DNA of 54,613 nucleotides, the filler included, from Jimgerdemannia flammicorona (Eukaryota), in assembly GCA_003990765.1 (NCBI GenBank). It is 3 parts of 3 records of this genome, joined end to end, with 100 filler letters (N's around TTAATTAATTAA, not from the genome) between each part and the next. Parts side by side here need not be neighbours in the genome. Positions count along the whole stretch, not along the records: positions 18,240 to 36,377 come from RBNJ01002291.1; 2 more parts are not named here. One strand, written 5' to 3'. This document shows, piece by piece, positions 1 to 54,613 of this stretch. Positions within the stretch are counted from its first letter, which is position 1; each line of letters starts with the position of its first letter. Under the pieces are notes generated by a model. It was not told where the DNA came from. It searched no databases and saw only the letters and a program-made list of their open reading frames with translations. Both the position numbers and the translations under genes were made by a program.

Positions 1-50
1 TTTTTTAACAGACTCATGTCCCGCGGATTTTTATTGGAAGGGAACCTAGA
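1..50 (-). repeat. Inverted copy of the 17561-17612 sequence (probable DNA transposon terminus; may continue left of the window)
   Basis: Reverse complement of 1-50 (tctaggttcccttccaataaaaatccgcgggacatgagtctgttaaaaaa) matches 17561-17612 (tctgggttcccttccaataaaaatccgcgggacatagagtctgtttaaaaaa) apart from one substitution and small indels. Confidence 0.8.
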
Positions 51-1145
51 CTATATAGGCCAAAACCCTCCCCCACTACTCACCAAGCACTGCCCCCCCA
101 TTAACCTAGGCTAGCTATTGTCCAGTAGCTCGACTATACCAGGTGCAGTAGGGCCAATAGGCCCATACCTCATTCTGCACACCATGCTCTCCCTACCACC
201 AGGGGAAACCCAACCATATGCCAACGACCGAAAGCCCATGTCTGAGAACCCAACGTATGTACAAGGCCACACCTGAGCTAAATAGAATAGCCCCTGCCAC
301 CCCAAAGAGAATGACAGGCAAATAAAAACCCCTCATCAAAGTACAACACAGTGGGTAGGGTCTGGTTCTCCCAGTTGAGGTGAGTAAAGGACTTACACAT
401 GAGGTGGGAGGAAATCCCCAATACCCCACTACTCAAGCCTGTGGGCCTCAATCATGTTGCTATGTCAGCTCCTGGTTCTAGTTGAGTGTAGCCAAGCACC
501 TGAAATAGATAGCCTCAGGCCTCCTGACCCCCCCTGATGACTGGGGCCCAACTCCGCTGACTGCCAAAAGAAGCCAATAGTGACACCTACCACCTAACCA
601 TGCTGCACCAATCAAAAGGCCCCACTGAAGCAGCACCTGCCCCAGCCCTGATGACCGCCCCCAGCCTGGTACCCTACTGGTTCACTGTTATTGCCCTTCC
701 ACCTATCTGTGATGGCCATCTCCCCTTCCATCCTGACAACACCCGAAAAGCAGTCACCTATGCTAGAACCACGCTCACCGGGAAGCTTGCCAAAGCCAGA
801 GGGCCCTACCACAGGCACTGAGAACCTGCAGGTAACCTACACTGAGCACTTGATGCCCAAGGTTGGCCGACTCCCTATGTAGCCCGAGACACACCGAGAC
901 AACACCTTGTTGGTGACGGCAAAAAGAAGAAGGCGCTACACCAAAACGGGTACACCCCAGATACAGCTGAAGGCACCAGAATCCGCAAAAAAGTGGAGGA
1001 AGCACTGATCTGACACCGATAAAGAGGCAACTCATCACCATTGCCCTCCTCCCACCATGCCCCTGCAGGCACAGCAAATCAATCTGAGGTAGAGGAAGTA
1101 ATAATAGGGGAAAGGAGACTTGGAAGATTGCCTACCAAACCTTGT

Positions 1146-1298
1146 AACTGGTAAGGTAGTGGAGAAAGGAGCTGCATATTGACTCAGCTTTGTATACTGT
1201 GACTTTGGTTTGACTCAGCTTCATGACTGAGCAGATGATTTCCAGATTTGTTCAGAGGTTGCATGTGATTTCAGTGGCTTGGAGGTTGTGCACTTACA
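1146..1298 (-). mobile_element. 5' portion of an LTR of the same family as the LTR starting at 40293
   Basis: Minus strand begins TGTAAGTGCACAACCTCCAAGCCAC and aligns with 40293-40490 (tataagtatacaacctccaagccac ... gaaatcacatgcaacctc ... aagctgagtcaaac). Confidence 0.75.
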
Positions 1299-1399
1299 TA
1301 CACTAATACTAAGCAAATTTTGAAATAGATTTATACTATCTCTAATATCAAACAAATTTTGAAATATTTACTTACTAGTACTAATATAATAAATTAGAG

Positions 1400-2170
1400 T
1401 ATTTGTTATTGAATAATATATCTTCAACTTAGTAATAGCTACAGTTAGTATCAGGTGAATAATATTTAGCTCTTTTGTATATTTTTAAATTTCTTGATCA
1501 TTATCCTTCAATATATCTATTAGAAAATTATAAATAAAAATAGCAGAATAAATTATTAGATGTTTATAATGAGCTGCAAGATCTATTGCTTGTTTAAAGC
1601 ACTTTAGTATACTAATAATATCTTTGAGCATCTATCAAGTATAGTCTTCTATAGTATATTTTTACAAATCTTTATCAGCTATAATTGTTAAGGGTTAAAG
1701 ACTATTAATAAATTAATTTATTAGATTATTTAAAGAAAAAACTAAAAAATAAAAAAATTAAATATAATATAATTAGCCTATCTCTAATAATTCTAAGACT
1801 TATTTAACTATTAAATATGTTGAATTTCATTAAGTTTTAATATCCAAAATAAGTTCTTTTGGATTGCAGACTCCAAAAGCTTTATATTATATAGTAAATC
1901 TCTCTCAATATTATAGTAATGACCAGATCTTAATAATAATTAATTGGAGCTTTAAAATTATTTCTCCAGAACTATCTTCACTCACATTATTATCAGCTTT
2001 TAAATAGACTAAAAAGTCCTGAACAGCCAAATTAATAATATGAGTCAAAAAGTATATATATTATATTAGCTAATAGTTGAGGCTGATTATTTGAAAAAAT
2101 ATAGTATTATTAGATATATATATTGTCTATTGTTATAGCTAATATATATCTAGAGTAAAAAATCAATAAT
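1400..2170 (-). pseudogene. hAT-superfamily transposase relic
   Basis: Minus-strand translation gives ILAITIDN..., THIINLAVQDFL and ELILDIKT**NSTYL, matching hAT motifs (TTDN, HxxNLAV, DVxTRWNSTY). Many stops. Confidence 0.7.
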
Positions 2171-2184
2171 TTGAATATAAGATA

Positions 2185-2312
2185 ACCTTTTTTTTGAAAA
2201 TCTGATCTTTTTCCTTTTTTGAAAATCTAACTATTTTTGAAAACCTGACCTTTTTTGAAAACTTAACCTTTTTAAAAATTTAATCTTTTTTAAAAATCTA
2301 ATCTTTTTGAAA
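2185..2312. repeat. Degenerate tandem array of a ~16-17 bp unit (tttttgaaaatctgacc-like)
   Basis: About seven imperfect copies are visible next to the hAT relic, as expected for subterminal repeats. Confidence 0.55.
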
Positions 2313-2490
2313 GGCTTGTTCTCTATATATCTTTATCTATATACCAAAATCTCAAACACAGTTTATAAAGATATCAGCAAGATTTTCACCCAAATAAGAT
2401 CCTAATAGCTTGATAAAATTAATCAATATATAGTTAAGTTTGCCAATTTTAATAAATCTAATATATATTAATTCCAAGAAATGTATATAT

Positions 2491-3930
2491 TGTAACAGTG
2501 ACCCCAGAATGATGACATCAGTATAGGAGACAGCCTTTCCTTACAAGTCACCAGATCAGAGCACAAAAAGATCTTACAGTATATAAGATAAGTAATGATG
2601 ACCAAGTGTGAGTCATTGTGACCATAGTTCAGATATCTTGAGGAATATGAAAGAAGGATCAAGAAACTACAGTAACAGCAACCAACAAGACCCACCAATC
2701 CCAAAATAGCTCAAAGACTTACTACAAATGAAATGCCTACCACTCACTAAACCTCAAGGTCAAGGAACTACCAAGACACCTTGGTTGAAGAAAGAATATT
2801 CCAAGATATCAGAAGATCTATGAGGGCCTACTCAAGAAGAACTCCTAGTGTCAACCTGGGTACTGGTAACTCTTATCACTATATCCTCTACTGCTATGAA
2901 ATGGAAACAAGGATCACTATTGCTACTGAATGCTTCCAAATATAGCAAGAGTACAAAATAGAAAACCTCCTTTGCTGGGAGTTCCCACAGGCCAGTACTT
3001 AAGAGCTACAAGATGTCACTCTTATAGATATACACGAAATTAGGACAGCTAAGAAGATCCATCAGATCTTCAGATATGTACCATAGTTAATCCCCAACTT
3101 GAAGTATGTTAGAGTCTCAGATTTCAGAGATCTGTTATCCTGTCATATCAATACACTAGAAGCCAGAGTGGCTATAGAAGCCCAGTCCACTATTACCCTC
3201 AAATAGTGATAAAGTAGAAGACTTCTGGCATCCTATTCTTCAGGACAACCCAGACCAATTCCTGTAAGGATTGATCTCAGTATTTCAAGGCCCAAGCATC
3301 TAGGTTAGACCTCCCCAAGACCCCACATTTGTTCTCTATTTTGTAGAAGAGAACCTCATAGATTAGAGAGCTCCTGATTTCCCTACCACTGAATGTGATG
3401 ATGTCATCAGCAATGATGTCATCCCATGCAACATATGCAAAGCACATGACCTTGATGAAATATTCACAGATCTCATCTCCTTCAGTAATGATGAGGATGA
3501 AGCCCCTATGGTCTTGAACATTCTGCTCTAATTCTGAGATAACATAGAATTATTCTAGTACTAGTATTCTAATATAACACCGAATTATACCAGCATTCTG
3601 AACCTGTACAACTATCAGTGCCAACTCTGAAACTTAGCAGTTTTTTCTGTCCTGGTATTTTATTTTAGTTATTGGAATTTATATTTAGCTTTATTTCTTA
3701 GCAATCATTGAATTATATTTTGTATAAATACTCCTCTTATTTCTTCTGAAATAAAGTTAGTTTCTCTCAGTACAATATATACACTTCCTTGCAAGCAATC
3801 TAAGAGATAACAAGACAGTTAAAGATAAGAAGTTTGAGGACTATAAGACCTTGGAAAGGCACTTCAATAAGAACTTGCTTATAACAAACTTGAGTTAGTC
3901 TAAGAGATATACCTTGAAGAGAATCTGACA
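2491..3930 (+). mobile_element. Long (~1.4 kb) LTR-like unit, probably a solo LTR, containing a decayed ORF
   Basis: TGTAAC...TGACA ends, TATAAA at ~3723, flanks tatat/tattt. A second copy begins at 12766. Confidence 0.6.
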
Positions 3931-4110
3931 TATTTAAAGGACTCAGTGACCACTACATGATAATATATTGAATAATATCCATATATCAATAGTGAAGAAT
4001 ATTTGACCAAATATATTCTATTTCCAAATAAATAAATCAAAATAAGGTTAATTTAAAGTTATTTAACTTTGAAATACTTAAATTCATATTCAATATTAAA
4101 ATATTAAATT

Positions 4111-4330
4111 TTATTTATAGTATAATTTTAATAGCATTATATTTTCATTAAAAGACCAGTCTAATTTCATTTTATATAGTTTTAGCAGAAGGAATAGTAA
4201 TGTCTAGTTTCAGAAGACAAAAAAGATCTTTTAGCTCTAAATTCTCAACAACTATAAAAGACTAACTGTTATGGATAATTCAGTAAATAAGTTTGTCTTA
4301 AAATAACTTTACAGAGAATCTTGGCTATTT
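4111..4330 (+). repeat. Dispersed direct repeat, copy 1 (copy 2 at ~11379-11577)
   Basis: Shared blocks such as aatttcattttatatagtttta, agtttcagaaga.aaaaagatct, attctcaa.aactataaaag and agagaatctt.gctattt. Confidence 0.75.
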
Positions 4331-4819
4331 AGAGAATTATAAAATAGCAATAAATTAATAATAAGAATAATAAGAAAAGAAAAAAAAGCAGACAAGTTAT
4401 ATAAAAACTATATTTTTGAAAAAAAAAAAAAATGACTCTATTGCTCTTATTTGACAACTTTTATAAAATTTGTCAAAATGTATCTATAAATTTTTTATTG
4501 AGCCACCAATAGCCTTATACAATATCTTATAGTAGTTATATTTGATTCCAATATCTCTATTTTCCTTAAGCTACTTTATAAACTTCTTTCAAATATCAGA
4601 TCACTTTTATACTTTTCTTTTTTCTTTCTCAGATGAGATTATACTTATTAAAGCTAGACTTATTGAAGCTAGACTTGTTGAAGCTATATCTAATACTGAG
4701 GCTATTATCATAGTATGTATTCTTAATAGAGGGTGTAAAAGATATATCTGATATGATTACTTTAGGAGAGTATATATATATATATATATTATAAGTTATA
4801 TCACATGTATTTGGAATTA

Positions 4820-4968
4820 TTAAATTTAGGTTTGAATTCAAATTTTAAATTTAAACTTCAAATCAAATTTCAAATTTAATGTATTAAATTGTGACTTGAT
4901 TTAATTCAAATTAAATTTAAATTGATTTGAATTGAATTAGCTCTCAATTTGATTCATTCTGAGCACTA
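4820..4968. repeat. hAT-like terminal fragment with AT-rich subterminal repeats
   Basis: Repeated (aa)ttcaaattt units ending in ...ctgagcacta, similar to the end of the MITE at 40504-41086 (ggagtacta; left TIR tagtgctcc). Confidence 0.4.
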
Positions 4969-5439
4969 TTTCAGACAAATCAATCATTATCTTTATTGAT
5001 GATTTTGAGCAATATATTACTATAAAGACTCTGACAGTAAGACAGCAAGTAGCCCTTATGTCCTTCAATCTCTGAGGTCTAGCAAGAGTAGTATTTATAG
5101 CTGTAACCTATATAGAAAATGATGATAATACCATACTGACAGTACAGAAGGTCTGGCTTTGAGCCACTTACTATACAAATGAGATTAAGTAAACTCTGAA
5201 GAATTAGCTCAATATAATATATCAAGGAATAAGTGAGAATTCAAACATATTTTGTACTAGAATCTAATATCAGATAATATTTACAGATTATACTAATACT
5301 ATCTGAGACTAAGTAGTTGAAGTAATCTTTATGAAGAGAGTTTACTCAGAGATAGCTATAGTTATCTACTCATTACTAATAGTTCTGGATCTAGTATAAA
5401 AGATCACCTATATCCAGTAATACTAGATAGTCAGACATC

Positions 5440-5767
5440 TAGAGATCTTAAATAGCTGGCCATATAGCTAATAACTAGTCAGAGTAGCTTGATCTTAAAT
5501 TTATAAATTAGCTAGTTGGCTAAGTAACTAGATCTTATTTAGCTATTTTAATTTCCAAATTTTCCAAATTAAATAAAAGGTCCATAAATATCACTTAATT
5601 AGTTAGCTATAAATTTAAGAAGACAGAGTAGCTCAACCTTAAATTTATAGATTAACTAGCTGGTCAGGCTCAATTTAAGGCTGAGTCACTTGACCAGTTG
5701 GCTATAATTTAAGGCCAAGTCACCCTGACCAGCCATTGGCCATATGGCCAGCTATCTGGGATCTCTA
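5440..5767. mobile_element. hAT-type MITE (328 bp) inserted in gypsy gag
   Basis: TIRs tagagatc..a.atagctggccatat / atatggccagctat.t..gatctcta. 8-bp TSD cagacatc (5432-5439) / cagatatc (5768-5775). Confidence 0.85.
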
Positions 5768-7314
5768 CAGATATCTACAAGACTATATAATAAAAAGAGT
5801 TACTGGAGTTAGAATTGAAGTACCTAAGACAACTAGTATAATCTCTATTATAGTAATTAATTGAAACACACTTCAGCCAAGAGCTACTGAATAGCAGAAA
5901 AACAATGACTCTATGGAGAAACTAGCCAAAACATTTATTAAAATGACCACTTATCTGGAAGATATGGTAAAAGAAATCAGAGAAAGAGACTATTGCCTAA
6001 TTCAAAAGTTTACCACTACCTTAAACAAGAAGAAAGGTACCTGCTATATCTGTGGAGAAGAAAGCTACTACTTATATAAATGTATAAGTAAAACTAAGCA
6101 TAAGGCTCAGCTGAGCAATACTACTTGAAATAGAGAACAGACTAATACTATTATCTTTGAAGAAATCAGAGAGTCTAATGAAGAAGAATGAGAGACCTAT
6201 CCTATATAGACTAGTAAGATAAGAAACCCTACAAGAGACTACTAGAGAGATCCAAGAAGAACTCTATAGAAAAACAAATAGAAACTACTACAGAAAGCCA
6301 AGCTAAAGAAATAGATTAAGATATAGAATTGGAACAGACTGTCTAAGAAATCATTCAAGGAACTACTCTAGCCAGTGAGGGAGAAAAGGAGAAGAAGTTT
6401 TACAAAATCAAGAACTTTAAGTATGATACCTTCAAGGATCTCAACCAATAAAAGATCAATGCAACCTTTGGCCAGCTAGCAGAAATACTCACATTTAGAT
6501 AACAAATGAGATATGAACTTGCAGAAACAATCAAAAAGTAAGGTTGAAAGATAACTGAGACTAATAATGTTCAAGAAGACTCAGGAGAAGAAAGTGAAGA
6601 CAATCACAAGACCTCTGTTTATACAACTTGTCAAATTGAAGATAGAGTCTTCAAAGCCATCATTGATATAGGAGTAGAAATATATCTTCTCAGTAAGAAG
6701 ACAGCAGACTGCCTAGGCTGAGAGGTTGAAGAAATAACTTAGCTAATATTCATCACAGCAGATAATATAAGAGCCACACCTCTGAGAAAGATCTAAGATA
6801 TTTTCATCAAGTTTGGAAGAGCAACCATCTCAGTAGATATGATCATAACTAATACTACTAACTATAACATCCTTATCAGTAACCAATGGCTTTATAAAGC
6901 CAAGACAATAATCAATCTGAATATCTAAAAGATACAGATTATCTATCAAGGACAGAAGATATAAATTTCTGTCAATGTTAACAAAGAAGTACTTTCTGAA
7001 ATAGAGAAAGAAAAATATGAGTAAGAGGAGGCCTACATGGTGACCACTTAGAAAAAGAAGAAGAAAGTTAGATAGATAAGTAAAGAAGAATAGTATAAGA
7101 AAATCATAGAAGAATATATACTACAAGAAGTCTGCCCCTACAGAATCAAGATATACTATATGGAGTATATTAATGATTTTTATCAGTATACCAGTGGAAT
7201 TAAGAAGATCTACTATGACAGAAGGCTCTTGAGAAACAGGCAAGAGAAGAGAAGAAGAAGAAAGAGGATGATGAACTACTAGCCCTCTTAGAGAATAGTA
7301 ATAATGAAGAAGAA

Positions 7315-7735
7315 ATCAAGGTCAAGATTTAGAAAATTCACCCTAATATAGTCTTATCAGAATATAAGTCAGAGAATATAGCTAGAATGAATATTGCTAT
7401 AGTAGAAGAAACTATACTTGAACCCCAGACAACTACCCTACTCACAACTAGTCTGAAGGTAACTATTCCAAAAGACTATGTCAGAATTTACAAAATAAGA
7501 AGTAGTCTGGCCAAAAGTGAGATTACTATTGAAGAAGAAGTTATCAATTCAGATTATATTAGAAAAATACTACTTATTACCAGAAACTACAATTCTACAA
7601 TTCTATTTTTAATTAAGAAGAAGAACTAACTAATACAGATATTAATCTTCCCAGTTTTTCAGCCAAAGATTATAGAAGTCAAGAAGTTAGAGAAAACAGA
7701 GAGAGAAAAGAAATTCAGATCTACAGAAAGAGGAG
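7315..7735 (+). pseudogene. Retrotransposon dUTPase relic (between protease and RT)
   Basis: RSSLAK, VINSDY (from VIDSDY) and TEREKKFRST (from TERGEKGFGST) are dUTPase motifs II, III and V in eroded form. Confidence 0.8.
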
Positions 7736-10700
7736 TATTTATAAGTACTAAGATAACCAAACTGGACCACAAGAAGGAGCAAACTACAAACAGGCATAAC
7801 TATATTATTAGAAATGAATTCTTACTTAAAAAGGAACTCAAGAAGATACTTTATAAACTTAAGAATATTCTGATCACAGATTTCAAAGATATCAAAGAAA
7901 AGACACTACACTACTACTATAATATAATATAGGAGATACTGAACCAATCTACCAAAAGGCAAGATCAATTCCACTAGTCTACTGTAAATAGTTCAGAAAA
8001 GAAATCAAGCAGATAGAAGAAGCTAGTATCATCAAAGAAGCCAGTAGTCCTTGAGCTTTACCAGTTGTACTAGTTCTAAAGAAAGAAAGCAAATTAGAAG
8101 AATTCACTTCAAGGCTCTATACTAATTACAGGAAGCTCAATCTGGTTACCAAGAAGGATCACTAATCACTACCCCTCATCAGTGACATTCTTATAATTCT
8201 GAGAGATAAAACACAGTATTATAGTACTTTAGATTTATACTCAGAATTCTATCAAATTAGTCTCACAGAAGCAGTAAGTGAGAAGTCAGTCTTTATCACT
8301 TTAGATAAAACCCATGTCTATCTGTGAATACTATTTGGAATATATAATATATCAGTAAACTTTCAGCAAATGATGAACAAAATCTTCTACTATGATATAG
8401 GAAGATAGATAATAGTTTATATAGATAATATAATTATCTATAGCAAGATACCAGAGAAATATCTATAATATATTCAGTATAATAGAAAAGCTAAGAAAGT
8501 ATGATCTATATATCAAGCTCAAGAAGTATAAGTTTGCAGAAATCAAGATCTTCTACCTTGGTCATATCATTAACTGAGATAGAATATACACAGACCCTCT
8601 CAAGATTCAAGCAGTAGTAGTATATTTAAGACTCACTATGGTTACTGAAGTCTAAAATTTCATGAGACTTACCTCATACTATTATAGATTTATTAGAGGA
8701 TTCTCCAATATTACAGACCCAATTCATCTCAATAAGAAGAATATTAAGTTCTAATATACTAGTAGATAACAAAAAGTATTTTATGAGCTCAAGATTAGGC
8801 TGATCTGAGCATCCATCCTCAGAAGACCTGATTGGATCCAAGAATTCATTCTGCAAATAGATACAAGTATGTAAGAACTAAGAGCAGTCCTGGCTTAAAA
8901 GAAAGATAAAGTAGAGTATATCATTATATATCTCAGCAGAGAAATCTGAGAGACTGAAAAAGAATATAAATCCTATAAGTTAGAATATCTCACAGTTATT
9001 TAGACTATAGAAAAGTTCTACTACTATCTCACCAGAAGACACTTCACCATCCAGACAGACTACTCAGCTCTCACTTAGCTACTGATCATGGGGCAACCTA
9101 AAGGAATTGATGTCAGATAGATTATAAAGTTGCAGGTCTATGATATAACCATTATATACTACTCTAGAAGAACTAATACAAATATAGATACTCTTTTACA
9201 GATAACCCAAAGGACCTCTAACCAATAAATCAACAATAAATAAAGAGCTTTACTATAGAATTATTACCTATCTGAGACAGTGAAAGATGCCCCAATATCT
9301 AGAAAAATGAACACAGATGATTATCAATAGAATATAGAAATAATTCAAAACTAATAGAGAAATATTAAAGAAAGAAAAGCTACTAGTCATATATATCTAA
9401 ATACAAGAAAAAGCAAACAATGAAATTAATATATAAACTTGGCCATCTAGAAGGAATGAATATCTATAAAAAAGCAAAAAGAATAATATGGTAGCCAGAA
9501 TAGAGAAAGATATCAGATAATTTATTAAGATCTGTATCAAATATCAAAAATAGAAATAAGACTAACAAAATTAGACCTCAGGTTTAGTATATATAGAACT
9601 AGTACTCTTTGTATATATAACAATAGGCTCTACCCTTGACTTTGACTGACAACTGATATATTATTGTTATTATAGACCTTTTTACAAAATAAATAGAGGC
9701 AGGATCTCAATGTACAGTCAATTACCAATTTCTTTTATAAAGAAATTATTTGCTGATTTAAGACCCCAACACAAGTAACTATAGATAGAGAAACAGAATT
9801 CATAAACCAGTTTTTTGAAGTTCTTTATAAGAAGTATAAGATCTAGTACATTTGGACTATAGTCTATTACTCTCAAGGAAATAGACAAGCAGAAAGAACC
9901 AATAAGACTTTTAAGAATATTGTTGTCAAAATCTATAATAACTATGAAAACTGGGACTATTATCTATCAATAGTATTATCTGCTCTCCAGAATATCTAAT
10001 CACAAAGCACCTATTTTACTCCTTGTGAAATACTATTTGGAGAAGAAAGTTCTTAAGAAACTCTATTATTCAATAGAGATACTATATGGAAATATAGAGA
10101 TATAAAGATATGAAGACTATACTAAATCAGAAAGAAGACCAAAGATTACATAACTAAGATATAGATACTATAATGGAATAATGTAAAAAAGATTCACAAG
10201 TCTCTAGAGATTATCAAGATAGGAGATAAAGTTCTAATATATTAAAATATAATAGAAGCTTATAGTTATGAAAATTAGAGTTTAAGTAGGAAGAACCTTA
10301 TTTTGTGCAAGATATAAAGAAACCACCTTTTAGTTATAAAAACTCTCAGATATAATTATCTCTACTACTATTAACCAAAATTAACTTAAGAAGTATCATA
10401 GCTAATTAACAGAGTACTACCACAGCCCTCAAGATTACTAGTACTACATAATGAGCTATAGAAAGACAATAGTATACTACTGAGCCACCTATAATAGAGG
10501 AATCCTTTGATAGTATCTAGAGTATAGTATAGATATACTTATTACAAATTTCACATTTCAAGACCTACCAGAACTGGACTGAGTTTCAAGAATACTTCAA
10601 GTTAGAACAGCTACTGAACTTATAGCTAGAGATGGAAAAAGAAGACTAGATTAGAGAGTACTAACTCTCTTATACTTAAATCACTATCACCAAATAGATT

Positions 10701-11378
10701 AACAAGTTGTTTAAAGATAATGAGTCAGTTCTAACTCATTTCTGAAAAGTAGTCTCAGAAGACTTTAGATATATCAAGAGATATCATTAGGAGAATATAA
10801 TAATATAAATTATATAGTATAAGGAGATATAACTTATGGAAGCTTGGGAGTTTATTCAGGAAAAAGTTGTGATAGTTGATCTGAATTAGGAATATGAATT
10901 AGAGAAATAGACATTTGATCATAGTATCTAAATCTAATTTCCAATATAGTATAGTCTTATAAATAGTAATTATTTTACAAATATAGAAACTTTGACAAAT
11001 ATTAAAGTTTTCACAAATGTTGAGATTTTACAGATGTTAAATCTTGATAATTATCAAGATTTAATAGATATCAAGAATTAATACTTATGAAAAGTATCTT
11101 ACAGGAAATATAGTTATAACTTAGCTATCTTATAGCTAGCAAACTTGTATAAATATCTCCAGTATCTAAAGTAAATAAACCTCAGATCAAAATAGTTTAA
11201 AACAAAGAGAAAGCAAGAGAACTAGTAAGCCTACAGGTAGATATACTTTGAACTCATCTACTGTATCTCAAGGACTCTATAGAGTCAAAGAAGATTAAGT
11301 TTTTAAGATATAGAAATCTAATGTACTTATCTAGTTATATATTCACTATATTATATTATATATAAATTATATTTAATC

Positions 11379-11577
11379 TTATCTATAGTATAATTTTAAC
11401 TCTATTAAAAGTCTAGTTTAATTTCATTTTATATAGTTTTATAGTAATGTTCAGTTTCAGAAGATAAAAAAGATCTCTCAGATCTAGATTCTCAATAACT
11501 ATAAAAGTCTAACTATTATAGATAATTTAGCAAATAAGCTTTTCTTGAAATAATTTTATAGAGAATCTTAGCTATTT
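11379..11577 (+). repeat. Dispersed direct repeat, copy 2
   Basis: Aligns with 4111-4330. Confidence 0.75.
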
Positions 11578-11609
11578 AATAGAAAAAGAAATATCAATTA
11601 GTAATGAAT

Positions 11610-12480
11610 TTGTTGGGATGATAACTCAATATATCAATATATGACTTATACTATTCTATCAGATTTATATCATTCATTAATAATATGTAAAATATATGAC
11701 CTACTTAACTTTAATAAAGTGTCTCTCTTTTTATTATAAAAGTTATAAGCTCTGCTAGCTCTAAGTGGCAATAGTAATAAATATACCTCTTTAAAATACA
11801 CTATGCTAAAAATATCAGATGACTAGCCTAGTAATATAAGTGTAGAAATAGATATACCAATTATGAGTATTTCTACAAGTGTAATTACAACAATAACAGG
11901 TATAAAAAATACAAACACAGTCCCAGTTATAAGCATAAATATAACTAAGATATTCATCCTGATCTTTAATAGGAAAGATTATATAATCTAGATATTCTAT
12001 ATAATGAATCTTTTTAACAAATATAGCTTAGCAGAGTATATTAAGCTATAAGTACTGATTCAAGATTATGATAGTGCAAATGATCATTGAGTATTATGTA
12101 AGATCATATTTATATTATTGAATTCTCAAATAAAGCTCATAATATATACAATAACTACTTATGAGATATGAGAGACTTTATATAATAATTATATATAAAT
12201 ATCTATTTCAAATTGATTCTATCTGAAATCTCAGCTATTCAATCTATGAATAAAGCCAAAGAAGATGATTTATAAACATGTCAGTTATGTTAATAATCTA
12301 GTAAATTAGGTGAATTCACTAAGTATATCAGCATAATATATAAGTGATGAAGACAAGATCTTGACTCTTATAAGAAATCTCTCTGAAGAATAGCAAACTC
12401 ATAGATTATGTTTATATAATAATAAGTCTCATGAATAAGAAAATATATTAAAGAAATAATACCACTAATGATGATGAAAA
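11610..12480 (+). mobile_element. Ty1/copia 5' fragment: short LTR, eroded PBS, gag relic
   Basis: LTR (~11610-11736) is homologous to 50796-50894. It is followed by agttataagctc (eroded ggttatgagccc). Gag-like FNRKDY and ISDEDKILTLIRNLSEE. Confidence 0.65.
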
Positions 12481-12765
12481 TATATTCTATAGATTGTATA
12501 GATGTGCTACTAAATAAGGTCAAAAGTATAGACAACAAGGCTTAGAAATTCTCTTTTGATACTAGGACCTTACTAAAATATTTTTGTCTTCTCTTAATAC
12601 TAAATATCTTATCTTAGCTAGTTATAGAACCTTTTGGAATATTGTTGAATTTTATTAGTCATCTTTATAAAAAACTACTTTTTTTGACTTTTTTTATTTT
12701 ATTTTTAAGATTCTTCTAGATCTTTTTTTTCAGATCTTATATAAATATCCTCTTTTTTTACTTAA

Positions 12766-13150
12766 TGTAACAGTGATCTCAGAATGATGATATTAGCATA
12801 GGAGATAGTCTTTTCTTATAAGCCATTAGATCAAAGTACAAGAAGATTATATAGCATGACTTATCCAGACTACAAGATGAGCAATAGTAACCAACTATAA
12901 GTCATTGTGACCATAAGACAGACATCTCAAGGAATATAAAAAAAGGATCAAGAAACTGCAGTAGTAATAATTCAAATAAAGTTTACAGAAATAGTTCTAA
13001 AGACTTACTATAAACAAAATGCCTCTGTTTGCCAAACCTCAAGGTCTAGGAACCACCAAGGTCTCTTAGTCCAGGAAAGAATATTCCAAGACATCAGGAG
13101 AGCTATGGGGATCTATACAAGAAGGACTTCTAGTATGTATCAACCTGAGT
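12766..13150 (+). mobile_element. 3'-truncated copy of the 2491-3930 LTR-like unit
   Basis: tgtaacagtga.c.cagaatgatga.at... aligns with 2491-2860 and stops abruptly where CpG-rich DNA starts. Confidence 0.85.
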
Positions 13151-14358
13151 TACAAGATCGGCTGGTATGGACCGAAATCTCGATATTGCGATTCACTAGA
13201 TTGTTCACCTCGACTATTTTTGTAGGCAACCCAACTACATCGCGTGGTCTGTCGACAGCATCGTTGTACGAAACAAGACTCGAGCGAACTGCACTTGGCA
13301 TTTCCCCAACCAGGCCGTGTCCATACCCCATTCCAATTGCAGGTGTTTTCCGCATCATCGCATCATTACTCATCTGTTCGTCTGCATTTATGCTTGGCAT
13401 TTGGGACGGCAGCGGCAGCGCGAGCACCGCGAGCTGGGCGCGTGGGTAAGTACAGACGCGAATCATGAAACTATTTCATCGAAAGTCTTTCATAATGCAA
13501 TCCTAGAGTTGTGTATCTTATATGTTACATGGACGTGATATCGAATATTACGCGCTTGGATACCTCTTCATAATTGGCTCATTTCCCATTCTTGGCAAAA
13601 TTGACCGACGCATTTTGAGAGGGTATTCAAAGGCCGCCTGGATATTTGTAATTTACACCATTACCTGTTCAAGGCCGGCTCGGAGTTAATCGCTTGTTAA
13701 ATGTTTATCCCCTTAATCTTCACGGGCCGTAAGATCCCTAGATTGACGTCATAGCTTGTTTTCATTGTGGCCTGTGCCTTCCTAGTCCTAATTTGTTCGC
13801 ACGCAATATGTAACATTGGTGCGGCATATTTCTAAATGGCCTGTTGTAGAAGTCCCAAGTACCTCACGATTCCACATACGGGAAGCGGGACAAAATACGG
13901 TTAGTGTCTAAGTTGGTTTCGTTGGTGTATCGGAGGCGCATCAACAACGCGCAAAATTTGGGCTATGGGAAAAGGCACGGGATGGTGTTGTCCCCTATTA
14001 CATTGAAAGGCGAAGTTACCTCTTTCACCATTATATATGCGACCTTTCCGAGCTTCGGTATACTCTCTAACATCTAGTCCAATCCTAGCATCCCGAGACT
14101 GAGGAAACCAATAACCAGTGCGGAACTGGCTTGATCCGCAAAGAGGGATTCATAAGAAGACGAATGACAGAGGAAGATCTTCATTGATCACACGTGGTTT
14201 GACTATTTATGGACTGGGATCAATTTTCGCACCAGTGAATATCAAACCGAAAGGCATTGCCGTTTCCGGACCCTTGCACATGGCCGATCCCGTGAGCGAT
14301 ACTTATAAGAAGAATCATCCGCTGTCCACTGTCGCGTCCGTAAATCTACTGTTTAGCC

Positions 14359-17038
14359 ATGAGCACACTAGAGGCAACCCAGCATTTCGATTTGTCCATT
14401 GTGGCACTATCCTACGTGATATCCGTGCTATGTGCACAGACATCCCTCGAACTCTTGGGGCGGCGCACAGATTCCAGGGGCCTATATAACTGGTGAGTTT
14501 CGTCTTAGAGACATCGAGTTCATCGCGCAAACCCTTATCACAGAAGCCGACCTTAATTTGCCGCATTCCCAGGTTTCTGCTCATCGGCGCTGCCTTTTCC
14601 ATGGGCGCTGGTAGCGTGTGGTCGATGCACTTTATCGGCAACAACTCCTTGACGCTCGGATACGAAGAAGGAAGATTCCAGCTGGTGTACGCAAGCGGAT
14701 TTACCTTATTGTCACTAGCCGTCTCTATAGCATGTATGGCGCTTGCCTTCTACTTTGTTGGTGCGGCAGAAAAAGTTCAGATTAAGCGTATTTTATTGGG
14801 TGGATTCACTGCTGGGGTAAGTTGAATCTGGCTCTTTTAGACGCGATCCCGATGTGACAATTCTTAACAAAAGTGCATACTTTGTCGTACTTGCAGAGCG
14901 GTATATGCGGAATGCACTATTGTGGCGAGTTCGCTATTGTGTTTTTCACTGTCGAATACCAGCTACATTACGTCCTTGCCTCCCTTGTCATTGGCATTGC
15001 CGCGACGACCACGGCGCTGTGGATCTTCTTCGAACTGCGATCAAGGTGGGAGGGGGGATGGTATAAGCGCACCACATGCGCCATGATCATGGGCGTCGCT
15101 GTTTGTGGTAGGCTTGCAATTTTGCATACTCTTTCGCCTTGATATTTCGAGCAGTCAGTACTTGTTGACTCAACTTTTGAAACAAATCACATATAGGCAT
15201 GCACTACATCTCCATGGTCGGCACTCGGTATTATATACCCAACAAGGAAATTCCACCCAACCCTTTGATTTCGCCGTACGCTTTGGTGACAATAATGACG
15301 GTGATCGTTGTGAGTGGTTGCGCCGGTCTTGTGGTGATTGCATTCCTGGGACATCGCGGGAAGGACTTGGTACGGAAGAGAGCGAGGCAGATTGTGTTGG
15401 ATATGGTCATATTCGATGAACGGGGGAAAGTCCTGGTGACAAGCGATGGGGTCTTGCCGATGGAGGATATCGATCATGAGCTATTCGCTAAGGTGAGTGA
15501 TGAAGCTAATGCTTTGAACGGCTCAACTTGAATATTCCGCGCAAATTACTGATTACAATTTCTTTTGAAATATTTAGAGTCAAGACGACGAAATTAACGT
15601 AATAATGCACCCTGTTTTCCACCGCCTCTTCCAAACCACATGCGATTGGAAGACGAAGCCGAATCCCACCGAACTCGAGCACCCTTTGCGCACTGTAATG
15701 ACGGAGAAACAAGAATTCAGCGAATCCGAAAGCCACTTTATCTGCAAGTTCATGGACGCCGCGCAACAGCTCTCCAAATCGCTGAAACTCTCCCTCTCGG
15801 AGATGGGCATTCTCTTCGACAGCGTGCTCAACACTGGCACCATCGAAGATTCGATGCCAGCCAAGCACCTGTTAGGGTACAACCAGGTTATCGAAACCGT
15901 AAGTGTCACTCCTGATTCTGACGAAACCAAGCAGTCGGACTGGGCCCTGGTGAAAGTGGAGGAAGCGCAGAATCATTCGTTCCAATGCCTAAAGAATAAG
16001 GGCCAGCATTTGTTCCTGGTGCAGAAAATAGGAAAGGGCGAGAGTGTACAGCGGTTCACGCAGCACGGGTACCGGTTTTCAGATCCCGCCTTCATCTCTG
16101 ATGTCATGGGATCGAAGCTATCGGTGCCTAAGGACGTGATGGTTGAGCACTTCCGCGATATGTGGGCGTACGTCACGACGGGAATGAATATGGGGGACGC
16201 GGCAGAGGTGTCGCAAAGAGGCGGCGGCGTGTTTGTCGGACTGCTTATGATTGTACATGGGGAGAAAGGCCAAAGCGAGGACTTACAGATTGTGGTAGAC
16301 AAGACGAAGCGATACACGTTGCCGTTGGTAGAGGTCAGAGGCGAAGACGTCCCCGATAGCCGGCCAGCGCTGAGCAATTCCGAACGCGAATATATCACCG
16401 CAATCTTTCACAAGACGTTACTGGATATTGCCCCGGTTCGACAATCGCCCAGCTCAGCAACCTTCCCATCACACCTAGTTTCCAGCCACTTCACCCGAGC
16501 CGTGGAACAAGCCACCCAAAACCTCATCAATCTCACCAAGTTGTCGCAGTGCGCCGCATCAAAGGCCACCTTACATCCGTCCATCATCAACCTCCCGCCC
16601 TTCGGCCTCACCCGCTCCGCCTCCCAGCTCCTCCTCTTCACCTGCCACGTGCCCACGGCGGAGATCACCTCCGTCATCAACAACAACTCCGACAACAAGC
16701 TCCGTTGCATTCCCTGGCCGATTTATGAGTCTTTCTGGCGTACCGTTTCAGACAATGCCCAGTGTGAAAGCCTCACTCGCCGCAGGGTGCAACTTGTCTC
16801 CACCGTCTTTTCGTTGCCACCGCCGCCCAGACCCGGCTTCCGCATGCAGCAGCGCATCGGATCGTCGGGAAGACTCGTCGAAAAGCTATCGATGGATAGG
16901 GCTTCTGATTCCAATATCCCGATGGATGATATTTTTGAGGAGGTGGTGATGGAAGAACCCCATGTGGTGACGGCAGTGAATAGGATATTCTGGTTGAAGG
17001 AGATCGTAATGGAAATGTGTGGTATTCATTTACGATGA
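14359..17038 (+). CDS. MHYT-domain integral membrane sensor/signalling protein, ~781 aa; exons 14359-14492, 14573-14816, 14897-15107, 15197-15492, 15578-17038
   Basis: Four GT-AG introns of 80-89 bp splice into one open frame (2346 nt). Hydrophobic N-terminus with three MHYT-type motifs (WSMHFIG, GMHYCG, GMHYIS) and a long soluble C-terminus. Normal CpG content. Confidence 0.9.
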
Positions 17039-17319
17039 GATGTGCAAATAATGTGGCCATACATTTAGACTTTTTTATTTATTTGTAATAGGGGGGTCTC
17101 AATCAAAATTCTGCGACCAAATGATTGGAATATGTGTTCCTTGAGTTAACTAAAAGACGTGACATTGTAAGACTGTGTAACGCCGGCCATGATGACCGTG
17201 AGCCATTAACGCTTAGTAATGCAGCTTCCAAATAAGATAGGGTTTGTTAATCTTTAGTCTGTAATATAAGTGTTTTTTTTTTTTTTTTTACAAAAAAATT
17301 CTATCACTTATATCAGAAA

Positions 17320-17556
17320 TCTTGAATTCTCAGTATAAGGTTTTCTTTATTCTATTAAGCTAATTCTTACTAGTAATAATAATGATATCATCTACTCATA
17401 TGCTAACAAATACTATACTGTCATATTTATAATACTATATAGATATATATATAATTATCCACTTTATAGAATATAAAGCTATTGTTAAGAAGATGTTTAT
17501 CAATGCTTTTATTTCATAATCATATTACTTATTTAATACTATATAATCTCTTATAT
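17320..17556 (-). mobile_element. Ty1/copia RT fragment (eroded YVDD region)
   Basis: Aligns co-directionally with ~52200-52430 of the minus-strand copia RT. Confidence 0.7.
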
Positions 17557-17560
17557 ATAT

Positions 17561-17612
17561 TCTGGGTTCCCTTCCAATAAAAATCCGCGGGACATAGAGT
17601 CTGTTTAAAAAA
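17561..17612 (+). repeat. Inverted partner of 1-50; probable DNA transposon terminus followed by ~380 bp of CpG-retaining sequence
   Basis: Near-identical to the reverse complement of 1-50. Composition changes sharply at 17561. Confidence 0.75.
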
Positions 17613-18081
17613 ATAAAATAAAATAACTATATTCGGTTTCTGCTTTTTATTTTATTTTATTTTATTTTATTTCTTTTCAGACTTTTCACGGAATCTGGTA
17701 CAGCATCTGCAGTCGTCGAGCCAAAAATCGAAAAAGATATATAGACGAAACACTCATCCACTACAAATTCCCATTCAACAAAACCACTTTCGACTCATTA
17801 ACCACCGTCCTTAAATAACACCGCGAATATCGGCCGGTTCGTAAGTAGCAGTGAGCGGTGTATCCACACAAACATTAACATGGATGCCCTATGAATTATG
17901 GGAACGTCTTTAGCGAAGTTATCAATAAATGCGCCACTCGCCTTTTCGTGGTGAATTTGTAGTACTCTGCTGTCATTTGCAAATGTTTCCATGGGAGCAG
18001 CTATCCAACCATAGCATTTATCCTACCATGGCACCATATCATAGCATGCCAGCAGGTTATATAAGTGGAAAAGCCTAAGCA

Positions 18082-18139
18082 GGGGGGAGAGGAGGAGGGG
18101 GGGGGGTGTAACGGAATGTGAAATTTCTCAACAGAACCT
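18082..18139 (+). mobile_element. Polypurine tract and start of an LTR (TGTAAC at 18107), cut by the gap
   Basis: G/A-only run ggggggagaggaggagggggggggg directly followed by TGTAACGG. Confidence 0.45.
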
Positions 18140-18239
18140 NNNNNNNNNNNNNNNNNNNNNNNNNNNNNNNNNNNNNNNNNNNNTTAATTAATTAANNNNN
18201 NNNNNNNNNNNNNNNNNNNNNNNNNNNNNNNNNNNNNNN
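18140..18239. other. Assembly gap with artificial six-frame-stop linker
   Basis: N44-TTAATTAATTAA-N44, identical to the second gap. Confidence 0.97.
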
Positions 18240-21200
18240 TTTTTTTTTTTTTTTTTTTTTTTATAGTCTCTTGGACTCCTTTATTACAGCTATCTAATAC
18301 AATTACAGAGAACTACAAATCACTACTAATCCTATAACACATACTGAAGTAGAGTCCTTCAGCCAACTCCTTCCTTCCATCGCACCCCACTATCATCTAA
18401 CACCAGAAACCCTTGACTCTGCAGTACAATATCCTGTATCTTCTTTAAGGCCCCTGGCTGGAGATGCCTCCCCTGAAACCACTACCCCTGAACTACCTCC
18501 TGTATCAGCCACTTCCACTGCTCCACCATCTCTCCAATCCCCATCCATGGGTCCCATTCGAAAACCCACCGCCAGTGCACTGCCATCAAGACCCAGACCC
18601 CCAAAATTCGACCTAAGCCTCCCCAGATATCACCAATTTCCCCTACCAGCCAGTGCTTGACCACCAGGCTGGTCAGATCTTCTGCCCTATGCCTCACTGG
18701 GCCCCAGTAACCTTCCAGACTCTGCCAAAACCCTTCCATGCCTGGACAGGCCCCCAGAACATATTCTGGTGTCTGAATAACCCCTCCATACACCTCATTA
18801 CACCACTCACAGTCTCGACAGCCATCCACCTCCATCCAGCCTGTCCGATAGCTCAACATCACATTACGTCTCAAGAACTGCCACCAAACCACCCAGTATT
18901 TGGGGGGCACCATCTTGTGTACTGAGGTTCCCCACTTCCAAATTCGAGTCCACTCCCAGTCCTCACCAAAACCTGCTCTCTGCCAACCAGGGGGCCATCT
19001 CTCCAGAGGCTCAGATCTGATCCACTCCATTGCCTCAATCAGGGAGTACTCCTTCAGACTGTGACCACCCATATGCAGGTCACTCAGTCACCACCATTGC
19101 TGCTCAGGGTCCACCCCCACCTCTATCTCTGGGCCTGCCAACCCCATGGCTAGCCAGGCCTCCACAATACCCCACCAGAACCCCTTGAAATGCAGCTTGC
19201 CTACACTCCCAACCTGAAGCAAGCCCCGCATATCCTTCCAGACTTCACCACAAGGGCAGAACCGAACCTCCCAATTGTCCATGGCCAGCCTGCCCCAACC
19301 TTCCTCACCAAGTTCCATCAGTCGGTGCCCCCACCAACCCTGAAGTACCTTCAGTCGGTGCCTGAAATCCACTAGCCCCAGGCCACCATCAGAAGTCCTT
19401 GTCACCAAAGTCTCCCATCCAATCTGCAGATGCCTCCCACGCCATATCCACCCTTCTACAATCTTCTTCAACCACTGCACCACCCACCCTGGAAAATCCA
19501 GATGATAACCCAGATACCACAGTTTGGGCAGCCAATACACATTCAAAACCACTATCCTGCCAACCAAAGAGAAGCTCCTTCCTGACCAATCCGTCAATGC
19601 ACCTTCCAGTCTCTAAATCAATACAACCACCACTCCTTCGGCAGGACTGTCCCATACACCAAGAACCAGATACCCATATACCGAACAGCACTCCCTGTAG
19701 GTACCAATTGTCCGAATTGTCTATGTCCCCCCAGGCCAATACCAAGTTCCATTGTCTCATACTTGCCCCAGTTCAACTTTGCCCCTGCCAGCTGCTCATA
19801 CTGACCCACCCTTTCTTGTAGGGTGACAACATCCTCCCGACTGCCCAACCCTACCACCATATTATCTGCAAAGGCACTCAACTTCCAGACCACCTCTCCC
19901 ATCCGCAGTCCAGAGAGTTGCCCCTTCAACCACACCAATAAAGGTTCTAGAGAGAGTACATAAAGAAGGGGGGAGAGAGGATCCCCCTGTAGTACCCCTT
20001 GCCCCAAGGCAAACTCTTGTCCACACCATCCATTCATCATCACCGCAGCTCGGCATCCCTGTACCAAGCCCATCTATTGCCCTGCCTCTGCTACACCAAA
20101 CCCTGCCCTCCTCAGAACAGCCTCCAGGTAGCTCCACCGCACTCTGTCATAGGCCTTCTCTTGATCCAGAAAAACCATCTGGCCATCTACCTGCTAGCTC
20201 CTACAGCTCTCTAAAACATTCTGCACCCAAGCAGTACTATCTCTGATCTGCCTCCCCTTGACAAAGCCTCGCTGCTCTTCTCCAACTAGCACACCAACAT
20301 ATTGCTGCATTCTTCCTGCCAGAATCTTCGATACCAACTTTCTATCCACATTCAGCAGCATGATAGGTCACCAGTTGCGCCAAACTCGTCGATCTCCCTT
20401 TTCCTTGTATAGAAGAGAGATTAGACCCAAGGAACCATTGCCAATCCAGCTATCCTCCTTCAAAACAGCATTGGCCATCTCCACCAACCAGATACCAAAC
20501 TCAGCCTTGAACTCCTTCCAGAATTCCCAGGGCAACCCATCCTCTCCAGGAGATGAACCAGTCTGCGTCTTCCTCAGTACTTCCAATACTTCATCAAGAG
20601 ACACCTCCCCCATGACCGCCTCCCCCATCTCAGGTATCGCTGTCACTGGCCAATTGGTCACCATATTGTCATTATCCTCCCCAAGCCCAGCCTCCTCATC
20701 ATGCTCCCCACCATCCTGCCAAAAGGTTTGCCATTGACTGGATACCTCCCCAAGCATGTCAGCAATTCCAGAGACCTCTACTCCATCCTCATGCAATACT
20801 GTAGCCCAACTGTGTCACACTTGCCTGGCCTTCAAAACACCAGTCAGATATCTCGTCGGCCTCTCGCCTTCTTCCAACCATCTAGCTCGCAGCCTTGCTA
20901 GCAGGCCATCTACTACCCTGGTCTCTGACACCCTTAGGTCTGCCTGCAGCTCTGCCACCTCTAATGCCAACTGGTGGTGCACCTCTCCAGACAAGTCCCC
21001 CTTTTCCAAAAGCTTCAATCGCCATCTCAGCCTCTGTTCAACTCTCCTTTCCTTGTCCTTCTGTTCCTTCCCAGCTACTTCTCCAACATCCCACCAGTAA
21101 GCACCAGCCAAATGTTTGAGTTTACCCCACCATTCTGCTATCAACTGCCCTTCACTCTGCCATCGCAAAACTTCCTGTCACACAACTGTCACAAAATTGT

Positions 21201-24040
21201 CCCTCTCCTTCTTCCTCTTGAGTAAGGCCACATTGAGGTGCTAGTGCCCTCCACCACCACTCGCTGCTTGAAATCTACCACAAACCTCCACTCCCCAGTG
21301 ATCAGACCAAGGGCACCAGTGCACCTCCGCAGTGTCCAGTACATTGCCCCAGCACTCCGCCACCAGTACCCAATCTATTCGCATCCCAACCAATATTGTT
21401 CCAACTGGATGCCACTGGGTGAAAGGTCCCAACTTATCCCCCTGTCATTGGCGAACTCCATCTACCAAACCCATGTCGTGCTCCACCTGAAGCCACTGAG
21501 AAAGTCCAGAGGATACCACAACCCCTGCTCCACCATCAGATCTATCTAGTGCACGATCACGTACTATGTTAAAGTCCTCCCCCAGAATGTCTAAAGCAAC
21601 TACCTCCTGACCATCCCATGCCAGCCATCTCTCAACCCATTGCTTTTGCTCTCTGCCAACCGCAGGGAGGTAAACTGAGCCAATTGTCAAACCATCACCA
21701 GCCCCACCTTTTAGTCTTCCCCAAATCAGTCTGTCACCATAGGCCTCTACCTCCACTAGCTCACCTTTGCCCACACCAACCAAGACACCCACCTGCTTAT
21801 TCCAACCTGCTCCACCATACCATTCTTTACTCCACATCTCAAAGTCTGACTTGCCATAAGCCTGGATATCCTGCAGAAACACAACATCATATCTCCTGAC
21901 TTTAAGCCATCTGAAAAGCCGCTGCCTTTTAACACTATCCCACAATCCATTGACATTGATCGACAAAATATGTAGGTTGTTAATCATCATTAAGGAAATT
22001 GTTTAAAGCTCAGCAGGGACTGCCACCACTTTCTCAGCCCTTCCTCTAACAATCTCTCACTGGTCCTCACAAATTGCCCTCCAGATTCGATCACCATTAG
22101 CACTGCTGCAGAAAAGGTCCACTCTCTCTGTCACCACCTTCTTGATATCGGCCATCCTGCACTCGTCAACATCATATCCTTCATCGTCCAGCAGGGTGGC
22201 TACCATTGCCATCACCAGCTTAGGCCCCTGCATCACTACATTGAGGAATCCTTCCCATGCCTCCTGAGATCCATGAAACACATCCACTTTCTTGATGTCT
22301 TCCTCCGCCAGCTCCTCAAGAACTGCCTGATACCAGCTCTCTGCCGTCATCACCAGGGGCCTGGGAGTTAATGGCCTAGGGGTCCTGCTCAGCTCCTGCA
22401 GTTGCTCTCTGTCTGCCGACACATCCGAAGCCACATCCACTAGCTCATCCTCCTCGGCAACTTTCTCCAAGCAAATAACCTCACCAGCTTCTGGGCACTC
22501 CCAATGGACATTCGCTGCCCCCGCCATATGAATATCCTCCACCTGAGTCTCCAGCACTACTTCATCATCAACCTCAAAGCCTCCTTCACCAACCTCCTCC
22601 TTATCTGCCCACTTTCCCCTCACCGGCGCATGTGCCGAGTTCTCAACACCACCCAGCTGGGAGAAGGACACCTCCGCCACCTCCACGCCTTCCATCTGAT
22701 TCTTGGCTACCTCTACCTTTGCCTCTTCTTCCATAGCTGCCCCTCGAAGGGCCACCTGCAGACGTTCCCAGTTCCCTTTCCTCTACTGCTTCCTCTTGCC
22801 ATCAGCCTCGATCCAGACCCAATCCTTGGCATACTCCTCTTACTTCCTCTTTTGCAGCTCCTTGGCAGCCTCTCTCTCCTCTAGAGCAATTGCCAACTCT
22901 TCCTCCTCCTGTTCGGCTCCCTTTCTCCTCCAGACCTTGCACTCCTGCCCCCCAATTCTAATCCCCTCAGGCCAATTGCGGCCCAGCCCAGTAGCCTCCT
23001 TGCCTTCCAGTCACAGCATCACCTCACAGTTGCCATTCCTCAGTTTGGTGCCCTCCCAGAACATGAACCCGAAGTCCACCATCTCACCATATCCACCTAG
23101 TGCCTCCACTACCATCTCCTTGGTCTCCTGTCTGCCCAGGGTTGGCAAACCTTCCACCACCAGCCGAACAGCACATGGATCCCACCTCAGACACCTCGCC
23201 ATCCCAATCCGGATACCCTTGACCATCATCCCTTTCTCCAGCGTCTTCACCATCGCATCCTCCTCCACAAATACAATCTCCACAGCCTCTGCCAACAGGA
23301 TGAACTTCAGGGATTCTGCCCCAGCTACTTCCTCTCCCACCAACCTCAGAACCTCCCTCGCTGACATTGCCAATCCCAGGAAGTTCGCCGAGACTGCCCA
23401 CATCGACACTGATTTGTGGAAGAAGGGCCTCACCACCAACTCGCCTGTCCCTGCTGCCAGAGTCACCTTCCCTTTGGCCCCTGAAATACCTGTAGTTGTC
23501 CCACCCAGCCCAGCTGCGCCACCAGCAGTCCTCTCCCCAGCCACCTGCCCAGCCACAAAAGAACCAGTCTCCGGCATCCCACCACCAGACCCCTGTCCCC
23601 TGCCGGCCACCTGACCCACCACCTGACTCGTCACCTGACCCCTCCCCCTGTCAACACTATGCCCCCCCTGTCCAACCCCCATAGGCCTAACAGCAGCCCT
23701 CCTATTCCCAACTACCGTATACCAGGCCTCGGTCCCACCAGCCCTCCCCTATCCACCAGCCCTCCCTGCAGCCACACCAGCCCCAGCAGCCACCGCAAAG
23801 CTCTTGGGAATACCCAGACCAGACCTCCTCCTCTCTAGATGCTCAGAGCTAGAGGAATCTTGACTAGCCATGTTACCAAAACTTGTCCAATTTTCTTGAA
23901 ACTTGTTATGCCTTGTATGTAGACTCCTGCCGCACGATGTACACCAGTATGCTCGAAATAAAAACTGGAAAACGTATTGTCTTTCACTAAAAGATGTCTG
24001 TGTGGCTTAGCTCTCTCCGAATGGTTTGAGCAAAAGAAGT
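18240..24040 (-). mobile_element. LINE-A: full-length degenerate L1/Tx1-like non-LTR retrotransposon
   Basis: Poly(A) tail (T-run 18240-18262). ORF2 from 21990: APE (SINVNGL, WSDH), RT (SPGEDGLPWEFW, QEKAYDRV, QGDPLSPLLY, FADN) and C-terminal CxxC. ORF1 from 23871 to ~22057. 5' UTR is homologous to LINE-B. Confidence 0.93.
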
Positions 24041-27000
24041 CCCCCAATACCACCATACCCTGTCATAGGCCTTCTCTTGATTCAAAAAGACCATCCTCCC
24101 ATTGATCTGCCTACTCCTACAGCCTTCCAAAACATTTTGCACCCAGGCAGTACTGTCCCTAATCTGCTGGCCCTTCACAAAGCCCCTCTGCTCCTCCCCT
24201 ACCAGTCTTCCAATCCACTGCTGCAATCTCCCCACTAAGATTTTTGAGACTAGCTTCCTGTCTACATTTAGCAGCATGACCGGCTGCCAGTTGCGCCACT
24301 CCCTCCTGTCACCTTTCTCCTTATACAGCAAAGACACCAGACCTAAACTTCTATTCCCAATCCACCATCCTTCTTCCAGTACAAAATTAACCATTTCAAC
24401 AAGCCAAGCTCCAAATTCCACCTGAAACTCCTTCCAAAATTCCCAAGAGAGACCATCCTCTCCTGGTGAAGAACTACTCGGCGCCTTCTGCAGAGCCTCC
24501 AACACCTCCTCCAAAGACACTCTACCAAATACTGAAGCTCCAATCTCCAGTAGTGACACCACTGGCCAGTTATGTACTAGAGGTGCCTCTGTAACATCCC
24601 CTACCCCAATACCCCCACCCATATCATCATCACTCCAAAGAGTCTGCCATTGTCCTGAGATCACCTCCAACATATCCGCTACACTGGTAACCTCAACACC
24701 ATCTTCTCGCAAAACTGAAGACCAGCTTTGTCGAACATTTCTTGCCTTCAAGACACCAGATAAGTACTTAGTTGGTCTTTCACCCTCTTCCAGTTGTCTA
24801 GCCCTTAGGCAGGCCAGGAGCCCATCCACAACTCTATTCTCAGTCTCTCTCAAGGTTGCCTGTAGGTCGACTACCTCTCTAGCGAGTTGACCCTTCCTCT
24901 CTTCTGCTAGTAAAACATCCTCCAATAGCTTCAGCTGCCACCGCAAACCCCTTTCAACTCTCCTTTCCTTATCCTTTTGCTTCTTTCCTGCCACTTCCCC
25001 AGTGTCTCTCCAATATGCACTAGCAAGGTGTTTGAATCTACCCCACCAATCTGCAATAGATAGACCACCTGCCACCCATCACTCTACTTCCTGTCAGGCC
25101 ACATATATGAATTGCTCTCATTCTGCTGGACACCAGAGCAGAGCCACATTGAGACACCAGTGCCCGCCTCCCCCATTAATAGCCTGGAATCTCCCACTCA
25201 CCTCCACTCCCCAATGGTCTGACCATAGGCACCACCATACTCCGACTATATCAAAAACATTACCCCAATGTTCAGCTACCAATACCCAGTCAATCTGCAT
25301 ACCAACCATCCCATTGTCTATAGAATGCCACCTAGTAAAGGGGCCTAACCCATCTCCTGCCCTCAATCATACCCCATCTACCAATCCCATGCCCTTCTCT
25401 ACCTGAAGCCACTGAGACAGCCCTGGAGAGACCGCTACCCCAGCCCCACCATCAGACCGATCCAGTGCACAGTCCCTAACCATGTTAAAGTCACCCTCCA
25501 AAATGTCCCACCCAATCCTCCCAAGTCAACCACTCCTCTACCCATTGCTTACGCTCTCTGCCAACTGCTGGCAGATATACAGAGCCCACCAAAAGTCCAT
25601 CTCCTTTCCCTCTCTTCAGCCTTCCCCACACCAGTTGATCACTGAAACATTCTATATCAACTAACTTCCCCTTCCCAACTCTAACCAGAATACCAACTTG
25701 CTTACTCCAACCCGTGTTCCCAAACCATTCCTGACTCCACAACTCATAGTCCTCCTCCCCATAGGCCCAAATATCTTGAAGAAATACCACATCATACCTC
25801 CGGACCTTCAACCATCGAAAGAGATGCCACTGCTTCACACTATCTCGCAAACCATTGATATTGATAGACATAATACGTAGGTCATACTTTATCATGAAAA
25901 ATATGGAGTTTAAATATCAGCTGCCACTACCACCACCTTCTCAGCTCAGCCCTTAATGATGTCTTGACACTCCTCACAGACTGCTCACCAAATTCTTTTG
26001 CCATTGACACTGCCACAGAAGAGGTCCACTTGCTCGTATGCCACCTTATAGATATCTGCCATTCGGTCATCATCCACCTTGTACCCTTTATCCTCCAGCA
26101 GGGCTGCAACCATTGCAGTTACCAGCTTCAGTCCCTGCAATGCCACCTTGAGAAATCCTTCCCACGCCTCTGGAGAAGCCTGAAACACATCCACTTCCTT
26201 AATGTCATCCTCTGCCAGTTCCTCCAGAACCACCTGGAACCAACCATCTGCCACTATTGCCATCAGCCCTGGAGTCACAGGCCTGGAAGTCCGGCAAAGC
26301 TCCTGAAGCAGCTCTCTGTCCACAGAAACATCTGAAATGACATCCACCAGCTCATCCTCTTCAGAGACCTTATCCAACCTCACCACCTCCCCTGCTTCTG
26401 GACATTCCCAGTGTACATTCGCTGACCTAGCCATCACTGTGTCTTCCATTGGAGTTTCGGGAACCACCTCTACATTTTCTTCAAAGCCTTCTCCTTGCTC
26501 TTCTTACCATCTGCCCACTTCCCTGTCACAGATGCATGTGCAGATTCCTCCACTCCCCCCAACTGTGAGAAGGACACCTCCGCCACCTCCACCCCTTCCA
26601 TTCGATTCCTGTCAGATACTACCCTTTCAACCTCCTCCTCCTCAGATACTTGCAGCACTGCCTGCAGCCACTCCTAGTTTGCCCTATGCCAATGCTTCCT
26701 CTTGCCCTCTGTTTCAATCCAGATCCAATCCTTAGCAAAGTCCTCCCATTTCCTTTTCCACAAAGCCTTTGCCTCATCATACTCCTTGAGGGCTATCAGC
26801 AGCTCCTCCTCTTCCTGCTCAGAGCCTTTCCTCCTCCAGACCCGGCAATCCTGCTCCCCAACATAAATGACCTCTGGCCAGTCTCGCCCCAGGCCTGTTG
26901 CCTCCTTTCTCTCCAGCTGCACCATTGCCTCACAGTTACCATTCCTCAACTTTGTGCCCTCCCAAAACATAAATCCGAAATCCACTATCTCGCCAAAGCC

Positions 27001-27945
27001 TTCCAGAGCCTTGGCGATCACCATCTTAGTCTCCTGCCTGCTCAGCATCAGCAGTCCTTCTACCACCAACCTCACTGCATGTGGGTCCCATCTCAAGCAC
27101 CTCGCCATCCCCACCTTAACATTCTTAACCATCAATCCCTTCTTCAAGGCCTTCACTATAGCCTCCTCCTCAACGAATCTGACCTCCACTGCCTCTGCCG
27201 AGGGGATAAACCTCAGTGACTCAGCCCCCACAACCTCCTCACCCACCAGTCATAGAACTTCCTTGGCTGATAGACCAAGGCCCAAGAAGTTGGCAGAGAC
27301 TGCCCACGATGACACTGACTTATGGAAAAATGGTTGTACCACCAGCTTCCTAGTTTCTGCTGCCAGGGTTGCCTTGTTCTTGCTACTAGATATGCCAGCT
27401 ACTATCTCGCTAGAAGCTACTGCACCACCAGCAGTCCCACCTCCAGCCACCAGCCCAGCCCCAGGAAAGCCAGTCCCAGCCATTACACCCCTAGACCCCT
27501 GACCCCTGCTGGGCCCCTGGCCAGTCAGCTGACCAGTCACCTGATGTCCACCCCTGTCAACACTATGCCCCTGCTGCCCCCCAACTGTAGGCCTAGCGGC
27601 TGCCTGCTTACTCCCCACCACCATGTGCCAACCACCCAATCCTGCCACTGATCCATGACCCCCTGTTTGCCCTCCAGCCCCACCTTGACCAGCTGCCACC
27701 GCAAAACTCTTGGGGAGGCCCAGGCCAGGCCTCCTCCTCTCTAGGCGCTCTGAGCTTGATGAGTCTTGGGTCACCATACCACGGAAACTTGACAGATTTT
27801 GATGAAACTTGCTGTGAATTGTTGCCAGACTTCTGCCGCACCTTGCACACCAGTATGAACGAAGTGAAAACTTGAAAACATGTTGCTTTTCGCAAAAGGT
27901 TGCCTGTGTGGCTTAGCTTGCTCTGAATGGTTTTGTAAAGCAGCA
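24041..27945 (-). mobile_element. LINE-B: same family, interrupted in RT by LINE-A
   Basis: ORF1 from 27777, ORF2 from 25895 (SININGL, WSDH, SPGEDGL, QEKAYDRVWW), ending at the LINE-A 5' end. Confidence 0.92.
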
Positions 27946-27964
27946 GTTTTAGTTCAGTTCTTGA

Positions 27965-28392
27965 TATAAGAATCAAGTCCCCCCCCCACATACACACATT
28001 CCCCTGAGTCTTAGTAATGACATCTAAGTGACTCTAGTGTTTCTGACTAAACTCCAGAAGCCTAGCTAACTTCTGCCAGAACTGAGACTGATATATAAAT
28101 CTCCAAAGACTTAAGTAAACCCATTGAACCTGAATTCCAAGGTGAATTCAGTCTGTGCACAGCAAAGAACAAGACCCTTGAAATAGGGCACAAGAGAAAG
28201 ACCTTTGAAACAGAAGGCAAATCAGAGAAAGACCTTTGAAAGATAAGGCACTGCCACTATAACTACTTATAAGCAAGCACTTCCTCAAACTGAAGGCTTC
28301 TTGGTACACATTGTGTACTAAGTCCCTAAGTAATAGTCCACTTCCCTAATTATCCAAAGGATATGAGAGAGGTAGAAGTGAGAGTTATTACA
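27965..28392 (+). mobile_element. 5' LTR of Ty3/gypsy element 2, with PBS at ~28396
   Basis: tataag (eroded TGTAAG)...TTACA, TATATAAA at ~28092, followed by act-TGGTAGCAGCGG. Confidence 0.65.
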
Positions 28393-30339
28393 ACTTGGTA
28401 GCAGCGGTTTACCAGCCAAGAAGGCACCAAAGAACACACTCCTGAAGTTGGAACAAGACCAACCTTAGACAGGAGTAATCCCCAGAACCGACTGTGGATC
28501 CTCAAACCAGAGCCAGAGAAGCCCTTGCCATTAGGACCAGGTGGTACCAGGAAACCACAGACACAGAGACCCATCAGCTTGTAATTGACCAGGCTTACAA
28601 GGATCTATACTAGGCCTTTAGGACATACCACCCAGGACTTAGGAATATTGCTAGCTGCCGTAGGTTCTACAAACTCCTCCGAGGACACATTGAAACCACT
28701 AGGACCCCCAAATCTAGCTGTAGCCATCCAGGATTTTTTAGATTATATTACACCCCCTGCTGTAAAAGAAGCAGCTACTGAGTGGATTGCCTATGACAGA
28801 TACCATCATACTCCTACTAAGACCTCCCTCTACTATAGGCTAGTTGTATACTATGCCTCTGCCATAACTAGGTATGAGAATGAGCAAGCAGGCCACCCAT
28901 CCCCTACTGCTGAACAAGGAGTAGGCCCATCTACTCAGCCAGAGACTGATATTCTCTTTGAAGGACCTAGTAAGTACGAGGATGCACTATCTCATCAGAA
29001 AAGGGAGTCAGACGAAGACTCCACAGGTTACCAGTCTGACGATAGCCAATGAGGAATAGCAGGCCTAGAAATTTACCAAGAGACTACAGGTCAAGAAGAT
29101 CAGACCCCAGAACCAATCCAGCCACCTATACAGAGGTTTGGTTTACCCTCTCTCACAGGACTCTTTGACTTAATATCTGGGAACCAAGTAACCCCAAGTC
29201 ATACAGCACTATAACCCCACCAAGCAGAACAATCTTCAGGAGAATCTACCCCAACAGGCCCACCACCACTAGTCAAAACAATGGTAGATACCAACATTAC
29301 AGCACTGACCACCCAGCTAGCAGCACTAGCAGGAATAGTAGGACAAATTGCTGAATAGAACAAACCAACCAAGACCTTGTGAATTCCAACATTCAGTGGA
29401 AAAAACAGTGACATCGAAAACTTCATCAATGCAGTTAACATAGGTTACTGAGCAAACCAATGGAATGACAACTGAGTACCTATAGGAATACTCACCAACA
29501 ACCAGAACAGCACCCTTCAACAGCTGTTTGCCACATCAGCAGCACAAGTAGAAACAGTAGCCATATTCTTCACTAGAACAGCAGCTGAATTCTGGCAAAT
29601 CTTGGAACAACACCCAGTAACCTGGGAAGCCCGCCCTCAAGTCAATGGACAAGTACCTGGCAACAATAGACTAGGTTGGGATGACTACGAAGCAGACCCA
29701 GGACTCAAGGCCTTGCTACTGACCAAATTCCAAAATGCAGCCTACATATAAGAAACTTGGAACAAACTGTCCCAGATGAAGTTCCACAAGAATGGCGAAG
29801 AAGATCTAGAGACCTTTGCCACCAGAATGGATGCCTATCTCAAAACTGTTGGACTTACCTATCAGGAGAACAATTTGGCCATCAATGGTACCAGAGCCAA
29901 CCATCTCTTTGCAGCCCTACCAGACTGACTCACCCAGAAGATCAAGGAACAAGGTCTTCCCCAAGGATGTCCCCACTACTCATGGTGCTTTGCCCAAGTA
30001 CAAAGAAGAGCCCACGAAATCCTTGCTGCACAAGCCCTACAAAATCAAGAACACAAGAAGGATAACCAAGATAGGAGAAATCCTACCAGGAGAAATGATC
30101 AAAGGAATGACCAAAAATATGATCAATGGAATGATCAAAGGAACCAGCGAAATCCCAGAGGACCTGGACCTCTCACTAAGGATGAAAAGAAGCAGCTCCA
30201 CGAAAAGGAATTGTACTTCATCTGTAAGAAGGCAGGACACATCTCAGTCAGATGCCCTAAGAAGAGAAACAGATCAGGCAAACCCAGTAACCAGAACATT
30301 ACTGTTATTGGAGAAGGTCCAGAAAAGAAAAACCCTGAG

Positions 30340-30770
30340 AATGTCATCAAAGTACAGAAGATATGGTACAAGGCTACTATCCCCACTAAGGCCCACCCAA
30401 CCGATGCTGGATATGATCTCTACAGCAGCCAAGACCTCACCATCTCACCAAGCACCAATGCTACAGTGTGAACAGGAATTGCAATGCAAGCTCCCAGAGG
30501 TACATACATCCACCTTACTGAGCGAAGCAGCCTAGCCAAAGAGTTCAACATTGGGCTAGGTGGAGGAGTAGTTGACCAAGGATTTACTGGTGAAATCTGT
30601 GTCATCTTGCGAAATTTTGGAGACACCTCATTTGAAGTCAAAACAGGCCAAAGGATTGCCCAAGCAATCATTGAAGAAATCCATCAAGATCTCACCATTG
30701 AAGAAGTCCCCAAACTCTCTCAGACAGACCGTGGCAAGAAAGGGTTTGGATCTACCAACAAACCTCCCAG
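30340..30770 (+). pseudogene. Retrotransposon dUTPase in the gag frame, upstream of protease
   Basis: All five trimeric dUTPase motifs are recognisable. One TGA (likely from CGA). Confidence 0.92.
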
Positions 30771-32591
30771 TCAAAAAGGTCACTACCACGAAGGAAGATG
30801 ATGAAAACTGGTACAAGAGAATTGCAGATGGTTATGCACCATGTGGATGATGCCCTCATTCTATTTGAATGTACTGCATGGAACATGTTAGTGAATGCCA
30901 TGCATGTCTCTCCAAAGTTTTCAAAATTCAATCCGAGAAACGCCAAGCTCAACAGACTGAGGAACCCAAACAAGACAACCCTCCTTGTGAAGGATGGGGA
31001 GAAACTGACTTTGAGGAGACTGACAGCAATTGGGACAACAATGAGGATGAAGAGCTCAATACCATCAAGAAGGAGGACAGTTACATCAAGTTCACAGGCC
31101 AAGTCTACAGACAGAATGTCAATATCTTGCTTGATAGTGGTGCTACTGGAAACTACATCAGTACCAAGACTGCCAAGAGGATTGGAGCCCAAAGCAGACC
31201 CACTACTGAGAAAAGAAGTGTTACCTTTGATGATGGAAAGACTGTATCATTGACCAAGATCTGTGAAGACCTTTTGCTCAAGATTAGCAAATATCAAGAG
31301 AAGTTGGACTTCAGCATTGTAGACCTTCCAGGACAAGACATTATCCTAGGAAAAGCCTGGTTGACCCAGCACAACCCAGACATCAACTAGAGAACCAATG
31401 AGGTTAATCTGACCCATGAAGGCAGAAAAATCACCCTGACACCCCAGGAAGGTACCAACCACCAAGAAATCGAAATCATCTCTGCCATTCAAATGAAGAG
31501 ACTCTCTCGAAAAAAGGGAAATACCTACTTCATCTGTACAGTACAAGAAGTCACTGAAGCTACAAGTAGCCCAATTCCAACAGAAGCTCAAGAACTGTTT
31601 GAAGAATTCCAAGATGTATTCCAAGATCCTCAAGAACTTCCACCCAAGTACCAAATCCAACATGGAATTGATCTTATTCCAGGATCTGAACCCCTATATA
31701 AGAGTATCTACCAACTGGCCCAACCTGAGCTCAAGACTCTCAAGGATGAATTGACCAAACTACTGGCCCAAGGATACATTGAACCCAGCCACTCTCCATT
31801 TGGAGCCCCCATTCTATTTGTCAAGAAGAAGGATGGCTCTCTGCAAATGTGTATTGATTACAGAGCCCTCAACAAGATCACTATCAAGAACCAGTATGCC
31901 TTGCCCAGGATTGATGAGTTGCTACACCAAATCTTCAAGGCCAAGACCTTTTCTCTACTGGATTTGTGAAATGGCTACCACCAGATTCTCATTGATGAGA
32001 AGGACATTGAGAAGATAGCTTTCCGAACACGGTTTGGACACTACCAGTTCTGAGTCATGCCTTTTGGATTGACCAATGCACCAGCAATATTCTAGTATCT
32101 GATGAATGATATCTTTAGACCACTCCTCAATATCTGTGTCCTTGTATATATTGATGATATATTAATCTATAGTGAGACAGTAGAGCTACACTACACCCAC
32201 CTTAGACAAGTACTGATCCTTCTGCAAGAACACCAGCTCTATGCCAAGATGAGCAAGTGTAAGTTCAATCAAGACTAGATCGAGTACTTAGGACACATCA
32301 TCTCTGCTGAAGGTATCAATGTGGACCCCTGAAAGGTATCAGCCCTTAAGAATATCCCTATCTCTACTACCCTCAAGCTACTCCAGTACTTTCTGGGTAT
32401 TGCCAGTTATTACTGAAGGTTTATCCAAGGATATTCTGCTATTGCAGCTCCATTAACCAGTCTGGCCCGCAAAGGAGTGAATATCAAAGCTGAATAGACC
32501 CCTGAATGCACCCTGGCTATAGACCATCTCAAGAGACTCCTTACTGAGATCCCAGTGCTAATTGCACCTGACCCTACCAGACCATTCACTT

Positions 32592-33414
32592 GAGGAGGAA
32601 GAAGGCCCAACGGGAGCCAAGGGAGCGAACCCAGAGCCAGTGTCAAAGCGAACGGAAGACATGTGGAAAGGTATGTATAAGGGGGACGAACAAAGAATGT
32701 AACTGAAATTGCATCAGGCGTTTATTGCCACGTAAAAATGCGGTCCTTATATACAAAATACGACATCCCAAAAGGGAGGACGTGCCACAAGTCGGGGCGA
32801 ACCGAATTAGGAACCACATGACCGCCGGAGATAAGCGGAGATAAGAGGGGAGCCAATCCCAGTTGCAGGATGAAAATCACAAACAAACACAAACAAAACA
32901 AATCCAAATCGAGATTAAAAAACATCCTTGCCCCCTCCGGGGTCTCGCGCTCGCTCCGGGGTCTCGGCCTTACTCCGCTCCCCTCCGCTGCCTTCGGTCC
33001 CTCGCTTCGCTCGAGCTCGCTGTGGCTCGCTCCGTTTCGGCCTCACCCCTTGCTCACGCTCACCCCTCCGGGGTCTGCGGATGTTTTTTAATCTTGATTT
33101 GGATTTGTTTTGTTTATGTTTGTTTGTGATTTTTATCCTGCAACTGGGATTGGCTCCCCTCTTATCTCCGCTTATCTCTGGTGGTCATGTGGTTCCTAAT
33201 TCGGTTCGCCCCGACTTGTGGCACGTCCTCCCTTTTGGGACGTCATATTTTGTATATAAGGACCGCGTTTTTACGTGGCAATAAACGCCTGATGCAATTT
33301 CAGTTATGTTCTTTGTTCGTCCCCCTTATACATGCCTTTCCACATTTCTTCCGTTCGCTTTGACACTGGCTCTGGGTTCGCTCTCTTGGCTCCCGCTGGG
33401 CCTTCTTCCTCCTC
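32592..33414. repeat. 336-bp inverted repeat (32592-32927 / 33079-33414) with 151-bp GC-rich spacer
   Basis: Arms align without gaps, 14 mismatches by manual comparison. Confidence 0.97.
33253..33259 (+). promoter_or_regulatory. Candidate TATA box for PLE ORF1 (mirrored at 32747-32753)
   Basis: TATATAA ~75 nt upstream of the ATG at 33332. CCAAT (minus strand) and tandem CTTATC (GATA) sites lie further upstream in the arm. Confidence 0.45.
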
Positions 33415-34564
33415 TGCTGTACCGCCTGCCCTCGGGGCCTCCGTCCTTGTCAACAAGCTCATGGATGAGGTTCTTCCTCCTCCTCCTCCCCCTGCCTTCA
33501 CCCCCGCCACTGTCTCGTTCGAGACCTATATCTTGTCCGCCATCCTTTCCCTCCCCCTGGACCTTCATCCTTCTGGTCGTCCGCTCCTCTCCCAATTTCA
33601 GTCGGTTCTTGCCCTCTCTGCCAAGGAGGCTCGCCTCCGCCGTGACGTCGACGTCGTCGCTCCACCCGCCATTCGTTATTCCATTCTCCCCGAGGCCCGC
33701 TGCCAAGCTCTCTCTGAAGAGGTTCGTGCCGCCACTGCCGCCGCCAAGCTTGCTGCCGCTGATGCCGCCGCTACTTCCGCTGCCACCGCCTCTACCTCCT
33801 TCCAACGTGCCTGTGCCGCTTTCATGGCCTTCGCCTCCTCTTGCCTCTCGGATGCTGCCCCTTTCTGTTGCTTTGCCATCCATGAAGTTCCTTCTGTCGC
33901 CGCCGACATCGATGCCGTACGTCGTTTCCTCCTCGCCGGCACTTCCTTCGTTGCTCGTCTCCACGAACAAGAGTCGTCTCGCACCGCCGCTTCTGCTCGC
34001 GCTACCGCCACTGCTCCCCTTCCCGCCTCCCCTGAGGTTTCGGTCTCCGAGGCCATTCGCGCCGAGGCTCGTGCTGCTGCTCATGCTGAGGTTCGTTCCT
34101 TCACCACTGCCGCTGCCAAGGCCCCCTCCAAGACCCCCGCCAAGACCCCCGCCAAGCCCAACCAGGCTTCGTCGGCCTCTTCTCGGTCCCCCTCCCCAGC
34201 CAAGGCCTCCTCCTCCTCTGTTCCCCCTGCCCCCAAGCATGGCCGCCAACTTGGTTCTCACCCTGTCGGGGCCTGGCCTTGTGCCGTCTGCTCTGGTCAC
34301 CTCCACCATGCCTACTGGCACCCGGCCAAGTCCGTCTGCCCCCATGGTGGTGTTCCTTGCGCTGCTGCCCATTCGGCTGCTCGCTCGCCTTCCGTCTCCT
34401 CCGCCGGTTCCTCCTCCGCCTCCTCGACCCGTGTCCCTGAATGCAAGGGCTGCATGAAGGCCTGTGGCCGCAAGGTCTGGCACTCTGATGGGGTGTGCTC
34501 CCATTCGTCGGGTTCGCCACCTTCAAAAAAAGTCAGAGGGAAGGGGAAGACCTCCCGCTCTTAA
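33332..34564 (+). CDS. PLE ORF1, 410 aa: Ala-rich helical region, Cys/His-rich C-terminus, basic NLS-like tail
   Basis: Uninterrupted ORF with consistent NNC/NNT codon use. CAVCSGHLHHAYWH..CPH...C, CKGCMKACG...H...C and PPSKKVRGKGK. Confidence 0.8.
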   Translation: MPFHISSVRFDTGSGFALLAPAGPSSSSAVPPALGASVLVNKLMDEVLPPPPPPAFTPATVSFETYILSAILSLPLDLHPSGRPLLSQFQSVLALSAKEARLRRDVDVVAPPAIRYSILPEARCQALSEEVRAATAAAKLAAADAAATSAATASTSFQRACAAFMAFASSCLSDAAPFCCFAIHEVPSVAADIDAVRRFLLAGTSFVARLHEQESSRTAASARATATAPLPASPEVSVSEAIRAEARAAAHAEVRSFTTAAAKAPSKTPAKTPAKPNQASSASSRSPSPAKASSSSVPPAPKHGRQLGSHPVGAWPCAVCSGHLHHAYWHPAKSVCPHGGVPCAAAHSAARSPSVSSAGSSSASSTRVPECKGCMKACGRKVWHSDGVCSHSSGSPPSKKVRGKGKTSRS

Positions 34565-36377
34565 ACTTCCCCCTGGCCTGGTTCTCCCCCGGTGTCCCTG
34601 TCCCTTCTCGGATCCCATCGTCGCTTCTGGTGTGCCCTGAGTGGTTCCTCATGTTGTCCCCCCTTCACCTTTCCCAGTTGCTTGTCTCGAACTTTCGGGT
34701 TTATTCTTCTCTTAGAATACTTTTGTCTCCTCCTTTCTCTTCGGCTGACTGCCCTCTTTCTCCTCTTCAAGTCTTTGCCTTATCTTTGGGTCCTCGCTTT
34801 GTTTTTCCTGCGACTCCCTCACAATTCTCCTTCACCGATCCGGCTTGTCTCACACGTTTTCGTCATGCTCTTGACCTTGCCATCTTTTTCAAAGATCGTG
34901 GTGAGATGCCCTCTTGCTATTTTGTTCCTAGTGATTGGGTCCCCCCTCCCAATGTCTCTTCACACTGCGTATTCCTCGACATGGCTTGCTCATTGTCCGT
35001 TCCTGGATGCGCTCACTCTTGCTTGGTTTCGGACCGTGCCGTGCGTACCACGCTTAAATCGGTCAAGCAATTGCCTTTGCATTTGCTCACAGTCACTGAT
35101 AAGAATCAGGGTTTTGCACTTATTCCTAAGTCGCTCTACCTTGATGGCCTTTCTGCCCTCCTTCGAGCTGTGGCTTACGAGCCTAGCGCTCTTGGATTGG
35201 ATGAGGTTCTCACTCTTCTTCGGGTTTCTCTGGCTCATGCCAGATCGCTTTCAGATTCCCCATTCGCGAATCCCATTTTTAACTTCTTCCAGGACTCTTT
35301 GTCCTCTTCAGACATTTGTCTTCCGGTTTTTTATGCCCTTCCTAAAGTTCACAAGCCTATTTTGGCTTGGCGTCCTATTACGGCTGCTTATAATTCCCCC
35401 ACTACTGAGATTTCCAAGTGGTTATCCCGCTTCTTTCTCTCTTGGATGGCTCTTTTACAACACCGTCTTGGGCCTGAGTACACTATTCTTCGTGATACTC
35501 AGGAGCTCGCACTTCTCTGCTCCACCATTGTGCCTGTTCACCACTTCTCCCATTTGGCCTCTGGTGATTTCTCCTCCTTCTACACTGCTATTCGTTTTGA
35601 TGAGATTGATGATTGCCTTCATTTCTTGGGTTCCATTGTGTTTTCTTTGGACTCTCCGGTTTCGTTGGCTTCTATCATTGAGCTTACACTCCTCGTCTGC
35701 GGCTCTAATTATTTTGAGTCGGCCCTTGGCTCTTTTCACCAGACTTCTGGTATTGCCGTGGGTACGAATTGTGCCCCCACCCTTGCTAATCTTATTGGCC
35801 TGGCCCATGAACTTCGTGCGATACGTGATCCTCTTTCACCTCTTTCCATCGCGTTCCGGGCTGGGGATATCGTCTTTCGCCGATACATCGATGACTTTAT
35901 TGTCCTTGCTGTTGCTGGTATCGATATCCCTAGTGTGTTTCAGGGCGTCTACCCTCCCCATCATTCCATTACTTGGGTTTGTGGTACGACAGATATTCCC
36001 TTTTTGGACCTTTCAATTTCTCTTTCTCCCTTTCGAACAGTTGTCTATTCTCGCTTTCCGCGTTCTCAACAGTTCCCTGACTTCTTGTCCAACCATCCTC
36101 GTCACACTCTTCTTGAATGTGTTCGTGGTGAGGCTCGTCGTCTTGCACTTTGCTGCTCCCGTCGTTCTGATTGGGTGTCTGCTGTTCGGGTTCTTGGCAA
36201 CTTCGTCATCCATCATTGTGCCTACCCAATTTCTATCATTCGTGACCTGCTTGCTTCAGTTGAATGGTCTGTTGTTCGTTCTTCCCTCCTCTCTCCTCTT
36301 TACCCCCCCTCCCTTCCCTCCCTCCCCCCTTACCCTCTCCGTACCCCCTCTTCTTTCCCACCCCCAATTCTTGTTGT
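34495..36377 (+). CDS. Penelope-like reverse transcriptase, 3' partial (first ATG 34651; possibly reached by -1 frameshift)
   Basis: PLE motifs TDKNQG, FYALPKVHK...RPI, GDFSSFYTAI, QTSGIAVGTNCAPTLANL, RYIDD, PFLDLSI and thumb SNHPRH...RRL..CS...YP. No stop codon before the gap. Confidence 0.93.
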
Positions 36378-36477
36378 NNNNNNNNNNNNNNNNNNNNNNN
36401 NNNNNNNNNNNNNNNNNNNNNTTAATTAATTAANNNNNNNNNNNNNNNNNNNNNNNNNNNNNNNNNNNNNNNNNNNN
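36378..36477. other. Assembly gap with artificial six-frame-stop linker
   Basis: N44-TTAATTAATTAA-N44. Confidence 0.97.
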
Positions 36478-39400
36478 TGATAGACAGTGGTGCCTCAGGC
36501 AACTTCATCAATGAAGAAACAGCCAACAGACTCAAGGTCTTCACCTCTCCAGTACAACAAACTCAAGCAGTTGCCACAGCTGATGGAACCTCACATATTA
36601 TTAGTAAGGAAGTCTGTAATCTGTTCTTCCGAATTGGTGACTACTGAGTACATGTTACCCTCCAGATCATACCACTTCCTGACAATGAAATCATCCTTGC
36701 GACTCCCTGGTTGAAATAAGAGAACCCTATGATCAATTGGGTAAACTATTCTCTGAGTATCAAGAAAGGACACCACAACTTCAAACTGCAAGGTGAAAAG
36801 GACCCACTCAGCTCTAGTGATCCTGGACCAAAGTTCACCTACATCAACAAGCTACAGCTCAAGAAATTGGCCAAGAAATGTCCTCTCTTCACTATCTCCA
36901 TCTGCCCATCCAAAGGAGAACCTGAGAACTCTGAAGAAGACTTTTTTATAGTTGATAGCCATATCAGACCCCTACTCCAGAAATTTCGAGACATATTCCC
37001 AAAGAAACTTCTGAAAGGCCTATCTCCTAAACAAGCAGTAGACTATGCTATCAAGACTATTCCAGATGCCAAGCCAGCCTTCAAGTCAATCTACCACATG
37101 TCTTTGAGAGAAATCAATGTACTCAAGAAAGAAATTAATAAACTCCTAGAACAAGGAACCATCAGATGCAGTGCATCACCTTATGGTGCACCAGTCCTCT
37201 TTATTGTCAAGAAAGGAGGAGACCTACGAATGTGTATTGATTACTGAGACCTCAATGAACAGACCATCACAAACTGTTGCCCACTATCCAGAATCGATGA
37301 AATATTCAACAAGCTTACCAACCCACAATTCATAAGCTCTTTTAATCTACAAAATAGTTACTGGCAAATTGCCATAAGAGAAGAAGACATCTACAAGACA
37401 GCCTTCTGAACTCACTATGGACATTTTGAATTCCTGGTTATGCCCTTTGGCTTAACTAATGCTCCAGCAACCTTCCAGACCCTGATGTATACTATCCTGC
37501 ACTCATACCTAGACAAATTCATTGTTGTCAATATTGACAACATTCTAGTCTTCAGCAAAACCCTGGAGGAATATCTGGATCATCTCAAACTAGTACTACT
37601 GAAACTCTGACAAAACTGTCTCTTTGCAAAACTCAGCAAATGCAAATTTCTCCTGAAAGAGATTCAATTTCTTGGATACATTATCACACCAAATGGAATC
37701 AAAGTGGACCCCAGCAAAATCTCCACAATCAAGGAATGGCCCAGACCCAAGAAGCTGAAAGACCTCCAGTCATTCCTAGGATTAGCAAACTATTACAGGC
37801 AATTTGTTGCTAACTTTGCTAAAATCGTTACTGCCCTTACCCAAATGACCAAGCACAACAAGAAAGAAGAACAGCCCTGGACAATGAAACAAGAAAAAGA
37901 CTTCAACAATCTTACAAATTGGGGACCTAAACAAGATACAGTCTTTCAAGCACTAAAAGATGCCTTGATAACCACTCCAGTACTTTAAGTGGTAAACCCT
38001 GCCCTACCATATGAAGTTACTACTGATGCCTCTGACCTAGCCCTTGGAGCAGTACTCATGCAAGAAGGACACCCTGTGGCCTATCACTCTTGAAAGTTCA
38101 ATGATGCTAAAATCAACTATACAACTCATGAGAAGGAAATGCTAGCTATTGTAGATACTCTGATCAAATGGTGATCATACCTAGAAGGAGCACACTTCAC
38201 TATATTGACTGACCACAAGTCATTAGTCAACATCAAGACACAGGCTACCCTTTCCCAAAAGCAAGCCAGATGGATGAAAGTCCTCACCAACTTTGACTAT
38301 GAAATCCAGTATCACTCTGGTAAGAAGAATATTGTTGCTGATGCAATCTCAAGACCACCAATCAAAGAAGTTATTCAAACTCTCACCCTGGTTACAAACT
38401 CTATCATAGAACAAATTATTACAGCATGTGCTGATGACAAGAAAGCTCAAGCACTCCAAGAAATCCTGAATAGTGACAATACTGACAAGTATACCTGGTA
38501 CCATCAATACCAACTCAAAGGACAATGCTATCTACTACAAGGACAGATTGTATGTTCCAAACAACTGAGACCTCTGAAGGACTATCCTATTTGAATGTTG
38601 TAATGCCCCTACAGCAGAATATTTAGAATTTGACAAATGCTATAAAGTTATCTCCCGAAACTTCTATTGGCCCCATATGGCAGATCAGCTCAAGACCTAC
38701 ATCACTTCCTGTGATGCCTGCCAACATAACAAGTCCTCAACACTAGCAAAACCTGGTCTACTCCACCCTACCCCAGTACCATTTGCTAATTGGGAACAAA
38801 TCTCTATGGACTTCATTGTACAACTACCCTGAACCAAGAATGAGAAAGATGCAATTGTTATCTTTGTAGATTATCTCAGTAAACAAGCCCACTACATACC
38901 AACTACTACTACTACAATAGCACTAGACATAGCCACACTCTTGTTTGATAACATCTCATGCTATTATGGTCTCCCTAAGATCATTGTTAGTAACTGAGAC
39001 CCAAAATTCACCAGCCATTTTTGGAAAGCCCTCCATGCAAACCTTGGAATGAAACTTGCACTATCTACAGCCTTTCACCCTGAAACTAATGACCAAACTA
39101 AAAGAATGAACCAAACTCTGAAATAAATGCTAAGGAACTATGTTTCCTGCAGATAAGATGATTGGCATGAATACCTCAACACAGTCAAGTTTGCCTATAA
39201 CAATAGCAAGCAAGCCTCTCTTGGAATGTCTCCATTCTTCACCAATACTGGACATAACCCAAACACTCCTCTGATACTTATCTGAACTACTGACGAACTC
39301 TCTACAGTTGAAGCTGTTGAAGCATTCCTGCTCTGAATGCATAATCCAAGCCAAATCACAATCAAGAATTTATCACGAGCTCAAGAACAATAGTCACAGT

Positions 39401-40292
39401 ATGTTAACCAACACTGCCGAGAAGAAACATTTGATATTGGAGAAAAGGTTCTGAGGATACTGAGTTGACAACCTCAAGCACAGACTATCTACAAAGCTGA
39501 ACAGCAAGTTTATTAGATCATTTAAAGTCATTGCACAAGTCTCTCCTACTTCCTACAAATTGGTGCTACCAGACACCATTAGGATTTATCTGGTCTTTAA
39601 AGTCTAACATCTCAAGCAATACAATGAGAATAATGACAAGCTATTCCCAAACTGGACTACTGAACCACCTGCACCTGTCATTATTAATGATCAAGAAGAA
39701 TACGAAGTTGAACAAATCCTCAACAAATGTGGCCACAAGAACCTTCCAGAGTACCTTGTTAAATGGAAAGGTTACCCAATCCATGATGCAATCTGAGAAC
39801 CCAAGACTAACCTCCGGAATGCTACTGACTTGGTTCAGGAGTATGACTCCCTGAATAACTAAAACTGAATACTCTGTACCTATCTGCACATACTATATAT
39901 TACTCTTCTGAACATTATAATTATCATAAACAAAAATCAAGAACTCAGCAAGCCAAAACAAAAAGAATACTGACTCTCTAGAAAAATAGCAAAACTTAAA
40001 GCAAGCCTATTCTCCCCATACTACTGGTGGGAAATGAGGTATAGACATTTAAGAAGATTCCTTAGAGAAAATTCTCCATTAGTGAATGATGTCAGAATCA
40101 CTTCTGGCGCATGGTATCGAACACATGACCTTTTAATATATGAATCCAACACATTAGCCAACTATACTATAAGTATGCCACTTTCTGGAAAAATGGACTT
40201 CACCAGACTTTTGACCTCCCAAATGGTGTAACAACACTAGAACAAAATTAGAAGGCCCCAATGAGAATGTTGAAAGCTAAGAAGGGGAAAGT
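36478..40292 (+). mobile_element. Ty3/gypsy chromovirus: protease, RT, RNase H, integrase, chromodomain, 3' UTR, PPT
   Basis: IDSGASGNFI, SPYGAPVLFIVKKGG, TDASD, HEKEMLAI, WEQISMDFIV, EYEVEQIL...EYLVKWKGYP (chromodomain ~39695-39855), PPT aagaaggggaaag 40279-40291. Confidence 0.95.
40101..40173 (-). pseudogene. Eroded tRNA-like sequence (A box/B box, CAT at the anticodon position)
   Basis: Minus strand: cttatagtatagttggctaatgtgttggattcatatattaaaaggtcatgtGTTCGATACCatgcgccag. tRNA-like spacing but imperfect stems. Confidence 0.45.
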
Positions 40293-42683
40293 TATAAGTA
40301 TACAACCTCCAAGCCACCGAAATTACACATCACCCTCTGAATAAGCCACTGAAATCACATGCAACCTCCGAACAAATCTGGAAATCACCTGCAAGATCAC
40401 AAAGCTGAGTCAAACTGAAGTCGCAGCATACAAAGCTGGGTCAATACGAAGTCACAGAACACAAGACTTACACAAACAGAATCTTACCAATTAGGACCAA
40501 ATGTAGTGCTCCAAACAAGTCAATCTGGATGGGATTCAGATGGATTCGAATCCCATCTGGATGGATTCGAATCAACCATTGTTTTGATTTCTAAATTGGA
40601 CATTTAAATGTTTATATCAATAACTCGATGAATAATCATCATCCAAATTTGATGATCTGGGTGTCATTTGAAAGCCCTTAATAAGGCCTTTCTAATGATA
40701 TCAAGAAAATTAAAATCGGATTACGCGTTGCCGAGATATTAAGGAAAATGTTCTATTTGACGAAATTTCCAAAATCGGCAAATCAAAGAATTTTCAAAAT
40801 CGGTGATTCTGATGGTTTCCTTCATAACTCAGCAATGTATGATCAGATTTCAATGTTCTTGGTATCATTAGATAGGCCTTATTAAGGGCGTTCAATTGAC
40901 ACCAAGAACATCAAATTGGGATAATTATTCATTAGGTTATTGATGTAAACATTTAATTATCTAATTTGGAAATCAAACAATGGTTGATTCGAATCCATCC
41001 AGATGGGATTCAAGTTGATCTGGATGGGATTCAATCTGAATCAATCTGAATCCAATCTAGATTAAATTGACTTATTCGGAGTACTAACCAAATATATATA
41101 TACCAAGCACCAAGATATGCTGAAATAGAGAACCAAAACAAACAATAACTACAACTTCCGCACATACACAAACATGACTACCGAGATCTATAACCACATC
41201 CATGCTGACATTTAGAATGCTATTGTCAATTGAGCCACCCTCTCTGCCCCTCATAAATATCCATAGCTTAGTATCTCTCTACTTTGTGGAAGCCTGATGG
41301 AACACCCTGAACATGCTTAGTGAGGCCCACTGAATCAGACAAATCTCAAGCTACTATCAGATCAGCTGCCTTCTGGAAGATATGGTCAAACACCATCATG
41401 ATACAGACATGACCCAAATGTCCCAATACCAGAAACTTATTGCCTGCAAACATTGAGAACTCTTCTATAAGTACAGCACCTTTATCCCTCGCCTCTGAGT
41501 TACTACTGCTGAAATGGTTATTACTCTGTCCAATGGCCAAATTGATGACATGATACAAGAACTCAACCACAAGTATCTTGAATATGTCCAGACTATAGAC
41601 AGAACCTTCCTACACCCCAATGACCATATTCTACAAATGCCTCAAGTTAGATATGCTAAGAAGGATGTCTATGATATAATCCAGTTCAATAAAGACAAAG
41701 TAGACAACAATGATCCCTCTGACACTGATATGACCTCCAGCCAAGAATCTCTACCAACTCTGATCACACTGCCAACCTTACTGATAAACTTGCAATAGTT
41801 CATAACCACCTATGAGACCTATTGGGACAATGACCACTGGTATGAATACTAACCTGTGTTCACCCCTGATTACTTCAACTATAATGAAGAGATCAGAGAA
41901 CACAACCTGTACCTTCAGACAACCCTTAAGATCAAACCAACCACCCTGCTACCCAAGTATGAGTGACATGAACCACAGCCACCAGCTTACTACAACCCCA
42001 TGACTCATAGTGCTGTAACCTATAGAAGGTATGCAGATAGTGAATCCAATGAAAGTGAAGATGATGTATCCCTCCTTTGCCCACCAATGCCTTACCCAGC
42101 ATATGAGACAGATGATGCTATCTTGTGAGACAGTGATAAAGTCCCAATATATAATTACATCAGTAAATAAGGAGAAGTAATCTGTGAACCACTCTTCCTA
42201 GATGACTACTTCATCAGAGATAATGCCATCTATAGTGATGTCATCAGAGACTACCCAGACAGCATATAAATCTATAGATAGCTTAGCAGTCATAGTATAG
42301 TTAGATTTGCCTTATACAACATGACTGTGAACTGACTCAGCAGTCAGACAATCTCTTGATATGTCAGATCACCTTGTACTATGTAACTACATTCTGACTC
42401 AGCAAGGCACTAAAGTGCTACATCTATATCTAGTATAGTCCAGATACATAGCTCCTCACTAGTATAAATACCCCCTCTCTCAGACCTCAGAATCTCAGAC
42501 ACAAATAGACTTGAACACTTGAACAATCCAAATACAACTTCTGAACACTTCCCTACAATATCCCTTCACACAACTACTCCTAGTATAGCAATATCATGAA
42601 TAGTGAATAAACCTATTTAATAATCCACAAACCACTCTTTAGTAAATCCACTCCCCATTAGGTCCCACTTCTAACCCCATCAC
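40293..42683 (+). mobile_element. Long 3' LTR-like unit (contains a hAT MITE and a decayed ORF); right end approximate
   Basis: Starts right after the PPT, homologous to 1146-1298. TATAAA at ~42463 and AATAAA at ~42605. Confidence 0.55.
40504..41086. mobile_element. Fold-back hAT-type MITE (583 bp)
   Basis: TIRs tagtgctccaaacaagtcaat / attgacttattcggagtacta. 8-bp TSD accaaatg (40496-40503) / accaaata (41087-41094). Internal ~200-bp inverted arms. Confidence 0.9.
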
Positions 42684-43039
42684 GAAATTTCCTAATTGGG
42701 TATTGTCTGCAGCGATATGCCAATTCAACTAAGCTAGTCTTAGTTTCTTGAACTTCCTGAAATACAGAAAATCCTAAATATCCAGAACTAGTCCAAAAAA
42801 GGACTTTGGTTGAGACATCAACCTGATCTTGAAATCAATAAGCATAGAGGATGTTCTCTATATGAAATTGATCTTGACCTTAAGAAAATGGTCTTCCAGA
42901 ATATCCAGAACTTCCAGAAAACCCTTCTAGAACTACATAATAGTTACCTTAAAAAGCAACCCTCTTACAGGATGTCATTGGAACAATTGTCCCAGCCAGA
43001 GAGATAGTAAGGTATCTGGGCATCTTCCTTTCAGTATAT

Positions 43040-43791
43040 GGATCAGTCTTGCTACAGGTGTGGTGGGAGAGGAGGGTGACCATCTGGAGGGAGGCACTTC
43101 AAGGCTGGGGAGGCTGCCACATCTCCCTGGTGGACCAAGTAATGATCCTGAATGTATACTGGTTTCTTAAGCTATAGTATATTGTCTATCACTTGGATTT
43201 TCCAGCTAAGGTGGTGAAGAGACTGATGAAGCTGGCTAGGGATTAGATTTGGACTGGGAGGCAGTACCAGATCAGTTGAGATACCCTTTCAATGTTAGTA
43301 GTTCAAGGGGGGCTAGGACTGGTAGACTTTTCTAAGAGGCTGTATTGTCTGAGAGCTTAGTAGTTGAAGTGGGCTATGGAACTGAGAGAAGAGAGATGGG
43401 TGCTGATGATGCAGAAGGTGTGGGAGATGAGATTCTCTCCAAGATGGTTCTCAGGGAATTTGCTTTCCCTGATAGATCTGGGTGGGAGCCATTGGCTGTG
43501 GTATAAAGGCTTCTGGTGTGGGGTAGTAGATGGAGCATACCACATAGGCTTGTACTGGTGTAGCAATAAAGGAGAGAGGCTGTGGAGACCAGCTATGTGG
43601 AGATAAGACAGATGGCTCCGGGTGGGTACTCCTTTTATTAAATTTGATATTAGTGATGGAGTAGAGTGTCACAGAGGACTTGGTCAGGATCTTTGATCTA
43701 GTAGTTGGTAAGCAGTGAGGATTGTTGAGGAGTGGGATTGGGCAGGAGTCTGGGAATAGAGTGCTGAGGTGCAGAGGTAGCTTCCACCCAA
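43040..43791 (+). mobile_element. LINE-C (older copy), 3' ORF2 part, left of the LINE-D insertion
   Basis: GGLGLVDF and YKGFWCGVVDGAYHIG match LINE-A/D ORF2. The reading continues at 49672. Confidence 0.8.
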
Positions 43792-46700
43792 AACTAAGAA
43801 CGACATCTTTCTCTGATACTACTTGGGTTATACAACCTTTGAAAGGCACTCATGACATCGTTTTTGGAGCAAAGAGACTAACAATATGACAACTGATAGG
43901 CGAGCTGAGGTGTGTACTGGGCAGGGCGGCCCAAGTGCATTTGAATGGCAGCAAGTTAGGAGGGGCCCAGGCCTAGGGGGGAGCATGAGGGGGCTGCTGG
44001 CAGGTGGACGAAGAAGGGGTGGAGGTACTGGTGGAGGTCAGGGGTCTGGGAGGGCGAGCTTTGCTGAGACGGTGAAGGGGAGGCAGCAGGCATCGGGGCT
44101 GGAGGGCTGGCTGAGGAGGGGCAAGGAGAACAAGAAGGCAGTGGTGCAGGGGGGAGTGGCCCTTGGAAGGGGGGACAGTGAAGCTGGGGGAGTAGCAGCT
44201 GGAGGGAGTGTGACTGCTGATGGCAATGGGACTGCTAATCTGGAAAAAAATCCAGATGTGATGGCTGTTGGTGAGGTTGAGCAGCTGGGGCTTGGAAGAT
44301 AAGGAGATTTGGCGGATAGTGTGATGGGCCTGGCAGTGGCCCCATTACTCAAGAAATCGATCTCAGCATTCGTGGTTACACTGTGCTTCCAGGGCTTAGT
44401 GGTGACGGCGAAAATAGTACTGGGGCTTATCGCTAAGCAGGTGGCAGGAGCTGCTTCGGTGAAGTTTCTAAAGGGACTGGAGGGTGTGGAGGTAGGCTTT
44501 GAGGAGGCTGAACTGCTGAAGGAGGCACTGAAGGTTGGGTTGGTGGCTAGAGAGGTGTGTGTGCCAATGGCGAGGTGTTTGAAGTGGGATCTGTGAGTGG
44601 TCCAGCTGCTAGAGAAAGGAGTATCCACAGTGACAGCGATGGAGACAAGAAAGAGAGTGGGGAATGTTATGGTGGAGTATGGAGAGGTAGTGGATATTGG
44701 ATTCAGGATCTGGGAAGGGACCATGCTCAGGACTGGGGATGTGGATGTGAGGATTCAGCTGGCTGGAAAAAAGGCTACTGGGAAGGTGAGGGACTGGCCT
44801 TTGGTGATGGTTTGGGGAGTGATCCTGTACAAGGTGGCAAGGGTGAAAGGAAGTGAAGAAGAGGAAGAGGATTTATTGAAAGCACTGGAGGAACTGGATG
44901 GGGCTGTGGAGCAGCAAGCTAAGGCCTGGAAGACTTTTGAGGAGTCGACACACCTGGAGGTAGTGGATGGAAAGAGGATTCGAGTGGACAAGGTGCAGTG
45001 GGATAGGGCTCAGGGGTGGAAGTGACAGAAGGATCTGCTGGCTAAACTGGGGGGTGGACCACAGAAGGATGCAAGCAAGAAGATGGGTGCTGAAGGGGCC
45101 AGAGCAAACATCTGGGCTGGCAAGAGGAGTGGGAATGATGGGGTGGAGACAGGGAAGGCGAAAGAGGGGAAGTTTAGCGACCTATATGCTGATGGCACCT
45201 TGGAGGTTTGGGATGAAGTCTGGGAGAACTCCCCCACTCCTTCCCCTCTTATCAGGCGTGGCCCAGCTTCCAGGAACAAGAAAGGGGAGGACCTGACGAT
45301 GCTGGGGACCCAGCAGGTGAAATTCAGCATTCCAGAGGTAATGAATGGGGATCAAGTAGTGGTGGTCAGAGAGGAGGAACTGGTGGATGTCCCGGAGGTG
45401 TGGGATGAGGATGTGAGTGCCAGAGCTGACACCACAATGCTGGATGGAGGGAGGCCAGCAACCCCTGGTGGGAAGGAGGTGGGGAACCTACTTTGAATGT
45501 GCCAGATGATGAATAACCTGGTGGCAGAAGAGCTGGGGGAGGTGGACTTGTGTGGGATGGGTGATGAGCACTGGATGAAAATTTTGCAGGAGGAAGGAGT
45601 GGTGATGGCACTGAAGGTGGAAATTCTTACGGTGTATCTGGAGGAGGAAGGGTATGAGATGGACAAGGAGTGGGAGGCAGAGATGGCGGTTACTGCTGGG
45701 GAGAGGGCTGAGTACTGTTGGAACAAGCATCATGGGCTGCAGCTTTGGCAGGAGGCTTGCATCAAGTACAGAGAGGAGTTTGAGGAGAAGGCCGATGGGG
45801 AGATGAATGAGCTGTTGGCTGAACTGGAGGCTCAGGGGGCTGAAGAGGTGGAGGTGATGGCTGAACATGATCTGGACATGGCACAGGAGAAGATGAGCAT
45901 GGAGCAGTAGAGATCGATGGAGAACAAACTGTAGTTAACTATGAACAGTACAACCAACATTTTTTCTTTGAATGTGAATGGGCTAAGGGGCACAGTTAGA
46001 TGTAGGAACATTTTTACTTGGCTGAAGGGATTGGAGGCCAATCTCATCCTCTTGCAGGATGTCAGGTGTGAGGATGATTCTGATAGGATGGAATGGACAA
46101 GAGAATGGGGAGGCATGGCGATTTGGAACAGCAAGGTCAGGATTCTGGTTTGGAAAGGCAGAGGGGAGATAAGGGATGTGAGGAGCTGGGGGGAGTGACT
46201 GGTCTGGGGTGAGTGGATTCATGCAGGTTGGGAGCCAGTCACAGTTGGCTCCTGTTATTATCCTGCTGTGCGGGGGGAGTGTGTGGATTGGGTGAAAAGG
46301 CTCCAAGAGAGTGAGATCCTTGCTGAAGCTGGGGTGGATATGCTTGGAGGAGATTTCAATATGGTTCGGGATATATGGTTGGATAGAACTGATGGAGGAC
46401 AGGGTGCTGAGAGCAGGAGTGGGGGGCTGGTAATATGGGAGAAAGTCGAAAGGCTAGGAGTGCTGGTGGATGCTGGTAGGGAGTACTGGGGGGACAGGAG
46501 GGTATATACACATTGGGCTGGAGGCCTGGGGACAAGGATTGATTGGATTCTGATGGCCAACTGTTGGGACCGCGATGTTTGGAAGATGCTAGAGGTGGAA
46601 TGGTGTCCGTGGTCAGATCACTGGGGCCTTTTGGGACAGGGGCGTTTTGGGGGAAGTGGGGATGGGCCTGGACATTGGTGCCTAAATTCCTCCTTGATGG

Positions 46701-49671
46701 ATGATGAGTCCCAGTGGGAGGAGTGGGTGAAAGACATTCAGCTGAAACCCCCCTACAGCCCCCAACCAAGCCACCAGCCTATCAAGGTGTCCTCCATAAG
46801 GCACTGCCACCATGATAACTGGCTCCCCAAGCTCTGTCGCCTCTCCTCCTCAAATACAAATAGCCAGTGACTGGCCAGCCCAATCCAAATAGCCAATGCC
46901 CAGCCTAAAGTAATCCACTCCACCTCTACCCCTCCTACCAATCAATCCCTCAGATCCTCCCACCTCTCCCATACATTATCTCCCCTACACCTCACCCCCA
47001 AGCAGTCCCCAATGGCCTGCCAAAAGTCTTCCAACACCTCACTCCCCTAGCCAATGTTCTGGCATCTGTACAAATCCCCCTTCCTGCCCTACATTATGGC
47101 ACTCCTCGCAGTCGAAGCAGCCCCCTATGACAAGGTGTCCTGAGTGGAAGTTAAGCATCACATTCCTCCTCAGCATGCACCACCAGACCACCCAGTACTT
47201 CAGCAGCATCTATTTTTTAACTGTGGCACTCCAGGTCCAAACCCCATGCCAGTCCCACTCCTCTCCAATTCCAACTCCTTGCCAACCACTAGGCCATAGA
47301 TCCTGGCCTGGTCCCCTTTAGCATTCTACTCCATCACCAATGTCAAACTCAGGTAAAGGTATGCCACCCAGTAGAATGCCATTCCATCTCCACATCGCCA
47401 GGCCCCAAGCCCTCTCCCCCTCATTCCCTTGCCAGCGAATACCAATGTAGTGTGCCCCCTCTACTATCCCCCACCAGAAGCCTTTATATCGCAATTGTGC
47501 AGTGTTCTGAAGCCCAACAAATGAAAGAAGATCACCAGTCGAGCCTCTTGGTGATGACTGCCTCTCCCAGACCTTCTGCAGCAGGGGAACCCAACCCCCT
47601 CCACACAACTCCACTGCCCTCTTAAGCCACCATGCCCTCAAGCAGTGTAGTTGTTTGGGGAAGTCCACCACCCCAAGACCACCTCTTGCCACTGGTAGAG
47701 ACAAAGTCTCCCAACCAATCTGACTCTGTCTGCCAGCCCAAATCCATCCCTTGGCCACCCTCACCAATCACTTCACCACCCAGGCCAGGAAGTCCAGATG
47801 ATAAGCCAAATACCACAGCTTCGGCAGTCAGTAAACATTCACAATTACGATCCTTCCCGCCAGAGAGAAGTATCTTCCCCCCCAGCCCCACAGGTCCTCC
47901 TCCCAAATTCCAACCCTCTGCTCCCACCACAGCCTGGGCAGAACAGACCTATAAACTGACAAATAGATACCCAAGTACTGCACCGCCTCTCTGGTGGGGA
48001 CAATTGTTCCAATGATCTCTCCGCCCACCAGGCCATTGCCCAGCACCATTGTTTCACACTTGTGCCAATTCAGCTTCACCCCAGAGTTCTCCTCATACCA
48101 CTCCACTGTCTTCTTGAGCTCCTCGACATCAGCAATCACTCCCAAACCAACCACCATGTCATCCACAAAGACTCCAACTTTCCAGCCAAATCTATAGATA
48201 GAGAGCCCCACTATCCTCCGCCGAATTCTGTCCATTAGAGGTTCCAAAGAAAGTGCATACAAAATGGGAGACAGTGGGTCCCCCTGGGGCACTCTCCTAC
48301 CCAGAGAGAATGCTACCCCTCTATGCCCATTACACAAGAGTGCAGCCCTACTCCCTTCCAGTAGGCTGATCATTGCTGACTGAAATGGGACTAAAACCCT
48401 AATTCTATCTAATACTTTCGCCAGCCAGACTCACCACACCCGGTCATAAGCCTTCTTCTGGTCCAAGAAGACAAGATGTCCATCCAGTCCACAGGCTCTA
48501 GCACCTTCAATAATGCCATGTACCCAAGCAGTGTCATCTCTAATAAGCCAACCCCCTACAAAGCCCCTCTGCTCAATACCAACAATTTGCTGGGCTATCT
48601 TCTATAGCCTTGCAACCACCACCTTAGTCACCAACTTTTGTTCCATATCTAGCAACATTATTGGCCACCAGTTCTTCCAATCCTCTCACCTTCCTTTGTT
48701 CTTATAAAGCAGCATCACCAGCCCAAAATCCTGCTCCCCCACCCATCTCCCCGACTGCAATATAAAATCACACAGTGCTGTCAACTCCCCCAACATGCCC
48801 AGGACTCCAACCATTCGCTTCCAGAAGTCCCAGGGTAGGCCATCCTCCCCAGGTACTATACCCAAGGCTGTTGCGGCAAGAACCTGGTGGATCTCATCCT
48901 CCTTTACAGGCATCACCAGGTCACCTAGTCCCTTAGCTTGTGGTGGGTGCCAATCTTCTAATGTTCGGTCAATGGCTGTAGCATCTGCCCCACCCTCCTC
49001 CTCACTCCACAGTCCACTCCATTGTTCCTTCAGTATTCCAAGGATATCCTGTACACCATGCACTAGTACACCATCCAAGTCAAGTACCCCTTCCCACTGC
49101 TGCTGTACTCTTCTTGCTCGAAGTGTCCTCATGAGAAACTTGGAATGCCTCTCCCCTTCCTCCAGTCCCTGCCAATGTAGCCATGCCACCAGGCCTTGCA
49201 TCCTTGACTCTTCCTCTTCCCGCAGCACCTGTTGTAGTTCCCCAACCTCCATCTTTACCCTCATTATTCTCCAATCCTCTTCTCCCTCCACTACTGCCAG
49301 TCTCACCCACTCCTCCAGGAGGCTAGCCAATCTAGTAGAAGCCCAATGCACTCTCTGCCTTCGCTGCCTCCCAGCCTCTCTGCCAGCCTTGCTCTAGTAT
49401 ATCCTAGCCATCTCTTTCATCCTCACCCACTGAACCCCAATTGGGGCCCCTTCTTGCTGCCAGTTCTCTACCCAGAGGCACTGCTTGGTAGTGAAGATCT
49501 GTGGTCAGAGTAGTGGGAGAGTTGGAGTTGTTGGTGAGAGGGTGGTCTTTATATGTGAAGAGGTGGGGAGGGGCCCCCCTATGGGGATCGGATAGTGGGT
49601 GGTGATATTGTATACTTATTCATAGACTGGTAATAAAAATGGAGTCCAAGTGACTATAAAAAAAAAAAAAA
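43792..49671 (+). mobile_element. LINE-D: full-length L1/Tx1-like element with internal inversion 46742-49480 and 19-bp TSD
   Basis: ORF1 43886-~45910 and APE from 45941 on plus; RT on minus; 3' end plus poly(A) on plus. TSD agaggtagcttccacccaa at 43773-43791 and 49672-49690. Confidence 0.92.
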
Positions 49672-50270
49672 AGAGGTAGCTTCCACCCAAGTACTGGGTA
49701 GTATGGTGGAGGATGCTATGTAGGAATATCATGTTAAATTTCCACACTAGGTATCTGGTAGATGGTGGTCTACTGGAATGTGAAGTATGTTACAATATAG
49801 GACAAGTTGGGGGATTTGTGCAGATACAAGAATATTGGCTGTGAGAGTGCAAGATTATAAGAGACTTTTGGATAGTAGTAGTGGACCAGCTGGGTGTGAA
49901 GAGGAGACCAGATGGGGAGAGAGGTCACTGGGAAGACTTGAGTACAAGGTTGATGAGTGGAGTAGGCAATGAATGGCTCACTATAAAGTGGGTTTTAGCT
50001 ATATAGATAGGGCTAGTTGGACATTGGCCCTTCATTTTTAAGAAGGGGCAACAGCTGAGTTTGCAGGCAAGATTGTTGAGATAAGAGGTGTTGATAGAAG
50101 ATATACTGACAGAGTGGTGGATTGGATGAAGTGGGTGTCACTATCATCTGGTGGAAGAGATTTATGGACAGAGTGGTGGGTGGGTGGAGGTGATTAATGG
50201 TCTAGTGATCTTTAATCAAGAGGAAGTAGGGGGTGGGGGGGCCCTTTAGGGAGATTGGAGAGAGGTGGGC
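49672..50270 (+). mobile_element. LINE-C continuation (C-terminal zinc-binding region)
   Basis: LPPKYWVVWWRMLCRNIML matches LINE-A VPPKYWVVWWQFLRRNVML. Confidence 0.8.
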
Positions 50271-50795
50271 TCATTGTAAGAGGTATGCTTGAAGTTACAG
50301 TTGGTACCATGGTATATGAATTGCTTGACCATGCAAGTCATTTTTCATATAGAGATTATGTTAAGATTGATTTTATAATCTTATCTATAATAATTTGCTA
50401 ATTGTTAATATACAAGTTGTTAAATGTCTTATTATTGATTACTATGGAATAAGTGGATAAGGATAAGTTGTTTTCTTATTGGAATCTCTCTTATATTAAA
50501 ATATATAATACTATTATACCTGATCTTCTTTATTAAGTTGAAAAATAAAATTATTGCTTAATTTAAGCTTCTAATTCAAACTCAATATACTGATATATAA
50601 CTTACTATACTGAATGAATACTTATTTTACTCTCATTCTATATTTTCATAGTCTTAAATATTTTCTATATGATACATATCTCACAACTTTTACAAATAAC
50701 TGCACATTTTGTTAGTCAGCACTTGAGACTTCTTTGTATATTTAGATAGAGTACTCAAATATATTAGATCATATATTGAATAGTACTATTACTTC

Positions 50796-50894
50796 TGTTG
50801 TAAAAGAGGGAGACACTTTATTGAAGTTGTATAGATTGTATATTTCTTACATTACTAATAAATAATATAAATATGATAGAATAGCATACCGACA
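50796..50894 (-). mobile_element. Very short (99 bp) copia solo LTR
   Basis: TG...CA ends, homologous to ~11650-11736, flanked by cttc on both sides. Confidence 0.6.
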
Positions 50895-51269
50895 CTTCTA
50901 CTCAATGAGATATATAATCAAAAAAAAAAAAAAAAAAAAAAATTTTTAAAAAAAAAAAAAAAAAAAAAAATACAATATGTATCCAAAAAAAAGAATGCAA
51001 ACTAGAATAAAAAGTAATACAAAATATATACAAAAACTGGAACTATATATTACCCAAAGAACTAGAATAAAATTCTATATTTAAGGAATTTTCACAGGTT
51101 GAAAAGTGTTTCAAAATACTCAAAATATCCACTCATAGGTGAAAAATATGAAAAATGTAATATATGTAATCCTCTTATAAATGAGAGATATAATCAACAT
51201 AGAAGTTAGATATATATATAGATGATACAAGAGAATTTTGATAGTCTGAAAATTGTCCTATAGTTAACC

Positions 51270-53140
51270 AAATGTTTATATATAGCTCATAAGACCTATC
51301 TCTTTAGTATATTGCTCAAATTTCGGCCTTAGAAGGGTCTTGGTCAATAAGTCTGCAATTATATACTCTGTAGAGATGTATTTTAGATATATAGCACTGG
51401 GTTCTATACATTTGCATATAAAATAGTACTGTTTATCAATATGTTTCATTCTGCTACAGTGTACTGGATTTTTGGCAAGTATAATCATAGACTAGTTGTC
51501 TTGTCTGATCAGTATAGAGTTCCCCTGAGTAAGGCTGAGCTTCTTTAAAAGTCTATAGAGCCAAATGGCTTCTTTTGTTTCTAATGATAATATCTAGTAT
51601 TCTGCTTGTATTGATGATATTACCACAGAACTCTGTTTATGTATTTACTATGAAATGATGGATCCTTGGTCATAATGTAGAAGAGGTACCCAGTTATAGA
51701 ATAACGGTCATCTAAGTCTCCGACTTAATTGGTATTACATATACCAGATAGCTAAATGCTATTGCTTTTGCTATTTCTCCTGCTTAATCTAATTTCACTG
51801 CCCAATTAGAGTATATAATATACTGATCTCTTTAAGTATTGGAAAATTCTCTTAACAGGGCTCTAATTTGAATCATTATAGCAAGAAGAGTACTGTGCTA
51901 TCTTATTTGCAATGTATGATATGTCTGGTCTCATTCTTAGCATAAGATACATGAGAGAGCTGAGCACTTGTCAATAAGGAATGTTTTTGTTATCATCATC
52001 CTCAAGTATAGTATTTGACTTTGTTAGCTTCACAGAAGTATCCATAAGAGTGCTCACTAACTTATATTTACTTATATTGAAGTGTTTGAAGATAGCTTTG
52101 GTATATATTTCTTATGAGAGGTATATAGTAGATATATTTCTATTATGTATAATTGATATTCTCAAAAGAAAGGACATACATATAATCTATATAGATCATC
52201 TTAAATTCTTGGTATAGAGTTTTCTTTACTCTATTAAGCCTATTCTTACTGGTAATAATAATTATATCATTGATCTATATGCTAATAAATACTATACTAT
52301 TATTATAATACTAGATATATCTATAATTATCTACTTTACAATACATGAATCTATTATCAAAGAGATGTCTATCAATCCTTTTATTTCATAGCTATACCAC
52401 TTGCTTAATACTATATAATCTCTTATATAATCTACATATGAGCTTGTTGTTTTTATATCCTTGTGGTTGATGGATATATAGTTCAGTATTTATATCAGTA
52501 TTCAGAAATACCATCTTGACATCCATTTAATAGATTTCAAGGTCATATACTGTATTAATTACAAGGAGTATTCTAAGTAAAGTAAGCTTGAATATCAGTA
52601 AATGTCTCATTATAGTCTATATCATAATCCTGTAAATAGTCCTTGGTAACAAAATGAGCTTTATACTACTCTATATTACTATCAGTATTATGCTTTATCC
52701 TATATACCTACTTGGATCTAATTGCATAATGTTCTGGCAGAAGAGGTATTAGATCTTATCTGATATTCTTGATAAGTGAATTATATTTCTCATCTATTAC
52801 ACATTCTCATTTCTTATTGTCAGGATATTGTATAGCCTCATTATATATACTTGGCTCACTGAAAGATGTCTAAATATATGCATATTCATGTACTTTGGCA
52901 TAGCTCATGTGGTCTTTACATTGCTACTGTCTAGAGCTTACTGGTATGTCTCAATAACTTCCTAATTCTGAATATATCTCTTGGCATATATTGGAGCACT
53001 TTTACATTTGTTTATCCTTTATAGAAGATTCTTTGTTATTGTAGGATTTACCATCATCATCTTTATCTTTGATTTTAGTAATTCTTGGCTTAAGCAACTC
53101 TGGCTCAGACACATATAGTAGTTGGAAATAGTTTTGATTA
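51270..53140 (-). mobile_element. Ty1/copia RT-RNase H relic
   Basis: Minus strand shows KNPVHCSRMKHIDKQYYFI...IADLLTK (RNase H) and MDVKMVFLN (RT). Confidence 0.85.
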
Positions 53141-54460
53141 ACTACTCACTGACATCTGCAGCCCAATATGAACCCCGTCACATTCCAGCAAGAGGTATTT
53201 CCTCACATTCATTGATGATAATATGTGCAAGGCATATGTATATCTGCTATTAGCAAAAAGTGAAGCCTTGGAGAAATTCAAAGAATTCAAAGCCATTGCC
53301 GAGAATGAAACAGGATAAAGAATACATGCTATATACTCAGACAATGGTCAGGAGTATATGAATGGCCAATTTAGGTAATTCCTGACAAAACACAGCATAT
53401 GCCATCAGACAACAGCTCCCTATATGCCTCAGCAAAATGGCGTGGCTGAGCAATTTAACTATATGGTTATAGAAATGGCATGTATGATGATTAATACAGC
53501 CAGATTAGGATATTCTTATTGGGGAGAAGCCATGAATACAGTGACATACATTCACAACCAGTACATATCTTGATCACTAAGCAAGGATTCTGGCAATGAG
53601 CATTCTAGTGATACTGATTATACCTCTGAGGAGTTATGGAGCAGAATGAAGCTGGATGTATCCCATCTACAGATTTTCAATTGTAATGTATATGTTCTCA
53701 ACAAAAGCAATATTAATCATCATAAATTTGAGCCAAAGGCAATTAAGCATATCCTTCTAGGGTATAGCAGGACATCATATAGGCTCTGGAATCTGCATAT
53801 GGAATGCATGGTAATTTTATATGACATACAATTCTGAGAAAAGGTAGATTCAGAATGCATGAAAGTATAGGTCAAGACCTCTATGTTCCAGCCAGCATAA
53901 CAACCAATGCCAATGAAGACTCCAGCGGTGAATCAAAATTATTATCAACCACTGTATGAGAATGAGCCAATGTTTGAAAAACCAAAAATTACTAAGATCA
54001 ATAATGATGACAAATCCTCTGGTGATGAGAAAATCAAAATAAAAGACAAGCCAAAGCATAAGCCCAAGAATGAGATGTGTTCCAACTTAGGGAGTTATTG
54101 GAATGTGCCAGCAAGCCCCAGGCAGTAATGTAAGAATCACATGAGTTATGCCAACGTGTATGAATGCATGTAGATAGCTATATCTGGTGAGCCATATATA
54201 TATAATGAGGCTATGCAATGTCCTGACAGCAAAAAATGGGAACATGCAATGGATGAGGAATACGATTCACTTATTGAAAATGGTACCTGGGACTTAGTAC
54301 CTCTTCTGCCAAAATGTCAAGCAATCAGATCCAAATAGGTGTATAGAATAAAGCACAATGCTGAAGGAAATGTAGAGTAGTATAAAGCTTATTTCATGGC
54401 CAAGGGTTATTTGCAGGATTATGGTTTAGACTATGATGAGACCTTTTCAACTGTATTTAA

Positions 54461-54462
<2 letters not shown>
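53141..54462 (+). mobile_element. Ty1/copia integrase and start of RT (less eroded copy of the same family)
   Basis: RYFLTFIDD, SDNGQEY, PQQNGVAE, AMDEEYDSLIENGTWDLV, GLDYDETF. Confidence 0.9.
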
Positions 54463-54497
<35 letters not shown>

Positions 54498-54503
54498 CGT
54501 CAG

Positions 54504-54613
54504 CGATGGCTCTTTTATGGAGCAGTTCCTCAAGCAGCAGCAGCACCTTCCGCCTCCCATAGAGCAACCGAAATCCGATCCATCGCCTCCTCCTCCTTCC
54601 ACCACCACCTCCA
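54504..54613 (+). CDS. Probable host-gene exon (partial): DGSFMEQFLKQQQHLPPPIEQPKSDPSPPPPSTTTS
   Basis: Long T tract plus CAG acceptor (54501-54503). CpG-rich open frame starting with a (N)DGSFxxxF motif. Confidence 0.45.

Follow-up and report, generated by a model that had tools for sequence, protein, structure and literature searches.

The inverted repeat near the right-hand end of the middle contig is best explained as the 5' end of an old chromosomal insertion, in which a divergent Penelope-like retroelement (PLE), probably of endonuclease-less (EN-less) type, entered a decayed gypsy pol sequence and displays the complex 5' architecture usual for PLEs; a probability of roughly 0.55 is placed on this reading. 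The main copy of the element runs rightwards from about 32928 through the spacer, one arm of the repeat, ORF1 and the reverse transcriptase (RT), and then off the contig, with a second, inverted copy of the arm lying between the spacer and the gypsy sequence on its left (Table 1). The window, i.e. the whole 54.6-kb stretch of DNA analysed, contains two identical linker blocks of 100 nt (N44, a 12-letter word with stops in all frames, N44) at 18140-18239 and 36378-36477, and therefore represents three joined contigs rather than one piece of a chromosome; features are not to be read across either linker. The PLE sits close to where the middle contig (18240-36377) ends on the right, and its RT ORF is truncated there, at 36377. 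A blastn search of the window with 32592-36377 found only this interval itself and the arm pair, and neither the arms nor the spacer nor the body recur elsewhere in it.

Table 1. Coordinates of the PLE, its gypsy flank and the adjoining linker, in positions of the window
Feature	Position	Strand	Remarks
Decayed Ty3/gypsy-type pol (protease + RT)	29810..32590	+	cut just before RNase H domain; PLE target or flank
Inverted arm	32592..32927	-	antisense copy of 33079-33414; outer end 32592 = 33414 of main copy
Spacer	32928..33078	+	151 nt, strand-polar, C-rich, three direct copies of CTCCGGGG(TCT) word
Direct arm	33079..33414	+	TATATAA 33253-33259, AATAAA 33280-33285, first in-frame ORF1-frame ATG 33332 (motifs read from sequence)
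ORF1	33332..34564	+	410 codons from ATG 33332; alternative ATG 33461 lies after arm
ORF2	34489..36377	+	PLE-type RT (DKN, LPKVHK, YIDD, thumb); open to contig end; -1 frame relative to ORF1
Assembly linker	36378..36477	.	joins two unrelated contigs; element 3' end missing

A single inverted pair was detected within 31000-36000, namely 32592-32927 against 33079-33414, in which 336 nt are 96% complementary with 151 nt between them, and this pair is the strongest of the eight inverted pairs in the whole window. Base-by-base comparison of the arms gave 14 mismatches over the 336 positions, 13 of them transitions and one a transversion, with about six located at CpG (contexts read by eye). Beyond the outer ends of the arms complementarity fell to 11 of 39 positions, approximately the level of chance. 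The inverted repeat is genuine, has sharp limits and is not young. The composition of the inverted arm mirrors that of the right arm (A 40% and T 13% on the + strand), and the inverted arm has no counterpart of the 151 nt found in front of the direct arm. Neither junction shows visible microhomology, as judged from the base comparison and by eye. The TATATAA motif of the direct arm is a putative promoter box, and the arm would hold the first ~28 codons of ORF1 only if ATG 33332 is the start. The first-pass annotation had described 336-bp arms in inverted, divergent orientation around a 151-bp spacer, on which the repeat search and the base-by-base comparison agree; its head-to-head placement of the two arms is borne out by repeat geometry and arm polarity, and its observation that the outer arm breaks off directly in gypsy pol likewise holds, with RVT_1 matched in 31391-32590 and related gypsy copies reading on.

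The gypsy sequence on the left matches the Pfam families RVP_2, gag-asp_proteas and Asp_protease_2 in 29810-31390 (gypsy pol, with X at stops) and RVT_1 in 31391-32590 (E 6.3e-35), where seven in-frame stops in 400 codons were read as X. At the protein level the closest match of a gypsy fragment is a JGI protein at 85% identity, followed by proteins of plants and Chara at no more than 54%. Related gypsy contigs from three public sequencing runs (X1, X2 and X3) extend beyond 32589/32590 into sequence absent from the window, which indicates that the gypsy break at 32590/32591 is real and that the arm starts at 32592. In these contigs the continuation presumably opens the RNase H domain; the 20 letters of it present as loose ends occur nowhere else in the window at up to three mismatches. 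When the gypsy copy at 31500-32590 was compared with related contigs from four runs, it carried A or T more often at positions where its relatives have G or C (counts for X1 being A>G 60 and T>C 95 against C>T 51 and G>A 30), an excess that points to C-to-T decay.

With its DKN, LPKVHK and YIDD motifs the RT is PLE-type and the element a divergent PLE, in agreement with the identity initially assigned to it. In ORF2 the stretches TDKNQG, LPKVHKP and RYIDD align with eight relatives, and a total of 48 proteins were recovered as relatives at E <= 0.001, many of them containing PF26215 (HTH_animal) and PF28514 (DUF8422); taken alone, the Pfam RVT_1 match of ORF2 is weak, at 16.9 bits against a cut-off of 29.6. 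The nearest Atlas clusters consist mostly of rotifer proteins. The nearest relative, P0001, is 52% identical and is the only one above 32% identity among 5.8 billion proteins; it aligns up to the contig end and terminates 61 residues further on, 224 residues after YIDD, with no GIY-YIG before its end. Among the relatives the tail after YIDD is mostly about 200-250 residues long in DKN rows and about 310-377 in rows flagged for GIY-YIG, the flag being a regular expression of the analysts' own, and in Pfam GIY-YIG was found in two of the six relatives scanned. A quick maximum-likelihood tree of 49 rows pairs the RT of the element (win_RT) with P0001 at SH-aLRT 100 on a long stem branch, and places both outside a 17-row clade (SH-aLRT 99) that contains all 10 DKG rows and all 12 GIY-flagged rows; this tree is without named Athena or Coprina sequences and does not resolve the place of the pair among the other rows. 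Endonuclease-bearing PLEs (Penelope/Poseidon, Neptune, Nematis and Naiad/Chlamys) have a GIY-YIG endonuclease at the C- or the N-terminus. Pfam detected no GIY-YIG in ORF1 or in ORF2, the C-terminus of ORF2 being cut by the contig end. Judged from these relatives, with the C-terminus of this copy itself missing, the element is probably of the EN-less (DKN) type.

ORF1 has no family in Pfam and no usable Atlas match, a protein search within the 'near' length band gave no relatives at E <= 0.01, and no match better than E 0.6 was obtained by blastp with the 48 PLE proteins. The element's + strand is poor in A (12-13%), and three + frames and one - frame are open for 390-646 codons, i.e. over more than 1 kb, within 33285-36433. 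As this composition opens frames by itself, ORF length is no evidence of coding in 33285-36433, and the start of ORF1 (ATG 33332 or ATG 33461) is uncertain.

Pseudo-LTRs (pLTRs) of PLEs are copies of one sequence in direct orientation at both ends of the ORF. In the 'typical Penelope structure' of a 2013 account of Adineta vaga, two pLTRs flank an ORF and a further, inverted pLTR lies next to them; the pLTR contains a TATA box together with the opening 12 codons of the ORF, and the inverted one falls 37 bp short of the direct ones (PMC3846280). The same head-to-head order, with a direct pLTR following a shorter inverted one, is given in PMC8557442. Among PLEs an inverted pLTR, or an inverted 5'-truncated copy, next to the 5' end is frequent without being obligatory (PMC3846280, PMC8557442). 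The present locus has the same features as the Pen2a_Av type of Penelope from A. vaga, with a head-to-head inverted repeat at the 5' end, an inverted copy that is shorter (by 151 nt here and by 37 bp there), a repeat that has a TATA-like box and takes in the first few codons of the ORF frame, and an element that breaks the assembly (PMC3846280, PMC8557442); the absence of homology at the target junction also matches the PLE picture. It differs from Penelope in that no hammerhead was found and in that the RT groups with EN-less-type relatives rather than with the GIY-YIG-bearing clade. The spacing also differs, as the arms lie 151 nt apart here, whereas the published example has an overlap or a small palindrome at the junction (PMC3846280, PMC8557442). 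The layout, which the first-pass annotation had presented as unusual, is therefore the published typical arrangement, in keeping with an ordinary old insertion and giving no sign of a hairpin-ended replicon. Because the RT groups with EN-less-type relatives, likeness to the layout of endonuclease-bearing elements was not expected a priori, and in the portion of PMC3846280 cited the EN-deficient PLEs of fungi and protists are said not to share the inverted-pLTR organisation.

According to Frangieh et al. 2024 (PMC11167929), the purified PLE protein PAc cuts and extends both target strands, and it begins reverse transcription at an internal site, close to the pLTR-ORF junction and not homologous to the target. 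For the present locus, priming from both ends of a broken target followed by joining of the short inverted cDNA is the most likely origin, with a chance somewhat better than even. Both free 3'-OH ends of the broken target would have primed reverse transcription of the element RNA, the right-hand target end giving rise to the long copy and the gypsy end at 32590/32591 to the short inverted copy. The latter would have begun at the usual RT start site of the family, just inside the ORF and equivalent to 33414, and the short cDNA, ending 151 nt before the RNA 5' end was reached, would then have been attached to the 5' end of the long cDNA through a template switch or through end joining. In the one copy on which this explanation rests, 32928-33414 would constitute a pLTR, a status that is predicted, and a third, direct copy is predicted to follow the RT ORF beyond the contig end. 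Canonical pLTRs usually carry a hammerhead ribozyme. None was found in 31500-36377 (Rfam at E <= 5, with two weak unrelated matches), which counts against the explanation, as do the requirement of an EN-less element for a pre-existing break at the target and the lack of visible microhomology at either junction. Naiads are described without a hammerhead in the passages cited from PMC8557442.

The composition of the spacer bears on how the two arms came to face each other. On the + strand it contains 3.3% A, 46% C, 25% G and 25% T, and the element body contains 12-13% A; a loop around a symmetry centre would show A ~ T and C ~ G. As the polarity of the spacer is that of the sense strand of the main copy, the spacer is read as the 5' continuation of the right-hand copy rather than as a symmetric loop. 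It would accordingly belong to that copy, with the inverted copy merely being without it. Folded alone, the spacer gave z = 0.03, with 102 of 200 shuffles folding equally well or better, and a stem that seemed to extend into it was due to the arm flanks and became insignificant once these were removed. TRF reported a 19-nt period at 32935-32977 within the spacer.

An origin by snap-back self-priming would have minus-strand cDNA reach the 5' end of the RNA (32928), fold back with a 151-nt loop and copy 336 nt along itself, after which the copied end was joined to the gypsy break. The polarity fits, with the order on the minus strand being body, spacer and sense copy, and each end of the spacer has, 4-5 nt inwards, an imperfect complementary word (8/11, CCCCTCCGGGG with itself). 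However, the bases at the switch point, 32928 and 33078, do not pair, and the spacer alone is no more structured than its shuffles. Self-priming, which the first-pass annotation had offered as one possible origin of the fold-back, stands as a published hypothesis and is for that reason not new: head-to-head PLE repeats led the 2013 authors to infer a 'propensity for self-priming', with the remark that an antisense template would be needed (PMC3846280). Further, a defined RT start site of the kind described for PAc (PMC11167929) accounts better for a copy that stops after exactly 336 nt, a little way into the ORF. Snap-back of a long cDNA is thus possible, though less likely than priming from both target ends, and is considered unlikely overall. 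Twin priming of L1, or hairpin-primed second-strand synthesis, can also produce an inverted 5'-side segment, from a second 3' end or from the cDNA's own 3' end. Twin priming of L1 inverts a different stretch of the RNA, is not known to duplicate the same segment and is carried out by a different RT family, whereas here the same 336 nt are duplicated.

A hairpin-capped linear replicon, of which the locus would be a captured molecule, had been put forward by analogy with the mitochondrial pFOXC retroplasmids of Fusarium oxysporum. These share with the locus an RT-encoding DNA with fold-back ('clothespin') geometry in the passages cited (PMC3035579), and it is the repeat geometry only that speaks for this origin. 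Unlike pFOXC, the copy here is chromosomal, embedded in gypsy DNA to which its arm is directly joined, and its RT is PLE-type; its arms are 4% diverged, its spacer is polar, is not a palindrome and folds no better than shuffles, and TRF found no terminal or telomere-like repeats in the window. An autonomous replicon of this kind is therefore regarded as extremely improbable and the proposal was not upheld. There is a slim chance that an EN-less PLE lineage entered an internal break rather than a telomere and that fold-back of its cDNA finished the 5' end, so that a hairpin-ended intermediate existed at least transiently. If this were true, and a regular step for the lineage, it would connect the head-to-head repeats seen in PLEs with a specific mechanism of self-priming.

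The inverted duplication could also have arisen after insertion, independently of retrotransposition: DNA broken near the element's 5' end would have undergone fold-back inversion or template switching, and a second break would then have been joined to gypsy DNA. Fold-back repair usually leaves an inverted duplication around a short unique spacer, and the region is crowded with decayed transposons and contains further inverted pairs. Such a history would nonetheless require two separate events, the junction is without microhomology, and the rearrangement would have to hit the typical PLE insertion layout, as the cited passages give it, by chance (PMC3846280, PMC8557442). It is considered improbable.

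Searches for further copies were conducted in public collections and sequencing runs. A degenerate 24-letter arm pattern had no match in metagenome_contigs, viral_contigs or genome_contigs, and a two-row alignment (A2) matched 78, 37 and 28 stretches in three collections, none of which was confirmed by tblastn. No RNA runs carrying the sequence were listed among public sequencing runs. The best run, X1 (a soil metagenome), contained 0.25 of the sampled words, and X2 to X4 contained 0.05-0.06. The sequences from X1-X4 are Logan contigs of about 160-630 nt, and as the family is held in these runs as contigs of a few hundred bases, the structure is not resolvable from them; no palindrome-spanning piece is present among the X1-X4 pieces listed. 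One X4 contig follows the left arm as far as 32943 and continues as adapter; having crossed the left junction by only 16 letters, fewer than the 31-letter rule requires, it was not counted as bridging. Summed contig depth in X1 was 29-67 over the arms, 44.5 in the spacer bin, mostly 11-47 over the body and 5.6 in the last bin (36227-36377), figures that cannot rank the parts and from whose differences nothing is drawn.

These searches bear on the further explanation of an assembly artefact, in which the assembler would have fused two different copies of the family, oppositely oriented, at a point within or next to the spacer. Such a join would fit the short contigs joined by linkers and the contig breaks within this same element, and none of the public contigs listed spans the whole palindrome; PLE structures are also reported, in the passages cited, to disturb shotgun assemblies (PMC8557442). 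However, the arms differ at 14 sites, so that the repeat is no read-level chimera, the left junction shares no word other than an 11-nt quasi-palindrome, which is not long enough to cause a join by overlap, and run X1 covers both arms and the spacer. A misjoin is accordingly given only a small probability, and the insertion of a PLE with its usual 5' architecture is retained as the preferred reading.

In its coding part the element resembles Athena of bdelloid rotifers and Coprina of fungi and others (Coprina-1_Alen, PMC13159263), sharing with them, as far as the cited passages go, the DKN motif, a short post-thumb tail (in P0001) and two ORFs of which the first is unrelated to known families. 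An EN-less Coprina element with flanking direct repeats and two ORFs is described in the same source (PMC13159263), and the predominance of rotifer proteins among the Atlas clusters nearest to the element agrees with this likeness. Athena and Coprina are located at telomeres, with reverse-complement telomeric repeats at the 3' end (PMC8557442, PMC13159263). The element differs in that it is not visibly telomeric and is embedded in gypsy pol, with no telomere-type arrays among the 34 TRF rows for the window, its 3' end being located beyond the contig. The comparison is made without named sequences of either group, for an element on a long branch with one relative only. What is new is a deep-branching PLE lineage, probably of EN-less type, with little significance beyond annotation, and this lineage shows a head-to-head inverted 5' repeat known mainly from endonuclease-bearing PLEs. 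If the layout were confirmed in non-telomeric EN-less copies, inverted repeats would look like a trait of the RT and priming of PLEs rather than of the GIY-YIG nuclease.

Several other features of the window were recorded. In the first contig, an open frame of 486 codons at 15578-17038 has about 50% GC in DNA of 21-35% GC and has no Pfam family. In the middle contig, 18240-28000 is a LINE-like region on the minus strand, with a GC skew of about -0.43 on + and a run of T23 at the contig start; it includes an RVT_1 match on the minus strand at 23987-25078 and a tandem duplication at 21005-27933 with a period of about 3906-3916 nt and 69-79% identity. In the third contig, which is rich in gypsy sequence, a second small palindrome at 40634-40929 has 114-nt arms, 83% complementary and 68 nt apart. 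At 43497-47493 some 3.5 kb are enclosed by two inverted pairs (149 and 108 nt, 71-72%), an Exo_endo_phos ORF lies at 46199-46870, the GC skew turns from +0.4 to -0.38 near 47000, and 47702-47878 resembles 19406-19582 at 74%; the interval 43497-47493 looks like two oppositely oriented copies of the skewed LINE-like family of the middle contig. Towards the end of the window, 260-nt inverted repeats (79%) surround 1327 nt of AT-rich DNA at 52600-54446, which may be a small terminal-inverted-repeat element.

Follow-up and report, generated by a model that had tools for sequence, protein, structure and literature searches.

The fold-back described here lies in a contig of Jimgerdemannia flammicorona at positions 18240-36377 of the window, i.e. 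the whole stretch of DNA that was analysed (54.6 kb), in which contigs are chained by linkers. The contig contains a decayed retrotransposon, two arms complementary to each other on either side of a short spacer and, downstream of these, two overlapping open reading frames (ORFs). The features are as follows, with coordinates along the window, strand and assignment:

18140-18239 and 36378-36477, no strand: contig linkers, each composed of 44 N, TTAATTAATTAA and 44 N
28585-32590, plus strand: fragment of a decayed Ty3/gypsy-type retrotransposon (protease to the start of reverse transcriptase/RNase H), the insertion target, breaking off at 32590/32591
32592-32927, minus strand: left arm (inverted repeat I1), 336 nt, 96% identity, putative inverted copy of a terminal repeat (pseudo-LTR, pLTR), outer end within 1 nt of the gypsy breakpoint
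32928-33078, plus strand: spacer ('loop') of 151 nt, A-poor and C-rich, with degenerate short direct repeats and eight CTNCG motifs
32932-32945, plus strand: left copy of the 14-mer CCCCTCCGGGGTCT, whose core is the near-palindrome CCCCTCCGGGG, 4 nt from the left arm
33004-33010, minus strand: the only perfect d(GCGAAGC) heptamer, close to position 33003, where the fold-back has its midpoint
33063-33076, plus strand: right copy of the 14-mer, in the same orientation as the left one, its core ending 5 nt before the right arm
33079-33414, plus strand: right arm, putative direct pLTR segment, 336 nt, directly upstream of the ORF
33461-34564, plus strand: N-terminal part of the element's ORF, with its ATG at 33461, Pro/Ala-rich and without a match to any Pfam family
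34489-36377, plus strand: Penelope-like reverse transcriptase (RT) ORF, in a different frame from the preceding ORF and overlapping it at 34489-34564, with no stop before the contig ends (36377)

The left boundary of the fold-back was located by comparison with metagenome contigs. The gypsy fragment contains an ORF with a weak RVT_1 match (31391-31969), and in four of the four sequencing runs compared, contigs reaching past 32589/32590 read on as sequence that is unlike the window and encodes gypsy RNase H (TTDASD...). Since intact gypsy copies continue past 32590, the outer end of the left arm marks the insertion boundary to within 1 nt.

The two arms are 151 nt apart, and the 14 sites at which they differ comprise 13 transitions, many of them CpG/TpG; such transition-rich differences resemble those of aged real copies. 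The right arm carries TATATAA (33253-33259), AATAAA (33280-33285) and an inverted CCAAT (33149-33153), which we take to be matches to the consensus motifs known under these names, as well as two copies of CTTATCTC (33161-33178). Canonical clades of Penelope-like elements (PLEs) carry a hammerhead ribozyme in the pLTR. None was found in the arms or the spacer, which speaks against a PLE: no Rfam family scored at its gathering threshold anywhere in the window, a chance snoRNA match was the sole hit at E<=10 in 32400-33600, and the hammerhead core CTGANGA is absent between 32106 and 33713. The outer end of the arm could also reflect simple 5' truncation of a unit whose internal inverted repeat is longer, which likewise counts against a PLE junction.

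The ORF begins 47 nt past the end of the right arm. The translation of 34489-36377 shows the motifs LGPRFVFP, TDKNQG, LPKVHKP..RPI, GTNCAP and YIDD, and its match to RVT_1 (E=0.0054, 16.9 bits) stays below the Pfam cut-off of 29.6 bits. The nearest database protein (P0001) is 52% identical to the RT, and most of its homologues (3221 at E<=0.001, 573 at E<=1e-10) are only distant, with about 25-35% identity. Its atlas neighbours are HTH_animal/RVT_1 clusters from rotifers, cnidarians and nematodes (0.94-0.97). When 47 long homologues were scanned for domains, 33 showed RVT_1 and 14 showed no family match; three of the 47 (P0040, P0104 and P0136) combine RVT_1 with a C-terminal GIY-YIG domain. 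This combination is the architecture of PLEs. Two of the motifs read by eye, LGPRFVFP (GxKF-like, with R replacing K) and TDKNQG (DKG-like), have counterparts, likewise read by eye, in relatives (LGKKFVP and ADKEG in P0002, VGFKFIP and TDKN in the metagenome locus L004); GxKF/Y and DKG are named as PLE diagnostics in PMC8557442. Judged by its sequence, the RT in the window is PLE-like. GIY-YIG was not found in the N-terminal ORF, and the contig stops shortly past the RT thumb, at 36377. The nearest scanned proteins (P0001, P0002 and P0003) show no endonuclease domain either; the insertion within the gypsy copy suggests an endonuclease. Sequence searches of the PDB gave no usable match (E=0.97 and 0.24).

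A protein-guided scan of metagenome contigs returned seven relatives, all of them distant (25-50% identity over the matched segment). Four of their loci (L001-L004) were searched for inverted repeats of at least 30 nt, and none was present; two of the four (L001 and L002) show identical direct repeats at the contig ends, as collapsed tandem arrays do.

We consider it likely that the fold-back represents the 5' junction, of the head-to-head type, of a PLE inserted into the Ty3/gypsy copy. An inverted 5'-truncated copy beside the upstream pLTR is a feature by which PLEs are recognised, and it is present here, with arms that are 96% alike and an outer end at the gypsy breakpoint. In such a junction the left arm would be a short inverted copy of the pLTR whose 3' end abuts the target, and the right arm would be the direct pLTR that bears the promoter and leads into the ORF. 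According to PMC11167929, both strands of the target are cleaved and extended by a PLE protein, which begins reverse transcription near the junction of pLTR and ORF. As pieced together from the literature, the PLE enzyme would nick both target strands and reverse-transcribe from both, and the two cDNAs would grow towards each other and then be joined mid-way. The 151-nt spacer would correspond to the stretch over which the direct copy extends further 5' than the inverted copy, and the CCCCTCCGGGG near-palindromes beside the arms may aid strand pairing or priming at the junction. The contig comprises only the upstream repeat and its inverted copy; the downstream pLTR, the 3' endonuclease region and the target-site duplication lie outside the window, past position 36377 where the contig ends, which also weighs against this reading.

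Long inverted arms around a short spacer would also be expected if the arms were the inverted terminal repeats of a DIRS-like element or of a fold-back DNA transposon unrelated to the neighbouring ORF. However, the right arm is continuous with an ORF whose RT is of the PLE type and not of the DIRS or gypsy type, one metagenome contig (run X5) joins the arm to the element body (33358-33529), and no ORF for a tyrosine recombinase or transposase was found, so that we regard this origin as highly improbable.

The spacer itself has an extreme composition, with 5 A, 70 C, 38 G and 38 T on the plus strand. The eight CTNCG motifs (six CTCCG and two CTTCG) start at 32935, 32954, 32973, 32983, 32992, 33005, 33030 and 33066, CTCCGGGGTCT occurs three times (32935, 32954 and 33066) and GCTC nine times. 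On the minus strand these read, among others, as GCGAAGC (33004-33010), CCGAAGG (32991-32997), CCCCGGAGGGG (twice, at 32932 and 33063) and ACCCCGGAGGGGT (once, at 33062). CGNAG is absent from the plus strand. All counts given in the initial annotation were reproduced by our recount. A ninth CTNCG (CTGCG) spans the boundary to the right arm. Within the 54.6 kb, the spacer is the sole site with at least six CTNCG per 151 nt and also the sole site with six or fewer of any single base per 151 nt.

The base composition of the spacer (A.03, C.46, G.25, T.25) matches that of the sense strand of the element downstream (33415-34600; A.11, C.42, G.22, T.25), so that the strand asymmetry of the spacer is that of the direct copy. 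Short repeats pervade the spacer: CCCCTCCG is present three times and TCGCTCCG twice, a 19-nt unit occupies 32935-32977 in 2.3 copies, and the 14-mer CCCCTCCGGGGTCT (direct repeat family D10) is found at each end. The two CCCCTCCGGGG near-palindromes have a stem of 4-5 bp with a triloop and lie 4-5 nt from each arm; the right 14-mer and its flanks form ACCCCTCCGGGGT, with a 5-bp stem and a 3-nt loop. An open frame across the spacer (32919-33284) matches no Pfam family, and it is open because the strand is nearly free of A. Most likely the spacer is element sequence in sense orientation that consists of degenerate, C-rich short repeats, which accounts for the poverty in A on the plus strand, the CTCCG and GCTC repeats and the presence of several copies; whether it is more specifically the 5' part of the direct pLTR we rate as an even chance. 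The comparison of the spacer with the 3 kb of element body present yielded a score of 23 against a shuffle mean of 26.8, i.e. no detectable similarity, and this counts against a PLE junction. Other identities considered for the spacer were dropped, namely telomere-like repeats, G-quadruplexes and the PLE 'tail'. The G runs are 18-48 nt apart, and the tail is described as 30-40 bp long and located at the outer ends, not in the centre.

In the initial annotation, selection was proposed to favour folding of the loop, in the form of single-stranded DNA with cDNA polarity, into a series of C(GNA)G mini-hairpins, which would act as end cap, priming site or resolution site of a replication intermediate. 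Motif counts were compared with 5000 dinucleotide-preserving shuffles of the spacer. CTNCG, the motif for which this comparison had been suggested, is enriched indeed (8 observed, 2.74 +/- 1.47 expected, P=0.0024), with the caveat that it was picked after inspection of the sequence and that its occurrences are not independent. Taken singly, CTCCG gives 6 vs 1.41 expected (P=0.0008) and CTTCG 2 vs 0.74 (P=0.16); CGNAG on the plus strand (0 vs 0.12) is uninformative, its absence being due to the presence of only 5 A. On the minus strand, only four of the eight carry a second stem pair (GCGAAGC, CCGAAGG and CCGGAGG twice; 0.98 expected, P=0.016), and the exact GCGAAGC sits near the symmetry centre. 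These results, the uniqueness of the spacer within the window for the motif and for A-depletion, the stability of such mini-hairpins documented in PMC13037366 and PMC3201870, and self-priming by junction palindromes, a published PLE hypothesis (PMC3846280), all speak for the proposal. Against it, the other four motifs have a single closing pair, two of the four better hairpins (stems of at least 2 bp) belong to the same repeated 14-mer, and triloop hairpins with any loop sequence are not enriched in the spacer (8 vs 9.39 expected). The six CTCCG lie within short repeated units, which hold the enrichment, and the striking CTNCG cluster can be explained by composition together with short repeats. 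Where the junction is that of a PLE, the CTNCG motifs other than the CCCCTCCGGGG pair are by-products of the repeat unit. None of the loci of the seven relatives shows a CTNCG-type cluster (at most four CTNCG or three CGNAG per 151 nt), these relatives being too distant to bear on conservation of the spacer.

Folding of both strands as DNA, a further check that had been called for, did not distinguish the spacer from its shuffles. The plus strand folds with a minimum free energy (MFE) of -19.1 kcal/mol (z +1.00; 169 of 200 shuffles fold at least as well) and the minus strand with -24.0 kcal/mol (z +0.32; 117 of 200), a result that is not final in that the DNA energy model may omit the bonus for GNA triloops. 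Moreover, the spacer does not form a genome end or an origin beside a Rep or nickase gene: it sits between the repeats of one retrotransposon within another, and the neighbouring ORFs encode reverse transcriptases. What holds of the proposal is that the fold-back belongs to a retroelement and that, relative to the direct copy on the right, the minus strand of the spacer has the polarity of first-strand cDNA. An array of eight mini-hairpins maintained by selection is unsupported by the DNA folds, the second stem pairs, the composition and the relatives, and we regard it as improbable. The suggested priming role is likewise retained in part, since it is possible for the two CCCCTCCGGGG near-palindromes beside the arms, in line with the self-priming idea of PMC3846280, and not for the loop as a whole.

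The RNA folds were more contrasted. While the plus strand is indistinguishable from its shuffles (-48.2 kcal/mol, z 0.03, 102 of 200 at least as good), the minus strand reaches -63.0 kcal/mol compared to -52.06 +/- 3.45 kcal/mol for the shuffles (z -3.17, one of 200 as good), with 26 pairs (25 Watson-Crick and one G-U) that join 32930-32969 to 33039-33078. This fold would suit a spacer that acts as a structured minus-strand RNA, antisense to the direct copy, whose imperfect long hairpin extends the stem of the fold-back and serves an antisense-template step of PLE replication; an antisense template is argued for head-to-head junctions in PMC3846280. The value is, however, one of four fold tests, and the plus strand contains the same Watson-Crick pairs, so that the additional energy of the minus strand arises from purine-rich internal loops rather than from added pairs. 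The end-to-end pairing is automatic, because a near-palindromic unit is directly repeated. No RNA run is listed among the six sequencing runs that match, and we consider a functional minus-strand RNA very improbable. The repeats account only in part for the excess of CTNCG (P=0.002) and for the RNA fold of the minus strand (z -3.17), and both are counted against a PLE junction.

Public sequencing runs with matching sequence are soil metagenomes only and share at most 0.26 of the words. Several variant contigs in these metagenomes cover the spacer, which is therefore not unique filler: at position 32998 four contigs of run X1 are found, each differing from the window, and a contig of run X2 covers 32913-33069 with 21 differences in 157 positions. 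The summed contig depth over the spacer (43-46) equals that over the arms and exceeds the depth of single contigs of the body (11-13.5) roughly 3-4-fold, a measure that is not copy number; the pattern gives a weak hint of a 3'-terminal, often 5'-truncated repeat. Exact-pattern scans with the arm sequence detected no homologous DNA. They retrieved no metagenome contigs and no viral contigs, and the five matches among genome contigs, all in bacterial MAGs, extend over only 20-23 nt, as expected by chance.

These data also bear on the question of whether the arms and the spacer stem from different repeat copies that were misjoined in a metagenome-type assembly, in which case the fold-back would not be real. 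No contig among those listed bridges either arm/spacer junction or the gypsy/arm junction by at least 31 nt, the window is a chain of contigs, its public matches are restricted as described above, and tandem and inverted PLE structures are known to trouble assemblies (PMC8557442). On the other hand, the arms differ at 14 sites and were therefore assembled from different reads, contigs of other runs cross two of the junctions, the best reach being 15 nt and 9 nt, and the layout is exactly that of the finished PLE copies in PMC3846280. An assembly chimera is thus quite improbable in our view. The 15-nt overlap is provided by the diverged X2 contig, which appears to share the left arm/spacer junction; if real, it suggests that the junction recurs or is inherited and is not an accident of two truncation points.

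PLE integration is still poorly understood, and both PMC8557442 and PMC3846280 treat the origin of the tandem and inverted repeats as unanswered. A well-resolved junction of the head-to-head type, whose spacer has short palindromes at its borders, is a further case in which the ideas of self-priming and two-strand priming can be examined, in an RT family only 52% identical to the nearest database protein. Going beyond this, the spacer may record how PLE head-to-head junctions form. Same-sense cDNAs from both nicked target strands could pair only at palindromes. The near-palindromic 14-mer, folded in the cDNA strand into a mini-hairpin of the GNA type, would then serve for pairing or self-priming, leaving an asymmetric loop of the 131 nt that separate its two copies. 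We regard this scenario as unlikely. Recurrence of the junction in diverged copies, at which the 15-nt overlap of the X2 contig hints, would make its formation a programmed rather than an accidental part of PLE integration, possibly in a clade for which no endonuclease domain is seen in the nearest relatives. As a PLE junction, the locus is a further example of an already described layout and holds no new principle.

A mechanism in which both target strands prime reverse transcription and the cDNAs are joined mid-way is known from LINE-1 elements, where such twin priming leads to an inverted 5' segment. In LINE-1, the part of the element that becomes inverted is a different one and no repeat results, whereas in the window one and the same terminal segment occurs in either orientation, a typical trait of PLEs.

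Compared with d(GCGNAGC) mini-hairpin DNA (PMC13037366 and PMC3201870), the minus strand of the spacer is similar in that it contains one exact GCGAAGC and three more C(GNA)G triloops with stems of at least 2 bp. It differs in that half of the eight motifs have no second stem pair and the spacer shows no folding or selection signal, and in that the setting is an internal retrotransposon junction instead of an end or origin of a single-stranded DNA genome.

The Naiad and Chlamys groups and the canonical endonuclease-containing (EN+) PLEs (PMC8557442) resemble the locus in several respects. They have an inverted 5'-truncated copy adjoining the upstream pLTR, as in the window, partial tandem copies that form pLTRs, of which the contig shows the upstream repeat and its inverted copy, and motifs of the DKG and GxKF types, to which TDKNQG and LGPRFVFP are similar. 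Naiads, and Chlamys except two basal subclades, are described there as being without canonical hammerheads, as is the window. Some families of Naiad, Chlamys and EN+ PLEs are lengthened by tandem repeats. In contrast to these groups, the ORF in the window has no visible N-terminal GIY-YIG or CxC motif, and the nearest scanned proteins lack an endonuclease domain.

A close parallel is provided by the Penelope copies of the bdelloid rotifer Adineta vaga (PMC3846280). There, pLTRs flank the ORF, an inverted pLTR of slightly lesser length adjoins them, and the head-to-head arrangement is the most frequent one. Their pLTR has a TATA box, and palindromes at the inverted junctions were read by the authors as signs of self-priming. 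In contrast to these copies, no hammerhead was found in the window and the relationship of the RT is only a distant one; its palindromes measure 11-13 nt instead of 18-38 bp, and the arms of 336 nt are parted by a 151-nt, non-palindromic, A-poor spacer, while the pLTRs of the copy Pen2a_Av overlap by 15 bp. In common with Pen2a_Av, the putative direct pLTR precedes the ORF and is joined head-to-head by an inverted pLTR that would be the shorter of the two, the pLTR contains a TATA box so that promoters point outwards from both arms, and palindromes mark the 5' end of the pLTR and the inverted junctions.

The window consists of three contigs joined by two linkers, and because of this make-up no inference is possible across either linker. 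Its further features are listed here with the linkers.

Features of the window (coordinates, strand where assigned, identity)
18140-18239, linker: 44 N + TTAATTAATTAA + 44 N
23987-25078, minus, second reverse transcriptase (RVT_1, E=4.6e-8)
32604-32618, mirror copy of the small G+C-rich hairpin
33388-33402, small G+C-rich hairpin GGCTCCCGCTGGGCC
36378-36477, linker: 44 N + TTAATTAATTAA + 44 N
36478-40000, next contig, second Ty3/gypsy-type copy (RT_RNaseH at 38175-38594, E=3e-8)

Two long blocks of ~50% GC show extreme GC skew, of ~-0.43 at 18240-27500 and of +0.4 to +0.5 at 43000-47000; long ORFs are scarce in both, and AT-rich blocks (21-35% GC) flank them. Overall, the window resembles a nest of strand-biased retroelements within an AT-rich eukaryotic genome. 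The second Ty3/gypsy-type copy does not continue the interrupted gypsy copy, the decayed fragment that breaks off where the left arm begins.

The arms of the inverted repeat (32592-32927 vs 33079-33414) show 14 mismatches; 13 are transitions, many of them at CpG/TpG. Transitions also appear to account for the in-frame stops of the interrupted gypsy copy at 32300-32590 (CGA to TGA, TGG to TAG). Taken together, the arm transitions and the gypsy stop codons suggest that repeats in this host undergo deamination-type decay. At 34489-34564 the N-terminal ORF of the Penelope-like element (PLE) overlaps its RT ORF, which is in a different frame; therefore, either this copy was frameshifted through decay or it uses a frameshift. 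No indel at 34489-34564 was present among the differences listed for other copies. Part of the N-terminal ORF (33388-33914) was the sole region matched by one contig in each of the soil metagenome runs X1 and X2. Both contigs extend 255 nt on either side into unlike, GC-rich sequence, and the match may represent a captured fragment or a relative from another organism.

In each arm, the GGCTCCCGCTGGGCC hairpin is placed 12 nt away from the outer (3') end, a position which would be close to the start of reverse transcription expected under the PLE model. L001 and L002, metagenome contigs each encoding a distant relative of the PLE RT, showed no GIY-YIG domain in their ORFs. Both end in direct repeats that are 100% identical (1-238 = 3241-3478 in L001, unit 3240 nt; 1-123 = 4677-4799 in L002, unit 4676 nt), a pattern characteristic of tandem arrays or circular assemblies.
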